Source: a virus
Reading direction: 5' to 3' (one strand)
Virus record (IMG/VR): IMGVR_UViG_3300009305_000018
Length of the DNA stretch: 64,000 nt
The notes beneath the pieces were generated by a model. It was not told where the DNA came from. It searched no databases and saw only the letters and a list, made by a program, of their open reading frames with translations. Position numbers and translations under genes: made by a program. Shown piece after piece: positions 1-64,000 of the stretch (positions are counted from its first letter, which is position 1; the number at the start of each line of letters is the position of its first letter).

Positions 1-52
1 TACCACATTACAAGAGGTTTATTCACCATAAGCGAAGATAACACTTGAATAC

Positions 53-67
53 TTCGGTCATTCCGAA
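53..67. promoter_or_regulatory. Operator O1 TTCGGTCATTCCGAA
   Basis: 15-bp palindrome TTCGG-N5-CCGAA between cI and cro; matches two other copies. Confidence 0.75.
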
Positions 68-151
68 GAGGTGAAAAGATAGTAAACTACTAAGTTTATT
101 CGATAAAAAATAGAAATATACGTTAAAAGCGAAGAAAAGTCTATAAATCTA

Positions 152-180
152 TTGACAACTTCGGTATTACCGAATATACT
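152..180 (+). promoter_or_regulatory. Early lytic sigma-A promoter with operator O2 (160-174) in its spacer
   Basis: TTGACA(152-157)-17 bp-TATACT(175-180); the spacer contains TTCGGTATTACCGAA. Confidence 0.9.
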
Positions 181-212
181 AGGGTTAGTTAAGAGAGAGG
201 GGGCAGCAAATA

Positions 213-440
213 GTGCAATGGAATTTAATCATCACGCGAAAAGAAAATCACTTAAAGCAAGAAGATTTAGCCGAATTGTTAAACATTTCCACTGATGCGT
301 ACGGATTGAAGGAACGAGGGCAGGTTCAATTTAAGGCAGACGAAATGTTTATGCTGAGTGAATACTTCGGAAAGAGTATAGAACAACTTTTTTTACCGTC
401 AAACTTCGGTAATACCGAAAAAATGGAGGTGAGAGCATGA
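213..440 (+). CDS. cro: Cro-like XRE HTH regulator
   Basis: 75 aa HTH (QEDLAELLNIS...YGLKERG); first gene of the rightward operon, divergent from the repressor. Confidence 0.85.
   Translation: MQWNLIITRKENHLKQEDLAELLNISTDAYGLKERGQVQFKADEMFMLSEYFGKSIEQLFLPSNFGNTEKMEVRA
405..419. promoter_or_regulatory. Operator O3 TTCGGTAATACCGAA inside the cro 3' end
   Basis: Same palindrome as O2 with one central difference. Confidence 0.7.
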
Positions 441-982
441 AAAACAAATACGAAATTCGGGGTGAAGTAACGGCAATATTTATAAAATCTAAGAAGCACG
501 GTAACTTCGAAACACTTATTGACACTGATGATCTGGAAAAAGTGAAAGAGGCAAATACGTGGTATGTGAATTTGAATCCTAACAAATCGTTTTACGTGAA
601 TGGCTATATCGAAAAAGAAGGCAAAAGACAACTCGTAAGATTGCATCGTCACATCTTGGGTGTTACTAAACCAAATAAACAAGTAGACCATATATATCAG
701 GACACCTTAGACAATCGGAAGAGTTTCCTAAGATTAGTTAATCCTGCCGAAAACAATCAAAACAAACCTATGAATTCCAATAACACAAGCGGCATAACTG
801 GTGTCACATGGGATAAACGAGATAAAAGTTGGATAGCCCAAATCACGGTGAACTACAAAAATATGTATTTGGGTAATTTCCGTAATAAAGATCAAGCGAA
901 AGAGGCTCGTCTAGCGGGTGAAAGAAAATACTTCCACTATAAAAATTACTTACTGGAGGAGGGCAAGGCGACCCATGAATAA
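437..982 (+). CDS. HNH endonuclease with C-terminal AP2 domain
   Basis: RLHRHIL..VDHI...DNRK..L....N motif, then GITGVTWDK...WIAQI....MYLGNF (AP2). Confidence 0.85.
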   Translation: MKNKYEIRGEVTAIFIKSKKHGNFETLIDTDDLEKVKEANTWYVNLNPNKSFYVNGYIEKEGKRQLVRLHRHILGVTKPNKQVDHIYQDTLDNRKSFLRLVNPAENNQNKPMNSNNTSGITGVTWDKRDKSWIAQITVNYKNMYLGNFRNKDQAKEARLAGERKYFHYKNYLLEEGKATHE

Positions 983-1106
983 CCAAGTCATACCAAACGA
1001 CGTTAAAGCCGCAATGTGGCAATTCTTTTTAAAAACTTCCGTTCCGAGATTGATAGAACAGAAGCGGAAAGAATATGAAGAACAGCAAAAGGAGGAAATT
1101 AAATGA
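975..1106 (+). CDS. Small early phage protein (FFLKTSVPRL type)
   Basis: SD-like GGAGG upstream; overlaps neighbouring genes; 43 aa. Confidence 0.65.
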   Translation: MNNQVIPNDVKAAMWQFFLKTSVPRLIEQKRKEYEEQQKEEIK

Positions 1107-1225
1107 CTGACTGGGGACTGTTCACACTCTACGTCGCATTCATCGTTGGATTAGGAGTTGCGGCACATTTATTGCAAGCGGTTGAACAGAAGAGGTCTGA
1201 TAAAAAATTCGAGAGGCGGAAATGA
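1103..1225 (+). CDS. Small single-TM protein (40 aa; not in ORF track)
   Basis: AAGGAGG SD; ATGA overlap; MTDWGLFTLYVAFIVGLGVAAHLL... Confidence 0.65.
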   Translation: MTDWGLFTLYVAFIVGLGVAAHLLQAVEQKRSDKKFERRK

Positions 1226-1226
1226 A

Positions 1227-1559
1227 ATGACAGTATCTCTAAACGAAATTTCAACACTGGCACAACGAATTAAATCAATCATAAACGACTCAGAACACAC
1301 GGTACTCAGTGTCAACGTTTCTACTAGTAGCACCTTTGTACATCTAGACGCTATCAACTTTCTAACTGAATTCATCGAGTACGACATCGAAGTTGATGAC
1401 GATGAAGATTACCCATACGAATTCAAAGCAAAAAACGGTGGTGTCGAATTCTCAGCAATGATGTCTGTGGAGGAAGTTGTCGATTTAAAAGAATCTATAC
1501 CCGAACAATGGGAGTATATTCAGCGGAAAGTGCAGGTGGAGCCGAATGAACCTACCTGA
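1227..1559 (+). CDS. Hypothetical phage protein
   Basis: SD GAGG before ATG 1227; acidic 110 aa ORF in operon. Confidence 0.65.
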   Translation: MTVSLNEISTLAQRIKSIINDSEHTVLSVNVSTSSTFVHLDAINFLTEFIEYDIEVDDDEDYPYEFKAKNGGVEFSAMMSVEEVVDLKESIPEQWEYIQRKVQVEPNEPT

Positions 1560-1743
1560 TATAAACGATATCCATCCACAGGAAGAACCAATCCAATTCT
1601 TCAAATGTATAGCATGTGGAATTGAAATCTTCGAAGGTGAAGAATATGTAGAACACGGTGGGAATGCTTTTTGTGATATGGCTTGCTTGTCTAGCATTCT
1701 TCTATCAGAAGGGAATGCGGAGAGGAGGATTGCAGGGGAATGA
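1546..1743 (+). CDS. Small Zn-binding protein
   Basis: CIACG..I..GEEY......FCD..C motif. Confidence 0.7.
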   Translation: MNLPDINDIHPQEEPIQFFKCIACGIEIFEGEEYVEHGGNAFCDMACLSSILLSEGNAERRIAGE

Positions 1744-2387
1744 GAAAGTTAAAAGTGTTGGAACTGTTTGCAGGAACTAGAAGTATCGGTAAAGCCTTTG
1801 AATCCCAGGGACATGAAGTGTTTTCAGTTGAGTGGGACAAGCAGCATGAAAATATTGATTGGTATGCGGATATAGGTACGATCACCGCAGCGGACATCAT
1901 TGAAAGGTTTGGAGTACCTGACGTAATATGGGCATCCCCGGACTGTACATCTTATTCAATAGCAGCGATCTCCCATCACAGGACACGGGAAGAGGACGGG
2001 AATCTTGCACCCAAGTCCGAATACGCTAAGTTATCCGATGCAGTAAACGCAAACGTGTTGAAGCTTATCTATGATTTACAGCCGAAATACTACTTTATCG
2101 AGAATCCTAGAGGTGGTATGCGGAAAATGGCGTTTATGTCCGGCTTACCACGCTACACTGTTTGGTACTGCCAATATGGGGATACAAGGGCCAAACCGAC
2201 AGACCTATGGACGAATCATCCGTATCCACAATTCAAACCCGTCTGCAAGAACGGGAATAAGGATTGTCACCACGAACCTGCACCTAGAGGTAGCAAAACT
2301 GGCACACAAGGCCTAAAGAATTCCCTGGAACGTTCAAGGATACCGTCAGAGTTGTGCGAACACATAGCAAGAATATCAGAACAATAA
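1740..2387 (+). CDS. Compact DNA (cytosine-5) methyltransferase
   Basis: Motif I LELFAGT, motif IV ASPDC, motif VI IENP, motif X-like ERSRIP. Confidence 0.8.
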   Translation: MRKLKVLELFAGTRSIGKAFESQGHEVFSVEWDKQHENIDWYADIGTITAADIIERFGVPDVIWASPDCTSYSIAAISHHRTREEDGNLAPKSEYAKLSDAVNANVLKLIYDLQPKYYFIENPRGGMRKMAFMSGLPRYTVWYCQYGDTRAKPTDLWTNHPYPQFKPVCKNGNKDCHHEPAPRGSKTGTQGLKNSLERSRIPSELCEHIARISEQ

Positions 2388-2467
2388 AAAGAACCGTCTG
2401 CAAACGGTCCTAGTTTGAAACGAAACCTATTCACCACCATTTTACCACACAAAGGGAGGATATATAC

Positions 2468-3001
2468 ATGCATGAACTACAAAATAGTGAAGTCGAAGAA
2501 AAAGTACGCTTCGAAATCACGGATATAGGCAGCTTGAATTGGGTGTTTCGCGAAGTATTAATCCCGTTGAAATCCGAAATCGAAACAAACAAAGCGTTAG
2601 CTAAAGCGGAAATCGAACGTGTGAATAAATGGTTGGAAGATGTGAATAAATCCAATTCGCAAAAAGTCGAAGAATGGGAACAGCGTATTCAAGATTATCA
2701 CTTCCACACATTGTTAAGCGACCCGAAAGCTAAAACGCTATCTACTCCATACGGTAAAAGTAAATCCAGAGCATCGAAAGCAGCTCCAGAACAAGCTGAT
2801 AAAGACGCCTTGCTCGTCCATCTCTTAAGTAATGATATGCAGGACTATATCAAGAAAGAACCGATGTGGGGAGATTTTAAAAAGTCGTTATCCGTTGCGA
2901 ATGTCGACGGTGTTCTAACCGCGTTCGATGAAACTGGACAAGCAGTTCCTGGGGTAGTTATTAAACCGGATTCGATTAGCTTTTCTGTCGAGGTGACGTG
3001 A
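2468..3001 (+). CDS. Gam-like host-nuclease inhibitor
   Basis: Coiled coil followed by KTLSTPYGKSKSR, as in the Mu Gam-like family; upstream of the recombination ATPase. Confidence 0.65.
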   Translation: MHELQNSEVEEKVRFEITDIGSLNWVFREVLIPLKSEIETNKALAKAEIERVNKWLEDVNKSNSQKVEEWEQRIQDYHFHTLLSDPKAKTLSTPYGKSKSRASKAAPEQADKDALLVHLLSNDMQDYIKKEPMWGDFKKSLSVANVDGVLTAFDETGQAVPGVVIKPDSISFSVEVT

Positions 3002-3002
3002 A

Positions 3003-3722
3003 ATGAAAATCACCAATGCCGAAAACATCACGAAAGATAAAGCTACTTACCTTCTGTATGCGGCGCCAGGCATCGGGAAAACGCACACTATCCGATTCTT
3101 ACCGAAAGACGAGAGAGTGTTAGTTATCGACATTGACAAAACATCTCACGTTCTAAAGGGAGAAAAAAATATTGACGTGCTAGACTTCCCGACTGAATCA
3201 GCATGGACATCGTGGACGGAGTTATTGAAGATGCTGAAAGGTGGACTGGCCGACGAATACGACACGATAGTAGTAGACAATATTTCAGAGTTGGTCAGAG
3301 CAATGTTGGCCGAAGCTGGAAGTACCGGAAAAAATAAAGGTGCACCGGAGTTGGCTCACTATAACAGATTAGATTTCTTCTTAATGAGGGAAGTTGTTCG
3401 AGCCATCAAGGGGTTAGATAAAAGGGTTGTTTTCCTCGCTTGGGAGATGACAGACGAGTGGCAGACCTCAGCAGGACAAACTTTCAATCGAGTGTACCCA
3501 CACTTTCGAAAAACGATACTGGAGAACCTAATGGGGTTGTGCGATGTGGTCGGTAGATTAGTGTATGTCCCTGAATCGGGTAATAGAGGATTCTACTTGC
3601 AGCCGAATGACGAAATGTTCGCGAAAAATCAGTTGGATGCCAGGAAGAATTGCTTGCAGGAGGATATTTTCAAGGTTGGATATGTACCAAGTAAGGGTGG
3701 TGCCGATGTTCAAACTCCATGA
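3003..3722 (+). CDS. AAA_24 / Sak4-like phage recombination ATPase
   Basis: Walker A YAAPGIGKT, Walker B TIVVDNISE, VVFLAWE. Confidence 0.8.
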   Translation: MKITNAENITKDKATYLLYAAPGIGKTHTIRFLPKDERVLVIDIDKTSHVLKGEKNIDVLDFPTESAWTSWTELLKMLKGGLADEYDTIVVDNISELVRAMLAEAGSTGKNKGAPELAHYNRLDFFLMREVVRAIKGLDKRVVFLAWEMTDEWQTSAGQTFNRVYPHFRKTILENLMGLCDVVGRLVYVPESGNRGFYLQPNDEMFAKNQLDARKNCLQEDIFKVGYVPSKGGADVQTP

Positions 3723-5037
3723 CTACCAACGAACGCTAGTTAATCGCACCAGGCAGTCGTACATGGACGGTTTTAAATCACCTTGTGTAGTTGCCCCGTG
3801 CGGCGCAGGAAAATCAATTATTATATCAGAAATCGCTAGAATGACGACTGATAAAGGTAATCGCGTGTTGTTCCTCGTCCACAGAAAAGAATTGATTGAT
3901 CAGATACGCGGCACTTTCAGAAACAACGAAGTTGATATGAGTTTGGTAGATTTCGGCATGGTTCAGACGGTTGTCCGTAGGTTAGAAAAAACAGCTAAAC
4001 CAGCATTAATCATCACGGATGAATCGCACCACGGTTTGGCTGCATCGTATCGAAAGATATACGCCCACTTTTCAGACGTACCGAAATTAGGCTTCACCGC
4101 AACCCCAATCAGAATGAACGGATCCGGTATGGGAGATATCAACGACATCTTAATAGAAGAAGTCGATGCAGAATGGTTGATTGAAAATGGTTTTCTCTCT
4201 CCCTATAAATACTATTCGGTGAAGCTGATAAATGAGGAACATCTGGAAGTGAATAGACTGCAAGAATTCTCGAATGAATCGATTGGTAACACCTTGAAAG
4301 AAAACAAGGCAATCTACGGCGATATGGTACGGCACTATCGAAAGTTAGCGGATGGCGAACAGACAATTTGTTATTGCCACAGTATTGAGTCCAGTCTCCA
4401 AGCAAAACAGGAGTTTCTTGATAACGGCATAAACGCCGAACACATCGACGCGAAAACACCGAAAGTCGAACGTGATGAAATCATTCAGAAATTCCGTGAT
4501 GGAGAAATTCGGATTTTGTGCAACGTTGATCTGATAGGCGAGGGCTTCGATGTGCCAGACTGTTCCACAGTCATCATGTTGCGTCCGACTCAATCCCTAT
4601 CCCTCTTTATTCAACAGAGCATGAGGGGCATGAGATACAAGCCTGGTAAGACGAGCATCATCATTGATCACGTTGCGAACGTTCACCGATTCGGATTGCC
4701 TGATGAAAAGCGTAAATGGAGTTTGGAAGGTAAAAAGAAATCGACTATTAAAATGGAAGTGCCTATATCAGAATGCATTAATTGCTTTGCTGCATATCCG
4801 GCCGGAAGTAAAGAGTGTCCGCACTGTGGGCATGTAAGCAAAACTGATCCTGCTAAAGAAAAAGAAGTCATTGAAGCTGAATTGGAAGAAATCAATAAAG
4901 GTGACATCGTGTTGAAACTCGATTTCCGCGAACCGTCCGACTGCAAAGATATGGGTGAACTGTACGATTTAGCGAAGAATCGCGGATATAAAAGAGGTTG
5001 GGCATATCACCAGTGTAAGTTGCTTGGATTGTTATAG
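3706..5037 (+). CDS. SF2 DEAD/DEAH-box helicase with C-terminal Zn ribbon
   Basis: APCGAGKS, DESHH, GFTATP, EGFDVPD, QQSMRGMR; CINC...CPHC; start moved to ATG 3706 (SD AAGGGTGG). Confidence 0.92.
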   Translation: MFKLHDYQRTLVNRTRQSYMDGFKSPCVVAPCGAGKSIIISEIARMTTDKGNRVLFLVHRKELIDQIRGTFRNNEVDMSLVDFGMVQTVVRRLEKTAKPALIITDESHHGLAASYRKIYAHFSDVPKLGFTATPIRMNGSGMGDINDILIEEVDAEWLIENGFLSPYKYYSVKLINEEHLEVNRLQEFSNESIGNTLKENKAIYGDMVRHYRKLADGEQTICYCHSIESSLQAKQEFLDNGINAEHIDAKTPKVERDEIIQKFRDGEIRILCNVDLIGEGFDVPDCSTVIMLRPTQSLSLFIQQSMRGMRYKPGKTSIIIDHVANVHRFGLPDEKRKWSLEGKKKSTIKMEVPISECINCFAAYPAGSKECPHCGHVSKTDPAKEKEVIEAELEEINKGDIVLKLDFREPSDCKDMGELYDLAKNRGYKRGWAYHQCKLLGLL

Positions 5038-5052
5038 AGGGGAGAGGTAATA

Positions 5053-5250
5053 GTGAAAATTATTTGGAAAGATAACTTCGATAGAGATTTATATTCCGAA
5101 GTAGTTGTTGCTGAAAACGTAGATAAATACGTTGGTCAAGACTTGGTGAAGTTGCACAATGATAAATATTGGGATGGTCAATCCAATTCTTACCTTGCAT
5201 TGGTCGAGGATGATTACGAATTGTATGACGGTTATGCAGATTTACTTTAA
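5053..5250 (+). CDS. Hypothetical phage protein
   Basis: SD GAGGT; 65 aa in operon. Confidence 0.65.
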   Translation: MKIIWKDNFDRDLYSEVVVAENVDKYVGQDLVKLHNDKYWDGQSNSYLALVEDDYELYDGYADLL

Positions 5251-5297
5251 TGCAACGCTAAACACAAAAAAACTAAACCAGAAAAGGATGATTAATT

Positions 5298-5822
5298 ATG
5301 ACAGGATTCTCACTAGATTTCGAAAACACATTTGAAGGAACAGGTATTGCAGACGGGACTTATGAGGTTGTTATCTCACTAACGGGCGAAGATGCTACTA
5401 AAAACGGTGCGGAATATGCGGAATTCAGACTCACGCTCCGCAATGACATTGACCAGAAACACAAAAATATGATTATCTTCGAGAAACTTTGGAAGACGAA
5501 AGATACAGGGAAATACAACATGATGATGTTTAACACGATTGGGAAAGCTGCACAACTGCCAAAAGGAAAGTCGTATTCATCCATGAATGAATTGCTTGGT
5601 GATTACGTTGGTAAGCCACTGAAAGTCACGGTGAAAAACGAAGAATCTGAGTATAACGGTAAAACTTACAACAATCTAAACGTAAAAAAATGGGATGTTA
5701 CGAGTTTCCCGAATGTGCAGCATAAACAGAAGGTGAAAGAAAACGCTGGTGGAGTGCAAAACGATCCTTTCGCAGGGAACAGCGGCCCGATAACTGTCGA
5801 AGATGACGACCTACCGTTCTGA
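5298..5822 (+). CDS. ssb: DUF669-type single-stranded DNA-binding protein
   Basis: GTYEVVI, KPLKVTVKNEE..YNGKTY, acidic tail EDDDLPF. Confidence 0.8.
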   Translation: MTGFSLDFENTFEGTGIADGTYEVVISLTGEDATKNGAEYAEFRLTLRNDIDQKHKNMIIFEKLWKTKDTGKYNMMMFNTIGKAAQLPKGKSYSSMNELLGDYVGKPLKVTVKNEESEYNGKTYNNLNVKKWDVTSFPNVQHKQKVKENAGGVQNDPFAGNSGPITVEDDDLPF

Positions 5823-5839
5823 GAAAGGAATGACGCTGA

Positions 5840-8140
5840 ATGTACTCAAAAATACCTTATGAATTAAAAGAACTTGATCGTTGGTGTTGCTTCAAGATTG
5901 TCGAACGCAACGGCAGACATACAAAAATGCCTGTCGATGCGAATACAGGCGAGTTAGCAAAAAGTAATGATGAAGCAACTTGGGCAGATTTCGATACTGC
6001 CCTCGCCGCTTCAATAGCTTATGACGGCATCGGATTCTTTTTCAAAGAACCATACGTCGGGATAGATATTGATGACGTTGGCGGAGAAATCGAAGATTAC
6101 AAAAACGATAAACACGATGATAATATCGTTTCCGAATTTGTGGACATGCTCGGCAGTTATGCAGAAGTATCGCCATCCGGTAACGGAATCCACATCATCG
6201 TTAAAGGTGAGTTGCCACCGACTGGCAGACGTAAAGGAAACATTGAAATCTATACAGCAGGACGCTTCTTCACAGTGACAGGGAATCACCTGGGCGGTTA
6301 TACGCACATCACAGACGACGAAGACTACGGAAAGATAAAATTCCTCCACAGTAAATATATAGAAACGTCTGAACCTACTCCTGTTCGCAACATTAAAGAT
6401 GGAGAGGGGAACGACCTACCGGAAAGCGATTTAATCCGCATTGCTTCTAATAGTAAGAACGGGATGCGGTTTAAATTATTTATAAGTGGCGGATGGGAAC
6501 AATTCTACAGCAGTCAATCCGAAGCGGATATGGCATTCGCGAACGATTTAGCTTTCTGGACTTCGAGGGATTACGGAAAGATGGATAACATCTTCCGAGG
6601 ATCTTCTCTCTATCGTGAAAAATGGGACGGCAAGCGCGGGGAATCTACTTATGGAAATGACACATTAAATAAAGCAATTGCAGACTGTACAAACGTATTC
6701 AGTCCAGCACCACAGGATGATGATTATCAATTGTACATTATGGAACATGACGTGAAAGAAGTGAAAAACAAATACTTTTCCTACGATGATACAGGCAATG
6801 CAGAACGCTTCACATCGTTGCACGGTGAGATTCTGAGGTACAGCTATATTCGGAAGAATTGGTATTTCTACGACAGCAAGAAATGGGTCACGGATCAAGA
6901 AGGAAAAATCAAAACGATGGCCGACCAAGTTCTTGCAAAAATGAAGAGTGAGAGAATATTCATCCCCGAAGATGCGGATGAAGAAGTAATGAAAAAAGCG
7001 TTTCAGAAACACGTTAAATCAACACGTAATCATAACGGTAAAACGAACATGATTAAAGAAAGTGAGCATTTATTGCCTGTTAAATCAGAAGCATTCGATG
7101 GTGACCAACATCTATTTAACGTACAAAACGGCTACTTAGATTTAAAAGCAGGGAAACTGAACGATCACGACAAGGAAAAATACTTCACGAAAATATCTAA
7201 TGTGGAGTACACAAATAAAGCGGATTGCCCATTATGGGACGAGTTCCTAGAAACTATTTTCGATGGTGATAAATCGTTGATTAATTACATTCAAAGAGCG
7301 GTTGGTTACTCTCTCTCTGGATCCACAGAGGAGCAAGTGATGTTCGTACTCCACGGAAACGGACGTAACGGTAAGTCAGTATTTCTCGACATTGTAACGG
7401 ATCTATTCGGCAGCTACTCAACAAATATTCAACCACACGCGATTATGGTGAAACAAAATCAAGGCGGTGCAGCTAATCCAGACATTGCGAAATTAGCAGG
7501 AGCGCGCCTAGTAACGACGGTAGAGCCTAACGAGGGTGAAAGGTTCGATGAAGGGTTAATCAAACAGATGACGGGTGGAGATAAGATTACAGCCCGCTTC
7601 CTATATGAAGACGAATTCGAATATACTCCACAGTTTAAAATCTGGATGGCCACCAATCATAAACCGTTAATCAGAGGTACGGATGACGGGATATGGCGAA
7701 GACTTGCAATCGTACCGTTCACTGTGCAGATACCCGAAAACAGGGTTGATAAGAAACTCTCCCACAAGCTAAGGAGAGAGATAAACGCCATTCTCCATTG
7801 GGCAGTGGAGGGTTATCTAATGTGGCAGAAAGACGGGCTGCAGGAACCACAAGTAATAAAAGATCAACGGCAAGAATACCGCACAGAGATGGACGCTGTA
7901 GAACTGTTCATCGAGGAATGCTGTGTGAGGGATGACTTTTCCAACGTCCAAGCAAAATCAGTCTTCCAAGCATATTCAGAGTGGGCGGGAGAAAACAGGC
8001 AACACAATATGAGCAGTACGAAATTCGGTAGGGAAATGGGTAAGAAATTTCATAAAAGAAAGTCTAACGGGGTAGTAGTTTACGGTGGATTGAAGTTACT
8101 GGACATACAAAGAAAATTCGAACACACGATGAATTACTAA
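5840..8140 (+). CDS. Primase-polymerase fused to P4/D5-family SF3 helicase
   Basis: GIDIDD and EVSPSGNGIH prim-pol motifs; PriCT-like SQSEAD; HGNGRNGKS Walker A; FKIWMATNHKP; DDGIWRR. Confidence 0.92.
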   Translation: MYSKIPYELKELDRWCCFKIVERNGRHTKMPVDANTGELAKSNDEATWADFDTALAASIAYDGIGFFFKEPYVGIDIDDVGGEIEDYKNDKHDDNIVSEFVDMLGSYAEVSPSGNGIHIIVKGELPPTGRRKGNIEIYTAGRFFTVTGNHLGGYTHITDDEDYGKIKFLHSKYIETSEPTPVRNIKDGEGNDLPESDLIRIASNSKNGMRFKLFISGGWEQFYSSQSEADMAFANDLAFWTSRDYGKMDNIFRGSSLYREKWDGKRGESTYGNDTLNKAIADCTNVFSPAPQDDDYQLYIMEHDVKEVKNKYFSYDDTGNAERFTSLHGEILRYSYIRKNWYFYDSKKWVTDQEGKIKTMADQVLAKMKSERIFIPEDADEEVMKKAFQKHVKSTRNHNGKTNMIKESEHLLPVKSEAFDGDQHLFNVQNGYLDLKAGKLNDHDKEKYFTKISNVEYTNKADCPLWDEFLETIFDGDKSLINYIQRAVGYSLSGSTEEQVMFVLHGNGRNGKSVFLDIVTDLFGSYSTNIQPHAIMVKQNQGGAANPDIAKLAGARLVTTVEPNEGERFDEGLIKQMTGGDKITARFLYEDEFEYTPQFKIWMATNHKPLIRGTDDGIWRRLAIVPFTVQIPENRVDKKLSHKLRREINAILHWAVEGYLMWQKDGLQEPQVIKDQRQEYRTEMDAVELFIEECCVRDDFSNVQAKSVFQAYSEWAGENRQHNMSSTKFGREMGKKFHKRKSNGVVVYGGLKLLDIQRKFEHTMNY

Positions 8141-8261
8141 ATTAATTACCATTTATTGTGCGTTGTGAAAAGTATGTGAAGTGTTTCACAAGACTTCGAA
8201 AGACTGAATTATCAGAAATGGTTACTATGTACCCAGTCAGTAAATGGCAAATATAAATATG

Positions 8262-8465
8262 TAGGGATAGTTGGTGGATAGTTTAGGGATAGTTGAGAGA
8301 AAACCCTCCCTGTCTGCAAACCCTTGGTATATTTACCTTTCTATTACTCTTTATTTCTTTTAGGGATAGTAGGGATAGAAAAATATAAAAGTAGATAAAT
8401 AAATATATAAATATATTCCTATAGAGAGTTGTTGGAAATGGGGTCAAACTGTCCTAACTATCCCT
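8262..8465. repeat. Putative replication origin: TAGGGATAG iterons around an AT-rich tract
   Basis: TAGGGATAG at 8262, 8284, 8361, 8370; inverted AACTATCCCT at 8456-8465; AT-rich 8379-8420; directly after the primase gene. Confidence 0.7.
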
Positions 8466-8489
8466 GAACGTATTTTAGGAGGTAATTCC

Positions 8490-8801
8490 ATGAGAGAAGC
8501 CGACATACAAAATTCAATCCGTATAGCGTTAAATCCATACGCAGTTATCTTCCGTGTAAACTCCGGAAAAGTCAGAATGGCAGACGGACGTTATTTCGAT
8601 ACTGGCGTTCCTGTAGGTCACACCGATTTAGCGGGATTCAGAAAAAGTGACGGTAAAGCAATATATATCGAGGTAAAAACCGAAAAAGGCAAGTTGCGAG
8701 AATCGCAGAAGAAATTTATATCTGTCGTAGGTGAGTACCCCGTGATTGTTGGGGTTTGCAGGAGTCCTCAAGAAGCAATCGATTTAGTTTTAGGTAAATA
8801 A
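8490..8801 (+). CDS. VRR-NUC domain nuclease
   Basis: G..DL.G......IYIEVKTEKGKLRESQKKF. Confidence 0.9.
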   Translation: MREADIQNSIRIALNPYAVIFRVNSGKVRMADGRYFDTGVPVGHTDLAGFRKSDGKAIYIEVKTEKGKLRESQKKFISVVGEYPVIVGVCRSPQEAIDLVLGK

Positions 8802-8830
8802 AAAAGGGCATTATTTGCCCTCTTTCTTTT
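8800..8830. terminator. Bidirectional intrinsic terminator
   Basis: AAAAAAGGGCA-TTATT-TGCCCTCTTTCTTTT between convergent genes. Confidence 0.7.
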
Positions 8831-8954
8831 CAACATATTCCTTTAAAATCAAATTCACCATTTGGCTGAAACTTCTACTTTCTTTTTCACTAATTTCTTT
8901 AATCTTGGTATTAACATCTTGATCGATTGTAACGGTTACTCTGTCTTTTATCAT
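8811..8954 (-). CDS. Arc/CopG-like ribbon-helix-helix protein (47 aa)
   Basis: RVTVTID.DV..KIKEISEKESRSFSQMVNLIL; SD AAAGGAG before ATG 8954. Confidence 0.85.
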   Translation of the reverse strand: MIKDRVTVTIDQDVNTKIKEISEKESRSFSQMVNLILKEYVEKKEGK

Positions 8955-8975
8955 AAAAACAACTCCTTTCAAAAC

Positions 8976-9040
8976 ATTATATAACTTTCTCACATTTAAT
9001 ACAACATAGTATGCATTAGTATGAGGAAGTATGATATAAT
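8976..9040. promoter_or_regulatory. Divergent sigma-A promoters with three AGTATG repeats
   Basis: Minus strand TTGTAT-17-TATAAT (9004..8976); plus strand TGaTATAAT (9032-9040); AGTATG at 9008, 9018, 9028. Confidence 0.75.
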
Positions 9041-9077
9041 AGAGTTAATAGAAATGACAAAAGGGAGTTGTATTGAT

Positions 9078-9659
9078 ATGGAGTTATGGAAAGATGTCGA
9101 GGGATACGAAGGATTGTATCAAGTAAGCAGTTTAGGAAGAATGAAATCACTGTCCAGACCTGTTAAGCAAAGAAACAATTCGATTCAAGTGAAATCAGGA
9201 AAAATTATTAAAGGATATGAAAATAAGAAGGGTTATATCCAAATGGGCATTACGAAAGAAAATGAAAAAAACACAAAACCAATGCACAGATGGGTTGCGG
9301 AAGCTTTCATAACAAACCTCGAAAACAAACCGCAAATTAATCATATTGACGGTGTGAAAACAAACAACAACATAAACAATTTGGAATGGGTAACCAATGA
9401 GGAAAATGCAGAACACGCAAGGTCGTTGGGTTTAATGATTTACCGTCCGGAAAATTTAAAAAAAGCAACAATTGCTGCCGTTAAAGCTAATCAGAAGAAA
9501 GTGAACAGGTTGTGCTTAAAGGGTGGTAAGACAATAACTTACAATTCTATAAAAGAAGCCGGAGAAGCGAACGGCAATAAGGAAAAAGGGATAAGCGAAG
9601 TTTTGAATGGAAGACAAAAAACGGCGGGTGGTTATAGGTGGGAATACGCTACCGTTTAA
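9078..9659 (+). CDS. NUMOD4-HNH-NUMOD1 homing endonuclease
   Basis: ELWKDVEGYEGLYQVSSLGR; HRWVAEAF..NLENKPQINHIDGVKTNN..NNLEW; C-terminal YNSIKEA...GGYRW; SD AAGGGAG before ATG 9078. Confidence 0.9.
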   Translation: MELWKDVEGYEGLYQVSSLGRMKSLSRPVKQRNNSIQVKSGKIIKGYENKKGYIQMGITKENEKNTKPMHRWVAEAFITNLENKPQINHIDGVKTNNNINNLEWVTNEENAEHARSLGLMIYRPENLKKATIAAVKANQKKVNRLCLKGGKTITYNSIKEAGEANGNKEKGISEVLNGRQKTAGGYRWEYATV

Positions 9660-9679
9660 TACCAGAAAGGGTGAAACCA

Positions 9680-9910
9680 ATGAAAACACAACCTTATTTC
9701 CAAACAATAATAAACGCCGGATCCATTGAAGAACGCGACATGAGAATTAATGAATTATTAGTCAGAGGGTTCACGGTATATCAACTTCATGAAACGACGA
9801 CGGATTTTCACGGTAGTAGGGCTGCAAGGTCTAACGGTTATAGACACGGATATGACGGTGGAAGCAACCAAACGACGTATAGGGCGGTTATGAGGAAAGT
9901 TAAATGCTAG
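9680..9910 (+). CDS. Hypothetical phage protein
   Basis: SD AAAGGGTG; 76 aa. Confidence 0.6.
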   Translation: MKTQPYFQTIINAGSIEERDMRINELLVRGFTVYQLHETTTDFHGSRAARSNGYRHGYDGGSNQTTYRAVMRKVKC

Positions 9911-10041
9911 AACGGGTGAATAATAAGCCTATGTGGTTGTTGACTCGACTGGAAGGTCATGAGCGTGTTTATATCTATGATGTGTTTTTCGGTAAGGAAT
10001 TGAATCGGATGATGAAAGCGGGATGGAGGGTTATTAAATGA
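9904..10041 (+). CDS. Small hypothetical protein (45 aa; not in ORF track)
   Basis: SD GAGG; translationally coupled on both sides. Confidence 0.5.
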   Translation: MLERVNNKPMWLLTRLEGHERVYIYDVFFGKELNRMMKAGWRVIK

Positions 10042-10190
10042 CAATAATCACACTACAAGAAATCCTAATCCTAATCATCGGTGGCGGGTTAATAATGGCG
10101 CTGTCGTATTGGATGGGGACGAAGGATGGATTTGATAAAGGTTGGGACAGGTGTATGCGGGTTGTGGGGAAGAAAGAGGATTCGCAGTAG
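10038..10190 (+). CDS. Small single-TM protein (50 aa; not in ORF track)
   Basis: SD GGAGGG; ATGA overlap; ILILIIGGGLIMALSYW. Confidence 0.6.
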   Translation: MTIITLQEILILIIGGGLIMALSYWMGTKDGFDKGWDRCMRVVGKKEDSQ

Positions 10191-10230
10191 ACACAAAAGG
10201 CGAAGTAAGAAAGGGGTCAGAGTTTTGAAT

Positions 10231-10392
10231 ATGAGTTCTATGTTGCTAGGTGCATGGCTACTAATTTTAACATTCCTTAACGTGTTCATAATATTTTCAA
10301 CGGAGGAAGACGAAGAAAAGTTCGTCAACGCTGTGATTATCACACTAACGATATTGACGGTTTGGGCTATGACACATAATTACTATAAGTAG
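10231..10392 (+). CDS. Small two-TM protein
   Basis: SD AAAGGGG; two hydrophobic segments. Confidence 0.55.
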   Translation: MSSMLLGAWLLILTFLNVFIIFSTEEDEEKFVNAVIITLTILTVWAMTHNYYK

Positions 10393-10403
10393 GAGTGAGC
10401 AAA

Positions 10404-10745
10404 ATGTCAGAATCGAACACAGAACGACTGGAGCGCATAGGTAACTTAACTATTCATCGAGATGCTAGAAAACATAATTTTAGAACAGTCGATGAAGCTG
10501 ATTTTATGTGGTTAATCGAACAAGCAGAACAAGCACAAGAATTAATACAAACCACCAAAGACATTATTAGAACCGCTAATGTGATTGATGAACGGAATCA
10601 AGAAATGCGAAAGGCGTTAACACACATAGCAGATCATCTTCACTTGGGGGAAGGGTACGAATATGCAGACCAAGTTGCCAACAGTCTGATTAATAGGGCG
10701 AGAGAAGGGCTTGGAAAGGAGTGGTGGCTATATGAACAGAGTTGA
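10404..10745 (+). CDS. Hypothetical coiled-coil protein
   Basis: SD AGGAGTG; shares a WL.EQAE.AQEL motif with 11222-11644. Confidence 0.6.
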   Translation: MSESNTERLERIGNLTIHRDARKHNFRTVDEADFMWLIEQAEQAQELIQTTKDIIRTANVIDERNQEMRKALTHIADHLHLGEGYEYADQVANSLINRAREGLGKEWWLYEQS

Positions 10746-10962
10746 GCTAACGAGGCGAGAAATAAACGGCCTTCACTCACTTAGAGAATTATGGAGCGAC
10801 TACACAAGGGACGTTTATTGCCAGGAAATAATAAGGGAGAAACTTGACGGTGTTTTGTGGTCAGAAGTGCTACTAGATGAAACTTTGTTTGAGGTTGAAA
10901 GAATGGAGGATTTGAAGTTTATAGACGCTTTGCGTATTGGCTATGTCTTGGTTAAGGATTGA
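10732..10962 (+). CDS. Hypothetical phage protein
   Basis: SD AAGGAG; ends FIDALRIGYVLVKD. Confidence 0.6.
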   Translation: MNRVELTRREINGLHSLRELWSDYTRDVYCQEIIREKLDGVLWSEVLLDETLFEVERMEDLKFIDALRIGYVLVKD

Positions 10963-11070
10963 GTCTAATACACCGTTCGACTAAACGCGGTATCGGTCCG
11001 AATCAGTCCAAAATACGGTCCACGGTTCGGACCATAAACTATGAAACTTTGAAAACGGAGGTAAATCACA

Positions 11071-11232
11071 ATGCATAACCCATACGAAATACCAATAGCG
11101 CCAACAACCCTCATGTGCGCCGATTGTAAGGGGATTGGAACGTTAGGTGGGAGCTTATATCTGACAGAGTCCTGCACCGCCTGCAAGGGCACTGGGATGG
11201 TTCAGAAGGGGAGGGAAGAAGATGAAAATTAA
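11071..11232 (+). CDS. DnaJ-type Zn-finger mini-protein (53 aa; not in ORF track)
   Basis: SD GGAGGT; CADCKGIG and CTACKGTG (two CxxCxGxG motifs). Confidence 0.7.
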   Translation: MHNPYEIPIAPTTLMCADCKGIGTLGGSLYLTESCTACKGTGMVQKGREEDEN

Positions 11233-11644
11233 TGATTATACGTTTGAAGAAAAACAAACTGCGTTGGATGAAGCGTTTGCGATTATGAATGCGGATAAAA
11301 CTAATGCGGAACGGTTGGGAATTATCTTAGAAAGATACAAAAAGTACAACGGATTGAAGACTAATGATTATAAATGGTTATTCGAACAAGCTGAACGGGC
11401 GCAGGAGTTACAGAAAGACAACAAACGACTAGATTACATGTTGGGGCAAACATACGTGGATTACCTGACCAACGAATCAGTAAGGATGCAAAACAAGCTG
11501 CATGAAGTGGGGAAAGAAAACATGAGATTCCGTGAAGCGTTAGAGGAAGTATTTGAGTTATCAAAACACGATAACCAATCAAGATATTTGGACAAATGTT
11601 ATGTGGTAGCCCGTCAAGCACTGGAGGCTGAACGCCGTGACTAA
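11222..11644 (+). CDS. Hypothetical coiled-coil protein
   Basis: SD GGGAGGG; 140 aa. Confidence 0.65.
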   Translation: MKINDYTFEEKQTALDEAFAIMNADKTNAERLGIILERYKKYNGLKTNDYKWLFEQAERAQELQKDNKRLDYMLGQTYVDYLTNESVRMQNKLHEVGKENMRFREALEEVFELSKHDNQSRYLDKCYVVARQALEAERRD

Positions 11645-11768
11645 ACCACTCGGACCTATCACGGAAAAGGACTTTCTTTTGTCACTAATTGACACGGTGC
11701 TTGACTTGGTAGATATCGAATGGTTCATGGAAATTACTGATCGACTAAAGGAAATGGGGGAATTGTGA
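11637..11768 (+). CDS. IDEAL-domain-like small protein (43 aa; not in ORF track)
   Basis: SD GGAGG, GTG start; LIDTVLDLVDIEWFMEITDRL. Confidence 0.55.
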   Translation: MTKPLGPITEKDFLLSLIDTVLDLVDIEWFMEITDRLKEMGEL

Positions 11769-12187
11769 TGGGAGTTGAAACGGTTGCGAAACGATTGAAT
11801 AAACTTGAAATACGCAAAAAAAGACTTTGGATATTAGCTGAAATTAACAGGTTGGATGGATTGCGGTGTGGATTGTGCAACGATGAAATCGAGGGGAATT
11901 CATCGGGGAATAGAACCAATTGCCCTTGTCCTGCCGCTGTTGAAATACGAAAGATAGGGGAGAAATTAAATAAATTAGTTTCGAATCGGAAGAAGATAGA
12001 GAGCGAATTACCACCGAAGCCCGACGCTGAAGGTTTGACTGTTGATACGTTGACCATCGGAATTTACAAGAAATTCAAAGCAAGCAAGATGACAGACACG
12101 CAAATCATGAAACAACTTTGTGTAGGAACTAAAAAGTTTCACAAGTGGAAACAAGAACATGGGTTGATGGTTGTTAGGGCGAAGTGA
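11768..12187 (+). CDS. Zn-finger-containing phage protein
   Basis: CGLC...CPCP motif; C-terminal HTH-like segment. Confidence 0.65.
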   Translation: MGVETVAKRLNKLEIRKKRLWILAEINRLDGLRCGLCNDEIEGNSSGNRTNCPCPAAVEIRKIGEKLNKLVSNRKKIESELPPKPDAEGLTVDTLTIGIYKKFKASKMTDTQIMKQLCVGTKKFHKWKQEHGLMVVRAK

Positions 12188-12194
12188 TTGAAGG

Positions 12195-12656
12195 GTGGCA
12201 GATGATTTAATGTACACATCAAAAATGATCCATCTTCGACCAGAGGATGAGCTGCAGGAAGTGATAAAAGGGCAGAAAACAATAACGACAACTAAGCTAC
12301 AGAAATTATTAGAACCGCTGCTTGAAAAACTTTGGTGGCAGGAAGAAACGTTAAACAGAAACGTGGTTTCCATTAGGGAATTAAGTCATAAAGTGAATAG
12401 ATCAGCTCAAGAAGTAAGACGGAAAGACAAAGTGATTGAAAAACGTGTACAAGTATCTAGTTCTTGGGAAAGTCGGGCGCAAAGTGCGGAAGCGTTATTA
12501 AAGCAACGCGATGCTAATGCTCGAAGAAGTTCCGAAGCTTACAATATATTGGCGAAAGAAAAAAGGATATTAGAAGAGCAATTGAGCAGGGCTAAAAAAG
12601 TTATTGCTGGATTGGAAATGGATGCACGTATTGCAAAGTTAGGAGGAGGGCGTTGA
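12195..12656 (+). CDS. Hypothetical coiled-coil protein
   Basis: 153 aa heptad-rich ORF in operon. Confidence 0.6.
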   Translation: MADDLMYTSKMIHLRPEDELQEVIKGQKTITTTKLQKLLEPLLEKLWWQEETLNRNVVSIRELSHKVNRSAQEVRRKDKVIEKRVQVSSSWESRAQSAEALLKQRDANARRSSEAYNILAKEKRILEEQLSRAKKVIAGLEMDARIAKLGGGR

Positions 12657-12657
12657 A

Positions 12658-12993
12658 TTGGAAAAACGTTACTACTATATTTCACTAGAAGACGAGACTA
12701 TCGCTGAGGCTAATGGGATTTCATATCAGACTTTATATCAAAGAGTACACCAATACGGATGGGATGTTGACCGAGCGATTACACAACGGACAAGAGTTGA
12801 GGTTCCGTTTCATAGCGAATGGATTGAGGTTGCAAAGTCGAACGGTATAAAACTCAGTTTATTCCGTCAAAGAGTCCGTAGGCATGGATGGGATGAAGAA
12901 GTTGCAGCAACTACTCCTATTGTATCGAAAGTGGAGGCAGCTAGGCGGGCAGGGGTAACGGCTCAACGTAAAAGGGAGGAAATGACATGTTAG
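12658..12993 (+). CDS. Phage DNA-binding protein with duplicated NGI..T..QRV...GWD..RA repeats
   Basis: Two internal repeats: AEANGISYQTLYQRVHQYGWD and AKSNGIKLSLFRQRVRRHGWD. Confidence 0.7.
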   Translation: MEKRYYYISLEDETIAEANGISYQTLYQRVHQYGWDVDRAITQRTRVEVPFHSEWIEVAKSNGIKLSLFRQRVRRHGWDEEVAATTPIVSKVEAARRAGVTAQRKREEMTC

Positions 12994-13199
12994 GTCACAT
13001 AAATAAGAACGCGATCCTCACACAAGTACTGGACAAGCTTATCCAACAAACCAATAAGGGTGTAGATAAATATGGCACTACTGTTAATCCGGCAGATTAT
13101 TCAACTGTGGAATGGATTGACCACGCGATTGAGGAATCTATTGACCATATTGTTTATCTTACTTGCTTGAAAACGAAGATTGTGGAGGGGAAGAAATGA
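12987..13199 (+). CDS. Small all-alpha protein, possibly MazG-like half domain
   Basis: KG.DKYG...EWIDHAIEESIDHIVYL (EExxD). Confidence 0.45.
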   Translation: MLGHINKNAILTQVLDKLIQQTNKGVDKYGTTVNPADYSTVEWIDHAIEESIDHIVYLTCLKTKIVEGKK

Positions 13200-13720
13200 A
13201 TCTAACTAAATTATTTGACATACAGAAGCTGCTAGATGCAGCAATCATCGAGAAAAAGGGATTGGAAGGGCGTGACACGCTTCCCGAGAAGATTCTAGCA
13301 TTACAGGTTGAGTTGGGTGAATGCGCGAATGAATGGCGCGGCTTTAAATTCTGGAGTAACAATCAGAAACCGGCAATAAGAGTGAATAATCCGATTGAAC
13401 ACGGAAATCCACTACTGGAAGAATACGTCGATTGCCTACATTTCATCTTATCAATCGGGCTAGAAAGAAAAGAAACTACGATGACGACGCCTTACGACGA
13501 ATCATGGATAACTAAAGCGAGTAACGTAACGGAACAGTTTAGCCAGTTATTCGATGAGATAAGTAATTTCTCCAGGTATAAAACGGTTAGCGATTATGCT
13601 TCTGTCCTTGATACGTTCATTGGTCTCGGTGAAATGCTCGGCTTCACATGGGAGGAAATAGAGTCTGCATACCTGGCAAAGAACGAAGTCAATCATTCAA
13701 GACAAAATAACGGTTACTAG
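13196..13720 (+). CDS. dut: Dimeric all-alpha dUTP diphosphatase
   Basis: LALQVELGECANEWRGFKFWS, LLEEYVDCLHF, YLAKNEVNHSRQNNGY. Confidence 0.9.
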   Translation: MNLTKLFDIQKLLDAAIIEKKGLEGRDTLPEKILALQVELGECANEWRGFKFWSNNQKPAIRVNNPIEHGNPLLEEYVDCLHFILSIGLERKETTMTTPYDESWITKASNVTEQFSQLFDEISNFSRYKTVSDYASVLDTFIGLGEMLGFTWEEIESAYLAKNEVNHSRQNNGY

Positions 13721-13730
13721 GAGGAAATCC

Positions 13731-13877
13731 ATGACAACCACTAAAACAGAAAAGGTGTGCATCGAATGTAAGGTTAAGTTAGGCAGGTATTGGGGAATGA
13801 ATTTTTGCGAAGATTGTTTCCGTCAATTATTACGGGAGCATTTAGCGGAAGAGGACAGGAAGGCTGATAATGAATGA
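13731..13877 (+). CDS. Small Zn-finger protein (48 aa; not in ORF track)
   Basis: SD AGGAGG; CIEC...FCEDC. Confidence 0.6.
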   Translation: MTTTKTEKVCIECKVKLGRYWGMNFCEDCFRQLLREHLAEEDRKADNE

Positions 13878-14005
13878 CCGTGGACGAGCGTGAGGAAATC
13901 ATAGAGTGGTTGCTATTGTGGTCGATATGGAATCGTGAGGCGTTGGGGACGTTGAGTAATCGTAGGTTGCTTGAAGAGTATGACAAATATTTGAAGTTGG
14001 GGTGA
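13874..14005 (+). CDS. Small helical protein (43 aa; not in ORF track)
   Basis: ATGA overlap; MTVDEREEIIEWL...LSNRRLLEEY. Confidence 0.5.
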   Translation: MTVDEREEIIEWLLLWSIWNREALGTLSNRRLLEEYDKYLKLG

Positions 14006-14009
14006 CGGT

Positions 14010-14435
14010 ATGAAAACACTAAACAAACACGATATCCAAAAGCTTGAAGAATACTGGTCCAACTATAAACAGAACAAGCAGCAACTTAAATACCGCGAAT
14101 GGGAGTTAATGAGCCGTAACTCTGACGACGAAAACACGGGTGGTGGCGCAAACTCTGTCCGTACAATCTCTAAGCCGACCGAGCAGCTTGCAACACGATT
14201 GATAGAGGATAAGCTGTATCAGAATCTAAAGCAGATTACGCACGTTGTGGAGAGCCTATATCATGAGTCCGAAGGAGACTTGAAGGTCATTGTGGACATG
14301 CGATATTGGGATGCTGAACGTAATTGTTATGAGTGGGAAGAAATTGCCGATCAGTTGAATATGTCCAGGAGTAAAGTGTTGAGGTTGCGGAATGGGCTGT
14401 TGGATGATACTGCTGATTTGATTGGGTGGGTTTGA
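14010..14435 (+). CDS. RinA/ArpU-family late transcriptional activator
   Basis: ISKPTEQLA, IVDMRYWD...WEEIADQLNMSRSKVLR; last early gene before the packaging module. Confidence 0.85.
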   Translation: MKTLNKHDIQKLEEYWSNYKQNKQQLKYREWELMSRNSDDENTGGGANSVRTISKPTEQLATRLIEDKLYQNLKQITHVVESLYHESEGDLKVIVDMRYWDAERNCYEWEEIADQLNMSRSKVLRLRNGLLDDTADLIGWV

Positions 14436-14524
14436 TGGAAGTCTGGACGTGGACATTTATTCTCGGACTCGCAATTGGTGTAATGCAGGGCGTTACCATT
14501 GGTAGATGGAGATGGAAGAAGTGA
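14435..14524 (+). CDS. Tiny TM peptide (29 aa)
   Basis: TGATG coupling to rinA; MEVWTWTFILGLAIGVMQGVTIGRWRWKK. Confidence 0.45.
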   Translation: MEVWTWTFILGLAIGVMQGVTIGRWRWKK

Positions 14525-14571
14525 ACTTGTTAACACCAAGGAAGTTCACTCTCATCTGTAGTAATCTGATA

Positions 14572-14745
14572 GAGTAGGTTTCTTAGATGGTGACCTACTC
14601 ATTTCCCCTCTTTTACATCCGCATACACGGCACATAGTGAAAGCTATGTAGAACTGCGCTAACGGGTATGCGGATGATTCTTTTAAACTAATATACTTAA
14701 TCCAATACAATCAAGGCTGCATCCAATCGGGTGTGGCTTTTTCTT
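14572..14745 (+). ncRNA. Putative structured late-leader RNA ending in an intrinsic terminator
   Basis: Stems 14572-79/14593-600 and 14616-26/14666-76 (11 bp perfect, enclosing a GAAA-capped hairpin); terminator hairpin 14713-40 plus T tract. Confidence 0.5.
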
Positions 14746-14859
14746 ATACATATGAAAGGTGGTGGTCAAACTGTTCGCTGTTCAATTAGATACAACGGAA
14801 AGGATTTGATCCATCATCTCGGTTGATTGTTCCGTCATGCAATCGTAAGGAGTGAAGCA

Positions 14860-14943
14860 ATGATTACCACTGGCTTAATACTCACAGCATTCATAACGAT
14901 TCCTCTACTACTACTCATAAGCAAGGTGAAGAAACATGGCTGA
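14860..14943 (+). CDS. Tiny TM peptide (27 aa)
   Basis: SD AAGGAGTG; MITTGLILTAFITIPLLLLISKVKKHG; overlaps the HNH start. Confidence 0.5.
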   Translation: MITTGLILTAFITIPLLLLISKVKKHG

Positions 14944-15268
14944 ATACAAAACAAAAGAACAACAAAAGAAATTCTATAACACTAAATCTTGGAATGGTAA
15001 GAACGGATTACGAATGCAAGCATTGAAGAGAGATAATTTTGAATGTAAAATGTGTGCGGCTGAGGGAAAAGTTCATCTCGATTCCATTAAAGAAAAAGGT
15101 AAACGGAAATCAATTGAGTTAAACGTTCATCACATAAAAGAAATAGAACATCATCCGAATCTTGCGCTTGCGTTGTCGAATTTAATTACTATCTGCTTAC
15201 AACATCACAACGAAATCCACGACAGATACAAGCCAAGCGAAACATTCGTAAGAGATGAAAGATGGTAA
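14936..15268 (+). CDS. Packaging-associated HNH endonuclease (HK97 gp74-like)
   Basis: FY....W...R..ALKRDNFECKMC, VHHIKE, NLITICLQHHNEIH; immediately upstream of terminase. Confidence 0.9.
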   Translation: MAEYKTKEQQKKFYNTKSWNGKNGLRMQALKRDNFECKMCAAEGKVHLDSIKEKGKRKSIELNVHHIKEIEHHPNLALALSNLITICLQHHNEIHDRYKPSETFVRDERW

Positions 15269-15322
15269 TTGTCGTTATAGTTAAAACAATTAAAACAATC
15301 TAAACAAACATTAATTCTCAAA

Positions 15323-15390
15323 TACCCCCCATCTCTGAATTGTGTCTTTTAAATAAACAATAAAGACCGCTGGGGTGAAGAAAAAAGACA
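15323..15390. other. Putative cos region
   Basis: TACCCCCC...GACCGCTGGGG between HNH and terS; inverted TGTCTTTT/AAAAGACA centred near 15366. Confidence 0.55.
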
Positions 15391-15451
15391 TATATTGATT
15401 TATTCGCGTATAAATACTTGGAATTAAATGGAATTTAAAGGAGGGAGGAAA

Positions 15452-15781
15452 TTGAGTGGTGTAAACTTGGATGTTATTGATAATGTCGACAAGTCACGCG
15501 ACCGAATCAAAAGAGGATTACTCAATCAATTATCAGCCGATGGCGTTGACGGTGAGCATTACACAGATATGATTGACAAGTATTTGACTATGTGGGATAT
15601 GGCCCAGGCATTAGAAAAAGACTTTCGCGAAGAAGGCGTAAAAATCTTCTCCAATACTGGATCTAAAATAAATCCTTCAGTACCTGAGTATGCAAGGACG
15701 AATAATCAAATGCTGCGGTTGCTTTCTGAATTAGGATTGAAGCCCGTAAGACAAGAGCCTGAAGATAATGAAGGATATTAA
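15452..15781 (+). CDS. terS: Terminase small subunit (P27 family)
   Basis: D..DKYL.MWDMAQAL..D..EEGV, KINPSV....N.QML.LL.ELGL; SD AAGGAGGGAGG before TTG 15452. Confidence 0.85.
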   Translation: MSGVNLDVIDNVDKSRDRIKRGLLNQLSADGVDGEHYTDMIDKYLTMWDMAQALEKDFREEGVKIFSNTGSKINPSVPEYARTNNQMLRLLSELGLKPVRQEPEDNEGY

Positions 15782-17393
15782 ACATAACAAGTACATCACA
15801 GAATATATACAAGCTGTCGAAAAAGGCGAAATCGTAGTTAATGAAGATGTTAGGAAACTGATCTCTCTTGTGGAAGAAAAACTAGCGCGGGACGACGTAG
15901 TGATTGACGACGAAGCGGTTGACGATGCAATCGAATCTATCGAGAAGTATTTCCCGTTCAAATTATTCAAGTGGCAGAAGTTTGTAACGGCTTGTATGTT
16001 CGGACTTTTCTTTGATGACGGTTCGCTAGTTTTTAATGAGTTCCTTCTATATATGGGACGAGGAGCAGGAAAGAATGCATTCCTCGCAGCACTTGCATTT
16101 CACTTTTCCGGCAAACAAGATATTCGGGGATACAATGTGGATATCGTGGCCACATCCGAAAAACAAGCAAAGACTTCATTCAATGACTTGAAAGATGTAT
16201 TAGAAGATCATTGGGATGTATTCAAGAAACACTTTAAGAAAACGATGGAAGTCATTCGTCATTATAAAACTAAAGCAGAAGTAAGTTATTACACGAATAA
16301 CGCAAAAACAAAAGATGGTTTCCGTCCTGGTGTAGTCGTATTCGATGAAATCCACGCCTATGAGACGGAAGACAATATAAAAGTATTTACATCCGGCCTT
16401 GGTAAAGTCCCACGTCCACGAAGAATCTATCTGACCACAGACGGAAATGTTCGTGATGGATTCTTGGATCAAATGAAAGAAGAAGCCGAACGCGTTTTGA
16501 ATGGCGAACTTCCAAATTCGAGAATGTTCCCGTTTATGTGCAGACTCGATGATCCCGAAGAATACCATGATTTCAGAATGTGGGAGAAAGCTAACCCATC
16601 CATTGAATACATGCCGGACTTGAAGCTAGAAATGAAGCTTGAATATGACCGCATGAAAGAACGTCCATCTGCGCGTATTGAGTTCATGACTAAACGGATG
16701 AACATACCCTCTCAACTCTCACAGGATGGCGTAGCAGATTGGGACAAGATAGCGGCAACCAATCAACCCTTTCCGGACTTTACGGGGGCTGAGTGCATCG
16801 GCGGTATTGACTATGCTGATACGCGGGACTTTGTTGGTGTCGGATTGTTATTCAAAAAGGATGGCAAGCGATACTGGAAGAGTCACACGTTCATCAATCA
16901 TCGTTCGCTGCAACTAACGAACTTTAGGATGGATATTGAATTAGCAATCGAGCAAGGGCTTGTCACTATCATCCACGAAGAAACAAATAAACCCGAAATA
17001 ATAGCGACGTGGTTTTTGGAGCAATCTAAGCTGTATAACATTAAGAAGATTACAAGTGATATGTACCGTATCAATCACTTACGAGAAGTATTTGAGGAAT
17101 ACGGCTTTACTCTCGATATTGCACGAAGCGGAACCAAGACGCATACCCAAATGCAACCAATCATAGAAGAAATGTTTGCATACAAAAACATCGTATTCGG
17201 TAACGATATGATGATGCGGTGGTATGTCAATAATACGTATGCAAAGTATGACGGTAAAGGAAATATCACATATGAAAAAATTGAGCCGAAGACGAGAAAG
17301 ACTGACGGTTTTTTTGCATTCCTTCACGCTTTACAGTTTGATATGGAATTGAATGAAAGTAGTGAGTTTTTCCTTGATTCTATTAGGTTTTAA
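15768..17393 (+). CDS. terL: Terminase large subunit (cos type)
   Basis: MGRGAGKN Walker A, VVFDEIH Walker B, GGIDYA and KTDG nuclease motifs. Confidence 0.95.
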   Translation: MKDIKHNKYITEYIQAVEKGEIVVNEDVRKLISLVEEKLARDDVVIDDEAVDDAIESIEKYFPFKLFKWQKFVTACMFGLFFDDGSLVFNEFLLYMGRGAGKNAFLAALAFHFSGKQDIRGYNVDIVATSEKQAKTSFNDLKDVLEDHWDVFKKHFKKTMEVIRHYKTKAEVSYYTNNAKTKDGFRPGVVVFDEIHAYETEDNIKVFTSGLGKVPRPRRIYLTTDGNVRDGFLDQMKEEAERVLNGELPNSRMFPFMCRLDDPEEYHDFRMWEKANPSIEYMPDLKLEMKLEYDRMKERPSARIEFMTKRMNIPSQLSQDGVADWDKIAATNQPFPDFTGAECIGGIDYADTRDFVGVGLLFKKDGKRYWKSHTFINHRSLQLTNFRMDIELAIEQGLVTIIHEETNKPEIIATWFLEQSKLYNIKKITSDMYRINHLREVFEEYGFTLDIARSGTKTHTQMQPIIEEMFAYKNIVFGNDMMMRWYVNNTYAKYDGKGNITYEKIEPKTRKTDGFFAFLHALQFDMELNESSEFFLDSIRF

Positions 17394-17409
17394 AAGGGGG
17401 TGATATAAA

Positions 17410-18564
17410 TTGGGATTTTTAGATGCAATCTTCAAACGTAATTCCGAACTAGGCTTCATGTTCGATGTCGAAATGTTTCAACAGACATCCAATCGGGTCC
17501 ACATGAAACGATTAGCGATAGACACCTGTATTGCTTTTTTAGCAAGAACTATCAGTCAATCAGAATTCAGAGTAAAAAAAGGCAAGACATTTGAAAAAGA
17601 TGAACTGTATTATCGATTGAATGTAAGACCTAGTAAAAATGTGACTGCCAGTACGTTTTGGCAAACATTTATCCACAAACTGGTCTACGACAACGAATGT
17701 TTAATTATCCAAGCGGATGATGGTGACTTATTAATTGCCGACGATTTTCAACATAACGAATACGCCGTTTACGAAGATACGTTCACTAACGTTGTAGTGA
17801 AAGAATATGAGTTTAAACGTAGCTTCAAACAAAGCGATGTCATTCACCTGCGATACAGTAACGAAAAACTAGCACCGATGATTGATGGATTGTTTGCTGA
17901 CTATGGCGAGCTGTTCGGGAGGGTGTTATCTGCTCAGAAACGGAAGAATCAGATCCGTGGAACTGTGGATATGGATTTGATTAACGCTAAAACACAAGAG
18001 CAACAGACTCAATTGCAAGCGTTTATTGACAATATGTACAAAGCTATCGATAGCAAAGATGTCGCTATTATTCCACAACAAAAAGGGTTCGAATATAAAG
18101 AACTGTCCGCTAACGGTCAAGCCGGTCAGAGTGTGGACGAGTTAAACAAAGTGTCCGATGGTTTTTTAAATCAAGTAGCCATGGTTATGGGCATTCCAAT
18201 AAGCTTGCTTCGTGGGGATATGGCTGACGTAGAGAAGCAGACGAAGAACTATATGTTTTTCACTGTCTCACCTATTTTAAAGAAAATCAAAGACGAAGCG
18301 GATGTTAAGTTTTTCACGGAGAAAGAATACCTCGACGGGAATTATATTGACATTCGAAAACCTTCTTATCGTGATATATTCGATCTTTCGACTGCTGTTG
18401 ATAAATTGAGAGCATCGGGGATTATGAACGGGAATGAGATTCGGACTGAACTGGGGCTAGAAACTGTGGATGATGATATTATGACGAAATTCTTTATTAC
18501 AAAGAACTATCAAGAAAGTTCTGAAGCACTTAAAGGAGGTGAAAATAGTGACAGTGAAACGTAA
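17410..18564 (+). CDS. HK97-family portal protein
   Basis: YRLNVRP..N.TASTFW, DVIHLRY, VAMVMGIP.SLL, NEIR.ELG. Confidence 0.93.
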   Translation: MGFLDAIFKRNSELGFMFDVEMFQQTSNRVHMKRLAIDTCIAFLARTISQSEFRVKKGKTFEKDELYYRLNVRPSKNVTASTFWQTFIHKLVYDNECLIIQADDGDLLIADDFQHNEYAVYEDTFTNVVVKEYEFKRSFKQSDVIHLRYSNEKLAPMIDGLFADYGELFGRVLSAQKRKNQIRGTVDMDLINAKTQEQQTQLQAFIDNMYKAIDSKDVAIIPQQKGFEYKELSANGQAGQSVDELNKVSDGFLNQVAMVMGIPISLLRGDMADVEKQTKNYMFFTVSPILKKIKDEADVKFFTEKEYLDGNYIDIRKPSYRDIFDLSTAVDKLRASGIMNGNEIRTELGLETVDDDIMTKFFITKNYQESSEALKGGENSDSET

Positions 18565-19291
18565 ATTCGGCTTCAAAAATCAACAATATAATAAAGACTT
18601 ATCAAGTATCCCTCATAATTTCTCAGCCGATCATGATGACGAAAAAGGCGTGACGGAACTAACGATTTACGGTGATATTGGGGAATCATGGTTTTGGGAT
18701 TCGACATCAGCGATAGATGTAGATAACGCATTGAAGAACGCAGGCGACAATGATTTAGTTGTTCGATTAAATAGCCCTGGAGGATCAGCATTTGACGGTA
18801 TTGCGATATACAACAGATTAAATGACCATAAAGGTAAAGTAACTGTCCATGTAGATGGATGGGCCTGTTCTGCAGCTTCCGTAATTGCTATGGCGGCAGA
18901 TGAACTAATCATGGGAGCCGGTTCCATGTTGATGATTCACGAAGCAAGTACGATTGTTTGGGGTAATAAAGGCGACTTTAGAAAAGAAGCCGAATTACTT
19001 GAAAAACTAGAGGATGGAATCATTGACATTTACATGACAAAAGCCAATATTACTCGTGACGAAATTCGTGATATGGTCAATGCGGAAACGTGGTTTAGTG
19101 CGAACGACGCTTTAACAATAGGCTTTGCTACTTCTGCTGCTGCTGCAACAACAACTGTGGAAGACGACAAAGAAGTTTCTCAATTAAAAGTACAAATGTT
19201 AGCTATGCAAAGTGAATTAGATCAATTGAAAAACATAGAACCGGAAAAGCCAGCGCCTGTTAAACAAAACAGAGCATCTAGGCTTTTTTAA
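18548..19291 (+). CDS. ClpP-like head maturation protease
   Basis: IYGDIG, LNSPGG, CSAASVIAMA, MLMIHEA, ETWFSA; SD AAAGGAGGT before GTG 18548. Confidence 0.93.
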   Translation: MTVKRKFGFKNQQYNKDLSSIPHNFSADHDDEKGVTELTIYGDIGESWFWDSTSAIDVDNALKNAGDNDLVVRLNSPGGSAFDGIAIYNRLNDHKGKVTVHVDGWACSAASVIAMAADELIMGAGSMLMIHEASTIVWGNKGDFRKEAELLEKLEDGIIDIYMTKANITRDEIRDMVNAETWFSANDALTIGFATSAAAATTTVEDDKEVSQLKVQMLAMQSELDQLKNIEPEKPAPVKQNRASRLF

Positions 19292-19316
19292 ATACAAAAA
19301 ATGGAGGAATTAAACA

Positions 19317-20462
19317 ATGACAATTAAATTCAATAAATCAGAAACATTCCAAAATGCTAAAACTGCACTATCTGCGGTACTTTCGAAAGAAAACGTGACA
19401 GAAAAAGAAACGACTGACGCTTACGAAAATTATTTCAATGTTTTGCAATCAGAGGTTGCTTCAGCAATCACGAAAGAAGTAAATAACGAAATGCTTGATC
19501 GTTCTATTCTTCAGCAACGCGGCCAAAACGTTTTAACGTCTGACGAAACTAAATTCTTCAATGCCGCAGTCCTGGACGGTGGATTCAATGACGATTCAAT
19601 TCTTCCAGTCACTACGCAAGAACGAGTCTTTGAAGACTTGACGACAGAGCACCCTCTGTTAGCTGCACTAGGTTTGCAGGATTTAGGTGCAGTAACTCGC
19701 TTTATCTATTCAGACGCGACTAAAGCATACGCATGGGGTCCACTATTCGGTCCAATTGCAGGGCAAATAAACGCGGCGTTCCGTGAAGAACAAATCAGCC
19801 AGTTCAAACTTACGGCATTCGCTGTTATCCCGAACGATATGCTAGAACTTGGGCCTGTATGGGTTGAACGCTATGTCCGTACAGTGATTGTGGAAAGCTA
19901 TTCCGTCGGTCTTGAATATGGATACGTAAACGGTAAAGGCCCTACTGCTAGTGAACCGATTGGACTAATGAAAGATGTTGCGGTAAATGGTGCTGTATCT
20001 GACAAGGTATCTTCCGGTACACTGACATTCGCTCCTTCTCAATATGGTGAAGTTGTAGCGGGCGAACTTTACGGAGTAGTTAAAGCACTCTCTGTGGATG
20101 CAGAAGGCAAGTCACGCAAGGCTCTAAACAATATTGTTATGGTTGTAAATCCTGTGGATGCTATCGGCGTACAAGCCCGTAACACGATCCAAACAGCGAA
20201 CGGACAATGGGTAATGGCGCTACCTTATAATATTCAACCAGTTGAATCCGAAGAAATTCCAGTCGGTAAAGCGTTGTTCTTCGTGAAAGGTCAATATCTA
20301 GCAGCTATCGCGGGCGGTTACAAACTGAAGAAATTCGATCAGACTCTCGCTATTGAAGATGCTACTCTCTACACTATCAAACAGTTCGCTAACGGTAAGC
20401 CAAAGGACAATAAAGCAGCACTTGTATATGACCTGGCTATCTCGTTTGCGCCAACAGTCTAA
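19317..20462 (+). CDS. Major capsid protein (HK97 fold)
   Basis: N-terminal delta-like region, ILP.T..ERVFEDL..EHPLL, NGKG..EPIGL; position after the protease. Confidence 0.92.
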   Translation: MTIKFNKSETFQNAKTALSAVLSKENVTEKETTDAYENYFNVLQSEVASAITKEVNNEMLDRSILQQRGQNVLTSDETKFFNAAVLDGGFNDDSILPVTTQERVFEDLTTEHPLLAALGLQDLGAVTRFIYSDATKAYAWGPLFGPIAGQINAAFREEQISQFKLTAFAVIPNDMLELGPVWVERYVRTVIVESYSVGLEYGYVNGKGPTASEPIGLMKDVAVNGAVSDKVSSGTLTFAPSQYGEVVAGELYGVVKALSVDAEGKSRKALNNIVMVVNPVDAIGVQARNTIQTANGQWVMALPYNIQPVESEEIPVGKALFFVKGQYLAAIAGGYKLKKFDQTLAIEDATLYTIKQFANGKPKDNKAALVYDLAISFAPTV

Positions 20463-20481
20463 ACAAAAGGAGTGAAAGATT

Positions 20482-20703
20482 ATGCCTTACAAGGTAATTA
20501 AGCAATTCAAGGATAAAGAAGATAAAGGCAGGTTGTATGAGGTGGGCGACGAGTATCCGAAAGGAAGCTTTAAACCTACCAATAAACGCTTAAATGAATT
20601 ATCCGAACTTCATCCACACTACAAGGCCGCATTCATCAAGGAAGAAGAACAGAAAAAACCTGTAGACAAGAAGCAACCAAAAGATTCAAAAAGCAAGGAG
20701 TGA
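20482..20703 (+). CDS. Small capsid-adjacent protein
   Basis: YKVIKQFKD....LYEVGDEYP...RLNEL, typical after the major capsid gene. Confidence 0.7.
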   Translation: MPYKVIKQFKDKEDKGRLYEVGDEYPKGSFKPTNKRLNELSELHPHYKAAFIKEEEQKKPVDKKQPKDSKSKE

Positions 20704-20708
20704 TGTAA

Positions 20709-21008
20709 ATGGCTATCACGCCCTTAGAACTAACTGAATTCAAAGATCGCATGCGCATTGAGGATAACGATGAAGATGAAAATCTTACACGTATCCTCTC
20801 GGCGTCTTTTTTTTCCTTGAAAACAGCTTGCGGAGATTACGATTTGACGAACGAATCATTCAAAGAACTTGTTTTTGAACGTTCCAGGTATGCGTATAAC
20901 GATGCACTGGAATACTTCAATACGAACTTTTTGAGTCAGATTAATAGTCTTGGAGTAGGTAAGGCTCTTGAAGAAATTCGAGTAGGTGATACCGATGCAA
21001 CCATTTAA
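20709..21008 (+). CDS. Head-tail connector (gp6-like)
   Basis: FKDRMRI...DEDENL; YAYNDA.E.F..NF. Confidence 0.85.
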   Translation: MAITPLELTEFKDRMRIEDNDEDENLTRILSASFFSLKTACGDYDLTNESFKELVFERSRYAYNDALEYFNTNFLSQINSLGVGKALEEIRVGDTDATI

Positions 21009-21354
21009 GTACAAGCCTAAGCTAAACGCCGGAGATTTAAGACAGACGCTACTTTTTCGATACGAAGGTGAAGGGCAAGACGAAGACGGTTATCCATCCA
21101 CAGTTGATATTGATTACATTTCCACCAAAGCGAAGTTAAGAACCTTGAAAGGTAGAACGTTTTATGCGGCTGCCCAAGAGAATATGGAGAATAGTCGAGA
21201 GTTTACTATTCGGTATCGTAAGGCGCTTGATGAAAATGAGAGACCTAGCGGTTTATTCGTAATGTGGAACGGAAAAAGGCATGAAATCGTATCTATTGAA
21301 AATGACGACGGTTTAAATGCTTCAATGACTGTCTTTTTAAAGGTTGTGGATTAA
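20995..21354 (+). CDS. Head closure / head-tail adaptor
   Basis: NAGDLR, FTIRYR, RHEIVSIEND. Confidence 0.85.
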   Translation: MQPFKYKPKLNAGDLRQTLLFRYEGEGQDEDGYPSTVDIDYISTKAKLRTLKGRTFYAAAQENMENSREFTIRYRKALDENERPSGLFVMWNGKRHEIVSIENDDGLNASMTVFLKVVD

Positions 21355-21735
21355 GTGGAACTTAAATTCGAAGGACTGGATGCGTTGCATCGGCGGCTAG
21401 CTGATATGGCTAACTTCAAAGCAACTGAAAAAGTAACGCTTGAAAAAGCAGGTGAACATTTACGGAACAAAATCGAAGAAAATGTTTACTCATTCGGTTT
21501 GAAAAAACGCTCAGGCAAGTCAGAAAAAAGTTTTGTGCTTAATCGTGAAATCATAAACGGTACTATAAAAGTCGGGTTGTCTAATCAGAGTAATGACGCG
21601 TTTTATTTGTACTATCACGAACTAGGCACTTCGAAGATTCCTGCTCGACCGTTCATGCGTCCTACTTTTGAACAGGAGAAAGCGAAAATCGAACAGATCA
21701 TGGCTCAAGAGATAAGGAGGGGGTTAGGGATATGA
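21355..21735 (+). CDS. HK97 gp10-like tail completion protein
   Basis: FYLYYHELGTSKIPARPFMRP. Confidence 0.88.
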   Translation: MELKFEGLDALHRRLADMANFKATEKVTLEKAGEHLRNKIEENVYSFGLKKRSGKSEKSFVLNREIINGTIKVGLSNQSNDAFYLYYHELGTSKIPARPFMRPTFEQEKAKIEQIMAQEIRRGLGI

Positions 21736-22064
21736 ACAGTTTGATAATGAGCACTCTTAAACCTACTGGAGTTCCTGTCTACCCCCTCAACTATCCGGGC
21801 GAAGCAACAACGTATATTACGTTCTTTGAATACAACGAGATGGGCGCTCTTTACGCAGAAGATGTGGAAGTAAAGACGCGCTATTCCTATCAAGTTGATA
21901 TTTGGTCAAAAGGTAATTATACGGCTGTCGTTAAACAGGTATTCGAATTAATGACAGCTGCAGGATTCAGACGTAACGGCGCGCAAGAACTTTACGAAAA
22001 AGATACGAAGATAAATCATAAAGTTTTCAGATTTTATTATGACAACACACTAGGAGGAATTTAA
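21732..22064 (+). CDS. Tail terminator-like protein
   Basis: YITFFEYNE, YQVDIWSK, ELYE.DTK..HK..RF. Confidence 0.8.
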   Translation: MNSLIMSTLKPTGVPVYPLNYPGEATTYITFFEYNEMGALYAEDVEVKTRYSYQVDIWSKGNYTAVVKQVFELMTAAGFRRNGAQELYEKDTKINHKVFRFYYDNTLGGI

Positions 22065-22066
22065 TT

Positions 22067-22654
22067 ATGGCAGGAGTACAAATTGGGTTAAAAGATTTAT
22101 TCTTTGCAGAGATTGACGAAACGACAGGTACGTACGGTACGCCCTATAAGATTGCAAAGGCAATTGAAGCATCGGTGACGGCAAACGTTAGTACCGTGGT
22201 TCTCTACGCTGACGATGGAGCGGCAGAAACGGCAAGTTCTGAGGGTGAAACAGAAATTTCACTCGGGATTGACCAACTGACTAATGAAGTTTATGCAAAA
22301 TTGCTAGGCAAAACAATCAATAGTGATGGTGTAGTACAAGATTCAAGCGGCGATATCGCTCCAAAAGGCGCTTTGATGTTCCGTTCACTTAAATCCAACG
22401 GAGGGTATCGCCACATTGTGTACTACAAAGGTTCATTCGCGCCACCAGAAGAGTCTTTCACAACTAAAGGTGAATCTATCGAATACAACACACCTACGAT
22501 TGTGGGGACGTTTGTACACTCTGACACTGTATTGAATGCTAAAGGAGAAGGTTTGAAACGTAGCGTTGTAGATTCTGACGACACTGCACTATCAGATCCT
22601 ACTATTGTCACGAACTGGTTCACAGCTGTTTACGAAGAAGTACCAACACCTTAA
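22067..22654 (+). CDS. Major tail protein (phi13 family)
   Basis: IGLKDLFFA, LYADDG, ALMFRS, YYKG.F. Confidence 0.9.
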   Translation: MAGVQIGLKDLFFAEIDETTGTYGTPYKIAKAIEASVTANVSTVVLYADDGAAETASSEGETEISLGIDQLTNEVYAKLLGKTINSDGVVQDSSGDIAPKGALMFRSLKSNGGYRHIVYYKGSFAPPEESFTTKGESIEYNTPTIVGTFVHSDTVLNAKGEGLKRSVVDSDDTALSDPTIVTNWFTAVYEEVPTP

Positions 22655-22665
22655 TAAAAACTAAC

Positions 22666-22696
22666 AGGGAGATGGGAAACCGTCTCTCTTTTTATT
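22666..22696 (+). terminator. Intrinsic terminator after the major tail gene
   Basis: AGGGAGATGG-GAAA-CCGTCTCTCT followed by TTTT. Confidence 0.8.
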
Positions 22697-22724
22697 TACT
22701 TAAAAATTGGAGGAATGATGGAAT

Positions 22725-23075
22725 ATGGCTAAAGCTTCGACAGCGAAAGTAATGAAAGACGAAGGTGTAAAAATCACGCTCGACAAAGAACGTACTCTTA
22801 AATTCGATATGAATACGCTTTGTGAATTGGAAGATAAGGGCATGGGGTTCGAAGACATAGTTAAAGGTCTGAACGAAAGAAACTTCAATAAAATCAGAAC
22901 GATATTGTATGCCATGTTTGCGCACGAAGAAGATGAGGACTTCACAGAAAAGCATGTGGGCGCATTAGTAGGTGTGAAGAATATCGAGAAAGTTATAACC
23001 GCATTAGGAGAATCGCTGTCAACCGCGATGCCTGAAGGCGATGACGAAGAAGAGGGAAACGAAACGGGGAAGTAA
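22725..23075 (+). CDS. Tail assembly chaperone (gpG-like)
   Basis: LDKERTLKFDMNTLCELE; between major tail and tape measure genes. Confidence 0.85.
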   Translation: MAKASTAKVMKDEGVKITLDKERTLKFDMNTLCELEDKGMGFEDIVKGLNERNFNKIRTILYAMFAHEEDEDFTEKHVGALVGVKNIEKVITALGESLSTAMPEGDDEEEGNETGK

Positions 23076-23272
23076 GTGATGGACCGACAGAAATTCCATA
23101 CGACTTCTTTATATACATCGGCACTGTCCATTTAAATAGAACCGAATCAGAAGTGTGGAGGATGACACCGCGAAAGATTCTTTCGTTGTGGAACCGTCAC
23201 GCTATTTTTAATGGTTGGAAAAAGGAAAAAGCGAAATCACAAAAAGTCTATGCCGACCAGGTGCAATGGTAA
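22725..23272 (+). CDS. gpGT-like extended chaperone via -1 frameshift at G_GGA_AAC (23054-23060)
   Basis: In-frame X XXY YYZ heptamer; -1 frame open to TAA 23270-72, encoding YDFFIYIGTVHLNRTESEVWRMTPRK. Confidence 0.8.
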
Positions 23273-23284
23273 AGGGGTGAAATT

Positions 23285-26200
23285 ATGGCAGAGGATATAG
23301 GTAATTTAGCGATAAAACTCTCCATCGACTCGGCTAAGTTTGAACAATCAATGGCTAGTATTGACCGTAACTTAAAAGCGATGGGACAGGAAATGCGCGG
23401 CTTACAGAACCATGGTAATGCTTGGGGTCAGTCCACAGCGGGGCTAACATCCAAACAAGACGCGCTATCCCGCATGCTCAGTGGACAACAAACCAAGGTT
23501 GAGAGATTGAGAGCGGCTTATGACGCAAGCAAAGCTGCTACTGGTGAAAACTCAGTCGAGACAGAACGACTTGCTATTCAATTAAACCGCGCTACCGCTG
23601 AATATAACCGGACTGAAGCTGAATTAGCGCAAGTAGCTGCAGCACTTCAACGGCAACGGGATGAATTGCGGCTGAGTGAAAGTTCATGGACACAGCTAGG
23701 CGAACGTATGCGAGCTGTCGGGGCTGTCATGTCAAACGTAGGCAAGGAAATGACCAAAATCGGGAAAAATATGTCGATGAAGGTTACTGCTCCAATTATG
23801 TTGGTAGGTACTTTAGCTACCAAAGCAGCTGTCGAGTTTGAAAGTTCCTTCGCAGGAATTAGAAAAACGGTTACTGCAACAGAAGAAGAATTTGCCGAGC
23901 TCGAAAAAGGTATTCGCGATATGGCTAAGTCCGGTCCCACTGCTGCAACTGAGTTAGCCGCAATTGGTGAATCGGCTGGGCAATTGGGCATTGAGACTAA
24001 AAATATATTAGCTTTCACGAGCACGGTTAGTGATATTGCGGTAGCTACTAACATGACTGCTGAACAAGCGGCTACAGACTTCGCAAGGTTTGCTAATATC
24101 ACAAAAATGCCACAGACGGAATTTGATAAACTCGGTTCCAGTATCGTTGCACTAGGTAACAACTTCGCAACAACAGAGTCCGAAATCATGGCAATGGGTA
24201 TGAGGTTAGCAGGAGCAGGTGCCCAAGTAGGCATGAGTGAAGCCGACATACTCGGATTGTCTACAGCCCTTACTTCAGTAGGAATCGAAGCTGAAATGGG
24301 AGGTTCGGCAATATCCAAAGCGATGGTCCGGATGCAGTTAGCTTCTACTAGTGGTTTTACAGGACTTCAAGAAGTTCTAGGCAAAACAGGGATGACGGTT
24401 AGAGAATTACAAATGATGGCGTCCCACAGTGGTAAAGCCTTTGGGCATTTGGCTGAAGATATGGGCATGACCAAGAAAGAGTTAAATTCACTCTTGACAG
24501 CAGGTGTGGATTTAGAAAACTTCGGTAAAATTGCAGGAATGACGGGCGAAGAATTTAAAACAGCCTTTGAGAAGGATGCTGTTGGTGCGCTTGGTGCGTT
24601 TATTAACGGTTTAGGTACTGCAGAAGAAGCAGGAGATTCAGCTATTAACATGCTTCAAGAAATGGGTATTTCAGAAGTTAGACTTCGTGATGCTTTACTT
24701 CGTGCTGGTAATGCGAGTGAACTTTTCGCGGGTGCGGTTGATCTCTCTAATGAATCGTGGGAAGAAAATAACGCCTTAACTAATGAAGCGGCTCAACGTT
24801 ACGCAACAACGGCCTCACAGTTAGAAACGTTTAAAAATAAAATGGTTGACTTAGGTATTACTTTAGGCGGAATCATTATCCCGGTCTTACTGAAGATTGT
24901 GGAAGCCATCGAACCATGGATTGAAAAGTTTGCAGAACTAAGCAAGACTTCGCAGAAAACTATCCTTGTTATTGCAGGAATAGCCGCTGCTATTGGTCCT
25001 GTTTTAGTTGTTGTAGGTGCATTGGTTAGTTCGGTAGGCGCAATAATGACTGCCTTCGGTACAGCATCGATGGCAATCGCAGTCATGACTACAGGGGTGG
25101 CATCGGCAGTACCAGGAGTAGGAGCATTAGCGGCAGTATTTACAGCGTTAACAGGACCAATCGGAATAGCTATTGCGGCAATCGCAGGTATTGGTATCGG
25201 AGTAGGATTACTAGTCAATCATCTATCAAAAGATGCGATACCAGAAGTTGATAGATTCGGTACAGGCGTTTCGGAAGCTACCCAAAAAGCACTTGGTAGT
25301 TTCTTCGAATTATCCGATGGTGCGTCTCAATCCTTAATGGATATGAGTATTCGAAATACAGTCGTGACGGGTGAAATGGCTTCATCTATGATTGACCAAT
25401 TTAATACTATGAATACGCAGATATTGGAAGGACTAAATACCAATCACGCGGAACGCATGGCAGCTACGTCATCATTCTTCCTAAATTCATCCGTGTTAAC
25501 AGATGCAGAAGAAGCGAAGATATTACAAAAACAAGAAAACAATCACACCCTAGACGTCCTCTTGCTAGAATCCAAAAATGCAAGAATCGCCGAAATCATG
25601 AATGCGGCAAAAAATGCGAAGCGAGACTTGACTGAAGCGGAAGCTGCCGAGATTAATAACATTAAAGACAGCATGAATAAATTCGCGGTAAAAGCATTGT
25701 CTGCTAGTGAAGTTGAACAGAAAATTATTATGGAAAAAATGAAGCAATCGGCAGGAGATTTATCTGCACAGCAAGCAGCGGAAGTTGTCAAGAACTCAGC
25801 CGCACAACGTGAAGGTACAGTCAAGGAAGCGGAAAAGCAATTTGATGAAACTGTAGGCGAAATTATCCGTATGCGTGACGAGACAGGCGTTATCACGGCT
25901 GAACAAGCTACCAAGATGATTGCCGAAGCTACTAGGGCAAAAGATGAAACAGTGAAACATGCTGAGAATATGCACAAAGATGTTGTCAAAGAAGCGCAAG
26001 CGCAAGCTTCAGGCCATATTGAACAAGTAAACTGGGAGACTGGCGAAATCCTTTCTAAGTGGGAAGTCTTCAAGAATAAGACGAAGACTGTATTTAGCGA
26101 CATTGCAAAAGGAATTCAAGACGGTTGGAATAAAGCCTGGACTTGGACGAAAGAAAAAGTTCAATCAATTATGACGTCTGCCACTGAAAAATTTGAGGAA

Positions 26201-28051
26201 ATGAAGAAAGCTGTCGGCGACAAAATGACAGAAGTTAAAACGAAGATTTCCGAAAAATGGGACGAAGCAATGAAGTTCTTTAAAAACATCGACTTGAAAC
26301 AAATCGGCAAGGACATTATACAAGGTCTTGTTGACGGTATAACCGACAAAATGAAAGTAGTAGCAGATGCTATAAAAGGCATTACTGACAAAATTAAAGG
26401 TGCTTTCAAGAAGGAAATGGAAACCGCGTCACCATCTAAAGTTATGATTCGTAGCGGTAAAGATGTGGGTGACGGTATTGCTATCGGTATCACTTCCACA
26501 GAAGGCACAAACCAAAAAGCCATCGAAGGTGTCGCAAAAGTACTATCCACAGCCGCTAAAAAGAATGCAGAAGAAATCACTAAGATTGCCACTGAAGCTG
26601 AGAAGAAGCGTACAGAGGTTCAAGCTGATTTCGCTAAGAAGCGTGCTGAACTCGGGCGGAAATCTAACCAATCTTCTCAAACTGCATTGAAAACTTCAAA
26701 GAATAAAAAAGGCGAGATTGTTACCACTGGTACACAAAGAGTCCATAACATTCGTGCTGATGCTTCTTCTAAATTGACTAAACTCAATGAGGACGAGCAG
26801 AAGAAACTCGCTAGTATTAACGAAAAAGCGTGGAAGGATATGCAGAAGAAAGAAGCTGAAATATCAAAGGTCCGTCTGGAATCCGTCAAGACTTATGTTG
26901 CTGATAAAAAATCATTGGACGAACTGTCACTCGTAGCTGAATCAGAAGTGTGGAGGAAATCACTCGCTCTGTTCCAGGTAGGCACAAAAGAACGTGTGGA
27001 AATTCAAAAGGCGTACCAGGCATCACTTAAAGCGATTAATGATGAAGTCATTAAGGTCAATGATGAATACGCAGGTAAGATGATGGTTATTAACGACCGA
27101 CTACGTAAGGAAGAAGAAGACCTTACGAATATGTATGTCAAATCTGTGGATGATCGCGCGAAGGCTCTTGAATCGTTTGCCAACACGTTTGATTTGTTCG
27201 AAATTAAGCTTGAAAAATCGGGTGCCGATTTACTTACGAACCTAACCTCGCAAGTTAACGGATTCAAATTGTGGCAATTGGAAATCGAGAAACTATCCAA
27301 TAAGGCTATTGATGACGGATTGATTGCTGAGTTACGCGAGATGGGACCGAAAGCTTTACCTGAACTACTTGCTCTTAACTCGCTCACTGGCGAGCAACTT
27401 ACTCAGTACTCTGCTCTGTATCAAGAGAAAGCCAAACTTGCACGTACGCAAGCGGAAGCTGAACTGATTGGTATGAAAACAGATACGAAGAAACGCATTG
27501 ACGAATTGCGCGTTACAGCAAACACGGAACTTGAAGCATTACGCGTTGAATGGACAACTAAAATTCAATCCATCACAAAAACGACGGATGATGAGCTGAA
27601 ATCACTTAAACAAATTGGTGTAAACGCAGGACAAGGATTACTTGATGGATTGGCTAGTATGGAAGGTTCGCTCGTAGCTAAAGCGCGATCAATCGCCCAA
27701 GCAGTAAGTGCAGCAATGGCATCTGCATTACAAGTTAAGTCACCTTCAAGGGTCACGATGAAGATTGGTCAATTCGTTGGCGAGGGTCTAGAAGTTGGAA
27801 TGGAAAATTCCATTGCGTCGATTAAAAACGCAGCTAGAGCGATGGCAAGTGCAGCTGTCCCAAATGTAGCAGCCTTTGCTAATCCACAACACGGTGGGTC
27901 AATGCACCCTGCTATTGCTTCGAGTGGAATCAACGGTGGAGATACGTATACGGGTCCTATATACGTTAATATCGACGGGAAAGATTTCGATAACATGCGA
28001 GATATTACGGACTTCTTTAGTCATCTAAAACAAGTAACTAGGAAGAGTTAA
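23285..28051 (+). CDS. Tape measure protein (TP901-like core)
   Basis: 1588 aa Ala/Gly-rich helical protein; FESSFAGIRKT, LGSSIVALGNNFATTESEI. Confidence 0.95.
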   Translation: MAEDIGNLAIKLSIDSAKFEQSMASIDRNLKAMGQEMRGLQNHGNAWGQSTAGLTSKQDALSRMLSGQQTKVERLRAAYDASKAATGENSVETERLAIQLNRATAEYNRTEAELAQVAAALQRQRDELRLSESSWTQLGERMRAVGAVMSNVGKEMTKIGKNMSMKVTAPIMLVGTLATKAAVEFESSFAGIRKTVTATEEEFAELEKGIRDMAKSGPTAATELAAIGESAGQLGIETKNILAFTSTVSDIAVATNMTAEQAATDFARFANITKMPQTEFDKLGSSIVALGNNFATTESEIMAMGMRLAGAGAQVGMSEADILGLSTALTSVGIEAEMGGSAISKAMVRMQLASTSGFTGLQEVLGKTGMTVRELQMMASHSGKAFGHLAEDMGMTKKELNSLLTAGVDLENFGKIAGMTGEEFKTAFEKDAVGALGAFINGLGTAEEAGDSAINMLQEMGISEVRLRDALLRAGNASELFAGAVDLSNESWEENNALTNEAAQRYATTASQLETFKNKMVDLGITLGGIIIPVLLKIVEAIEPWIEKFAELSKTSQKTILVIAGIAAAIGPVLVVVGALVSSVGAIMTAFGTASMAIAVMTTGVASAVPGVGALAAVFTALTGPIGIAIAAIAGIGIGVGLLVNHLSKDAIPEVDRFGTGVSEATQKALGSFFELSDGASQSLMDMSIRNTVVTGEMASSMIDQFNTMNTQILEGLNTNHAERMAATSSFFLNSSVLTDAEEAKILQKQENNHTLDVLLLESKNARIAEIMNAAKNAKRDLTEAEAAEINNIKDSMNKFAVKALSASEVEQKIIMEKMKQSAGDLSAQQAAEVVKNSAAQREGTVKEAEKQFDETVGEIIRMRDETGVITAEQATKMIAEATRAKDETVKHAENMHKDVVKEAQAQASGHIEQVNWETGEILSKWEVFKNKTKTVFSDIAKGIQDGWNKAWTWTKEKVQSIMTSATEKFEEMKKAVGDKMTEVKTKISEKWDEAMKFFKNIDLKQIGKDIIQGLVDGITDKMKVVADAIKGITDKIKGAFKKEMETASPSKVMIRSGKDVGDGIAIGITSTEGTNQKAIEGVAKVLSTAAKKNAEEITKIATEAEKKRTEVQADFAKKRAELGRKSNQSSQTALKTSKNKKGEIVTTGTQRVHNIRADASSKLTKLNEDEQKKLASINEKAWKDMQKKEAEISKVRLESVKTYVADKKSLDELSLVAESEVWRKSLALFQVGTKERVEIQKAYQASLKAINDEVIKVNDEYAGKMMVINDRLRKEEEDLTNMYVKSVDDRAKALESFANTFDLFEIKLEKSGADLLTNLTSQVNGFKLWQLEIEKLSNKAIDDGLIAELREMGPKALPELLALNSLTGEQLTQYSALYQEKAKLARTQAEAELIGMKTDTKKRIDELRVTANTELEALRVEWTTKIQSITKTTDDELKSLKQIGVNAGQGLLDGLASMEGSLVAKARSIAQAVSAAMASALQVKSPSRVTMKIGQFVGEGLEVGMENSIASIKNAARAMASAAVPNVAAFANPQHGGSMHPAIASSGINGGDTYTGPIYVNIDGKDFDNMRDITDFFSHLKQVTRKS

Positions 28052-28078
28052 CGTCACACTGAGAAAGGAGGTTATCAA

Positions 28079-30016
28079 GTGGCGAATTATTTATTTGATA
28101 AATATAACGTTGCGTTTGGTCCGTGGAGTGGAGAGGTACACACATATAGTCCGAACGGCGGTTCTACAGGTCCTCAATTTTGGGGGTACTACGAACAACC
28201 TTTCTGGAATGGTGACGCGTACGTGAATACTGAATTATCGCGATTAATGAACCCACAAACCCACTGGTCCGCCAGTAATTATGCAACCAGTTCATCTAAA
28301 ACACATTGGAAGTTCAATGGTTATACAAGCGAATATTCAGCGACGTACGACCTAACCACTTACTCTAGGACCCGAAGCGCGTCCCCGACAACACTAGTTC
28401 AAACTGGGATAGTCGGAACTATTAACGAGTATCCAATTCACGGTTATCACAGCGACGGTTTCTATTACATCCGAACAGGTATTGAAAACAAGCCTTTGAT
28501 AACGTCACCAAACGGCGGAGAATCATTCAACGAACTTCACACAATCACGTTTTCCGACAACAAACCGACGGCGGGTATCCGATACCAAATACAACTGTCC
28601 CTTAATAACGGACAAACCTGGAAAGATATCATTGCACTAACAACAGTCGGAGCTACTTCCTATCCTTACAATTTCATTAATGAACCGGCAACCTCGACGG
28701 CAAAAGTTCGCGTCCGCGCTTACGATGGTCAAAACTACGGCGCGTGGGACGAATCAAACGGAGTATTCACGATTCAACACAATATCGCTCCGACGAATCC
28801 GACGAATCTTACACCAAGTGGAATCATTGTTGACAGAACAAAGACACAGCGATTCACATGGAAACACAATGATGATGATGCGCAGTCCAAAGTAAGCGTC
28901 GAATGGCGCCCACAAGGAACGACGGGATGGCACATAAAAGCGGCGAGTGGACCGGATCAATTTTACTTCATGCCGGGAGACACTTTCCCTAACGGTCAAA
29001 TTGAATGGCGCGTCCGCACTTATGACCAACAGAATCTATTCAGCCCTTACTCAGCTATAGCAGTATTCACATCTGCTGAACCGACTAATGCGCCGACAAT
29101 TGTTCAACCTGTGACACCTGTTTCGATTTCACGTCCTGTTGTCGAATGGATGGGTGGTGCTCAAGCATCTTATCAAATCATTATCGAGGACGCGTTGGGA
29201 GTCGTAGTGTGGGATACAGGCGAAGTTACTTCATCTATCAAAGCGCGGACTGTCGGTGTTGATTTACTCAACGGCGGTACGTATACAATTAAGTTGCGTA
29301 TTAAAGATGCTAGTGGTCTATTTTCATCCTTTGTCGATACAACAATCGTCATATCCTATACACCACCTACCAAACCATCTGTAGCAACTTACAAAGAAAA
29401 AGCGGGCATAAGATTTGTGATAGACAACCCACCTTCGAGTGGTACACAACCGACAATTGCGGAAAATGAAATCTACAAGCAAGTTAATAATGAGTGGGTA
29501 CGCATTGCGAAAAATTTAATTTCCGCATATACGGATTACGCGCTTGCAAGTGAGGAAATCGCCAATTATCGAATAAGAGCACTCGGTAACAACGGGACTT
29601 TCAGCGAATCGGACGTCATCGAAGCAAAAGCACCCAAATTAATAGGCGTGTTCCTCCACGATATTCAAGATCCTGAGATGACTCTTCATCATTTTAAATA
29701 CAACGGAAACGAAGGTCGGAGTGATAATTTACAACGAGAACACGCTTTTCGCCAATTTGCAGGACGGACAAGACCTGTTATCGAATATGGTACATTTGCT
29801 GATTATCAGATGCATGTAACCATCAAATTGTTGCGGGATGAAGTTGGTCGAAAACGATTAAGTCAATTTGTAAACGATGGAGCGATCCTCTTATACCGTG
29901 ATGGTCGCGGACGGAAGATGTATACGACATTGCCCACGCTTTCAATGGATGAAGTCTTTTACGGAAATGACGTTAAGCTTACATTCACAGAAATTGATTA
30001 CAGAGAGGAGGTGTAG
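28079..30016 (+). CDS. Distal-tail-position protein with multiple Fn3/Ig-like repeats
   Basis: ITSPNGGE; repeated VRVRAYD / WRVRTYD / IKLRIKD / YRIRALG; directly after the tape measure gene. Confidence 0.65.
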   Translation: MANYLFDKYNVAFGPWSGEVHTYSPNGGSTGPQFWGYYEQPFWNGDAYVNTELSRLMNPQTHWSASNYATSSSKTHWKFNGYTSEYSATYDLTTYSRTRSASPTTLVQTGIVGTINEYPIHGYHSDGFYYIRTGIENKPLITSPNGGESFNELHTITFSDNKPTAGIRYQIQLSLNNGQTWKDIIALTTVGATSYPYNFINEPATSTAKVRVRAYDGQNYGAWDESNGVFTIQHNIAPTNPTNLTPSGIIVDRTKTQRFTWKHNDDDAQSKVSVEWRPQGTTGWHIKAASGPDQFYFMPGDTFPNGQIEWRVRTYDQQNLFSPYSAIAVFTSAEPTNAPTIVQPVTPVSISRPVVEWMGGAQASYQIIIEDALGVVVWDTGEVTSSIKARTVGVDLLNGGTYTIKLRIKDASGLFSSFVDTTIVISYTPPTKPSVATYKEKAGIRFVIDNPPSSGTQPTIAENEIYKQVNNEWVRIAKNLISAYTDYALASEEIANYRIRALGNNGTFSESDVIEAKAPKLIGVFLHDIQDPEMTLHHFKYNGNEGRSDNLQREHAFRQFAGRTRPVIEYGTFADYQMHVTIKLLRDEVGRKRLSQFVNDGAILLYRDGRGRKMYTTLPTLSMDEVFYGNDVKLTFTEIDYREEV

Positions 30017-30019
30017 CAT

Positions 30020-31207
30020 GTGGATTTAGCACGTGATGGCTTTTCACACGATGCAGTAAAAATGGTGCTACACTCTCCGAATCGTCAGATTGATTTTCGT
30101 TACGAGTTATTAGATAAAGAAAATCGTAGGAAACGAGATTTAAGCAACGTGACAAGCGCAGACATCAGCCAGTCGATGCTCGCACAGATTAAACGCACCG
30201 CAAAATTTAGTCTGATAGAAAACGAGCAAGGCATTGATTACCTCAATGATCGTATCAAACCTTACATGAGACTGTGGATGCCACCAGGCAGGATAATAGC
30301 AAGAGAATACGCTTTCTTTAGCCACATTCATTCAATGGAATTAAACCGAATAGAAGGGAACGAAAACTCTGGTTGGATTGAATTCCCCCTTGGAGTTTTT
30401 TTATTGTCATCCCCAACACGGAAAGATGATGTCGGCTCTATTGTTCGTGATATTGAAGCTTATGATTTATCCCTTATATTACGAGATGACAAGTTTCTTG
30501 GTAGGCACACCATTGTGGAGGGTACAGCCTATTATGATGCTTTAATCGGCATAATAATGAGTGCTGGCATTCGTCATTACAACATCGAGCAGACGGACAA
30601 AAAACTACCGCGAACGATTGAGTTTGAACCAGGTGCGGAAAAAATTGAAGCCATCAACGAGCTACTTTCCCAACTTAATTACACGCCAATTTATGTGGAT
30701 GAAGAAGGGTATTTCGTTTCTCGTTCATATATATCTCCTGCTGAACGGTCAGCGGACTACGCCTACATTGACGATGAACAGTCAGTGACATTAATTGGAG
30801 CAGAAGAGGAACTTGATACGTTTGACGTTCCGAATGTTTTCACTGTGATTCGGACAAACGAAGAAGAAGGTCCACTTGTTTCGACGTACGTAAATAATAA
30901 TCCAGACAGCCCGCTGTCGACAGTAAGTCGTGGCCGAAACATCGTAGATCATCGAGAGATTGATAACATTGCGGATCAACAGGCGCTTGATTCGTTTGTA
31001 GGGAGAATAGCGTTTGAAGCAAGTCAAGTGTACGGTCGTATCCGTTTTAAGTCGGCACTAATGCCTGTACATGGTTATGCGGATGTATTACAGATGCGTT
31101 ATCGGGAATTAAAGATTGACGGGAAATACCTTGAATTAAATTGGACTATGAAGTTAGAAGTTGGCGGGGATATGGAACACGAATTACGACAGGTGGTGAC
31201 GTTATGA
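30020..31207 (+). CDS. Baseplate hub / Tal-like protein
   Basis: IKRTAKFSL, EFPLGVFLLSSP, IEAINELL..LNY, SRGRNIV; position in tail module. Confidence 0.7.
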   Translation: MDLARDGFSHDAVKMVLHSPNRQIDFRYELLDKENRRKRDLSNVTSADISQSMLAQIKRTAKFSLIENEQGIDYLNDRIKPYMRLWMPPGRIIAREYAFFSHIHSMELNRIEGNENSGWIEFPLGVFLLSSPTRKDDVGSIVRDIEAYDLSLILRDDKFLGRHTIVEGTAYYDALIGIIMSAGIRHYNIEQTDKKLPRTIEFEPGAEKIEAINELLSQLNYTPIYVDEEGYFVSRSYISPAERSADYAYIDDEQSVTLIGAEEELDTFDVPNVFTVIRTNEEEGPLVSTYVNNNPDSPLSTVSRGRNIVDHREIDNIADQQALDSFVGRIAFEASQVYGRIRFKSALMPVHGYADVLQMRYRELKIDGKYLELNWTMKLEVGGDMEHELRQVVTL

Positions 31208-31425
31208 TTACACCTGAAGAATTTGTAGGTTTATTCGGCAAAGAGAAACAATCGAAAAGTGTTCGGTTCGGAACAATTACGGACGCTACCGGAAAGCCGC
31301 GCTTACGACTGGATGGCGAAACAATTGCGTCAGTTAAGCGTTACCCACGATTGGCGTCATACACTCCGGTAATTGGTGATAGGGTTATGATTTTCAGTGG
31401 CGTGGTAATAGGTAAGATCATTTAG
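31204..31425 (+). CDS. Small baseplate-associated protein
   Basis: RFGTI, KRYPRLASYTP..GDRV. Confidence 0.65.
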   Translation: MITPEEFVGLFGKEKQSKSVRFGTITDATGKPRLRLDGETIASVKRYPRLASYTPVIGDRVMIFSGVVIGKII

Positions 31426-31435
31426 GAGGGATATC

Positions 31436-31792
31436 ATGAATGCGACAGAACAACCACTAGTTAAATCACAAGGTATTCCAGCGCCACAATATTTTAATAA
31501 ACAAGGAAATAAATTCGAATTTATTGAAGGTGAACACGGGGCAAACGCTTTTATCCAAAAAGGCACAGTTGCGATGGAATCATGGCAAGGAAACGCGAAC
31601 GAAGTAAGGACTTTCCCGAGTGAACGTTTCGGCTTTTCCATCGTTAATGACGGGTTGACCGATGTAACATTTACGATTAACGGAAATACAAGAGTTGTTA
31701 AAAAGTATGAAGTATACGGAGCGTTGTTTGAACCGTTCACAGCTGTGGACATCGTGACAACTAGTGCATATCGAGCGGAGGTGCTTAGATAA
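31436..31792 (+). CDS. Tail-associated hypothetical protein
   Basis: SD AGGAGGG; 118 aa beta-rich. Confidence 0.6.
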   Translation: MNATEQPLVKSQGIPAPQYFNKQGNKFEFIEGEHGANAFIQKGTVAMESWQGNANEVRTFPSERFGFSIVNDGLTDVTFTINGNTRVVKKYEVYGALFEPFTAVDIVTTSAYRAEVLR

Positions 31793-34533
31793 TGGCATGG
31801 GGTACAAACGGTGGAAAACAAGCTATTGAAGCGGCAAAAGAAGCGTCGGTAATGGCTTATGCCGCAGAAAATGCCGCACAGGAAGCATTTGCGGCAAAGC
31901 AATTGACATTGGAAGCTACAGCAAATTCAAAAATAGAAACTGATTATATCAAAGGCAAGCGTCCGTTAATCGAACAATCTATCGTAGATGCAGCTGCCTC
32001 TAAAACTCAGAGTGCTAATGCGGTGGTCGTGTCAGGTGCAGCTAAAACTACAGCGGAAACGGTACGGGGTGAATTCGATCGAGTAGTTGCAGAAGCTGGA
32101 TCTAACAATCCAGAGGTCGTACAGGCTCGTGGTGGAGAGGTCAATTTAGGCGTCAGGATGGATAAGGTTACTACGCAGTTGGCGGAAAAGGCGAATCAAA
32201 CAGACATCGTTAAGGCAGACGGTATTTCTATCGTTGTTGATGACACAGGCGTGTTGTCGGCAATAGGGACATCGGGCGGCGGAGTACTGACGAACTTCGA
32301 CCCCGAAACGACTTACGCGGCGAGTGACATTATTACGTTTATGGGTAAATTGTACGTGTCTAGGGTGTCTTTTAACGTGGGTAATGTACCCTCAGCGTTA
32401 ACCAATTTTTGGAGGGAGTACGATGGCGGAGCGTTTGAAATTACCGAGGGGCGTAATCTTTACTCACCGGGTCTTGCGAAAGATGGACAGACAATATCTT
32501 ACGGTAAATCGGGATATACACCTTTAGCCACCTCGTCAGTTCTTGGGCGGTTCCGAGTTGAAAAAAATACCACGTACACCATATCGACTCCAAATTTAAC
32601 ACACCCGATTACGAATAGGTTTATTTGTCTCAACATAAACGGAGAATATCTCGGGGTGTCCTCTGCTATATCGACTTATACTGTTGCGGCAGGCATTACG
32701 GATAGCTTGCGAAGAGTAGAGAATGGTCGGAGTCAAAGAACGTTCACGATTCACGCGGATAGCGAAATTGCCTACGTGGACACTAGTTTACTAGACCCCG
32801 CCGTAGCGCATACCACGGAGTCTTTTGAAGAACTTCGCAAATTGATTCAAATAGAAAAGGGGGTTGCTTTCACTTCTTTCGAGCCTCATGGAACGAGTCA
32901 TATGGAACTTAAATCAGGCGCTTTACCAGTAGGAGCAATTTCGGAATTAAACATGTCTGATGATATGAAAAAAGGAGTCGTTGGGGGTATTGCATCTCAT
33001 AATGATTTAGTATTACTAAAAAACACCTTATCGAAAAGCGAAGGGTTGACCATAACTATAGATAATACTCAACAAGACAGTGACATAGCGGTTCGTACAC
33101 CTTTTAATACTGAATCGGATTTAGTGCATTATGCGCGAGTGCTTAAAAATGACGGAAGAAATAACGTAATAAATTTATTAGGGGCAAGACTAATACCTAA
33201 TTCTTCCGCAGACGCATACTCTATCGGCGTAAATTTGCAGAGTGCAACGGATGACGCTACCCCTCCTTATTTTAACGGGGATTATGCGGGAGCAAATCAC
33301 GGGTATTCAAAGGTTATTAAAGTAACGCTGACTAATCATGGGAAAACTTTTGCAGACATCGGCAGCGAGTGGACTGATAACGTAAACTCTAAATTCTACA
33401 TCATAAAGATTATTGATAGCAACGCTCTATGGATTTTGGGGACAAATACTGCATCCGTTGATTCGCCGTATAGTTCTACTAAATATGTCGGTGGAAGCTT
33501 AATACACGTAAATGGCGCGGTTAATACGACCACACTTGCCGGATTCACCTACGCATCAGATCAATTAATACCCACTACAAAGAATGTCGTAAAAACTGTT
33601 TTACTTGACGGCATTAAAAAAGTATTTGAAAACGGAACATATGCCGCTAAGTATGTAGATATTGCAGAAAATTATGATTTGGTTAACCCTTTTTCGATGT
33701 TAGAAAGGTTGATAGCGAACAAGCCGGTAAACGGGTACACTAAAAACCCTTCACTTGAAATTGGTGACGCGGTGGCAACTATTTCCAACGTACACAGAAT
33801 ACTAAGCGACGGCACGATGTTAGTTGTCAGTGATTTTATAAATTTCTCTAATATCACTTTTCGCAGATGGGGTTTGGTGCAACAACAAAAACCAATAGAT
33901 GCGTATAACGGCGGAGTTCATCGTACTATCCCTAAAACTTTGCCGATAACCATAGATAGCATACATTATGATTTAAGAACGCCTAGAAGTTTAGATTTAG
34001 CGAATCCTGCATTAAACTATACTCCAGAGTATTGGGAAGTGCCTAGTTCGCCGCCAGACCGCTCGGTTGATTTATTCAAGGACAGAGATAACAATAATAA
34101 AGTTGGCTTCGCGTTAGGGTATTTACCCTCAGAAATCAGAAAATCGAATTTATCAAACGCGTGGCTTCTTAACTCTACAAAAAAGAGTTATCCAAATTTT
34201 ATAAGCCACGATACGGATAAACCTTTACCAAAAGATTCAATAACTCAAGGGGTAGCCTACCGGAAATATTATGATTTGGAAACGGCGAGGGACAATATTT
34301 CTTTTTACCACATACCATTGGGCGATGTTACTTATGTGTATATTGATGCGTTCCAATCTTTTGATGATTTTATAAAACTACCGTCGGAATTTATGGGAAA
34401 AAAGATTGAAGTTATTGAGAAAACTGAAAACGTAGTGATTTTTGGTAATGTTGTAACAGGTAGATTAAGAATTAAAGTGAGTGAAAAAATCCCTATGTTC
34501 GGCTATGCAGTATTAAAAATAACTACGCAGTAG
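31792..34533 (+). CDS. Receptor-binding / tail fibre protein
   Basis: Helical N-terminus, EVVQARGG...TTQLAEKA hinge, CBM5/12-like FDPETTY...W segment, beta-rich C-terminus. Confidence 0.7.
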   Translation: MAWGTNGGKQAIEAAKEASVMAYAAENAAQEAFAAKQLTLEATANSKIETDYIKGKRPLIEQSIVDAAASKTQSANAVVVSGAAKTTAETVRGEFDRVVAEAGSNNPEVVQARGGEVNLGVRMDKVTTQLAEKANQTDIVKADGISIVVDDTGVLSAIGTSGGGVLTNFDPETTYAASDIITFMGKLYVSRVSFNVGNVPSALTNFWREYDGGAFEITEGRNLYSPGLAKDGQTISYGKSGYTPLATSSVLGRFRVEKNTTYTISTPNLTHPITNRFICLNINGEYLGVSSAISTYTVAAGITDSLRRVENGRSQRTFTIHADSEIAYVDTSLLDPAVAHTTESFEELRKLIQIEKGVAFTSFEPHGTSHMELKSGALPVGAISELNMSDDMKKGVVGGIASHNDLVLLKNTLSKSEGLTITIDNTQQDSDIAVRTPFNTESDLVHYARVLKNDGRNNVINLLGARLIPNSSADAYSIGVNLQSATDDATPPYFNGDYAGANHGYSKVIKVTLTNHGKTFADIGSEWTDNVNSKFYIIKIIDSNALWILGTNTASVDSPYSSTKYVGGSLIHVNGAVNTTTLAGFTYASDQLIPTTKNVVKTVLLDGIKKVFENGTYAAKYVDIAENYDLVNPFSMLERLIANKPVNGYTKNPSLEIGDAVATISNVHRILSDGTMLVVSDFINFSNITFRRWGLVQQQKPIDAYNGGVHRTIPKTLPITIDSIHYDLRTPRSLDLANPALNYTPEYWEVPSSPPDRSVDLFKDRDNNNKVGFALGYLPSEIRKSNLSNAWLLNSTKKSYPNFISHDTDKPLPKDSITQGVAYRKYYDLETARDNISFYHIPLGDVTYVYIDAFQSFDDFIKLPSEFMGKKIEVIEKTENVVIFGNVVTGRLRIKVSEKIPMFGYAVLKITTQ

Positions 34534-34575
34534 GAACAAACACGGTAGTAAGTAAAACAGAATAATCAACGAAGC

Positions 34576-34605
34576 AGAACGTCCACTAACAGGGCGTTCT
34601 TTTTA
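34576..34605 (+). terminator. Intrinsic terminator
   Basis: AGAACGTCC-ACTAACA-GGGCGTTCT followed by TTTT. Confidence 0.75.
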
Positions 34606-34633
34606 TTTATCCAAAAATAAGGAGTGAAAAATA

Positions 34634-35143
34634 ATGGGAGGTTTAAATTTGGGTCAATTAGATATAGTACACATGTATTTATTCGGGGGAGTTAAGTTTC
34701 TGCATTTCTTATTAATATTAATGGCATTAGATATTATCACTGGGGTTTTTAAAGCTTTCAAGAATGAAAATTTGTGGAGTCGAAAGAGTCTATTTGGATA
34801 CGCAAGAAAAATGCTAGTGCTTATCATGGTCATCATGGCAAATATCATCGATCAAATACTAGGCATGGGTGGGGCGATTACATACGCAACCGTGCTATTT
34901 TACATTGTCAATGAAGCTTTATCCATCATGGAGAATATGGCTGAACTTGGCGTAGTCGTACCGGCTGGATTGGCTCAGAAATTGAAGGTTATCGAATCGA
35001 GCAATCAATCATTTTCAGAGGAAATACGCGAGGAGTTAATTGGTTCGAAAGTTGACCGTCAATTAGTCGAAGCTAAAATCGACAATCGAATTAGTGCGAA
35101 GGTGGATGAATTGATTGTCAAGTCGAACGAAGGTGAAAAATAA
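34634..35143 (+). CDS. Holin (toxin secretion/phage lysis family)
   Basis: LLILMALDIITG..KA, SR....G..RK, NE.LSI.EN...LG. Confidence 0.9.
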   Translation: MGGLNLGQLDIVHMYLFGGVKFLHFLLILMALDIITGVFKAFKNENLWSRKSLFGYARKMLVLIMVIMANIIDQILGMGGAITYATVLFYIVNEALSIMENMAELGVVVPAGLAQKLKVIESSNQSFSEEIREELIGSKVDRQLVEAKIDNRISAKVDELIVKSNEGEK

Positions 35144-35778
35144 TGAGCGTAACAAGCCAAAACAGAAACATCGGTGATTTACACAAGGTAGCACAAGAAG
35201 CTTGTAAACTCTTTCTATCCGAGTGTAAAAAGGCGGGAGTTAAGGTATTCATTACAGAAACACAACGCTCACAAGCGCGGCAAGATTGGTTATACGCACA
35301 AGGTCGAACCCGCTTTCCTGGTCCGATTGTTACCAACACGCGGAACAGCAATCACAAAAGTGGGTTGGCATGGGACATTGCAGTAAGCCCGCCGTTGTCC
35401 TTGTATGACGCATCGACAATGGACAAAGCGGGAGCGATTGCCCGCAAGTTAGGTATCACATGGGGCGGAGATTGGAAGACTTTCGTTGACCGTCCACACT
35501 TCGAAGTTAAATCTAATTGGAAAGCACCTGCCGGTAACGTCGCACAGGACAAGCCACCGACTCCACAGACACCCATCAAAAAGGAGGTAATACGAATGTT
35601 TGACCCAACATCAAAGACGCTTAAAGATAGCGTTATAAACTATCTGGACAATGCAACACACGATAAACTGATTAACGAGAAATGGTTAAAACAAGCGAAA
35701 CAAGGGAAATTGAAGTTGGATGACCTTGTGGCACTGCAAGTGGAGATTGAAGATCGTCGGAGAGTGAGAAGTAAATAA
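35143..35778 (+). CDS. Endolysin, M15 (L-Ala-D-Glu peptidase-like) catalytic domain plus short C-terminal domain
   Basis: ETQRSQARQDWLYAQGRT, SNH..GLAWD, WGGDW..FVDRPHFE. Confidence 0.9.
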   Translation: MSVTSQNRNIGDLHKVAQEACKLFLSECKKAGVKVFITETQRSQARQDWLYAQGRTRFPGPIVTNTRNSNHKSGLAWDIAVSPPLSLYDASTMDKAGAIARKLGITWGGDWKTFVDRPHFEVKSNWKAPAGNVAQDKPPTPQTPIKKEVIRMFDPTSKTLKDSVINYLDNATHDKLINEKWLKQAKQGKLKLDDLVALQVEIEDRRRVRSK

Positions 35779-35787
35779 GTACGAAGG

Positions 35788-35836
35788 AAAAAGCGGCTCC
35801 TCCACAGATTATATTGTGGAAGGGCCGCTTTTTTTT
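35788..35836. terminator. Bidirectional terminator
   Basis: AAAAAGCGGCTCCTCCACA...TGTGGAAGGGCCGCTTTTTTTT. Confidence 0.8.
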
Positions 35837-36551
35837 ATTGTGTTTCTCCATTAACATCAATTCGAGTCGCGTTCATTGCGCCTGTCATTCCTACCACGTT
35901 ATCTACCCCTAAATCAGACGATGCATATCCATCACCAGATAAAGGTCCCCATACTTCAATTTGATCACCTACACTTGCCGAAACTTCATAGGGAGGAAAG
36001 ATAGGCATCACATATCCTTGCTCATTTTTAACTAGTAAGGCATCTTCCATAACTCCGAAGAGACCTTCAACTTTTTCAATTTTGATCAATTCACCTTTTA
36101 AATGATAATTCATTCCTTTAAATTTTGATTCAGTTTTGTCGTACAACATTGCGCCTGGTTTAGCGGGATACTCTTCAGCGTTTGCGATAGCATCGGGTTG
36201 ATAAACTACTTCCCCAGGCGGGACTACTTTTTTCTCGGGTTCTGTTTTCACTTCGGTTTTCTTTTCTTCTATTGCTTCGGGTTTAGCTTCTTCTTTTGGC
36301 TCAGTTTTCACCACTGGTGCTGACGTTTCGATTTTCTTAGGTCCGTCTGCTTGCTCGGTTGCTGCAGTTTCGATCGTTGCGTCAAAACCAATAGTCGCTA
36401 AAACCATCATTGCAAATGTAATTCCTAAAAGTTTCAGGTGCTTCTTACGGGTTACTTTATTTTTTTTAATTGCAGAAATGATTGTTCGCACGATGAAGTA
36501 TAAGAGTGCTGCCGTGGACAATAACGCTATGATGAAAAATAAACTATTCAA
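35835..36551 (-). CDS. Two-TM membrane protein with Pro/Glu/Lys linker and C-terminal globular domain (moron)
   Basis: Hydrophobic segments at about aa 1-27 and 40-57; SD GGAGG before TTG; own promoter TTGCCA-17-TACCAT (36612..36584). Confidence 0.75.
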   Translation of the reverse strand: MNSLFFIIALLSTAALLYFIVRTIISAIKKNKVTRKKHLKLLGITFAMMVLATIGFDATIETAATEQADGPKKIETSAPVVKTEPKEEAKPEAIEEKKTEVKTEPEKKVVPPGEVVYQPDAIANAEEYPAKPGAMLYDKTESKFKGMNYHLKGELIKIEKVEGLFGVMEDALLVKNEQGYVMPIFPPYEVSASVGDQIEVWGPLSGDGYASSDLGVDNVVGMTGAMNATRIDVNGETQ

Positions 36552-36630
36552 TTGTGAACCTCCTAATATTTTCTGTTAGTTCTATGGTACTGTATTGTGG
36601 ATGAAGTGGCAATATGTGGACGACTTCCTA

Positions 36631-37233
36631 CTATTCAACCCTGCGCCATCCATTGACAACAAAATCCCCCACATACATCAACATATCTGCCCAAGCAATA
36701 ACAGTTTTATACGGATTTTCAGAGTTGATATATTTCATGACCTTCTTTAATTCGGTTTGGTGTTCCTCGGTTAGTCGTTTTCTCTTAGAGTAATTTCTCA
36801 TAAGAGTGTGGATGAAATCGGGATCACGGATGCTGGCGCTAAGTAAGATTGCGACTGCACGAGAAGGAGTGACATCTAGGGCGAATGCTAACAATCCAAT
36901 GTTTTCAAAATCATCTGTTGTAAATTTAGCGGTGATTCGTTCATGAAAGCTTTTATCCTTTTTACGCTGCAATGAAGGATTATCTAAACTACCAAAGTAG
37001 ATGGTATTTCCAAGTCGCACCCCTCTCCGAAAGTTAGGCTTCAATAATCCCATTACCTCTTTTGATTGAATACCTTCCGCACACAGGATCACCGCAATGT
37101 CTTTGACAGGTAAATCGCATATGTCGGACAAGCGGTAGATGTTTTTCTTTAAATGAACAGGAATCACTGGCTTCACATCTCGCTTTTTATCCGACCTAAC
37201 CTTTCTTTCTCCCCTATCCCCCACCGTTTCCAC
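36631..37233 (-). CDS. Putative tandem RHH-like DNA-binding protein
   Basis: RKVRSDKKRDVKPVI..HLK..IYRL and RITAKF..DDF..IGLLAFALD.TPSRAVAILL; divergent from the ParM gene. Confidence 0.55.
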   Translation of the reverse strand: METVGDRGERKVRSDKKRDVKPVIPVHLKKNIYRLSDICDLPVKDIAVILCAEGIQSKEVMGLLKPNFRRGVRLGNTIYFGSLDNPSLQRKKDKSFHERITAKFTTDDFENIGLLAFALDVTPSRAVAILLSASIRDPDFIHTLMRNYSKRKRLTEEHQTELKKVMKYINSENPYKTVIAWADMLMYVGDFVVNGWRRVE

Positions 37234-37332
37234 CCTCTCTTATCGTGGTATTTGATTAGGACACATTCCGCAGTCCTAACTATAAATCTACTATACGCAG
37301 GATAGGGGAGTGGTATGAATCACTATTTATAT

Positions 37333-37361
37333 GAATATTTGGTTCAATCTACTAATACACT
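37333..37361 (+). promoter_or_regulatory. Sigma-E-like sporulation promoter upstream of the ParM gene
   Basis: GAATATT-14 bp-AATACACT versus the B. subtilis sigma-E consensus (G/T)(A/C)ATA(A/C/T)(A/C/T)-14-CATACA(A/C)T. Confidence 0.55.
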
Positions 37362-37443
37362 ATGTAATGCAACGGTAATTCATTGAGAGTGTGGATGACT
37401 AGTTTGGTAATGCAGGAGTATTACATTATAGGAGGATGATAGA

Positions 37444-38304
37444 ATGGGTGGATTAATACTGGGATTAGATGCAGGGAATCACATGGCGAAGGTGGCAGGA
37501 CCTTACGGGGTGGATTCATATAGAACAGCCATCTGTGATTGGTTCGAACGGGATGTAGAAGAGTCATTCGGTAACGATGATATGGAATTTGAAATCTGTG
37601 GCAGAAAAGGGTTTGCAGGATCCATTGCTGAACATGAGGATGAATTCGGTGGTGGTTCAATGTTTGGCGATACCAAGGCGCATGAGGATACGAAAATAAG
37701 AGTGCTACTAGCAATCGTTCGTTATGTTAAAAAATACTGTCCACAAGAATACTCAGTAAAAATAGTGGTCGGGCAGCCAGTGAAAACACATAAGGAATCC
37801 GAGAAAAAGAAAATCAAGGATATGTTAATTGGTCATCATAATTTTGTAGTAAACGGCGCTCATAAAAATATAACCATTGAAGCGGTAGAGGTAGCTACAG
37901 AGGGTGGTGGTGCGTTCTGGTCAAACCCCGACAATGGCACGATTAGAGTATTAGACATAGGTAGCGGCACGGTGAATGCGGTCACGACAAAAGATAAGAA
38001 GTTCATTAATAATTCGTCGGAGACATTTAACTTTGGCGTCGAAACGATTAAAAATAAAGCTGATTTAGATGGGTTGTCCCGCGGTATCATCCGAAATACT
38101 ACTAAATTGAAGTGGCATAAGAATGACCGGGTATACGTCTGTGGAGGGATAGCAGAACAAATAGCGCCTTATATAGAAGAACACTATGCAAATTCAGAGG
38201 TGGTCTATCCACAGTTGCAGTGCCAGGACGGTGTTATCGCGGTTCAATCTGTGTTTGCTAACGCGGTAGGATTCTATAACATCGCAAAGGGTGTTTACAG
38301 ATGA
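37444..38304 (+). CDS. parM: ParM/StbA-family actin-like ATPase
   Basis: Phosphate 1 GLDAGN, connect EGGGA, phosphate 2 LDIGSGT, adenosine CGGIA, connect 2 NAVGFY. Confidence 0.9.
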   Translation: MGGLILGLDAGNHMAKVAGPYGVDSYRTAICDWFERDVEESFGNDDMEFEICGRKGFAGSIAEHEDEFGGGSMFGDTKAHEDTKIRVLLAIVRYVKKYCPQEYSVKIVVGQPVKTHKESEKKKIKDMLIGHHNFVVNGAHKNITIEAVEVATEGGGAFWSNPDNGTIRVLDIGSGTVNAVTTKDKKFINNSSETFNFGVETIKNKADLDGLSRGIIRNTTKLKWHKNDRVYVCGGIAEQIAPYIEEHYANSEVVYPQLQCQDGVIAVQSVFANAVGFYNIAKGVYR

Positions 38305-38513
38305 GAAAAATTAAGACGACAAGTTTCAATCAACAAAATGGATATGAAGAAAGGTTGCTGGCATACGCTGAATCACCCGAACATGGTGACTATAGCAACT
38401 ACATCAAGCGATTGATTGGACGCGATATGGAGGGGCAGAGTCGCCCTTCAGTGACGGCATTCGTCGGCGCACCTATAGTTAAGGTGACGGATGATTTTAG
38501 CGGTTTCATTTAA
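38301..38513 (+). CDS. ParR-like RHH adaptor
   Basis: KTTSFN...EERLLAYA...YSNYIKRLI.RD; acidic/hydrophobic tail DDFSGFI; ATGA-coupled to parM. Confidence 0.7.
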   Translation: MRKIKTTSFNQQNGYEERLLAYAESPEHGDYSNYIKRLIGRDMEGQSRPSVTAFVGAPIVKVTDDFSGFI

Positions 38514-38787
38514 CGTCCTGCTGAATTAAACGTATTAATTTTATAGCATGTAGAATTTCCTCGTCTGTTGCGCTAATCTTTATTAACTCCACAGGCGTAT
38601 TAAAGAAGTATCGCGGATCAACTTTGTACACATCAATAATTCTCTGTAGCAGGTCAACAGGTATATCGTATTTACCACGCTCTATTTTCGACAGATTGCT
38701 TTTGTCATGGCTAATTTTATCTGCTAAATTTTGAAGTGTGTCTTTATTTTCGGTTCTTAGTATTCGGATTTTAGTACCGATATTCAT
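38506..38787 (-). CDS. XRE-family HTH regulator
   Basis: IGTKIRILR...TLQNLADKI...SNLSKIERG. Confidence 0.85.
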   Translation of the reverse strand: MNIGTKIRILRTENKDTLQNLADKISHDKSNLSKIERGKYDIPVDLLQRIIDVYKVDPRYFFNTPVELIKISATDEEILHAIKLIRLIQQDVK

Positions 38788-38847
38788 GTGAGCACCACCT
38801 AATTCGTTATAACTTATTGATTCGATGAGACGGCAAGGATACCCTTT

Positions 38848-38899
38848 TTAAGAATAAAAAAAGAGGGGGCAATTAAGCCTCCTCTCTTTATTTTTAAGG
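38848..38899. terminator. Long inverted repeat / terminator downstream of the integrase
   Basis: TTAAGAATAAAAAAAGAGGGGGC-AATTAA-GCCTCCTCTCTTTATTTTTAA. Confidence 0.7.
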
Positions 38900-38937
38900 T
38901 GTGTTACATGTGAATTGAAGCTTGCCCTTCGTTGCAA

Positions 38938-40338
38938 CTATAACCGATTGAATTTCATGTCCGTCACTTCGTACTCATAAGCCTTAGGAACACCGTTCTT
39001 ATCGCGTTTCACGCACGTTCTACTGAATGAAATCTCGTTTACGAACAACGCCATAAACTCAATCGCTTCATCTTTTGTAAGTGTATCGAAGTTTTCTAAG
39101 ACCATCCATCTGAACTTTTCCGCATCTTCAACACTGATTTCGACTTCCTCTTCTAATATCTCGTTTTGTAACGAAGCTATTTCTTCGTTAGCGGATTTTA
39201 TGTTTCTTTGGAATTCTTCGTATGTCATGAAGTCGTCGGCATACATTTGTTGATACTTCAATCTCTTTTGTTCTAATTTCGAAATCTCATTCGTAATTGA
39301 TCGTGTGGGAGCAGGGCTTTTCTTTTTTTCTAACTCCTTTCCTTCCAGTTTGTCGTTTTGAATCTTTTTCATGAATGCTTCTTTAATGTATTTTTCATTC
39401 ACACGAACAAAGCCGTCACCATTTTCATAGCATTTGTTGCAGCGGTAGCTATTTTCAGTCTTGACTAGCGTCCTAGAACACTGTGGACATTTTAGCATTC
39501 CCGAAAACAATCCGCGTGTGGGGGCCTGCAACCTTACTATGTTTTGCTTTTCTATCCTGCGTGACAAGTCCTCAAATTCTTCTGTCGAAATAATCCCCTC
39601 AAATGCTCCTTCCACACTCTTGCCTGCATATACAACAGTTCCGCACAACGCTCGATTGCGCAACACTTGTCGGACTGTCTGATGACTCCAGTTCGCCTTT
39701 CGCGTTCTAGTGGGTATATTGCGACGGTTTAACTCTTGTGATACTCCAGCGACGCTACCGAGTGATTTAAATAGCTCTATCATCAATAGCACAACTTCTT
39801 TTTCTTCATCGTCAATTACTCTTTTTTTATCCACAATCTTGTATCCATAAGGTTGGGCACCCGACGCTTCGTTATCAATCAATATCTTTTGTTCCATTGT
39901 TATCGTGACCCGTTCGCCAAGGTTTTCACGTTCCCATTGCGCCAAGAGCCCGACGAGTCCTATAAACATCCTACCCATCGCTGTGGTTGTATCGTAGTTC
40001 TCTGTCGCTGATTTAAAGGCGCACCCGTGTTCATCGAGCAAACTAAGCGTGTCGAAAAGGTCACGAATGTTCCTAGTCATGCGGTCTAACCTATACACTA
40101 GCAAGATATTTATTTTCTTGTTTATAATGTCTTTTTTTAATCGTATGAAATCAGGACGATTCATATCTTTAGCGGAGTGGCCGGGATCTACGTATAGTTC
40201 TGTTTTCGTCCATCCTTGGGATTCACAGAACAATTTAAGCAAACGTGTCTGTGTATCTATTGAGTACCCTTCTTTGGCGCGTTCCTCAGATGATACTCTG
40301 ACATATATCCCGACGGTTGCATTTGTATTGGTTTCGAT
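38938..40338 (-). CDS. int: Large serine recombinase (integrase); probable non-canonical ATC start
   Basis: Frame open upstream of the TTG call and contains catalytic YVRVSS (Ser at 40291-93); D.G.S....RP, VYRLDR, recombinase domain, CPQC..C Zn ribbon, coiled coil. Confidence 0.85.
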   Translation of the reverse strand: METNTNATVGIYVRVSSEERAKEGYSIDTQTRLLKLFCESQGWTKTELYVDPGHSAKDMNRPDFIRLKKDIINKKINILLVYRLDRMTRNIRDLFDTLSLLDEHGCAFKSATENYDTTTAMGRMFIGLVGLLAQWERENLGERVTITMEQKILIDNEASGAQPYGYKIVDKKRVIDDEEKEVVLLMIELFKSLGSVAGVSQELNRRNIPTRTRKANWSHQTVRQVLRNRALCGTVVYAGKSVEGAFEGIISTEEFEDLSRRIEKQNIVRLQAPTRGLFSGMLKCPQCSRTLVKTENSYRCNKCYENGDGFVRVNEKYIKEAFMKKIQNDKLEGKELEKKKSPAPTRSITNEISKLEQKRLKYQQMYADDFMTYEEFQRNIKSANEEIASLQNEILEEEVEISVEDAEKFRWMVLENFDTLTKDEAIEFMALFVNEISFSRTCVKRDKNGVPKAYEYEVTDMKFNRL

Positions 40339-40436
40339 TTGTGGCGCATCCCTTCTATATAGAAGAAAGAGTTTATTCTTTCTCCAAGCTGTAATTGCTA
40401 TCTAGTTGCTAGAATAGTTTCTTTTGTCTAATATAT

Positions 40437-40464
40437 AGAACATTTATTCCTATCATGGTAGAAT
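40437..40464 (+). promoter_or_regulatory. SOS (LexA)-like box overlapping the -35 of a rightward extended -10 promoter
   Basis: AGAACATTTATTCC (core GAAC-N4-GTTC with one mismatch); TGgTAGAAT at 40456-64. Confidence 0.45.
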
Positions 40465-40565
40465 GGGAATATAAAGCAGTCTAATATTTAACAGAAAAGA
40501 AAATATCTTCTGTTATAATGAATTAAGCTGTTCGGCTGATTCCGGTCGGAGAGTAGACGAAAAAA

Positions 40566-40790
40566 CTACTCCTTATCGCCTACTTCGATTTTTTCGTACA
40601 AATCTTCAATTCGACAGTTCAGAATTAAAGAGATGTTTAGCGCAACTTCTAGTGACATCCCCTGCACATCGTTTACGTACTTGTTGATTTGCTGGGGCCT
40701 CACATTCAGTTTGTTAGCTAATTCAACTTGATCCATTTTGGATTCACGGAGCAAGTCTCGAAGTAGGCATCTTCCGACTTTGTAAGCCAA
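40566..40790 (-). CDS. XRE-family HTH protein
   Basis: YKVGRCLL.DLL...MDQVELANKL.V..QQINKY...MSL; SD AAGAGGG before TTG. Confidence 0.85.
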   Translation of the reverse strand: MAYKVGRCLLRDLLRESKMDQVELANKLNVRPQQINKYVNDVQGMSLEVALNISLILNCRIEDLYEKIEVGDKE

Positions 40791-40844
40791 ACAGACACCC
40801 TCTTACTTAAATTGTAAACACAACTAGAAAAGGTGGAGATGATT

Positions 40845-40919
40845 ATGACAGACGAAGAATTGCAGTTACTTATTGATTTCGTAATAATTGGTGGTGACCC
40901 AAGGCTAACGGTGGCGTAA
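40845..40919 (+). CDS. 24-aa peptide convergent on the repressor (candidate antirepressor; not in ORF track)
   Basis: SD AAAGGTGG at 8-nt spacing; MTDEELQLLIDFVIIGGDPRLTVA. Confidence 0.45.
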   Translation: MTDEELQLLIDFVIIGGDPRLTVA

Positions 40920-40923
40920 AAGT

Positions 40924-41322
40924 TTAATCATTACGCATTTTATCGTGATATTCAACCGTAAAACGTATACTTTCTAAAAACTTGCCCCTATCTTCTTCAT
41001 TGAGAGACAGGGTTTTTTCTATTAATTGATTTAAAAATTCTACATCTTTTAAATTCATTTCATTCGTCATCCTCAAAGCGCGTTCAAGTTCGTTAGTCGT
41101 ATTCTCTTTATGGGGGAACAAATCATCAACTCTAATGTCAAACACTTCACTTAAAGCGAACAACACGTCTTGCTCTGGGGATATTTTGCCACGCTCATAA
41201 TCAGATACGGTATTATGCTTTACTCCGATCACCTCACCCAATTCCCTTTGTGTCATTCCTATCTTCTTTCTGTAGTAATGAATTTTCTTTCCGACGTACT
41301 CAGAAAGTTGCTTGCTATCCAT
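40924..41322 (-). CDS. cI: CI-like XRE repressor without an S24 peptidase domain
   Basis: HTH MTQRELGEVIGVKHNTVSDYERGK; helical C-terminus; SD AAGGAG; divergent from cro. Confidence 0.88.
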   Translation of the reverse strand: MDSKQLSEYVGKKIHYYRKKIGMTQRELGEVIGVKHNTVSDYERGKISPEQDVLFALSEVFDIRVDDLFPHKENTTNELERALRMTNEMNLKDVEFLNQLIEKTLSLNEEDRGKFLESIRFTVEYHDKMRND

Positions 41323-41572
41323 TTCATCTCTCCTTATTATAAAAGTCGCCTATAATAATATACCACATTACAAGAGGTTTATTCACCATAAGCGAAGATA
41401 ACACTTGAATACTTCGGTCATTCCGAAGAGGTGAAAAGATAGTAAACTACTAAGTTTATTCGATAAAAAATAGAAATATACGTTAAAAGCGAAGAAAAGT
41501 CTATAAATCTATTGACAACTTCGGTATTACCGAATATACTAGGGTTAGTTAAGAGAGAGGGGGCAGCAAATA

Positions 41573-41800
41573 GTGCAATGGAATTTAATCATCACGCGAA
41601 AAGAAAATCACTTAAAGCAAGAAGATTTAGCCGAATTGTTAAACATTTCCACTGATGCGTACGGATTGAAGGAACGAGGGCAGGTTCAATTTAAGGCAGA
41701 CGAAATGTTTATGCTGAGTGAATACTTCGGAAAGAGTATAGAACAACTTTTTTTACCGTCAAACTTCGGTAATACCGAAAAAATGGAGGTGAGAGCATGA
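41573..41800 (+). CDS. cro: Cro-like regulator (copy 2)
   Basis: Identical to 213-440. Confidence 0.85.
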   Translation: MQWNLIITRKENHLKQEDLAELLNISTDAYGLKERGQVQFKADEMFMLSEYFGKSIEQLFLPSNFGNTEKMEVRA

Positions 41801-42342
41801 AAAACAAATACGAAATTCGGGGTGAAGTAACGGCAATATTTATAAAATCTAAGAAGCACGGTAACTTCGAAACACTTATTGACACTGATGATCTGGAAAA
41901 AGTGAAAGAGGCAAATACGTGGTATGTGAATTTGAATCCTAACAAATCGTTTTACGTGAATGGCTATATCGAAAAAGAAGGCAAAAGACAACTCGTAAGA
42001 TTGCATCGTCACATCTTGGGTGTTACTAAACCAAATAAACAAGTAGACCATATATATCAGGACACCTTAGACAATCGGAAGAGTTTCCTAAGATTAGTTA
42101 ATCCTGCCGAAAACAATCAAAACAAACCTATGAATTCCAATAACACAAGCGGCATAACTGGTGTCACATGGGATAAACGAGATAAAAGTTGGATAGCCCA
42201 AATCACGGTGAACTACAAAAATATGTATTTGGGTAATTTCCGTAATAAAGATCAAGCGAAAGAGGCTCGTCTAGCGGGTGAAAGAAAATACTTCCACTAT
42301 AAAAATTACTTACTGGAGGAGGGCAAGGCGACCCATGAATAA
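41797..42342 (+). CDS. HNH-AP2 endonuclease (copy 2)
   Basis: Identical to 437-982. Confidence 0.85.
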   Translation: MKNKYEIRGEVTAIFIKSKKHGNFETLIDTDDLEKVKEANTWYVNLNPNKSFYVNGYIEKEGKRQLVRLHRHILGVTKPNKQVDHIYQDTLDNRKSFLRLVNPAENNQNKPMNSNNTSGITGVTWDKRDKSWIAQITVNYKNMYLGNFRNKDQAKEARLAGERKYFHYKNYLLEEGKATHE

Positions 42343-43099
42343 CCAAGTCATACCAAACGACGTTAAAGCCGCAATGTGGCAATTCTTTTTAAAAACTTCC
42401 GTTCCGAGATTGATAGAACAGAAGCGGAAAGAATATGAAGAACAGCAAAAGGAGGAAATTAAATGACTGACTGGGGACTGTTCACACTCTACGTCGCATT
42501 CATCGTTGGATTAGGAGTTGCGGCACATTTATTGCAAGCGGTTGAACAGAAGAGGTCTGATAAAAAATTCGAGAGGCGGAAATGAAATGACAGTATCTCT
42601 AAACGAAATTTCAACACTGGCACAACGAATTAAATCAATCATAAACGACTCAGAACACACGGTACTCAGTGTCAACGTTTCTACTAGTAGCACCTTTGTA
42701 CATCTAGACGCTATCAACTTTCTAACTGAATTCATCGAGTACGACATCGAAGTTGATGACGATGAAGATTACCCATACGAATTCAAAGCAAAAAACGGTG
42801 GTGTCGAATTCTCAGCAATGATGTCTGTGGAGGAAGTTGTCGATTTAAAAGAATCTATACCCGAACAATGGGAGTATATTCAGCGGAAAGTGCAGGTGGA
42901 GCCGAATGAACCTACCTGATATAAACGATATCCATCCACAGGAAGAACCAATCCAATTCTTCAAATGTATAGCATGTGGAATTGAAATCTTCGAAGGTGA
43001 AGAATATGTAGAACACGGTGGGAATGCTTTTTGTGATATGGCTTGCTTGTCTAGCATTCTTCTATCAGAAGGGAATGCGGAGAGGAGGATTGCAGGGGA

Positions 43100-43747
43100 A
43101 TGAGAAAGTTAAAAGTGTTGGAACTGTTTGCAGGAACTAGAAGTATCGGTAAAGCCTTTGAATCCCAGGGACATGAAGTGTTTTCAGTTGAGTGGGACAA
43201 GCAGCATGAAAATATTGATTGGTATGCGGATATAGGTACGATCACCGCAGCGGACATCATTGAAAGGTTTGGAGTACCTGACGTAATATGGGCATCCCCG
43301 GACTGTACATCTTATTCAATAGCAGCGATCTCCCATCACAGGACACGGGAAGAGGACGGGAATCTTGCACCCAAGTCCGAATACGCTAAGTTATCCGATG
43401 CAGTAAACGCAAACGTGTTGAAGCTTATCTATGATTTACAGCCGAAATACTACTTTATCGAGAATCCTAGAGGTGGTATGCGGAAAATGGCGTTTATGTC
43501 CGGCTTACCACGCTACACTGTTTGGTACTGCCAATATGGGGATACAAGGGCCAAACCGACAGACCTATGGACGAATCATCCGTATCCACAATTCAAACCC
43601 GTCTGCAAGAACGGGAATAAGGATTGTCACCACGAACCTGCACCTAGAGGTAGCAAAACTGGCACACAAGGCCTAAAGAATTCCCTGGAACGTTCAAGGA
43701 TACCGTCAGAGTTGTGCGAACACATAGCAAGAATATCAGAACAATAA
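43100..43747 (+). CDS. C5 DNA methyltransferase (copy 2)
   Basis: Identical to 1740-2387. Confidence 0.8.
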   Translation: MRKLKVLELFAGTRSIGKAFESQGHEVFSVEWDKQHENIDWYADIGTITAADIIERFGVPDVIWASPDCTSYSIAAISHHRTREEDGNLAPKSEYAKLSDAVNANVLKLIYDLQPKYYFIENPRGGMRKMAFMSGLPRYTVWYCQYGDTRAKPTDLWTNHPYPQFKPVCKNGNKDCHHEPAPRGSKTGTQGLKNSLERSRIPSELCEHIARISEQ

Positions 43748-43827
43748 AAAGAACCGTCTGCAAACGGTCCTAGTTTGAAACGAAACCTATTCACCACCAT
43801 TTTACCACACAAAGGGAGGATATATAC

Positions 43828-44361
43828 ATGCATGAACTACAAAATAGTGAAGTCGAAGAAAAAGTACGCTTCGAAATCACGGATATAGGCAGCTTGAATT
43901 GGGTGTTTCGCGAAGTATTAATCCCGTTGAAATCCGAAATCGAAACAAACAAAGCGTTAGCTAAAGCGGAAATCGAACGTGTGAATAAATGGTTGGAAGA
44001 TGTGAATAAATCCAATTCGCAAAAAGTCGAAGAATGGGAACAGCGTATTCAAGATTATCACTTCCACACATTGTTAAGCGACCCGAAAGCTAAAACGCTA
44101 TCTACTCCATACGGTAAAAGTAAATCCAGAGCATCGAAAGCAGCTCCAGAACAAGCTGATAAAGACGCCTTGCTCGTCCATCTCTTAAGTAATGATATGC
44201 AGGACTATATCAAGAAAGAACCGATGTGGGGAGATTTTAAAAAGTCGTTATCCGTTGCGAATGTCGACGGTGTTCTAACCGCGTTCGATGAAACTGGACA
44301 AGCAGTTCCTGGGGTAGTTATTAAACCGGATTCGATTAGCTTTTCTGTCGAGGTGACGTGA
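43828..44361 (+). CDS. Gam-like protein (copy 2)
   Basis: Identical to 2468-3001. Confidence 0.65.
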   Translation: MHELQNSEVEEKVRFEITDIGSLNWVFREVLIPLKSEIETNKALAKAEIERVNKWLEDVNKSNSQKVEEWEQRIQDYHFHTLLSDPKAKTLSTPYGKSKSRASKAAPEQADKDALLVHLLSNDMQDYIKKEPMWGDFKKSLSVANVDGVLTAFDETGQAVPGVVIKPDSISFSVEVT

Positions 44362-44362
44362 A

Positions 44363-45082
44363 ATGAAAATCACCAATGCCGAAAACATCACGAAAGATAA
44401 AGCTACTTACCTTCTGTATGCGGCGCCAGGCATCGGGAAAACGCACACTATCCGATTCTTACCGAAAGACGAGAGAGTGTTAGTTATCGACATTGACAAA
44501 ACATCTCACGTTCTAAAGGGAGAAAAAAATATTGACGTGCTAGACTTCCCGACTGAATCAGCATGGACATCGTGGACGGAGTTATTGAAGATGCTGAAAG
44601 GTGGACTGGCCGACGAATACGACACGATAGTAGTAGACAATATTTCAGAGTTGGTCAGAGCAATGTTGGCCGAAGCTGGAAGTACCGGAAAAAATAAAGG
44701 TGCACCGGAGTTGGCTCACTATAACAGATTAGATTTCTTCTTAATGAGGGAAGTTGTTCGAGCCATCAAGGGGTTAGATAAAAGGGTTGTTTTCCTCGCT
44801 TGGGAGATGACAGACGAGTGGCAGACCTCAGCAGGACAAACTTTCAATCGAGTGTACCCACACTTTCGAAAAACGATACTGGAGAACCTAATGGGGTTGT
44901 GCGATGTGGTCGGTAGATTAGTGTATGTCCCTGAATCGGGTAATAGAGGATTCTACTTGCAGCCGAATGACGAAATGTTCGCGAAAAATCAGTTGGATGC
45001 CAGGAAGAATTGCTTGCAGGAGGATATTTTCAAGGTTGGATATGTACCAAGTAAGGGTGGTGCCGATGTTCAAACTCCATGA
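44363..45082 (+). CDS. Sak4-like AAA ATPase (copy 2)
   Basis: Identical to 3003-3722. Confidence 0.8.
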   Translation: MKITNAENITKDKATYLLYAAPGIGKTHTIRFLPKDERVLVIDIDKTSHVLKGEKNIDVLDFPTESAWTSWTELLKMLKGGLADEYDTIVVDNISELVRAMLAEAGSTGKNKGAPELAHYNRLDFFLMREVVRAIKGLDKRVVFLAWEMTDEWQTSAGQTFNRVYPHFRKTILENLMGLCDVVGRLVYVPESGNRGFYLQPNDEMFAKNQLDARKNCLQEDIFKVGYVPSKGGADVQTP

Positions 45083-46397
45083 CTACCAACGAACGCTAGT
45101 TAATCGCACCAGGCAGTCGTACATGGACGGTTTTAAATCACCTTGTGTAGTTGCCCCGTGCGGCGCAGGAAAATCAATTATTATATCAGAAATCGCTAGA
45201 ATGACGACTGATAAAGGTAATCGCGTGTTGTTCCTCGTCCACAGAAAAGAATTGATTGATCAGATACGCGGCACTTTCAGAAACAACGAAGTTGATATGA
45301 GTTTGGTAGATTTCGGCATGGTTCAGACGGTTGTCCGTAGGTTAGAAAAAACAGCTAAACCAGCATTAATCATCACGGATGAATCGCACCACGGTTTGGC
45401 TGCATCGTATCGAAAGATATACGCCCACTTTTCAGACGTACCGAAATTAGGCTTCACCGCAACCCCAATCAGAATGAACGGATCCGGTATGGGAGATATC
45501 AACGACATCTTAATAGAAGAAGTCGATGCAGAATGGTTGATTGAAAATGGTTTTCTCTCTCCCTATAAATACTATTCGGTGAAGCTGATAAATGAGGAAC
45601 ATCTGGAAGTGAATAGACTGCAAGAATTCTCGAATGAATCGATTGGTAACACCTTGAAAGAAAACAAGGCAATCTACGGCGATATGGTACGGCACTATCG
45701 AAAGTTAGCGGATGGCGAACAGACAATTTGTTATTGCCACAGTATTGAGTCCAGTCTCCAAGCAAAACAGGAGTTTCTTGATAACGGCATAAACGCCGAA
45801 CACATCGACGCGAAAACACCGAAAGTCGAACGTGATGAAATCATTCAGAAATTCCGTGATGGAGAAATTCGGATTTTGTGCAACGTTGATCTGATAGGCG
45901 AGGGCTTCGATGTGCCAGACTGTTCCACAGTCATCATGTTGCGTCCGACTCAATCCCTATCCCTCTTTATTCAACAGAGCATGAGGGGCATGAGATACAA
46001 GCCTGGTAAGACGAGCATCATCATTGATCACGTTGCGAACGTTCACCGATTCGGATTGCCTGATGAAAAGCGTAAATGGAGTTTGGAAGGTAAAAAGAAA
46101 TCGACTATTAAAATGGAAGTGCCTATATCAGAATGCATTAATTGCTTTGCTGCATATCCGGCCGGAAGTAAAGAGTGTCCGCACTGTGGGCATGTAAGCA
46201 AAACTGATCCTGCTAAAGAAAAAGAAGTCATTGAAGCTGAATTGGAAGAAATCAATAAAGGTGACATCGTGTTGAAACTCGATTTCCGCGAACCGTCCGA
46301 CTGCAAAGATATGGGTGAACTGTACGATTTAGCGAAGAATCGCGGATATAAAAGAGGTTGGGCATATCACCAGTGTAAGTTGCTTGGATTGTTATAG
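45066..46397 (+). CDS. SF2 helicase (copy 2)
   Basis: Identical to 3706-5037. Confidence 0.92.
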   Translation: MFKLHDYQRTLVNRTRQSYMDGFKSPCVVAPCGAGKSIIISEIARMTTDKGNRVLFLVHRKELIDQIRGTFRNNEVDMSLVDFGMVQTVVRRLEKTAKPALIITDESHHGLAASYRKIYAHFSDVPKLGFTATPIRMNGSGMGDINDILIEEVDAEWLIENGFLSPYKYYSVKLINEEHLEVNRLQEFSNESIGNTLKENKAIYGDMVRHYRKLADGEQTICYCHSIESSLQAKQEFLDNGINAEHIDAKTPKVERDEIIQKFRDGEIRILCNVDLIGEGFDVPDCSTVIMLRPTQSLSLFIQQSMRGMRYKPGKTSIIIDHVANVHRFGLPDEKRKWSLEGKKKSTIKMEVPISECINCFAAYPAGSKECPHCGHVSKTDPAKEKEVIEAELEEINKGDIVLKLDFREPSDCKDMGELYDLAKNRGYKRGWAYHQCKLLGLL

Positions 46398-46657
46398 AGG
46401 GGAGAGGTAATAGTGAAAATTATTTGGAAAGATAACTTCGATAGAGATTTATATTCCGAAGTAGTTGTTGCTGAAAACGTAGATAAATACGTTGGTCAAG
46501 ACTTGGTGAAGTTGCACAATGATAAATATTGGGATGGTCAATCCAATTCTTACCTTGCATTGGTCGAGGATGATTACGAATTGTATGACGGTTATGCAGA
46601 TTTACTTTAATGCAACGCTAAACACAAAAAAACTAAACCAGAAAAGGATGATTAATT

Positions 46658-47182
46658 ATGACAGGATTCTCACTAGATTTCGAAAACACATTTGAAGGAA
46701 CAGGTATTGCAGACGGGACTTATGAGGTTGTTATCTCACTAACGGGCGAAGATGCTACTAAAAACGGTGCGGAATATGCGGAATTCAGACTCACGCTCCG
46801 CAATGACATTGACCAGAAACACAAAAATATGATTATCTTCGAGAAACTTTGGAAGACGAAAGATACAGGGAAATACAACATGATGATGTTTAACACGATT
46901 GGGAAAGCTGCACAACTGCCAAAAGGAAAGTCGTATTCATCCATGAATGAATTGCTTGGTGATTACGTTGGTAAGCCACTGAAAGTCACGGTGAAAAACG
47001 AAGAATCTGAGTATAACGGTAAAACTTACAACAATCTAAACGTAAAAAAATGGGATGTTACGAGTTTCCCGAATGTGCAGCATAAACAGAAGGTGAAAGA
47101 AAACGCTGGTGGAGTGCAAAACGATCCTTTCGCAGGGAACAGCGGCCCGATAACTGTCGAAGATGACGACCTACCGTTCTGA
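46658..47182 (+). CDS. ssb: DUF669-type SSB (copy 2)
   Basis: Identical to 5298-5822. Confidence 0.8.
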   Translation: MTGFSLDFENTFEGTGIADGTYEVVISLTGEDATKNGAEYAEFRLTLRNDIDQKHKNMIIFEKLWKTKDTGKYNMMMFNTIGKAAQLPKGKSYSSMNELLGDYVGKPLKVTVKNEESEYNGKTYNNLNVKKWDVTSFPNVQHKQKVKENAGGVQNDPFAGNSGPITVEDDDLPF

Positions 47183-47199
47183 GAAAGGAATGACGCTGA

Positions 47200-49500
47200 A
47201 TGTACTCAAAAATACCTTATGAATTAAAAGAACTTGATCGTTGGTGTTGCTTCAAGATTGTCGAACGCAACGGCAGACATACAAAAATGCCTGTCGATGC
47301 GAATACAGGCGAGTTAGCAAAAAGTAATGATGAAGCAACTTGGGCAGATTTCGATACTGCCCTCGCCGCTTCAATAGCTTATGACGGCATCGGATTCTTT
47401 TTCAAAGAACCATACGTCGGGATAGATATTGATGACGTTGGCGGAGAAATCGAAGATTACAAAAACGATAAACACGATGATAATATCGTTTCCGAATTTG
47501 TGGACATGCTCGGCAGTTATGCAGAAGTATCGCCATCCGGTAACGGAATCCACATCATCGTTAAAGGTGAGTTGCCACCGACTGGCAGACGTAAAGGAAA
47601 CATTGAAATCTATACAGCAGGACGCTTCTTCACAGTGACAGGGAATCACCTGGGCGGTTATACGCACATCACAGACGACGAAGACTACGGAAAGATAAAA
47701 TTCCTCCACAGTAAATATATAGAAACGTCTGAACCTACTCCTGTTCGCAACATTAAAGATGGAGAGGGGAACGACCTACCGGAAAGCGATTTAATCCGCA
47801 TTGCTTCTAATAGTAAGAACGGGATGCGGTTTAAATTATTTATAAGTGGCGGATGGGAACAATTCTACAGCAGTCAATCCGAAGCGGATATGGCATTCGC
47901 GAACGATTTAGCTTTCTGGACTTCGAGGGATTACGGAAAGATGGATAACATCTTCCGAGGATCTTCTCTCTATCGTGAAAAATGGGACGGCAAGCGCGGG
48001 GAATCTACTTATGGAAATGACACATTAAATAAAGCAATTGCAGACTGTACAAACGTATTCAGTCCAGCACCACAGGATGATGATTATCAATTGTACATTA
48101 TGGAACATGACGTGAAAGAAGTGAAAAACAAATACTTTTCCTACGATGATACAGGCAATGCAGAACGCTTCACATCGTTGCACGGTGAGATTCTGAGGTA
48201 CAGCTATATTCGGAAGAATTGGTATTTCTACGACAGCAAGAAATGGGTCACGGATCAAGAAGGAAAAATCAAAACGATGGCCGACCAAGTTCTTGCAAAA
48301 ATGAAGAGTGAGAGAATATTCATCCCCGAAGATGCGGATGAAGAAGTAATGAAAAAAGCGTTTCAGAAACACGTTAAATCAACACGTAATCATAACGGTA
48401 AAACGAACATGATTAAAGAAAGTGAGCATTTATTGCCTGTTAAATCAGAAGCATTCGATGGTGACCAACATCTATTTAACGTACAAAACGGCTACTTAGA
48501 TTTAAAAGCAGGGAAACTGAACGATCACGACAAGGAAAAATACTTCACGAAAATATCTAATGTGGAGTACACAAATAAAGCGGATTGCCCATTATGGGAC
48601 GAGTTCCTAGAAACTATTTTCGATGGTGATAAATCGTTGATTAATTACATTCAAAGAGCGGTTGGTTACTCTCTCTCTGGATCCACAGAGGAGCAAGTGA
48701 TGTTCGTACTCCACGGAAACGGACGTAACGGTAAGTCAGTATTTCTCGACATTGTAACGGATCTATTCGGCAGCTACTCAACAAATATTCAACCACACGC
48801 GATTATGGTGAAACAAAATCAAGGCGGTGCAGCTAATCCAGACATTGCGAAATTAGCAGGAGCGCGCCTAGTAACGACGGTAGAGCCTAACGAGGGTGAA
48901 AGGTTCGATGAAGGGTTAATCAAACAGATGACGGGTGGAGATAAGATTACAGCCCGCTTCCTATATGAAGACGAATTCGAATATACTCCACAGTTTAAAA
49001 TCTGGATGGCCACCAATCATAAACCGTTAATCAGAGGTACGGATGACGGGATATGGCGAAGACTTGCAATCGTACCGTTCACTGTGCAGATACCCGAAAA
49101 CAGGGTTGATAAGAAACTCTCCCACAAGCTAAGGAGAGAGATAAACGCCATTCTCCATTGGGCAGTGGAGGGTTATCTAATGTGGCAGAAAGACGGGCTG
49201 CAGGAACCACAAGTAATAAAAGATCAACGGCAAGAATACCGCACAGAGATGGACGCTGTAGAACTGTTCATCGAGGAATGCTGTGTGAGGGATGACTTTT
49301 CCAACGTCCAAGCAAAATCAGTCTTCCAAGCATATTCAGAGTGGGCGGGAGAAAACAGGCAACACAATATGAGCAGTACGAAATTCGGTAGGGAAATGGG
49401 TAAGAAATTTCATAAAAGAAAGTCTAACGGGGTAGTAGTTTACGGTGGATTGAAGTTACTGGACATACAAAGAAAATTCGAACACACGATGAATTACTAA
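47200..49500 (+). CDS. Primase/D5 helicase (copy 2)
   Basis: Identical to 5840-8140. Confidence 0.92.
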   Translation: MYSKIPYELKELDRWCCFKIVERNGRHTKMPVDANTGELAKSNDEATWADFDTALAASIAYDGIGFFFKEPYVGIDIDDVGGEIEDYKNDKHDDNIVSEFVDMLGSYAEVSPSGNGIHIIVKGELPPTGRRKGNIEIYTAGRFFTVTGNHLGGYTHITDDEDYGKIKFLHSKYIETSEPTPVRNIKDGEGNDLPESDLIRIASNSKNGMRFKLFISGGWEQFYSSQSEADMAFANDLAFWTSRDYGKMDNIFRGSSLYREKWDGKRGESTYGNDTLNKAIADCTNVFSPAPQDDDYQLYIMEHDVKEVKNKYFSYDDTGNAERFTSLHGEILRYSYIRKNWYFYDSKKWVTDQEGKIKTMADQVLAKMKSERIFIPEDADEEVMKKAFQKHVKSTRNHNGKTNMIKESEHLLPVKSEAFDGDQHLFNVQNGYLDLKAGKLNDHDKEKYFTKISNVEYTNKADCPLWDEFLETIFDGDKSLINYIQRAVGYSLSGSTEEQVMFVLHGNGRNGKSVFLDIVTDLFGSYSTNIQPHAIMVKQNQGGAANPDIAKLAGARLVTTVEPNEGERFDEGLIKQMTGGDKITARFLYEDEFEYTPQFKIWMATNHKPLIRGTDDGIWRRLAIVPFTVQIPENRVDKKLSHKLRREINAILHWAVEGYLMWQKDGLQEPQVIKDQRQEYRTEMDAVELFIEECCVRDDFSNVQAKSVFQAYSEWAGENRQHNMSSTKFGREMGKKFHKRKSNGVVVYGGLKLLDIQRKFEHTMNY

Positions 49501-49621
49501 ATTAATTACCATTTATTGTGCGTTGTGAAAAGTATGTGAAGTGTTTCACAAGACTTCGAAAGACTGAATTATCAGAAATGGTTACTATGTACCCAGTCAG
49601 TAAATGGCAAATATAAATATG

Positions 49622-49825
49622 TAGGGATAGTTGGTGGATAGTTTAGGGATAGTTGAGAGAAAACCCTCCCTGTCTGCAAACCCTTGGTATATTTACCTTT
49701 CTATTACTCTTTATTTCTTTTAGGGATAGTAGGGATAGAAAAATATAAAAGTAGATAAATAAATATATAAATATATTCCTATAGAGAGTTGTTGGAAATG
49801 GGGTCAAACTGTCCTAACTATCCCT
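49622..49825. repeat. Iteron origin (copy 2)
   Basis: Identical to 8262-8465. Confidence 0.7.
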
Positions 49826-49849
49826 GAACGTATTTTAGGAGGTAATTCC

Positions 49850-50161
49850 ATGAGAGAAGCCGACATACAAAATTCAATCCGTATAGCGTTAAATCCATAC
49901 GCAGTTATCTTCCGTGTAAACTCCGGAAAAGTCAGAATGGCAGACGGACGTTATTTCGATACTGGCGTTCCTGTAGGTCACACCGATTTAGCGGGATTCA
50001 GAAAAAGTGACGGTAAAGCAATATATATCGAGGTAAAAACCGAAAAAGGCAAGTTGCGAGAATCGCAGAAGAAATTTATATCTGTCGTAGGTGAGTACCC
50101 CGTGATTGTTGGGGTTTGCAGGAGTCCTCAAGAAGCAATCGATTTAGTTTTAGGTAAATAA
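49850..50161 (+). CDS. VRR-NUC nuclease (copy 2)
   Basis: Identical to 8490-8801. Confidence 0.9.
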   Translation: MREADIQNSIRIALNPYAVIFRVNSGKVRMADGRYFDTGVPVGHTDLAGFRKSDGKAIYIEVKTEKGKLRESQKKFISVVGEYPVIVGVCRSPQEAIDLVLGK

Positions 50162-50170
50162 AAAAGGGCA

Positions 50171-50314
50171 TTATTTGCCCTCTTTCTTTTCAACATATTC
50201 CTTTAAAATCAAATTCACCATTTGGCTGAAACTTCTACTTTCTTTTTCACTAATTTCTTTAATCTTGGTATTAACATCTTGATCGATTGTAACGGTTACT
50301 CTGTCTTTTATCAT
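50171..50314 (-). CDS. Arc/CopG-like RHH protein (copy 2)
   Basis: Identical to 8811-8954. Confidence 0.85.
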   Translation of the reverse strand: MIKDRVTVTIDQDVNTKIKEISEKESRSFSQMVNLILKEYVEKKEGK

Positions 50315-50437
50315 AAAAACAACTCCTTTCAAAACATTATATAACTTTCTCACATTTAATACAACATAGTATGCATTAGTATGAGGAAGTATGATATAAT
50401 AGAGTTAATAGAAATGACAAAAGGGAGTTGTATTGAT

Positions 50438-51019
50438 ATGGAGTTATGGAAAGATGTCGAGGGATACGAAGGATTGTATCAAGTAAGCAGTTTAGGAAGA
50501 ATGAAATCACTGTCCAGACCTGTTAAGCAAAGAAACAATTCGATTCAAGTGAAATCAGGAAAAATTATTAAAGGATATGAAAATAAGAAGGGTTATATCC
50601 AAATGGGCATTACGAAAGAAAATGAAAAAAACACAAAACCAATGCACAGATGGGTTGCGGAAGCTTTCATAACAAACCTCGAAAACAAACCGCAAATTAA
50701 TCATATTGACGGTGTGAAAACAAACAACAACATAAACAATTTGGAATGGGTAACCAATGAGGAAAATGCAGAACACGCAAGGTCGTTGGGTTTAATGATT
50801 TACCGTCCGGAAAATTTAAAAAAAGCAACAATTGCTGCCGTTAAAGCTAATCAGAAGAAAGTGAACAGGTTGTGCTTAAAGGGTGGTAAGACAATAACTT
50901 ACAATTCTATAAAAGAAGCCGGAGAAGCGAACGGCAATAAGGAAAAAGGGATAAGCGAAGTTTTGAATGGAAGACAAAAAACGGCGGGTGGTTATAGGTG
51001 GGAATACGCTACCGTTTAA
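50438..51019 (+). CDS. NUMOD4-HNH endonuclease (copy 2)
   Basis: Identical to 9078-9659. Confidence 0.9.
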   Translation: MELWKDVEGYEGLYQVSSLGRMKSLSRPVKQRNNSIQVKSGKIIKGYENKKGYIQMGITKENEKNTKPMHRWVAEAFITNLENKPQINHIDGVKTNNNINNLEWVTNEENAEHARSLGLMIYRPENLKKATIAAVKANQKKVNRLCLKGGKTITYNSIKEAGEANGNKEKGISEVLNGRQKTAGGYRWEYATV

Positions 51020-54000
51020 TACCAGAAAGGGTGAAACCAATGAAAACACAACCTTATTTCCAAACAATAATAAACGCCGGATCCATTGAAGAACGCGACA
51101 TGAGAATTAATGAATTATTAGTCAGAGGGTTCACGGTATATCAACTTCATGAAACGACGACGGATTTTCACGGTAGTAGGGCTGCAAGGTCTAACGGTTA
51201 TAGACACGGATATGACGGTGGAAGCAACCAAACGACGTATAGGGCGGTTATGAGGAAAGTTAAATGCTAGAACGGGTGAATAATAAGCCTATGTGGTTGT
51301 TGACTCGACTGGAAGGTCATGAGCGTGTTTATATCTATGATGTGTTTTTCGGTAAGGAATTGAATCGGATGATGAAAGCGGGATGGAGGGTTATTAAATG
51401 ACAATAATCACACTACAAGAAATCCTAATCCTAATCATCGGTGGCGGGTTAATAATGGCGCTGTCGTATTGGATGGGGACGAAGGATGGATTTGATAAAG
51501 GTTGGGACAGGTGTATGCGGGTTGTGGGGAAGAAAGAGGATTCGCAGTAGACACAAAAGGCGAAGTAAGAAAGGGGTCAGAGTTTTGAATATGAGTTCTA
51601 TGTTGCTAGGTGCATGGCTACTAATTTTAACATTCCTTAACGTGTTCATAATATTTTCAACGGAGGAAGACGAAGAAAAGTTCGTCAACGCTGTGATTAT
51701 CACACTAACGATATTGACGGTTTGGGCTATGACACATAATTACTATAAGTAGGAGTGAGCAAAATGTCAGAATCGAACACAGAACGACTGGAGCGCATAG
51801 GTAACTTAACTATTCATCGAGATGCTAGAAAACATAATTTTAGAACAGTCGATGAAGCTGATTTTATGTGGTTAATCGAACAAGCAGAACAAGCACAAGA
51901 ATTAATACAAACCACCAAAGACATTATTAGAACCGCTAATGTGATTGATGAACGGAATCAAGAAATGCGAAAGGCGTTAACACACATAGCAGATCATCTT
52001 CACTTGGGGGAAGGGTACGAATATGCAGACCAAGTTGCCAACAGTCTGATTAATAGGGCGAGAGAAGGGCTTGGAAAGGAGTGGTGGCTATATGAACAGA
52101 GTTGAGCTAACGAGGCGAGAAATAAACGGCCTTCACTCACTTAGAGAATTATGGAGCGACTACACAAGGGACGTTTATTGCCAGGAAATAATAAGGGAGA
52201 AACTTGACGGTGTTTTGTGGTCAGAAGTGCTACTAGATGAAACTTTGTTTGAGGTTGAAAGAATGGAGGATTTGAAGTTTATAGACGCTTTGCGTATTGG
52301 CTATGTCTTGGTTAAGGATTGAGTCTAATACACCGTTCGACTAAACGCGGTATCGGTCCGAATCAGTCCAAAATACGGTCCACGGTTCGGACCATAAACT
52401 ATGAAACTTTGAAAACGGAGGTAAATCACAATGCATAACCCATACGAAATACCAATAGCGCCAACAACCCTCATGTGCGCCGATTGTAAGGGGATTGGAA
52501 CGTTAGGTGGGAGCTTATATCTGACAGAGTCCTGCACCGCCTGCAAGGGCACTGGGATGGTTCAGAAGGGGAGGGAAGAAGATGAAAATTAATGATTATA
52601 CGTTTGAAGAAAAACAAACTGCGTTGGATGAAGCGTTTGCGATTATGAATGCGGATAAAACTAATGCGGAACGGTTGGGAATTATCTTAGAAAGATACAA
52701 AAAGTACAACGGATTGAAGACTAATGATTATAAATGGTTATTCGAACAAGCTGAACGGGCGCAGGAGTTACAGAAAGACAACAAACGACTAGATTACATG
52801 TTGGGGCAAACATACGTGGATTACCTGACCAACGAATCAGTAAGGATGCAAAACAAGCTGCATGAAGTGGGGAAAGAAAACATGAGATTCCGTGAAGCGT
52901 TAGAGGAAGTATTTGAGTTATCAAAACACGATAACCAATCAAGATATTTGGACAAATGTTATGTGGTAGCCCGTCAAGCACTGGAGGCTGAACGCCGTGA
53001 CTAAACCACTCGGACCTATCACGGAAAAGGACTTTCTTTTGTCACTAATTGACACGGTGCTTGACTTGGTAGATATCGAATGGTTCATGGAAATTACTGA
53101 TCGACTAAAGGAAATGGGGGAATTGTGATGGGAGTTGAAACGGTTGCGAAACGATTGAATAAACTTGAAATACGCAAAAAAAGACTTTGGATATTAGCTG
53201 AAATTAACAGGTTGGATGGATTGCGGTGTGGATTGTGCAACGATGAAATCGAGGGGAATTCATCGGGGAATAGAACCAATTGCCCTTGTCCTGCCGCTGT
53301 TGAAATACGAAAGATAGGGGAGAAATTAAATAAATTAGTTTCGAATCGGAAGAAGATAGAGAGCGAATTACCACCGAAGCCCGACGCTGAAGGTTTGACT
53401 GTTGATACGTTGACCATCGGAATTTACAAGAAATTCAAAGCAAGCAAGATGACAGACACGCAAATCATGAAACAACTTTGTGTAGGAACTAAAAAGTTTC
53501 ACAAGTGGAAACAAGAACATGGGTTGATGGTTGTTAGGGCGAAGTGATTGAAGGGTGGCAGATGATTTAATGTACACATCAAAAATGATCCATCTTCGAC
53601 CAGAGGATGAGCTGCAGGAAGTGATAAAAGGGCAGAAAACAATAACGACAACTAAGCTACAGAAATTATTAGAACCGCTGCTTGAAAAACTTTGGTGGCA
53701 GGAAGAAACGTTAAACAGAAACGTGGTTTCCATTAGGGAATTAAGTCATAAAGTGAATAGATCAGCTCAAGAAGTAAGACGGAAAGACAAAGTGATTGAA
53801 AAACGTGTACAAGTATCTAGTTCTTGGGAAAGTCGGGCGCAAAGTGCGGAAGCGTTATTAAAGCAACGCGATGCTAATGCTCGAAGAAGTTCCGAAGCTT
53901 ACAATATATTGGCGAAAGAAAAAAGGATATTAGAAGAGCAATTGAGCAGGGCTAAAAAAGTTATTGCTGGATTGGAAATGGATGCACGTATTGCAAAGTT

Positions 54001-54555
54001 AGGAGGAGGGCGTTGAATTGGAAAAACGTTACTACTATATTTCACTAGAAGACGAGACTATCGCTGAGGCTAATGGGATTTCATATCAGACTTTATATCA
54101 AAGAGTACACCAATACGGATGGGATGTTGACCGAGCGATTACACAACGGACAAGAGTTGAGGTTCCGTTTCATAGCGAATGGATTGAGGTTGCAAAGTCG
54201 AACGGTATAAAACTCAGTTTATTCCGTCAAAGAGTCCGTAGGCATGGATGGGATGAAGAAGTTGCAGCAACTACTCCTATTGTATCGAAAGTGGAGGCAG
54301 CTAGGCGGGCAGGGGTAACGGCTCAACGTAAAAGGGAGGAAATGACATGTTAGGTCACATAAATAAGAACGCGATCCTCACACAAGTACTGGACAAGCTT
54401 ATCCAACAAACCAATAAGGGTGTAGATAAATATGGCACTACTGTTAATCCGGCAGATTATTCAACTGTGGAATGGATTGACCACGCGATTGAGGAATCTA
54501 TTGACCATATTGTTTATCTTACTTGCTTGAAAACGAAGATTGTGGAGGGGAAGAA

Positions 54556-55080
54556 ATGAATCTAACTAAATTATTTGACATACAGAAGCTGCTAGATGCA
54601 GCAATCATCGAGAAAAAGGGATTGGAAGGGCGTGACACGCTTCCCGAGAAGATTCTAGCATTACAGGTTGAGTTGGGTGAATGCGCGAATGAATGGCGCG
54701 GCTTTAAATTCTGGAGTAACAATCAGAAACCGGCAATAAGAGTGAATAATCCGATTGAACACGGAAATCCACTACTGGAAGAATACGTCGATTGCCTACA
54801 TTTCATCTTATCAATCGGGCTAGAAAGAAAAGAAACTACGATGACGACGCCTTACGACGAATCATGGATAACTAAAGCGAGTAACGTAACGGAACAGTTT
54901 AGCCAGTTATTCGATGAGATAAGTAATTTCTCCAGGTATAAAACGGTTAGCGATTATGCTTCTGTCCTTGATACGTTCATTGGTCTCGGTGAAATGCTCG
55001 GCTTCACATGGGAGGAAATAGAGTCTGCATACCTGGCAAAGAACGAAGTCAATCATTCAAGACAAAATAACGGTTACTAG
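54556..55080 (+). CDS. dut: Dimeric dUTPase (copy 2)
   Basis: Identical to 13196-13720. Confidence 0.9.
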   Translation: MNLTKLFDIQKLLDAAIIEKKGLEGRDTLPEKILALQVELGECANEWRGFKFWSNNQKPAIRVNNPIEHGNPLLEEYVDCLHFILSIGLERKETTMTTPYDESWITKASNVTEQFSQLFDEISNFSRYKTVSDYASVLDTFIGLGEMLGFTWEEIESAYLAKNEVNHSRQNNGY

Positions 55081-55369
55081 GAGGAAATCCATGACAACCA
55101 CTAAAACAGAAAAGGTGTGCATCGAATGTAAGGTTAAGTTAGGCAGGTATTGGGGAATGAATTTTTGCGAAGATTGTTTCCGTCAATTATTACGGGAGCA
55201 TTTAGCGGAAGAGGACAGGAAGGCTGATAATGAATGACCGTGGACGAGCGTGAGGAAATCATAGAGTGGTTGCTATTGTGGTCGATATGGAATCGTGAGG
55301 CGTTGGGGACGTTGAGTAATCGTAGGTTGCTTGAAGAGTATGACAAATATTTGAAGTTGGGGTGACGGT

Positions 55370-55795
55370 ATGAAAACACTAAACAAACACGATATCCAAA
55401 AGCTTGAAGAATACTGGTCCAACTATAAACAGAACAAGCAGCAACTTAAATACCGCGAATGGGAGTTAATGAGCCGTAACTCTGACGACGAAAACACGGG
55501 TGGTGGCGCAAACTCTGTCCGTACAATCTCTAAGCCGACCGAGCAGCTTGCAACACGATTGATAGAGGATAAGCTGTATCAGAATCTAAAGCAGATTACG
55601 CACGTTGTGGAGAGCCTATATCATGAGTCCGAAGGAGACTTGAAGGTCATTGTGGACATGCGATATTGGGATGCTGAACGTAATTGTTATGAGTGGGAAG
55701 AAATTGCCGATCAGTTGAATATGTCCAGGAGTAAAGTGTTGAGGTTGCGGAATGGGCTGTTGGATGATACTGCTGATTTGATTGGGTGGGTTTGA
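55370..55795 (+). CDS. RinA/ArpU-family activator (copy 2)
   Basis: Identical to 14010-14435. Confidence 0.85.
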   Translation: MKTLNKHDIQKLEEYWSNYKQNKQQLKYREWELMSRNSDDENTGGGANSVRTISKPTEQLATRLIEDKLYQNLKQITHVVESLYHESEGDLKVIVDMRYWDAERNCYEWEEIADQLNMSRSKVLRLRNGLLDDTADLIGWV

Positions 55796-56295
55796 TGGAA
55801 GTCTGGACGTGGACATTTATTCTCGGACTCGCAATTGGTGTAATGCAGGGCGTTACCATTGGTAGATGGAGATGGAAGAAGTGAACTTGTTAACACCAAG
55901 GAAGTTCACTCTCATCTGTAGTAATCTGATAGAGTAGGTTTCTTAGATGGTGACCTACTCATTTCCCCTCTTTTACATCCGCATACACGGCACATAGTGA
56001 AAGCTATGTAGAACTGCGCTAACGGGTATGCGGATGATTCTTTTAAACTAATATACTTAATCCAATACAATCAAGGCTGCATCCAATCGGGTGTGGCTTT
56101 TTCTTATACATATGAAAGGTGGTGGTCAAACTGTTCGCTGTTCAATTAGATACAACGGAAAGGATTTGATCCATCATCTCGGTTGATTGTTCCGTCATGC
56201 AATCGTAAGGAGTGAAGCAATGATTACCACTGGCTTAATACTCACAGCATTCATAACGATTCCTCTACTACTACTCATAAGCAAGGTGAAGAAAC

Positions 56296-56628
56296 ATGGC
56301 TGAATACAAAACAAAAGAACAACAAAAGAAATTCTATAACACTAAATCTTGGAATGGTAAGAACGGATTACGAATGCAAGCATTGAAGAGAGATAATTTT
56401 GAATGTAAAATGTGTGCGGCTGAGGGAAAAGTTCATCTCGATTCCATTAAAGAAAAAGGTAAACGGAAATCAATTGAGTTAAACGTTCATCACATAAAAG
56501 AAATAGAACATCATCCGAATCTTGCGCTTGCGTTGTCGAATTTAATTACTATCTGCTTACAACATCACAACGAAATCCACGACAGATACAAGCCAAGCGA
56601 AACATTCGTAAGAGATGAAAGATGGTAA
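56296..56628 (+). CDS. Packaging HNH endonuclease (copy 2)
   Basis: Identical to 14936-15268. Confidence 0.9.
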   Translation: MAEYKTKEQQKKFYNTKSWNGKNGLRMQALKRDNFECKMCAAEGKVHLDSIKEKGKRKSIELNVHHIKEIEHHPNLALALSNLITICLQHHNEIHDRYKPSETFVRDERW

Positions 56629-56811
56629 TTGTCGTTATAGTTAAAACAATTAAAACAATCTAAACAAACATTAATTCTCAAATACCCCCCATCTCTGAAT
56701 TGTGTCTTTTAAATAAACAATAAAGACCGCTGGGGTGAAGAAAAAAGACATATATTGATTTATTCGCGTATAAATACTTGGAATTAAATGGAATTTAAAG
56801 GAGGGAGGAAA

Positions 56812-57141
56812 TTGAGTGGTGTAAACTTGGATGTTATTGATAATGTCGACAAGTCACGCGACCGAATCAAAAGAGGATTACTCAATCAATTATCAGCCGA
56901 TGGCGTTGACGGTGAGCATTACACAGATATGATTGACAAGTATTTGACTATGTGGGATATGGCCCAGGCATTAGAAAAAGACTTTCGCGAAGAAGGCGTA
57001 AAAATCTTCTCCAATACTGGATCTAAAATAAATCCTTCAGTACCTGAGTATGCAAGGACGAATAATCAAATGCTGCGGTTGCTTTCTGAATTAGGATTGA
57101 AGCCCGTAAGACAAGAGCCTGAAGATAATGAAGGATATTAA
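56812..57141 (+). CDS. terS: Terminase small subunit (copy 2)
   Basis: Identical to 15452-15781. Confidence 0.85.
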   Translation: MSGVNLDVIDNVDKSRDRIKRGLLNQLSADGVDGEHYTDMIDKYLTMWDMAQALEKDFREEGVKIFSNTGSKINPSVPEYARTNNQMLRLLSELGLKPVRQEPEDNEGY

Positions 57142-58753
57142 ACATAACAAGTACATCACAGAATATATACAAGCTGTCGAAAAAGGCGAAATCGTAGTTA
57201 ATGAAGATGTTAGGAAACTGATCTCTCTTGTGGAAGAAAAACTAGCGCGGGACGACGTAGTGATTGACGACGAAGCGGTTGACGATGCAATCGAATCTAT
57301 CGAGAAGTATTTCCCGTTCAAATTATTCAAGTGGCAGAAGTTTGTAACGGCTTGTATGTTCGGACTTTTCTTTGATGACGGTTCGCTAGTTTTTAATGAG
57401 TTCCTTCTATATATGGGACGAGGAGCAGGAAAGAATGCATTCCTCGCAGCACTTGCATTTCACTTTTCCGGCAAACAAGATATTCGGGGATACAATGTGG
57501 ATATCGTGGCCACATCCGAAAAACAAGCAAAGACTTCATTCAATGACTTGAAAGATGTATTAGAAGATCATTGGGATGTATTCAAGAAACACTTTAAGAA
57601 AACGATGGAAGTCATTCGTCATTATAAAACTAAAGCAGAAGTAAGTTATTACACGAATAACGCAAAAACAAAAGATGGTTTCCGTCCTGGTGTAGTCGTA
57701 TTCGATGAAATCCACGCCTATGAGACGGAAGACAATATAAAAGTATTTACATCCGGCCTTGGTAAAGTCCCACGTCCACGAAGAATCTATCTGACCACAG
57801 ACGGAAATGTTCGTGATGGATTCTTGGATCAAATGAAAGAAGAAGCCGAACGCGTTTTGAATGGCGAACTTCCAAATTCGAGAATGTTCCCGTTTATGTG
57901 CAGACTCGATGATCCCGAAGAATACCATGATTTCAGAATGTGGGAGAAAGCTAACCCATCCATTGAATACATGCCGGACTTGAAGCTAGAAATGAAGCTT
58001 GAATATGACCGCATGAAAGAACGTCCATCTGCGCGTATTGAGTTCATGACTAAACGGATGAACATACCCTCTCAACTCTCACAGGATGGCGTAGCAGATT
58101 GGGACAAGATAGCGGCAACCAATCAACCCTTTCCGGACTTTACGGGGGCTGAGTGCATCGGCGGTATTGACTATGCTGATACGCGGGACTTTGTTGGTGT
58201 CGGATTGTTATTCAAAAAGGATGGCAAGCGATACTGGAAGAGTCACACGTTCATCAATCATCGTTCGCTGCAACTAACGAACTTTAGGATGGATATTGAA
58301 TTAGCAATCGAGCAAGGGCTTGTCACTATCATCCACGAAGAAACAAATAAACCCGAAATAATAGCGACGTGGTTTTTGGAGCAATCTAAGCTGTATAACA
58401 TTAAGAAGATTACAAGTGATATGTACCGTATCAATCACTTACGAGAAGTATTTGAGGAATACGGCTTTACTCTCGATATTGCACGAAGCGGAACCAAGAC
58501 GCATACCCAAATGCAACCAATCATAGAAGAAATGTTTGCATACAAAAACATCGTATTCGGTAACGATATGATGATGCGGTGGTATGTCAATAATACGTAT
58601 GCAAAGTATGACGGTAAAGGAAATATCACATATGAAAAAATTGAGCCGAAGACGAGAAAGACTGACGGTTTTTTTGCATTCCTTCACGCTTTACAGTTTG
58701 ATATGGAATTGAATGAAAGTAGTGAGTTTTTCCTTGATTCTATTAGGTTTTAA
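57128..58753 (+). CDS. terL: Terminase large subunit (copy 2)
   Basis: Identical to 15768-17393. Confidence 0.95.
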   Translation: MKDIKHNKYITEYIQAVEKGEIVVNEDVRKLISLVEEKLARDDVVIDDEAVDDAIESIEKYFPFKLFKWQKFVTACMFGLFFDDGSLVFNEFLLYMGRGAGKNAFLAALAFHFSGKQDIRGYNVDIVATSEKQAKTSFNDLKDVLEDHWDVFKKHFKKTMEVIRHYKTKAEVSYYTNNAKTKDGFRPGVVVFDEIHAYETEDNIKVFTSGLGKVPRPRRIYLTTDGNVRDGFLDQMKEEAERVLNGELPNSRMFPFMCRLDDPEEYHDFRMWEKANPSIEYMPDLKLEMKLEYDRMKERPSARIEFMTKRMNIPSQLSQDGVADWDKIAATNQPFPDFTGAECIGGIDYADTRDFVGVGLLFKKDGKRYWKSHTFINHRSLQLTNFRMDIELAIEQGLVTIIHEETNKPEIIATWFLEQSKLYNIKKITSDMYRINHLREVFEEYGFTLDIARSGTKTHTQMQPIIEEMFAYKNIVFGNDMMMRWYVNNTYAKYDGKGNITYEKIEPKTRKTDGFFAFLHALQFDMELNESSEFFLDSIRF

Positions 58754-58769
58754 AAGGGGGTGATATAAA

Positions 58770-59924
58770 TTGGGATTTTTAGATGCAATCTTCAAACGTA
58801 ATTCCGAACTAGGCTTCATGTTCGATGTCGAAATGTTTCAACAGACATCCAATCGGGTCCACATGAAACGATTAGCGATAGACACCTGTATTGCTTTTTT
58901 AGCAAGAACTATCAGTCAATCAGAATTCAGAGTAAAAAAAGGCAAGACATTTGAAAAAGATGAACTGTATTATCGATTGAATGTAAGACCTAGTAAAAAT
59001 GTGACTGCCAGTACGTTTTGGCAAACATTTATCCACAAACTGGTCTACGACAACGAATGTTTAATTATCCAAGCGGATGATGGTGACTTATTAATTGCCG
59101 ACGATTTTCAACATAACGAATACGCCGTTTACGAAGATACGTTCACTAACGTTGTAGTGAAAGAATATGAGTTTAAACGTAGCTTCAAACAAAGCGATGT
59201 CATTCACCTGCGATACAGTAACGAAAAACTAGCACCGATGATTGATGGATTGTTTGCTGACTATGGCGAGCTGTTCGGGAGGGTGTTATCTGCTCAGAAA
59301 CGGAAGAATCAGATCCGTGGAACTGTGGATATGGATTTGATTAACGCTAAAACACAAGAGCAACAGACTCAATTGCAAGCGTTTATTGACAATATGTACA
59401 AAGCTATCGATAGCAAAGATGTCGCTATTATTCCACAACAAAAAGGGTTCGAATATAAAGAACTGTCCGCTAACGGTCAAGCCGGTCAGAGTGTGGACGA
59501 GTTAAACAAAGTGTCCGATGGTTTTTTAAATCAAGTAGCCATGGTTATGGGCATTCCAATAAGCTTGCTTCGTGGGGATATGGCTGACGTAGAGAAGCAG
59601 ACGAAGAACTATATGTTTTTCACTGTCTCACCTATTTTAAAGAAAATCAAAGACGAAGCGGATGTTAAGTTTTTCACGGAGAAAGAATACCTCGACGGGA
59701 ATTATATTGACATTCGAAAACCTTCTTATCGTGATATATTCGATCTTTCGACTGCTGTTGATAAATTGAGAGCATCGGGGATTATGAACGGGAATGAGAT
59801 TCGGACTGAACTGGGGCTAGAAACTGTGGATGATGATATTATGACGAAATTCTTTATTACAAAGAACTATCAAGAAAGTTCTGAAGCACTTAAAGGAGGT
59901 GAAAATAGTGACAGTGAAACGTAA
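58770..59924 (+). CDS. Portal protein (copy 2)
   Basis: Identical to 17410-18564. Confidence 0.93.
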   Translation: MGFLDAIFKRNSELGFMFDVEMFQQTSNRVHMKRLAIDTCIAFLARTISQSEFRVKKGKTFEKDELYYRLNVRPSKNVTASTFWQTFIHKLVYDNECLIIQADDGDLLIADDFQHNEYAVYEDTFTNVVVKEYEFKRSFKQSDVIHLRYSNEKLAPMIDGLFADYGELFGRVLSAQKRKNQIRGTVDMDLINAKTQEQQTQLQAFIDNMYKAIDSKDVAIIPQQKGFEYKELSANGQAGQSVDELNKVSDGFLNQVAMVMGIPISLLRGDMADVEKQTKNYMFFTVSPILKKIKDEADVKFFTEKEYLDGNYIDIRKPSYRDIFDLSTAVDKLRASGIMNGNEIRTELGLETVDDDIMTKFFITKNYQESSEALKGGENSDSET

Positions 59925-60651
59925 ATTCGGCTTCAAAAATCAACAATATAATAAAGACTTATCAAGTATCCCTCATAATTTCTCAGCCGATCATGATGAC
60001 GAAAAAGGCGTGACGGAACTAACGATTTACGGTGATATTGGGGAATCATGGTTTTGGGATTCGACATCAGCGATAGATGTAGATAACGCATTGAAGAACG
60101 CAGGCGACAATGATTTAGTTGTTCGATTAAATAGCCCTGGAGGATCAGCATTTGACGGTATTGCGATATACAACAGATTAAATGACCATAAAGGTAAAGT
60201 AACTGTCCATGTAGATGGATGGGCCTGTTCTGCAGCTTCCGTAATTGCTATGGCGGCAGATGAACTAATCATGGGAGCCGGTTCCATGTTGATGATTCAC
60301 GAAGCAAGTACGATTGTTTGGGGTAATAAAGGCGACTTTAGAAAAGAAGCCGAATTACTTGAAAAACTAGAGGATGGAATCATTGACATTTACATGACAA
60401 AAGCCAATATTACTCGTGACGAAATTCGTGATATGGTCAATGCGGAAACGTGGTTTAGTGCGAACGACGCTTTAACAATAGGCTTTGCTACTTCTGCTGC
60501 TGCTGCAACAACAACTGTGGAAGACGACAAAGAAGTTTCTCAATTAAAAGTACAAATGTTAGCTATGCAAAGTGAATTAGATCAATTGAAAAACATAGAA
60601 CCGGAAAAGCCAGCGCCTGTTAAACAAAACAGAGCATCTAGGCTTTTTTAA
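59908..60651 (+). CDS. ClpP-like head protease (copy 2)
   Basis: Identical to 18548-19291. Confidence 0.93.
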   Translation: MTVKRKFGFKNQQYNKDLSSIPHNFSADHDDEKGVTELTIYGDIGESWFWDSTSAIDVDNALKNAGDNDLVVRLNSPGGSAFDGIAIYNRLNDHKGKVTVHVDGWACSAASVIAMAADELIMGAGSMLMIHEASTIVWGNKGDFRKEAELLEKLEDGIIDIYMTKANITRDEIRDMVNAETWFSANDALTIGFATSAAAATTTVEDDKEVSQLKVQMLAMQSELDQLKNIEPEKPAPVKQNRASRLF

Positions 60652-60676
60652 ATACAAAAAATGGAGGAATTAAACA

Positions 60677-61822
60677 ATGACAATTAAATTCAATAAATCA
60701 GAAACATTCCAAAATGCTAAAACTGCACTATCTGCGGTACTTTCGAAAGAAAACGTGACAGAAAAAGAAACGACTGACGCTTACGAAAATTATTTCAATG
60801 TTTTGCAATCAGAGGTTGCTTCAGCAATCACGAAAGAAGTAAATAACGAAATGCTTGATCGTTCTATTCTTCAGCAACGCGGCCAAAACGTTTTAACGTC
60901 TGACGAAACTAAATTCTTCAATGCCGCAGTCCTGGACGGTGGATTCAATGACGATTCAATTCTTCCAGTCACTACGCAAGAACGAGTCTTTGAAGACTTG
61001 ACGACAGAGCACCCTCTGTTAGCTGCACTAGGTTTGCAGGATTTAGGTGCAGTAACTCGCTTTATCTATTCAGACGCGACTAAAGCATACGCATGGGGTC
61101 CACTATTCGGTCCAATTGCAGGGCAAATAAACGCGGCGTTCCGTGAAGAACAAATCAGCCAGTTCAAACTTACGGCATTCGCTGTTATCCCGAACGATAT
61201 GCTAGAACTTGGGCCTGTATGGGTTGAACGCTATGTCCGTACAGTGATTGTGGAAAGCTATTCCGTCGGTCTTGAATATGGATACGTAAACGGTAAAGGC
61301 CCTACTGCTAGTGAACCGATTGGACTAATGAAAGATGTTGCGGTAAATGGTGCTGTATCTGACAAGGTATCTTCCGGTACACTGACATTCGCTCCTTCTC
61401 AATATGGTGAAGTTGTAGCGGGCGAACTTTACGGAGTAGTTAAAGCACTCTCTGTGGATGCAGAAGGCAAGTCACGCAAGGCTCTAAACAATATTGTTAT
61501 GGTTGTAAATCCTGTGGATGCTATCGGCGTACAAGCCCGTAACACGATCCAAACAGCGAACGGACAATGGGTAATGGCGCTACCTTATAATATTCAACCA
61601 GTTGAATCCGAAGAAATTCCAGTCGGTAAAGCGTTGTTCTTCGTGAAAGGTCAATATCTAGCAGCTATCGCGGGCGGTTACAAACTGAAGAAATTCGATC
61701 AGACTCTCGCTATTGAAGATGCTACTCTCTACACTATCAAACAGTTCGCTAACGGTAAGCCAAAGGACAATAAAGCAGCACTTGTATATGACCTGGCTAT
61801 CTCGTTTGCGCCAACAGTCTAA
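60677..61822 (+). CDS. Major capsid protein (copy 2)
   Basis: Identical to 19317-20462. Confidence 0.92.
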   Translation: MTIKFNKSETFQNAKTALSAVLSKENVTEKETTDAYENYFNVLQSEVASAITKEVNNEMLDRSILQQRGQNVLTSDETKFFNAAVLDGGFNDDSILPVTTQERVFEDLTTEHPLLAALGLQDLGAVTRFIYSDATKAYAWGPLFGPIAGQINAAFREEQISQFKLTAFAVIPNDMLELGPVWVERYVRTVIVESYSVGLEYGYVNGKGPTASEPIGLMKDVAVNGAVSDKVSSGTLTFAPSQYGEVVAGELYGVVKALSVDAEGKSRKALNNIVMVVNPVDAIGVQARNTIQTANGQWVMALPYNIQPVESEEIPVGKALFFVKGQYLAAIAGGYKLKKFDQTLAIEDATLYTIKQFANGKPKDNKAALVYDLAISFAPTV

Positions 61823-62068
61823 ACAAAAGGAGTGAAAGATTATGCCTTACAAGGTAATTAAGCAATTCAAGGATAAAGAAGATAAAGGCAGGTTGTATGA
61901 GGTGGGCGACGAGTATCCGAAAGGAAGCTTTAAACCTACCAATAAACGCTTAAATGAATTATCCGAACTTCATCCACACTACAAGGCCGCATTCATCAAG
62001 GAAGAAGAACAGAAAAAACCTGTAGACAAGAAGCAACCAAAAGATTCAAAAAGCAAGGAGTGATGTAA

Positions 62069-62368
62069 ATGGCTATCACGCCCTTAGAACTAACTGAATT
62101 CAAAGATCGCATGCGCATTGAGGATAACGATGAAGATGAAAATCTTACACGTATCCTCTCGGCGTCTTTTTTTTCCTTGAAAACAGCTTGCGGAGATTAC
62201 GATTTGACGAACGAATCATTCAAAGAACTTGTTTTTGAACGTTCCAGGTATGCGTATAACGATGCACTGGAATACTTCAATACGAACTTTTTGAGTCAGA
62301 TTAATAGTCTTGGAGTAGGTAAGGCTCTTGAAGAAATTCGAGTAGGTGATACCGATGCAACCATTTAA
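62069..62368 (+). CDS. Head-tail connector (copy 2)
   Basis: Identical to 20709-21008. Confidence 0.85.
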   Translation: MAITPLELTEFKDRMRIEDNDEDENLTRILSASFFSLKTACGDYDLTNESFKELVFERSRYAYNDALEYFNTNFLSQINSLGVGKALEEIRVGDTDATI

Positions 62369-62714
62369 GTACAAGCCTAAGCTAAACGCCGGAGATTTAA
62401 GACAGACGCTACTTTTTCGATACGAAGGTGAAGGGCAAGACGAAGACGGTTATCCATCCACAGTTGATATTGATTACATTTCCACCAAAGCGAAGTTAAG
62501 AACCTTGAAAGGTAGAACGTTTTATGCGGCTGCCCAAGAGAATATGGAGAATAGTCGAGAGTTTACTATTCGGTATCGTAAGGCGCTTGATGAAAATGAG
62601 AGACCTAGCGGTTTATTCGTAATGTGGAACGGAAAAAGGCATGAAATCGTATCTATTGAAAATGACGACGGTTTAAATGCTTCAATGACTGTCTTTTTAA
62701 AGGTTGTGGATTAA
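62355..62714 (+). CDS. Head closure protein (copy 2)
   Basis: Identical to 20995-21354. Confidence 0.85.
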   Translation: MQPFKYKPKLNAGDLRQTLLFRYEGEGQDEDGYPSTVDIDYISTKAKLRTLKGRTFYAAAQENMENSREFTIRYRKALDENERPSGLFVMWNGKRHEIVSIENDDGLNASMTVFLKVVD

Positions 62715-63095
62715 GTGGAACTTAAATTCGAAGGACTGGATGCGTTGCATCGGCGGCTAGCTGATATGGCTAACTTCAAAGCAACTGAAAAAGTAACGCT
62801 TGAAAAAGCAGGTGAACATTTACGGAACAAAATCGAAGAAAATGTTTACTCATTCGGTTTGAAAAAACGCTCAGGCAAGTCAGAAAAAAGTTTTGTGCTT
62901 AATCGTGAAATCATAAACGGTACTATAAAAGTCGGGTTGTCTAATCAGAGTAATGACGCGTTTTATTTGTACTATCACGAACTAGGCACTTCGAAGATTC
63001 CTGCTCGACCGTTCATGCGTCCTACTTTTGAACAGGAGAAAGCGAAAATCGAACAGATCATGGCTCAAGAGATAAGGAGGGGGTTAGGGATATGA
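62715..63095 (+). CDS. HK97 gp10-like protein (copy 2)
   Basis: Identical to 21355-21735. Confidence 0.88.
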   Translation: MELKFEGLDALHRRLADMANFKATEKVTLEKAGEHLRNKIEENVYSFGLKKRSGKSEKSFVLNREIINGTIKVGLSNQSNDAFYLYYHELGTSKIPARPFMRPTFEQEKAKIEQIMAQEIRRGLGI

Positions 63096-63424
63096 ACAGT
63101 TTGATAATGAGCACTCTTAAACCTACTGGAGTTCCTGTCTACCCCCTCAACTATCCGGGCGAAGCAACAACGTATATTACGTTCTTTGAATACAACGAGA
63201 TGGGCGCTCTTTACGCAGAAGATGTGGAAGTAAAGACGCGCTATTCCTATCAAGTTGATATTTGGTCAAAAGGTAATTATACGGCTGTCGTTAAACAGGT
63301 ATTCGAATTAATGACAGCTGCAGGATTCAGACGTAACGGCGCGCAAGAACTTTACGAAAAAGATACGAAGATAAATCATAAAGTTTTCAGATTTTATTAT
63401 GACAACACACTAGGAGGAATTTAA
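63092..63424 (+). CDS. Tail terminator-like protein (copy 2)
   Basis: Identical to 21732-22064. Confidence 0.8.
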   Translation: MNSLIMSTLKPTGVPVYPLNYPGEATTYITFFEYNEMGALYAEDVEVKTRYSYQVDIWSKGNYTAVVKQVFELMTAAGFRRNGAQELYEKDTKINHKVFRFYYDNTLGGI

Positions 63425-63426
63425 TT

Positions 63427-64000
63427 ATGGCAGGAGTACAAATTGGGTTAAAAGATTTATTCTTTGCAGAGATTGACGAAACGACAGGTACGTACGGTAC
63501 GCCCTATAAGATTGCAAAGGCAATTGAAGCATCGGTGACGGCAAACGTTAGTACCGTGGTTCTCTACGCTGACGATGGAGCGGCAGAAACGGCAAGTTCT
63601 GAGGGTGAAACAGAAATTTCACTCGGGATTGACCAACTGACTAATGAAGTTTATGCAAAATTGCTAGGCAAAACAATCAATAGTGATGGTGTAGTACAAG
63701 ATTCAAGCGGCGATATCGCTCCAAAAGGCGCTTTGATGTTCCGTTCACTTAAATCCAACGGAGGGTATCGCCACATTGTGTACTACAAAGGTTCATTCGC
63801 GCCACCAGAAGAGTCTTTCACAACTAAAGGTGAATCTATCGAATACAACACACCTACGATTGTGGGGACGTTTGTACACTCTGACACTGTATTGAATGCT
63901 AAAGGAGAAGGTTTGAAACGTAGCGTTGTAGATTCTGACGACACTGCACTATCAGATCCTACTATTGTCACGAACTGGTTCACAGCTGTTTACGAAGAAG
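63427..64000 (+). CDS. Major tail protein (copy 2, cut by window end)
   Basis: Identical to 22067-22640. Confidence 0.88.
   Translation, partial: MAGVQIGLKDLFFAEIDETTGTYGTPYKIAKAIEASVTANVSTVVLYADDGAAETASSEGETEISLGIDQLTNEVYAKLLGKTINSDGVVQDSSGDIAPKGALMFRSLKSNGGYRHIVYYKGSFAPPEESFTTKGESIEYNTPTIVGTFVHSDTVLNAKGEGLKRSVVDSDDTALSDPTIVTNWFTAVYEE

What the first reader, a model, noticed from the sequence alone, without database searches (positions are those of the whole stretch)
36631..38513. Three-gene actin-like (ParM/ParR-like plus tandem-RHH-like) cassette in an integrase-encoding 41-kb siphophage
Seen: a compact 286-aa ParM with all actin motifs, a coupled RHH adaptor with a short C-terminal tail, and a divergent 200-aa gene with two RHH-like segments; no long parC-type iteron array and no plasmid Rep gene. 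Known: ParMRC segregates plasmids (R1, pSK41), and the Corynebacterium prophage CGP3 uses actin-like AlpC/AlpA to aid phage DNA replication. Inference: a filament system that positions excised or unintegrated phage DNA, or supports a plasmid-like carrier state; the third gene is not part of canonical ParMRC and may define a distinct subtype.
Basis: partly seen in the sequence, partly recalled or inferred. Interest (0 to 1): 0.75.

Follow-up and report, generated by a model that had tools for sequence, protein, structure and literature searches.

The report
Phage actin-like partition cassette, three genes
A 41-kb temperate phage of spore-forming soil bacteria carries a plasmid-style actin-like DNA-moving system (ParM plus a small adaptor). 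It is almost always paired with an uncharacterised two-in-one DNA-binding protein, a pairing that appears not to have been described.

Summary
All three ORFs are at the stated coordinates. The 286-aa protein is a ParM/Alp actin-like ATPase; its closest solved relatives are AlfA and pSK41 ParM. The 70-aa gene overlaps parM by 4 nt and has a conserved C-terminal DFSGF[I/L] tail. The divergent 200-aa protein folds as a single-chain tandem ribbon-helix-helix (RHH), most like F-plasmid TraY (VIA Z 10.9).

New here:
- The window is one 41,360-bp genome wrapped on itself.
- The three-gene layout recurs in 14 of 16 full-length ParM loci of this clade in 301 related bacterial genomes, in 9 of 10 informative viral contigs, in phages Lietuvens and PVJ1, and on one 266-kb Sporosarcina plasmid.
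- The tandem-RHH family is much wider: 123 Bacillaceae plasmids and 47 of the 301 genomes. It mostly stands alone, with its own conserved promoter-like boxes and an inverted-repeat operator.
- Four 8-bp repeats lie upstream of parM and are a candidate mini-centromere.

ParM plus an RHH adaptor in temperate Bacillus phages is already in the literature. The constant tandem-RHH partner is not. I read the cassette as a type II partition or positioning system for unintegrated phage DNA, joined to an autoregulated DNA-binding module of unknown role. It is a new variant of a known kind and of moderate interest. The same scan also noted a sigma-E-like promoter here, which I only partly confirm.

The parts
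36631..37233 (-). 200-aa single-chain tandem ribbon-helix-helix protein ('ORF200'). It has an invariant N-terminal basic arm (RKVRSDKKRDVKP), two RHH repeats at about residues 16-146, and a helical C-terminal part. A second in-frame GTG at 37224 may be the true start.
   Evidence: ORF. 88 homologues and none of 44 members with a credible Pfam hit. AF2 pLDDT 85.6. VIA Z 10.9 to TraY 9f0x_E with 104 of 113 residues aligned, and Z 7.8 to single-chain Arc. Foldseek hits to TraY chains and AFDB CopG/RHH proteins.
37257..37278 (.). Inverted repeat TAGGAC-N10-GTCCTA, the candidate operator of ORF200. It lies between the ORF200 promoter-like boxes and the ORF200 start.
   Evidence: It is unique in the genome, with 0 expected by chance. 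An inverted repeat sits at the same place upstream of ORF200 homologues in many genera, and its sequence changes with the protein's strand residues. Three of its five pairs show compensatory changes in 22 loci.
37290..37319 (-). Promoter-like boxes for ORF200 (TTCATA-18-TATAGT) enclosing a conserved C-rich spacer (CTCCCC...).
   Evidence: Listed by the consensus scan. The same two boxes and C-rich spacer are conserved upstream of ORF200 homologues from Bacillus, Priestia, Cytobacillus, Sporosarcina and others. Which sigma factor reads them is unknown: the sigma-E consensus match here is not above chance.
37333..37361 (+). Sigma-E-like promoter match GAATATT-14-AATACACT facing parM.
   Evidence: It matches the (T/G)(A/C)ATA(A/T)(A/T)-N14-CATACA(A/C)T consensus at 14 of 15 positions, reached by 0 of 300 shuffles. 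Strong matches also occur in L042 (15/15), L041 (13/15) and L046 (13/15), but not in the other cassettes. The consensus is as quoted in bioRxiv 10.1101/2020.04.13.040188.
37363..37425 (.). Candidate mini-centromere and operator (parC-like). Four copies of KGTAATDC start at 37363 (+), 37374 (+) and 37406 (+), and one on the - strand at 37418-37425. They straddle a weak TTGAGA-17-GGTAAT promoter-like site read by eye.
   Evidence: Four of about 18 genome-wide matches fall within 63 bp (the pattern was derived from these sites, so it is post hoc). A repeat pair 43 bp apart was found independently (D1). Other cassettes carry two ATTAC/GTAAT-type palindromes about 42 bp apart at about -80 and -38 from parM; three of them beat all 200 shuffles.
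37444..38304 (+). 286-aa ParM/Alp-family actin-like ATPase, compact like AlfA.
   Evidence: Pfam, PHROG and NCBIfam results. Profile against the PDB: AlfA 1.5e-11, then Cbc/CBg-ParM, CorM, Alp12, pCBH ParM and pSK41 ParM. Fold results.
38301..38513 (+). 70-aa ParR-like adaptor. It has a basic strand plus two helices (an RHH-like pattern), a variable linker and a conserved acidic-hydrophobic tail ending DFSGFI.
   Evidence: ATGA overlap with parM. Alignment of 23 homologues. PHROG 8966 (unknown function) at 2.4e-9. A ParR-profile gene follows every full-length ParM of the clade. Complex prediction with ParM gave weak support.

Best explanation
The locus is a type II (actin-like, ParMRC/AlfAB-type) DNA segregation or positioning cassette carried by a temperate siphophage of Sporosarcina/Psychrobacillus-like spore formers.

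Inferred mechanism, by analogy with the family:
- The 70-aa adaptor binds as an RHH dimer to the four short GTAAT-type repeats just upstream of parM (37363-37425). There it represses the parMR promoter and marks the phage DNA.
- Its C-terminal DFSGFI tail docks on ParM.
- ATP-bound ParM filaments push or position adaptor-bound circular phage genomes.

Nearly all full-length ParM copies of this clade found in bacterial genomes lie on contigs of 77 kb to several Mb, which suggests integrated prophages, and the cassette sits beside integrase genes in several phages. The likely job is therefore to distribute or place phage DNA while it is NOT integrated. That means before integration, after excision, during replication, or in a carrier state that may include sporulating cells. 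It is probably not long-term plasmid lysogeny.

The divergent 200-aa gene encodes a monomeric pseudo-dimer RHH protein with a TraY-like fold. It most likely binds the inverted repeat in its own leader (37257-37278) and autoregulates. It belongs to a wide mobile-element family of spore-forming Bacillales that usually stands alone. In this phage clade it has been stably co-inherited with parMR.

What is shown: gene identities, folds, repeats and neighbourhood statistics. What is inferred: all DNA binding, protein contacts, filament formation and the biological role.
For: ParM identity.

Adaptor: translational coupling, a conserved N-terminal strand-helix-helix pattern and C-terminal tail, and presence after every full-length ParM of the clade.

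Complex prediction of ParM with the adaptor gave weak support: score 0.51 against a best control of 0.00. The mark was reached by 58 of 80 solved complexes and 2 of 110 mismatched pairs. At 0.60 or under it was reached by only 7 of those 80 and by both mismatches. The runs agree in at least 48% of contacts, and the partner's pLDDT is at least 65. A like complex (R1 ParM with a ParR peptide, 4a62) is solved, so the pass may reflect likeness.

Repeats.

Cassette conservation: 14 of 16 genome loci, 9 of 10 informative viral contigs, phages Lietuvens and PVJ1, and plasmid pSP10-266k. ORF200 and ParM pairwise identities correlate across ten cassettes (Spearman 0.56).

ORF200 fold and operator. TraY is an RHH dimer in a single chain (PMC12117103).

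Large-contig or chromosomal copies: 13 of the 16 loci lie at contig coordinates of 77 kb or more, up to 2.15 Mb, including the complete chromosome of Sporosarcina sp. A2.

Precedents:
- AlfA/AlfB stabilises pLS32 in growth and sporulation (bioRxiv 10.1101/190744).
- AlpAC of the integrated prophage CGP3 (PMC4446434).
- ParM plus an RHH adaptor in Bacillus plasmid prophages (PMC8026635).
- Active partition of the integrating SXT/R391 elements (PMC4489591).
Against: - No sequence family or solved structure matches the adaptor. Its RHH fold rests on a residue pattern and a 3%-probability hhalign match.
- Within this window alone, the repeats upstream of parM are not longer than in shuffled sequence.
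- The KGTAATDC pattern was defined after seeing the sites.
- The complex prediction is only weak support.
- The recombinase has no canonical start before its catalytic serine, so integration by this particular phage is not assured, and a plasmid-like prophage cannot be excluded.
- Nothing here shows expression, polymerisation or DNA binding.
Confidence: 0.6

Rival explanations
1. The 200-aa tandem-RHH protein is an integral third component of the partition machine, as TubY is for TubZRC. It would be a second DNA-binding or filament-modulating factor that ParMR of this clade needs in order to work.
For: The association is asymmetric: ParMR of this clade almost never occurs without ORF200 (14 of 16 and 9 of 10 loci), whereas ORF200 often occurs without ParMR. 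The two are co-inherited. The same trio sits on a 266-kb plasmid. Three-protein partition systems exist, for example TubZ/TubR/TubY (PMC7762940 abstract). Chromosomal ParMR cassettes with two putative ParRs have been reported (PMC12270681).
Against: ORF200 has its own promoter-like boxes and its own operator, conserved in loci that lack ParMR. That operator lies about 60-100 bp from the parM promoter region, not over it. ParMR-linked ORF200s form three clades in an unresolved polytomy with orphan copies. A single historical insertion next to a common mobile-element gene would give the same statistics. No interaction test was run.
Confidence: 0.2
2. ParMR serves the lytic cycle only, like AlpC/AlpA of prophage CGP3. 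It would move replicating phage DNA to a favourable site and raise replication or burst size, with no role in inheritance of episomes.
For: This ParM clade is found far more in phage records (55) than in plasmid records (15). Its more distant relatives include large phages such as Basilisk and D6E, where the gene sits beside lysis or integrase genes. The CGP3 precedent is PMC4446434. parMR is on the same strand as the late and lysis genes.
Against: The cassette has its own promoter region and is separated from the late operon by two opposite-strand genes. The closest characterised relative by sequence, AlfA, is a plasmid segregation motor. The trio also occurs on a plasmid. The two roles are not mutually exclusive.
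Confidence: 0.3
3. The cassette is timed by sporulation: mother-cell sigma-E-type promoters drive parMR so that phage DNA is handled specifically in sporulating cells.
For: A 14 of 15 match to the sigma-E consensus lies upstream of parM (0 of 300 shuffles reach it). Matches of 15/15, 13/15 and 13/15 occur in three other independent cassettes. The whole ORF200 family is confined to endospore-forming Bacillales in the hits seen. AlfA aids plasmid stability in sporulation.
Against: Most other cassettes show no better match than shuffles. The match for the ORF200 promoter is at chance level. Short AT-rich consensus matches are weak evidence. A mother-cell promoter would not obviously help DNA reach the forespore.
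Confidence: 0.15
4. ORF200 is a relaxosome accessory factor (TraY/VirC2-like) that marks an origin of transfer.
For: The best structural matches are TraY chains of the F relaxosome. VirC2 also appears, weakly.
Against: There is no sequence similarity to TraY and no Pfam hit. No relaxase was seen beside it in the window or in the phage cassettes. 64 of the 123 plasmids that carry the family are typed non-mobilizable. No relaxase-like conserved neighbour was found. The shared feature is a general single-chain RHH fold, also matched by single-chain Arc and AvtR.
Confidence: 0.03

Closest known systems
AlfA/AlfB/parN of Bacillus subtilis plasmid pLS32 (pBS32)
   Same: An actin-like motor with a small downstream DNA-binding adaptor and short repeats in the promoter region. 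AlfA is the best sequence-profile match among solved structures (E 1.5e-11) and a top fold match (TM by target 0.79-0.82). Both motors are unusually small (275 and 286 aa). The host group is spore-forming Bacillales. AlfA stabilises its plasmid in growth and sporulation.
   Different: Only about 20% identity in the structural alignment. The carrier here is a temperate phage with a serine recombinase, not a plasmid. No tandem-RHH partner is described for AlfAB. Loss of subdomain IIB was not explicitly verified here.
ParM plus RHH adaptor of Bacillus cereus-group plasmid prophages (IEBH, vB_BtS_B83, pBtic235-like)
   Same: Temperate siphophages that carry a ParM-like protein, a small RHH-type adaptor and a putative centromere (PMC8026635).
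   Different: Those phages are described as replicating as plasmids, with Xer-type recombinases. Here most relatives lie on large contigs or chromosomes and the recombinase is a large serine type. Those phages did not appear among the ORF200 hits in the phage collection, which returned only Lietuvens and PVJ1.
AlpC/AlpA of Corynebacterium prophage CGP3
   Same: An actin-like protein plus a DNA-binding adaptor encoded by an integrating prophage and acting on excised phage DNA (PMC4446434, PMC5539076).
   Different: A different Alp family and phylum. No sequence match was seen here. There is no equivalent of the tandem-RHH gene.
F-plasmid TraY (single-chain tandem RHH)
   Same: ORF200 residues 16-146 superpose on TraY with Z 10.9 and rmsd 2.8 over 104 of 113 residues. 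Both hold a whole RHH dimer in one polypeptide (PMC12117103).
   Different: 12-17% identity and no Pfam TraY hit. ORF200 has an extra conserved basic N-terminal arm and a helical C-terminal part of about 50 residues. There is no relaxase context.
TubZ/TubR/TubY type III partition
   Same: A cytomotive filament, a centromere-binding adaptor and a third DNA-binding modulator encoded alongside (PMC7762940 abstract).
   Different: A tubulin-like rather than actin-like motor. No fold or sequence relation between TubY and ORF200 was shown here. A role for ORF200 in partition is unproven.

Membership tests
ParM/Alp actin-like segregation ATPases (Pfam ALP_N, PF17989) | Actin/Hsp70-type fold with the ALP N-terminal domain | tested here: met
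   ALP_N scores 56.2 bits against a cut-off of 26.3. The AF2 model has pLDDT 88.8. Foldseek: pSK41 ParM 1.8e-17, AlfA 1.7e-16, then Alp12, CorM, Alp7A and R1 ParM.
ParM/Alp actin-like segregation ATPases (Pfam ALP_N, PF17989) | Conserved nucleotide-binding motifs (phosphate 1, phosphate 2, adenosine) | tested here: met
   D9-A10-G11-N12 and K16, D171-G173-S-G-T176 and G234-G235 are invariant or at least 90% conserved in 42 homologues. The motifs were named from general knowledge of the actin fold.
ParM/Alp actin-like segregation ATPases (Pfam ALP_N, PF17989) | Nucleotide-dependent polymerisation into filaments | not testable with these tools
   This needs purified protein, for example light scattering, electron microscopy and ATPase assays.
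Type II partition locus (ParMRC) | Small adaptor gene next to the motor gene and co-expressed with it | tested here: met
   The 4-nt ATGA overlap at 38301-38304. A ParR-profile gene follows every full-length ParM of the clade.
Type II partition locus (ParMRC) | The adaptor is a ribbon-helix-helix DNA-binding dimer | tested here: inconclusive
   A strand plus two-helix residue pattern is conserved. There is no Pfam, NCBIfam or PDB sequence match. hhalign against the ORF200 RHH repeat gives only 3% probability.
Type II partition locus (ParMRC) | The adaptor's C-terminus binds the motor | tested here: inconclusive
   The DFSGF[I/L] tail is conserved. Complex prediction gave weak support: 0.51 against a best control of 0.00. 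The mark was reached by 58 of 80 solved complexes and 2 of 110 mismatched pairs, but at 0.60 or under by only 7 of the 80 and by both mismatches. Contact agreement is at least 48% and the partner's pLDDT at least 65. A similar solved complex exists.
Type II partition locus (ParMRC) | Centromere of repeated adaptor sites at or near the promoter | tested here: inconclusive
   Four KGTAATDC copies lie in 63 bp (a post hoc pattern). Paired palindromes sit at about -80 and -38 in other cassettes. In this window alone the repeats are not above shuffles. Binding was not tested.
Type II partition locus (ParMRC) | Stabilises a low-copy replicon | not testable with these tools
   This needs a plasmid-stability assay.
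AlfA subfamily | Compact actin lacking subdomain IIB | tested here: inconclusive
   286 aa against 275 aa for AlfA. The profile alignment is co-linear (query 71-246, AlfA 71-237). TM by target is 0.82. The model shows only one helix and a short strand between the phosphate-2 and adenosine motifs. The subdomain was not delimited explicitly, and identity is only about 20%.
TraY family (single-chain tandem RHH relaxosome accessory proteins) | Two RHH repeats in one chain forming a pseudo-dimer | tested here: met
   AF2 gives strand-helix-helix twice. VIA gives Z 10.9 to TraY and Z 7.8 to single-chain Arc.
TraY family (single-chain tandem RHH relaxosome accessory proteins) | Sequence homology to TraY | tested here: not met
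   None of the 44 family members has a credible Pfam hit. Identity in the structural alignments is 12-17%.
TraY family (single-chain tandem RHH relaxosome accessory proteins) | Encoded with a relaxase and oriT | tested here: not met
   No relaxase-like conserved neighbour was found in 50 loci. 64 of the 123 carrier plasmids are typed non-mobilizable.
AbiJ N-terminal domain 5 (PF18865) | A score above the Pfam gathering cut-off that is shared by relatives | tested here: not met
   20.5 bits against a cut-off of 26.7, and only 1 of 44 family members matches. There is no PADLOC hit.

The most novel reading that the evidence does not exclude
The tandem-RHH protein is a required third part of a phage-borne actin-like segregation system. 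It would be a new ParMR subtype that lets integrase-bearing temperate phages of spore formers persist and be inherited as unintegrated episomes, possibly through sporulation. The same protein family, together with a ~30-aa lysine-tailed peptide, would then be an undescribed maintenance module on more than 100 Bacillaceae plasmids.
Probability: 0.15. Interest if true: 0.7.

Novelty: new variant of a known kind. Interest (0 to 1): 0.5.

Why it matters
Actin-like partition genes in integrating phages are common in databases but functionally almost unexplored; CGP3 AlpAC is the main studied case.

This cassette gives a compact, well-delimited test system. It has a motor, an adaptor with a recognisable tail, four candidate binding repeats, and a constant third DNA-binding gene with a defined operator.

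If the third gene proves necessary, type II partition would gain a three-protein variant comparable to TubZRY.

Independently, the tandem-RHH family is a widespread, unnamed gene of plasmids and phages of spore-forming Bacillales. It was found on 123 plasmids and in 47 of 301 related genomes, with a strikingly conserved upstream region, and its function is open.

Tried and rejected
- Megablast of 36500-38900 against the phage collection found no match.
- The AbiJ_NTD5 hit of ORF200 is below cut-off and occurs in only 1 of 44 relatives, so I rejected it. PADLOC gave nothing for the three genes.
- The adaptor profile found nothing meaningful against PDB sequences or Pfam. The ORF200 profile also found nothing against PDB sequences. 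NCBIfam gave only sub-threshold ParM-like hits for ParM and nothing for the other two.
- The protein atlas returned only unnamed clusters and weak RHH leads.
- A repeat-length test on the 130 bp before parM was not above shuffles in this window. The first version of that script timed out.
- The sigma-E consensus match on the ORF200 side is at chance level, so the conserved boxes there cannot be assigned to a sigma factor.
- I considered a long-range RNA pairing between the C-rich box (37300-37310) and the start of ORF200 (37209-37219; an 11-nt perfect complement). RNAalifold on 22 loci predicted only the short inverted-repeat hairpin, so this is dropped as unsupported.
- A conserved large neighbour of ORF200 outside the phage cassettes was looked for and not found.
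- No RNA holder was listed among sequencing runs, and only a 0.12-share metagenome run turned up, so no reads were laid.
- The exact-sequence contig look-up for ORF200 found nothing on record.
- The nearest held virus record (G001) has the same cassette but no match to the recombinase.
- An ORF200-ParM or ORF200-ParR complex prediction was not run because the single job went to ParM-ParR.
Full report
**What the window is.** Positions 1-300 are identical to 41361-41660 and the ORF list repeats with a 41,360-bp offset. The window is therefore one circularly permuted 41,360-bp phage genome read past its end. The gene order is:
- an early module: HNH, methyltransferase, Gam-like, Sak4-like, helicase, SSB and a 766-aa primase;
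- structural genes;
- holin and an M15 endolysin;
- the locus in question;
- an HTH gene, a large serine recombinase, and two HTH repressor-like genes.

**The observation.** The three ORFs are exactly as described.

The 286-aa protein is a ParM/Alp-family actin-like ATPase. Pfam ALP_N scores 56.2 bits (cut-off 26.3) and PHROG 691 'partition protein' gives 2e-41. A profile of 42 homologues finds AlfA (1.5e-11), then Cbc/CBg-ParM, CorM, Alp12, pCBH ParM and pSK41 ParM among solved structures. The AlphaFold model (pLDDT 88.8) matches pSK41 ParM, AlfA, Alp12, CorM, Alp7A and R1 ParM. The nucleotide-binding motifs are invariant or nearly so.

The 70-aa gene overlaps parM by ATGA. It has no family assignment. 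Twenty-three homologues share a basic strand, two helices and a C-terminal DFSGF[I/L].

A ParM-adaptor complex prediction gave weak support. The score was 0.51 against a best control of 0.00. That mark was reached by 58 of 80 solved complexes and 2 of 110 mismatched pairs, but at 0.60 or under by only 7 of the 80 and by both mismatches. Contact agreement was at least 48% and the partner's pLDDT at least 65. A similar complex is solved, so likeness may explain the pass.

**The third gene.** The 200-aa protein has 88 close homologues and no Pfam family. Its model (pLDDT 85.6, pTM 0.80) shows strand-helix-helix twice, followed by further helices. An exhaustive structural search puts F-plasmid TraY first (Z 10.9, rmsd 2.8, 104 of 113 residues). 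Next come permuted single-chain Arc (Z 7.8) and the archaeal-virus regulator AvtR (Z 6.0). Foldseek agrees and adds CopG/RHH proteins. F TraY is a monomer that contains a whole RHH dimer in one chain (PMC12117103). It carries an invariant basic N-terminal arm (R13, D15-K17, P22) and an extra C-terminal helical part.

**Is the trio a unit?** Starting from ParM, the answer is yes:
- Of 11 viral contigs with a ParM at 55-100% identity, 9 have an ORF200-family gene divergently upstream. One is cut at ParM and one lacks it.
- In 301 species genomes of the bacterial family of Sporosarcina sp. A2, 18 carry this ParM. Of 16 full-length loci at 54% identity or more, 14 have ORF200 divergently upstream and all have the adaptor.
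- The same layout occurs in Sporosarcina phage Lietuvens, Psychrobacillus phage PVJ1, a myovirus-like contig, and the 266-kb plasmid pSP10-266k.
- ORF200 and ParM pairwise identities correlate across ten cassettes (Spearman 0.56).

Starting from ORF200, the picture differs. The family is on 123 Bacillaceae plasmids and in 47 of the same 301 genomes. Only 2 of 35 genome loci found through ORF200 have ParMR, and no other large neighbour is conserved. In a tree, the ParMR-linked copies form three supported clades inside an unresolved group with orphan copies. One origin is not excluded.

**Regulatory anatomy.** Upstream of ORF200 homologues from many genera the same elements recur. They are a box (A/T)CATA(A/C)C, a C-rich 14-nt spacer, a box CATA(T/C)A.., then an inverted repeat of the type TAGGACA-N9-TGTCCTA, then the ribosome site.

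In the window these elements are at 37319-37290 (TTCATA-18-TATAGT, also listed) and 37257-37278. The inverted repeat is unique in the genome. Across loci its sequence changes together with the protein's strand residues, and three of its five pairs show compensatory changes. This is what an autoregulatory operator looks like. It lies in the ORF200 leader, not over the parM promoter.

On the parM side, four copies of KGTAATDC lie in 37363-37425 (a post hoc pattern). Other cassettes carry two ATTAC/GTAAT-type palindromes about 42 bp apart at about -80 and -38; three of them beat all shuffles. In this window alone the repeats are not longer than chance. I take them as a candidate mini-centromere and operator, by analogy with parC and parN.

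**Sporulation lead.** Another note of this scan proposed a sigma-E promoter for parM. Against the consensus quoted in bioRxiv 10.1101/2020.04.13.040188, the window scores 14 of 15 (0 of 300 shuffles reach that). PVJ1 scores 15/15, Lietuvens 13/15 and one viral contig 13/15, but the other cassettes are at chance. On the ORF200 side the match is at chance. The lead stays open and is not established.

**What it most likely does.** The motor, the coupled adaptor with a conserved tail, and the promoter-proximal repeats fit a type II partition or positioning system, closest to AlfA/AlfB/parN. Most relatives lie on large contigs or chromosomes, and related phages place ParM next to an integrase (Basilisk) or after the lysis genes (D6E). 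A role while the phage DNA is not integrated is therefore the most economical reading. An AlpC-like role in replication is a live alternative. ORF200 is best read as an autoregulated DNA-binding module that travels with parMR. A true third-component role, comparable to TubY, is possible but untested.

**Comparison with the literature.** ParM plus an RHH adaptor in temperate Bacillus phages is documented (PMC8026635; PMC9703825). So are chromosomal ParMR cassettes, some with two putative ParRs (PMC12270681). I found no description of the tandem-RHH family or of its linkage to ParMR. The one paper that mentions Lietuvens concerns an endolysin.

**Verdict.** It is a new variant of a known kind and of moderate interest.

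Noticed in passing
L008:5793-5900 region; L049, L050, L024, L041, L047, L051 intergenic regions; most of L001-L040 upstream of ORF200: A ~30-aa gene encoding M(K)MTKEEA..LAKK.IE.SKKYGIPLKKKKKK (a helix plus a lysine tail) lies divergent from ORF200 in at least 24 loci. In phage cassettes it sits just before parM or is inverted. It is absent from this window and its closest relatives. It has no Pfam or NCBIfam match.
   Followed up: partly
window 40243-40401 (-): The serine recombinase frame is open upstream of the first TTG (40242) and encodes the catalytic GIYVRVSS motif there. No in-frame ATG, GTG or TTG precedes it, so the enzyme needs a non-canonical start or is N-terminally defective.
   Followed up: partly
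window 1-300 and 41361-41660: The window is a 41,360-bp genome wrapped on itself, so everything after 41360 repeats the start.
   Followed up: yes
L042, L052, L064, L068, L070: Some cassettes carry two ParR-like genes in tandem after parM.
   Followed up: no
window 38506-38513 and 38862-38885: The adaptor gene and the opposite-strand HTH gene (38506-38787) overlap by 8 bp at their 3' ends. The only + strand terminator-like hairpin after parMR is at 38862-38885. parMR transcripts would therefore run antisense through the HTH gene.
   Followed up: no
window 37209-37219 and 37300-37310: A perfect 11-nt complement links the C-rich box upstream of ORF200 to the start of its coding region. A conserved RNA pairing was not supported by RNAalifold on 22 loci.
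   Followed up: yes
L015 (Streptomyces sp. NPDC016469, 2.1-kb contig): An ORF200 homologue with the full Bacillus-type upstream region sits on a tiny contig labelled Streptomyces. This is probably contamination of that assembly by a Bacillales plasmid.
   Followed up: no
L001 (B. methanolicus pBM69, record 44.9-53.4 kb): The orphan ORF200 copy on pBM69 lies among sporulation and germination genes: Ger(x)C, three YjcZ-family genes and a Spo0E-family phosphatase.
   Followed up: no

Follow-up and report, generated by a model that had tools for sequence, protein, structure and literature searches.

A conserved sigma-E-type promoter motif beside paired operator-like boxes upstream of a phage ParM cassette

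Does a ParM cassette carried by a phage draw its transcription from a sporulation sigma factor of the host? The question is raised by a short motif 5' of parM in the virus record IMGVR_UViG_3300009305_000018, which an initial annotation had likened to promoters of the mother-cell factor sigma-E. The window, by which we mean the whole stretch of 64,000 nt that was analysed, contains ORFs that recur at an offset of 41,360 bases, and it therefore runs more than once round a circular phage genome of ~41.4 kb. The phage has a replication module (a Mu Gam-like protein, AAA_24, a helicase and a D5-type primase), and the large + strand ORFs between this module and the lysis genes are taken to be the packaging and structural genes, with the holin and endolysin lying 3' of them. 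Past lysis the gene order runs through two reverse-strand genes, parM, a 70-aa gene, a reverse-strand HTH gene, a serine integrase and a cI-like repressor. A 141-aa protein encoded at 14010-14435 (+ strand), directly 5' of the presumed packaging ORFs, matches PHROG 36, a phage transcriptional regulator of the late-activator type, and a scan of 29 ORFs, all of them outside the large ORFs at ~15400-31800, gave no Pfam sigma-factor domain. The frame of the serine integrase (38938-40401, - strand) is open for 487 codons and has no ATG, GTG or TTG 5' of the catalytic serine (Y-V-R-V-S-S). Past that serine comes the earliest canonical start (40242), and a short overlapping ORF begins at an out-of-frame ATG; the anomaly may stem from a non-standard start codon, a frameshift or a fault in the assembly. 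A near-identical ParM was found on an IMG/VR contig, megablast of the region against phage records gave zero matches, and the nearest named ParM relatives (54-71% identity) are in Sporosarcina, Psychrobacillus, Lysinibacillus and Solibacillus; as these are genera of spore-forming Planococcaceae, the host of the phage is probably a spore-forming member of that family. The cassette and the region 5' of it hold the following features, listed in window coordinates.

36631..37224, - strand: divergent tandem ribbon-helix-helix (RHH) gene, 197 aa, AF2 model with pLDDT 81, conserved parMR partner
37290..37297, - strand: -10 element CGTATAGT of a candidate divergent promoter, 14 nt from TCATACC, also sigma-A-like as TTCATA-18-TATAGT
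37312..37318, - strand: -35 element TCATACC of the candidate divergent promoter, similar architecture with spacing 14 at 17/29 loci
37333..37339, + strand: -35 element GAATATT of the candidate parM promoter, sigma-E type, KMATAWW 7/7
37354..37361, + strand: -10 element AATACACT of the candidate parM promoter, CATACAMT 7/8, abuts box 1 in the family
37364..37384, + strand: box 1, putative parC / ParR operator, direct repeat D1, contains the predicted transcription start (~37367-37370)
37407..37427, + strand: box 2, putative parC / ParR operator, direct repeat partner
37430..37435, + strand: ribosome-binding site AGGAGG, 8 nt 5' of the parM ATG
37444..38304, + strand: parM, 286-aa actin-like ATPase, Pfam ALP_N E = 6e-15, phrog_691 'partition protein'
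38301..38513, + strand: parR-like gene, 70 aa, start overlaps the parM stop, RHH-like N-terminus

Boxes 1 and 2 are related 21-nt units, 43 bp apart, between the motif and the ribosome-binding site. Metagenome and viral contigs, named genomes and a search of 370 genomes of the family supplied parM homologues, which yielded 38 distinct upstream regions (55-100% ParM identity), and paired operator-like boxes were found in 38/38 of these, 41-43 bp apart, mostly of the type ATTAC-N4-GTAAT, ending shortly 5' of the ribosome-binding site and differing in sequence by lineage. At homologous loci the -10 or the predicted start adjoins or overlaps box 1. A small gene overlaps or abuts the parM stop at every locus checked and is syntenic in 8/8 host genomes. 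Its ParR-like products have an RHH-like N-terminus (K-x-V-S-F, then two helices), a variable acidic linker and a C-terminal tail, where G-F-(L/I) is kept in most of the 27 relatives listed and probably contacts ParM; their DNA-reading strand differs by lineage, as do the boxes. Pfam and PDB sequence searches with the 70-aa protein returned no match, and a PDB sequence search returned nothing usable for ParM, likewise for ParR. The divergent gene is present at 29/38 loci; the best PDB matches of its model, all weak, are accessory chains of the F relaxosome, which we take to be TraY, and VirC2, and for the 197-aa protein we predict a tandem ribbon-helix-helix fold of the TraY/VirC2 type. By analogy, the layout of the cassette is that of a ParMRC locus with a minimal centromere/operator, in which ParR would bind the boxes as members of its family do.

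The motif itself was described accurately at the outset. GAATATT and AATACACT stand exactly 14 nt apart (spacer 37340-37353), the sole mismatch to CATACAMT being an A in place of the first C, and 82 nt separate the end of the -10 from the parM ATG (37444), a distance that the initial annotation had given as about 80. Its statement that parM has no good sigma-A promoter was likewise borne out: a sigma-A consensus scan produced nothing pointing at parM, the best candidate (TTGAGA-17-GGTAAT) scores 7/12 and lacks the A at -11, and across the homologous regions there is no positionally conserved sigma-A promoter, the candidates being weak and scattered. With at most one mismatch, KMATAWW-N14-CATACAMT occurs only at parM in the 64-kb window (both strands scanned), against a chance expectation of 0.35 sites, and at least one match arose in 29/100 shuffles of the window; the single match is without significance by itself, and the annotators' own caution, that this was a post hoc match to a short AT-rich consensus, was apt for the lone site. 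A relaxed pattern showed no enrichment genome-wide (13 found vs 14 expected). A second sigma-E-like match, TCATACT-14-CATACTAT at 9006-9034 (- strand), is made of CATACT words at 10-bp spacing near a small reverse-strand gene and is probably an operator array, not a promoter of the sigma-E-like class.

Conservation 5' of homologous parM genes, which had been named as a way to judge the motif, gave a positive result: the pair recurs at 14-nt spacing beside the boxes in most diverged homologues. To avoid circularity, each region was anchored only on the -10-like word beside box 1, after which KMATAWW was located (at least 6/7), and the count was made over 30 non-redundant regions sharing <60% identity with one another. 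KMATAWW lies exactly 14 nt 5' of a C(A/G)TAnnAT abutting box 1 in 17/30 regions, while other spacings from 4 to 29 occur in 0-3 regions each (binomial ~2e-17, a figure that overstates independence as the regions are related by descent). A pattern calibrated on host promoters, KMATRWW-N14-CATANNNT at 11/12 or better, is found on the parM strand in 18/30 regions, compared with 3/30 for the opposite strand, 0.8/30 after shuffling, 1.5/30 when the spacing is wrong and 15/365 5' of other ORFs at the same loci (Fisher 1e-14). In the four closest relatives (92-100% ParM identity) the -35 block and the block formed by the -10 and box 1 are invariant, and 7/8 columns of the central spacer vary. Over about 12 lineages, in which the spacers are unalignable, the profile becomes G-(C/A)-A-T-A-(T/A)-T, 14 unconserved bases, then C-(A/G)-T-A-n-n-A-T, with the -35 A-T-A and the -10 T-A...T invariant. 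The A-T-A of the -35 is kept in 16/16 lineages and its fourth base is T in 16/16; the first -10 base is C in 14/16, the second is A or G, and CGTA is found in place of CATA in ~7/16. In homologues beyond the four closest relatives the best match to the sigma-E consensus falls repeatedly in the same place, with the -10 abutting box 1 and a spacing of 14. The -35 does not covary with the half-sites of the boxes, which change to GCATTGC, GTGCCAC, GTTATAC and others, and because the -35 is constant through these changes it is not a third ParR site. A second class of loci (Lysinibacillus, Psychrobacillus and phage PVJ1) has the promoter motif between the boxes with the -35 inside box 1; phage PVJ1, for example, carries a perfect TAATAAT-14-CATACAAT there. 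Motif, boxes and gene order are conserved across a prophage clade of spore-forming Planococcaceae. Among more distant parM homologues a comparable motif is absent in phages D6E, Flasso and pW4 and in B. cereus-group phages, and the CATAC words of phage Lietuvens are iterons. As the same design recurs in dozens of related prophages, its likeness to sporulation-type promoters is unlikely to have arisen by chance.

The promoters of the likely hosts provide a direct comparison. In B. subtilis, spoIVA and spoIIID are classical sigma-E targets, and these two genes were our only calibrators. Both SpoIVA and SpoIIID are encoded in 5/5 cassette-bearing Planococcaceae genomes; the SpoIIM family is present in 1/5, and the upstream sites of spoIID, spoVR and spoIIP were ambiguous owing to uncertain gene starts or operon structure. 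Upstream of the spoIVA and spoIIID orthologues the best sites were all of spacing 14, such as GCATGAA-14-CATAAACT and GCATGAA-14-CATAGAAT, as well as TCATATT-14-CATATAGT, TCATATT-14-CATAAAGT and GCATACC-14-CATAAGAT, and some parM promoter motifs, GCATGAA-14-CATATCAT and TCATAAA-14-CATAGAAT, are almost identical to these host words. The host -10 starts with CATA in 9/9 well-matching spoIVA/spoIIID promoters; the tenth (L055) is a weak CGTG site elsewhere. SpoIVA is encoded in 26/26 parM-positive genomes of the family vs 276/370 overall (hypergeometric P = 4e-4, uncorrected for phylogeny). In three wastewater runs, two 150-nt contig pieces were found inside parM and none at the promoter, from which no inference on expression is possible.

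Other sigma factors have the consensus sequences GHATR-18-CATXHTA (sigma-G), GCATR-15-GGHRARHTX (sigma-F), RWAGGAXXT-14-HGAAT (sigma-H) and AAC ... CGTA (sigma-W-like ECF factors). Compared by eye with these consensus sequences, the motif does not fit sigma-G, sigma-F, sigma-H, sigma-K, or ECF sigma-W and similar factors. For sigma-K the decisive position is the fourth base of the -35, where T as against C separates sigma-E from sigma-K promoters (PMC517825); sigma-K expects C, and the lineages all carry T.

The region between the divergent gene and parM appears to hold a second, oppositely directed promoter. The initial annotation had seen a weaker element, CATACCAC, facing the divergent gene; the word is present (complement of 37310-37317) but was wrongly parsed, as it is part of the -35 TCATACC and not a -10. 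As a divergent -10, CATACCAC is ruled out by the lack of a -35 at 13-15 nt. The architecture (A/G/T)(C/A)ATA...-14-C(A/G)TAnnnT recurs in 17/29 loci at a fixed distance from the conserved R-S-D-K-K motif, with 0-3 loci at other spacings. For the window the start of the divergent transcript is predicted near 37281-37284 (- strand). Here the divergent promoter also permits a sigma-A reading of fair quality, its TTCATA-18-TATAGT scoring 9/12.

We lean towards a reading in which a ParR-autoregulated pair of sigma-E-type promoters drives the three genes of the ParM cassette in the mother cell. The 210 bp that separate the tandem-RHH gene from parM would then contain two back-to-back sigma-E-type promoters, of which that of parM, GAATATT-14-AATACACT, would start transcription inside the first operator/centromere box. 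The ParR-like RHH protein would bind the boxes, both forming the partition complex and shutting off the promoter, as in plasmid ParMRC loci. The cassette would thus stay silent in vegetative lysogens; after asymmetric septation it would be transcribed by sigma-E RNA polymerase until ParR limited its own production. The cargo of the filament in the sporangium may be copies of the phage DNA carrying the boxes, which is the option we favour as speculation. From the sequence comparisons we infer sigma-E dependence and mother-cell expression. Of the initial proposal that the parM operon is wired to sigma-E, the sigma-E-type pair has held, being conserved and matching host spoIVA and spoIIID promoters; the role for an excised circle and the divergent -10 have not. 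Several observations count against the sigma-E reading: the -10 of the window lineage begins with A; roughly half of the family has CGTA where CATA is expected; at some loci the 3' end of the -10 runs into the left side of the repeated box and may be kept for ParR; in the Lysinibacillus/Psychrobacillus class the -35 is part of box 1, which leaves the -10 as the only independent element there; the compared regions share descent, by which the statistics overstate their independence; and the motif is missing from B. cereus-group phages and phage D6E. A partition system restricted to the mother cell also offers no obvious benefit to an integrated prophage.

Less probable, though it deserves serious weight, is that the motif is a real promoter without specificity for sigma-E, read weakly by sigma-A through TAnnAT without a -35, or with the help of a phage or host activator, so that the cassette would be expressed in vegetative lysogens or lytic growth like AlpAC of prophage CGP3. 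The last six bases of the -10 are always TAnnAT, with A at -11 and T at -7, and the fair sigma-A reading of the divergent window promoter agrees with this. One would expect a ParM for phage DNA handling to be made in the lytic cycle (PMC4446434), and the phage encodes a late regulator (phrog_36). However, a sigma-A -35 TTG is missing throughout, sigma-A-like candidates are scattered without a conserved position, and sigma-A requires neither the conserved G/T-C/A-A-T-A (-35 to -31) nor the C at -14; moreover, the late region of the window has no similar motif.

It is improbable that the two blocks serve to bind ParR or the tandem-RHH protein, as part of an extended centromere and not a promoter, with a coincidental likeness to sigma-E promoters. 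Such a role would suit the box half-site GTAATAA, which resembles KMATAWW and serves as the '-35' in class-2 loci, the 3' end of the -10, which belongs to the repeated unit at some loci, and the CATACT iteron array at 9006-9034, which itself gives a sigma-E-like match. Yet the -35 stays G(C/A)ATA(T/A)T while half-sites change completely, so that it does not co-evolve with ParR specificity, and this role would leave unexplained why the spacing is strictly 14 nt and why the elements are identical to those of host spoIVA/spoIIID promoters. Some promoter must also exist 5' of parM, because the upstream gene is either divergent or ends in a terminator-like hairpin and T-run, as read from the sequence. 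Least probable is that an AT-rich intergenic region happens to fit a short, degenerate consensus and has no function. The frequency of equal-quality matches in the window shuffles and the unenriched relaxed pattern would allow this, but comparative data already disfavour it, as position, spacing and both elements are kept over many lineages with diverged spacers.

The position of the cassette in relatives bears on what it might do. In eight host genomes (L084-L091) parMR is the last module of the prophage and host genes begin 0.3-1.5 kb past parR; these include topoisomerase I (topA), a sulfatase-family protein, DUF2225, glycerol-3-phosphate oxidase and others, none of them sporulation genes. 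No homologue of the window's serine integrase lies within 13 kb of parMR in the 8 host genomes, and the integrase is outside the conserved parMR module. Being terminal in prophages and having no integrase homologue nearby, the cassette acts as a self-contained module that carries promoters of its own. The suggestion in the initial annotation that it might handle a circle excised by a serine recombinase during sporulation gains nothing from relatives, where the integrase homologue is absent and the flanks are ordinary host genes; a parMR serving a circle excised from a sporulation gene is not supported for them, and this reading could still apply to the window phage.

Each component of the favoured reading is already known separately, namely ParMRC loci, prophage actins (AlpAC) and mother-cell-controlled prophage genes (sprB, spoIVCA). 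In plasmid ParMRC loci, upstream repeats overlap the promoter and the adaptor autoregulates. The phage cassette resembles type II plasmid loci (R1 parMRC, pSK41) in having an actin-like ATPase gene followed by a small gene for a putative RHH-like adaptor, with repeats 5' of parM that overlap the promoter and predict autoregulation by the adaptor. It differs in having two boxes about four helical turns apart in place of a 10-iteron array, in a third, divergent tandem-RHH gene, in its location on an integrase-encoding phage or at an integrated-prophage end, and in ParM and ParR sequences without a match to solved ParM or ParR structures; its promoter also appears to be of the sporulation-sigma type and not vegetative. 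The candidate promoter shares with the sigma-E promoters of the B. subtilis mother-cell regulon (spoIVA, spoIIID) a -35 of (G/T)(C/A)ATA(A/T)(A/T), 14-nt spacing (14 +/- 1 nt is usual for such promoters) and T at the fourth -35 position, and its -10 comes close to their CATA...T; the spoIVA/spoIIID promoters of the likely host family have the form of the B. subtilis ones. Unlike these, it is carried by a phage partition cassette and not a sporulation gene, and the window -10 starts with A. The promoters of sprB in SPbeta and spoIVCA in skin are assigned to mother-cell sigma factors. They are prophage genes transcribed in sporulation (PMC4191935), as is proposed here for the cassette; they are, however, recombination genes of elements that interrupt sporulation genes, whereas the phage cassette carries DNA segregation and, in relatives, has no link to a serine integrase and does not lie within sporulation genes. 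AlpAC/alpS of the Corynebacterium glutamicum prophage CGP3, also a prophage actin with a DNA-binding adaptor on phage DNA, is described as a system that supports viral DNA replication and transport (PMC4446434 and PMC5539076); its host is non-sporulating and no developmental sigma factor is involved. For phage and plasmid ParM alike, we found no report in the literature of sigma-E control, nor one of a sporulation sigma factor governing a partition or actin cassette.

Tentatively, and with more doubt than for the promoter itself, the tandem-RHH, ParM actin and ParR module may belong to the sigma-E regulon of a spore-forming host, such that temperate phages of Planococcaceae would assemble an actin-like machine for moving DNA in the mother cell alone. 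A first possible purpose would then be to position or partition phage genomes replicating in the terminally differentiated, soon-to-lyse mother cell, allowing virion production at no cost to the spore that retains the prophage; another would be to settle what becomes of phage DNA when the spore forms. The known cases of how temperate phages handle host sporulation are DNA trapped in spores, mother-cell prophage excision and phage-encoded sporulation-like sigma factors. If true, the reading would extend the sporulation regulon by a new class of phage genes and would suggest that the mother cell is a separate phage niche, which is testable in cultured carriers such as Psychrobacillus phage PVJ1, Psychrobacillus insolitus DSM 5 and Lysinibacillus composti DSM 24785. 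A further feature of the cassette is a minimal two-box centromere fused to a promoter. At seven loci of the Lysinibacillus/Psychrobacillus type, phage PVJ1 included (L003, L009, L010, L014, L037, L040 and L081), several copies of a TTCCTAG(A/G)-like word lie between the divergent gene and the boxes, 100-200 nt 5' of parM, and these words may be sites for the tandem-RHH protein.

Follow-up and report, generated by a model that had tools for sequence, protein, structure and literature searches.

An ATC codon at the start position of a large serine integrase gene in a temperate Bacillales phage

The phage and its integrase gene

On the minus strand of the window (the whole 64,000-nucleotide stretch of viral DNA analysed here) lies a gene for a large serine integrase, with an attachment site (attP) at its 3' end and an actin-like gene on the opposite strand. 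The features considered below, with relatives' loci designated by L numbers, are:

38938-40338, minus strand: large serine integrase, 466 aa if started at the ATC at 40338, with Resolvase, Recombinase and zinc-ribbon domains
40336-40338, minus strand: ATC at the orthologous start-codon position, in register with the ATG of L001, the GTG of L002 and the TTG of L012
40291-40293, minus strand: catalytic Ser codon, residue 16 counted from the ATC, upstream of TTG 40242, the first canonical in-frame start
40347-40356, minus strand: Shine-Dalgarno (SD) site of the integrase, duplex with the 16S 3' end of -9.7 kcal/mol
40257-40349, minus strand: out-of-frame 30-codon ORF, its ATG overlapping the integrase SD and its stop a TAG at 40259-40257
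40362-40385, minus strand: 9-bp hairpin just upstream of the SD, in the same place as a terminator-like hairpin in L001, L002, L005 and L011 (region z = -2.4)
40438-40449, minus strand: LexA(DinR)-like box with one mismatch, 111 nt upstream of the integrase start
39652-39654, minus strand: private Pro-to-Arg change at residue 229 in the recombinase domain (CGA, versus CCT/CCA in the clade)
38900-38946, minus strand: intact attP overlapping the integrase stop codon, with the crossover near the CA at 38924-38923
37444-38304, plus strand: actin-like (ParM-like, ALP_N) gene, PF17989, 100% identical in prophage G001

The window is an exact repeat with a period of 41,360 (0 mismatches over 22,640 bases), such that the 41,360-bp genome is contained 1.55 times in positions 1-64000 and x and x+41,360 duplicate each other; the source is a single JGI/IMG contig of 84,469 bp, or ~2.04 genome copies. 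The 41-kb genome is that of a circular siphophage, present as a concatemer in the assembly. It is a temperate phage of spore-forming Bacillales whose host is probably Sporosarcina or a close genus: among named integrases the closest, at 75% identity, comes from Sporosarcina sp. FSL K6-5500, and a 200-aa gene product clusters at 90% with an S. psychrophila protein. Three public sequencing runs contain 5-8% of the window's words, no RNA run being listed.

Along the minus strand, the repressor (40924-41322) is followed in turn by a small Xre gene, integrase, attP, an Xre gene and the ALP cassette. Relative to the nearest phage, G001, the integration module has been swapped (window 38885-40530 vs. 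L111:1-1400), G001 having a tmRNA-targeting tyrosine integrase instead of the serine integrase, while the two phages are 93-97% identical across the virion and ALP modules and the same repressor/Xre pair precedes each integrase. In L013, a second recombinase of the tyrosine type is found among the late genes (L013:10533-11525), besides the serine integrase and the ALP gene.

By its sequence, the window's enzyme is an unremarkable member of the phi105-like large serine integrases found in temperate Bacillales phages. It matches PF00239 (E 5e-34), PF07508 (E 1.6e-16) and, just below the curated cut-off, the zinc ribbon PF13408, and belongs to a small clade (P0002-P0009, 52-77% identity) in which P0002 and P0003 are 75-77% identical to it over 99-100% of its length; the integrases of phi105 and Aeribacillus phage AP45 are 35-38% identical. 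The catalytic domain of TP901-1 integrase (3bvp) matches at E 3e-24 and aligns with the catalytic Ser, which is Ser in 117 of 118 homologues (one gap). The Y-x-R-x-S and D-R-x-x-R motifs are present (Y12, R14, S16, D85, R86 and R89 agree with the family), as are the Recombinase domain and the four cysteines of the zinc ribbon (C284, C287, C300, C303), and an AlphaFold model, which has no bearing on initiation, displays a normal domain fold (mean pLDDT 77). Domain order, catalytic motif and zinc ribbon are thus held in common with the integrases of phi105, AP45, TP901-1 (3bvp) and A118/LI (4kis), and attP lies beside the 3' end of int as for Bacillales large serine integrases. Unlike the phi105, AP45, TP901-1 and A118 integrases, however, the window gene has no canonical start before its catalytic Ser. 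The public gene call (P0001, 408 aa) lacks this Ser, so that integrase-mining pipelines would discard or mis-clone the gene.

The attP is identical at 41 of 47 positions to the attP-type junction of L001 and, as in attP sites of ~50 bp with a central dinucleotide, its best symmetry centre is a CA, around which 13 of 24 arm positions are symmetric. The integrated relative L002 diverges right after the core, a breakpoint that agrees with this CA centre. The two clade members seen integrated, L002 (L002:11393-12547) and L006 (L006:11375-12532), both target the 3' end of a host MFS transporter gene; no integrated copy of the window phage itself was found. When phages of this integrase clade insert, the stop codon of the MFS gene comes from the phage, and att pairs are readable from L001/L002 and L005/L006. 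Together, the integrase gene, attP and an MFS-gene attB deduced from the relatives would make a complete, testable recombinase set.

Position of the ATC codon and start codons of relatives

The last in-frame stop upstream of the integrase is the TAG at 40404-40402. It is followed by the in-frame start-like codons ATA 40401, ATT 40395, ATC 40338, ATA 40308 and ATA 40260, and then by TTG 40242, with no ATG, GTG or TTG in frame before the latter. The first-pass annotation had described a frame without a canonical start from the TAG to a point beyond the catalytic Ser, and our frame scan, which places this Ser at 40293, agrees. Six codons between the stop and the Ser are one base from ATG, and among these only ATC 40338 is served by an SD (the others score -0.4 to +3.6 kcal/mol).

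The same annotation took ATC 40338 as the start site, a choice which the relatives uphold, since they have ATG, GTG or TTG there in exact register. The ATC stands 16 nt behind a shared TATATAG motif, the same distance as for the ATG of L001 and the GTG of L002, and the Gly of VGIY is residue 10 in the window, L001, L002 and L012 alike. Read in register, codons 2-9 match at 15, 14 and 11 of 24 nt against L012, L002 and L001, respectively, compared with 4-9 when shifted by one base. This exact register with the relatives' start codons indicates that the placement of the ATC is not due to chance.

The SD comprises a contiguous block, AGAAGGGA, at 40356-40349, and the duplex energy of -9.9 kcal/mol in L001 and L002 is reached in the same register as in the window. 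The strong SD noted at first pass is thus confirmed, but its distance of 8 nt from the ATC counts from the G after a mismatch (40347), the contiguous block ending 10 nt before the ATC. The locus combines what is expected of a near-cognate start: no canonical start before the essential residues, an SD at initiating distance and a codon at the position of the homologues' start. The 16-nt spacing and the in-register codons 2-9 make an unseen indel improbable, and the most parsimonious history is that an ancestral canonical start codon was substituted, in line with the ATG>ATC-type change first proposed; with ATG, GTG or TTG in the relatives, we infer that the canonical start changed to ATC in this lineage alone.

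To evaluate how widespread such a codon is, eight clade relatives at 52-77% identity were compared at the DNA level, and 62 distinct family loci (these eight included) were scored after fifteen distant loci lacking the motif pattern (L080-L094) had been left out. The start codon is labile within the clade (5 ATG, 2 GTG and 1 TTG), and a non-canonical start occurs in 0 of the 8 clade relatives and 0 of the 62 family loci, so the ATC is private to one contig. Unlike that of infC, the rare codon is not conserved among orthologues, the nearest of which are 75-77% identical in protein. In searches for closer relatives, the protein collection yielded neither a near-identical N-terminal fragment (residues 1-140) nor another truncated call, a DNA pattern blind to the start codon (upstream motif, SD, VGIY codons) had no match in viral contigs, peptide-pattern scans of viral, genome and metagenome contigs, with patterns that were too specific, gave no close relative, and a 50%-representative protein library gave none closer than those already known. 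Synonymous sites are saturated even against the closest relatives, so that the change to ATC is undatable, and a small sub-lineage sharing it would be invisible.

Readings of the ATC codon

Overall, the ATC is most likely either a weak start peculiar to this phage or a sequencing slip, rather than a conserved control device. We consider the chances about even that it is real and that the AUC serves as a start, weak but usable. After binding at the SD, ribosomes would then use fMet-tRNA to initiate on the AUC, at a rate that is a fraction of that for AUG, giving the full 466-aa integrase with an N-terminal Met. Integration would probably be reduced, not abolished. The weaker start would be tolerated, as a few copies of integrase suffice and, in this clade, a LexA-type box and a hairpin apparently hold down transcription of the gene. 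The ATC would in that case be a nearly neutral further step in the drift between ATG, GTG and TTG that the same codon shows among the relatives, and no purpose-built switch.

Rates reported for such codons vary widely: in E. coli, AUC initiates at 1-2% of AUG, with an N-terminal Met (bioRxiv 10.1101/063800); in clostridia, the range for near-cognate starts, AUC among them, is 5-20% with some 5' UTRs and 40-100% with others (PMC9680021); and the natural ATT start of E. faecalis ebpA lies ~3.5-fold below ATG (PMC4447247). A literature search returned no figure for AUC efficiency in Bacillales (Bacillus, Sporosarcina), for which the clostridial and enterococcal values are stand-ins; should initiation in Bacillales resemble that in these Firmicutes, an AUC start could be tolerated for an enzyme needed in few copies. 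The likeness to ebpA lies in an SD followed by a near-cognate ATH codon, in a Firmicute setting, with the gene wrongly annotated from a canonical codon further downstream and homologues in other species that use ATG (PMC4447247); the difference is that initiation was shown experimentally for ebpA, with a phenotype, whereas the window ATC is known from the sequence of one contig. The ATC fails the test of conservation for an infC-type regulatory start. If real, it works like other AUH-initiated Firmicute genes and would be a further natural case of an AUC start in Firmicute systems, of modest significance, which would matter more only if close relatives shared it; our literature search, incomplete in coverage, found no earlier description of an ATH-type start on a phage integrase.

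A consensus error, in which the true codon is ATG and the single base 40336 was miscalled in one assembly, is unlikely. The ATC comes from one contig only (a count of "2 contigs" is a double listing, also given for G001 proteins), this contig is the 84,469-bp concatemer of ~2.04 genome copies, all 62 family loci are canonical, and G-to-C (a G/C transversion) is the rarest substitution class relative to G001 (78 of 1409). A second private change of the C-to-G type, P229R, falls on a Pro conserved in 116 of 118 homologues, which would fit error and decay equally. However, the assembly appears sound elsewhere: no orthologue is frameshifted relative to G001 and orthologous ORF lengths are kept, and 41 SD-led pairs compared with G001 include a non-canonical codon in two only, both of them shadow frames inside other genes. 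The two genome copies also agree at 22,640 of 22,640 overlapping bases, although they are not independent and the integrase lies outside the overlap. Finally, a full-length version of the integrase is absent from the protein collection, which means that the second copy in the contig did not yield an ATG-started gene call either.

It is also rather doubtful that the ATC, perhaps together with P229R, marks a real and recent loss that leaves too little active integrase, with the variant propagating lytically or as a circle. The genome was indeed assembled as a circle with attP and not as a prophage, but so were L001 and L005, which have canonical starts and were also assembled in the attP form. 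The E. coli rate of just 1-2% of AUG (bioRxiv 10.1101/063800) would suit such a loss, as would the private changes P229R and I97T at conserved columns and the mismatch in the LexA-like box, which is perfect in four clade relatives. Against it stand 466 codons free of stops and frameshifts, intact catalytic Ser/Arg/Asp and zinc Cys residues, a conserved attP, and departures from conserved columns no more frequent than on sister branches.

Evolutionarily, dN is 0.15-0.17 against L001 and L002 with synonymous sites saturated, which corresponds to long-term purifying selection. The four private departures on a branch of 0.16 represent a rate like that of the sister branches, with no excess decay, and in a 130-nt piece of a 93%-identical relative the six listed differences are all synonymous; the contigs aligned to the window leave 40244-40523, including the start codon, uncovered. 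Residue 229 starts a short helix in a well-modelled part of the AlphaFold model. Under the same test, however, the terminase departs at 1, the portal at 5 and the capsid at 3 conserved columns, and because essential genes of the phage depart likewise, P229R is suggestive at most; as proof of decay it was rejected for being non-discriminating. Like the start change, P229R could be a single C/G transversion. The first-pass remark that the usual EEQ reads EER is correct for the letters themselves, but does not amount to a departure, as P0002, P0003, P0004 and P0007 also have EER.

The loss of integration had been linked at first pass to a shift towards ParM-assisted extrachromosomal life, and the evidence does not support such a move from integration to maintenance by ParM. 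G001, the nearest virus record, carries the same ALP gene and is an integrated prophage: its ends show a tmRNA 3' end and a direct repeat of 21 bp, and its tyrosine integrase (357 aa) starts with ATG behind a strong SD. Four further ALP carriers (G002-G005) are classed as proviruses, two of them with ATG-containing tyrosine integrase frames, and L013 combines an ALP gene with a GTG-started integrase of the window's own clade. With the ALP cassette carried by integrated prophages, and so not specific to a non-integrating form, and with attP and the integrase ORF intact in the window, the features of a plasmid prophage are not found. In Corynebacterium prophage CGP3 (AlpC/AlpA), the actin-like gene sits on an integrating prophage and is used after excision (PMC4446434), which shows that an ALP gene does not imply plasmid-type lysogeny, although the host of CGP3 belongs to another phylum than that of the window phage.

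More improbable still is an AUC fixed by selection in an unsampled sub-lineage, which would lower integrase synthesis or make it IF3-sensitive, shift the balance between lysis and lysogeny as a counterpart of the ebpA ATT or infC AUU, and add a translational layer atop an SOS-linked control of integration and excision. Start codons of the ATH type that lower translation are known from infC (AUU) and pcnB, and the AUU of infC is conserved across bacteria, with feedback through IF3. The window's ATC, unlike that of infC, is conserved in no relative and has no evident feedback loop. The strong, correctly spaced SD has been retained, three of the eight relatives have weak starts (GTG, TTG), and, given the saturation of the nearest relatives, an ATC shared across a sub-lineage would escape notice; yet neither the protein collection, with no near-identical N-terminal fragment or second truncated call, nor the start-blind search of viral contigs yielded a second case, and the conserved control elements appear to be transcriptional. 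Deliberate throttling of the integrase, as first put forward, thus finds no footing as a conserved device (non-canonical starts: 0/8 in the clade, 0/62 in the family).

A start at an out-of-frame ATG (40349 or 40322), joined to the integrase by programmed frameshifting or hidden by a one-base indel error, is hardly credible: one extra A in the A-run before the ATC would bring ATG 40349 into frame, and one extra base after ATG 40322 would do so for the latter, but the former overlaps the SD and the latter has none, the 16 nt from motif to start equal those of L001 and L002 with no room for a missing base, codons 2-9 are homologous to the relatives in register, inspection of the 11 codons concerned revealed no X XXY YYZ slippery heptamer, and comparison with G001 revealed no indel errors elsewhere in the assembly.

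Overlapping frame and elements upstream of the integrase

The out-of-frame ATG at the SD does open a 30-codon ORF running from 40349 to the TAG at 40259-40257, as annotated at first pass. An ATG at 40349 that overlaps the SD cannot use that SD, and the ORF has none of its own. It is missing in L001, L002, L004, L005, L011 and L012, while L010 and L013 have out-of-frame ATGs with other ORF lengths. The ORF is probably incidental, and a role for it was rejected on two grounds, the missing SD and its absence from L001 and L002, the two closest relatives. An alternative hairpin sequestering the SD was likewise rejected, the SD being 0.50 unpaired, inside the relatives' range of 0.30-0.62.

Upstream of int, a promoter/terminator scan gave no minus-strand site. 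In L004, L010, L012, L013 and G001 (L111), int is preceded at a distance of 38-163 nt by a perfect GAAC-N4-GTTC box, the expectation for boxes with at most one mismatch being ~0.08 per 200 nt. Such a box is absent in L005 and L011, the two relatives with a self-cleaving S24-domain repressor. This suggests SOS control of int transcription itself, and integrase control in the clade appears to sit upstream of translation, at the LexA-type box and the hairpin. The perfect LexA-type boxes fall in relatives whose repressor lacks the S24 domain.

Two palindromes were also observed in this region, a perfect one of 12 bp at 40353-40364, which overlaps the SD and is kept in L001 and extended to 14 bp in L002, and an imperfect one at ~40411-40423, ~75 nt upstream of the start and common to L001 and L002; both are possible operators.
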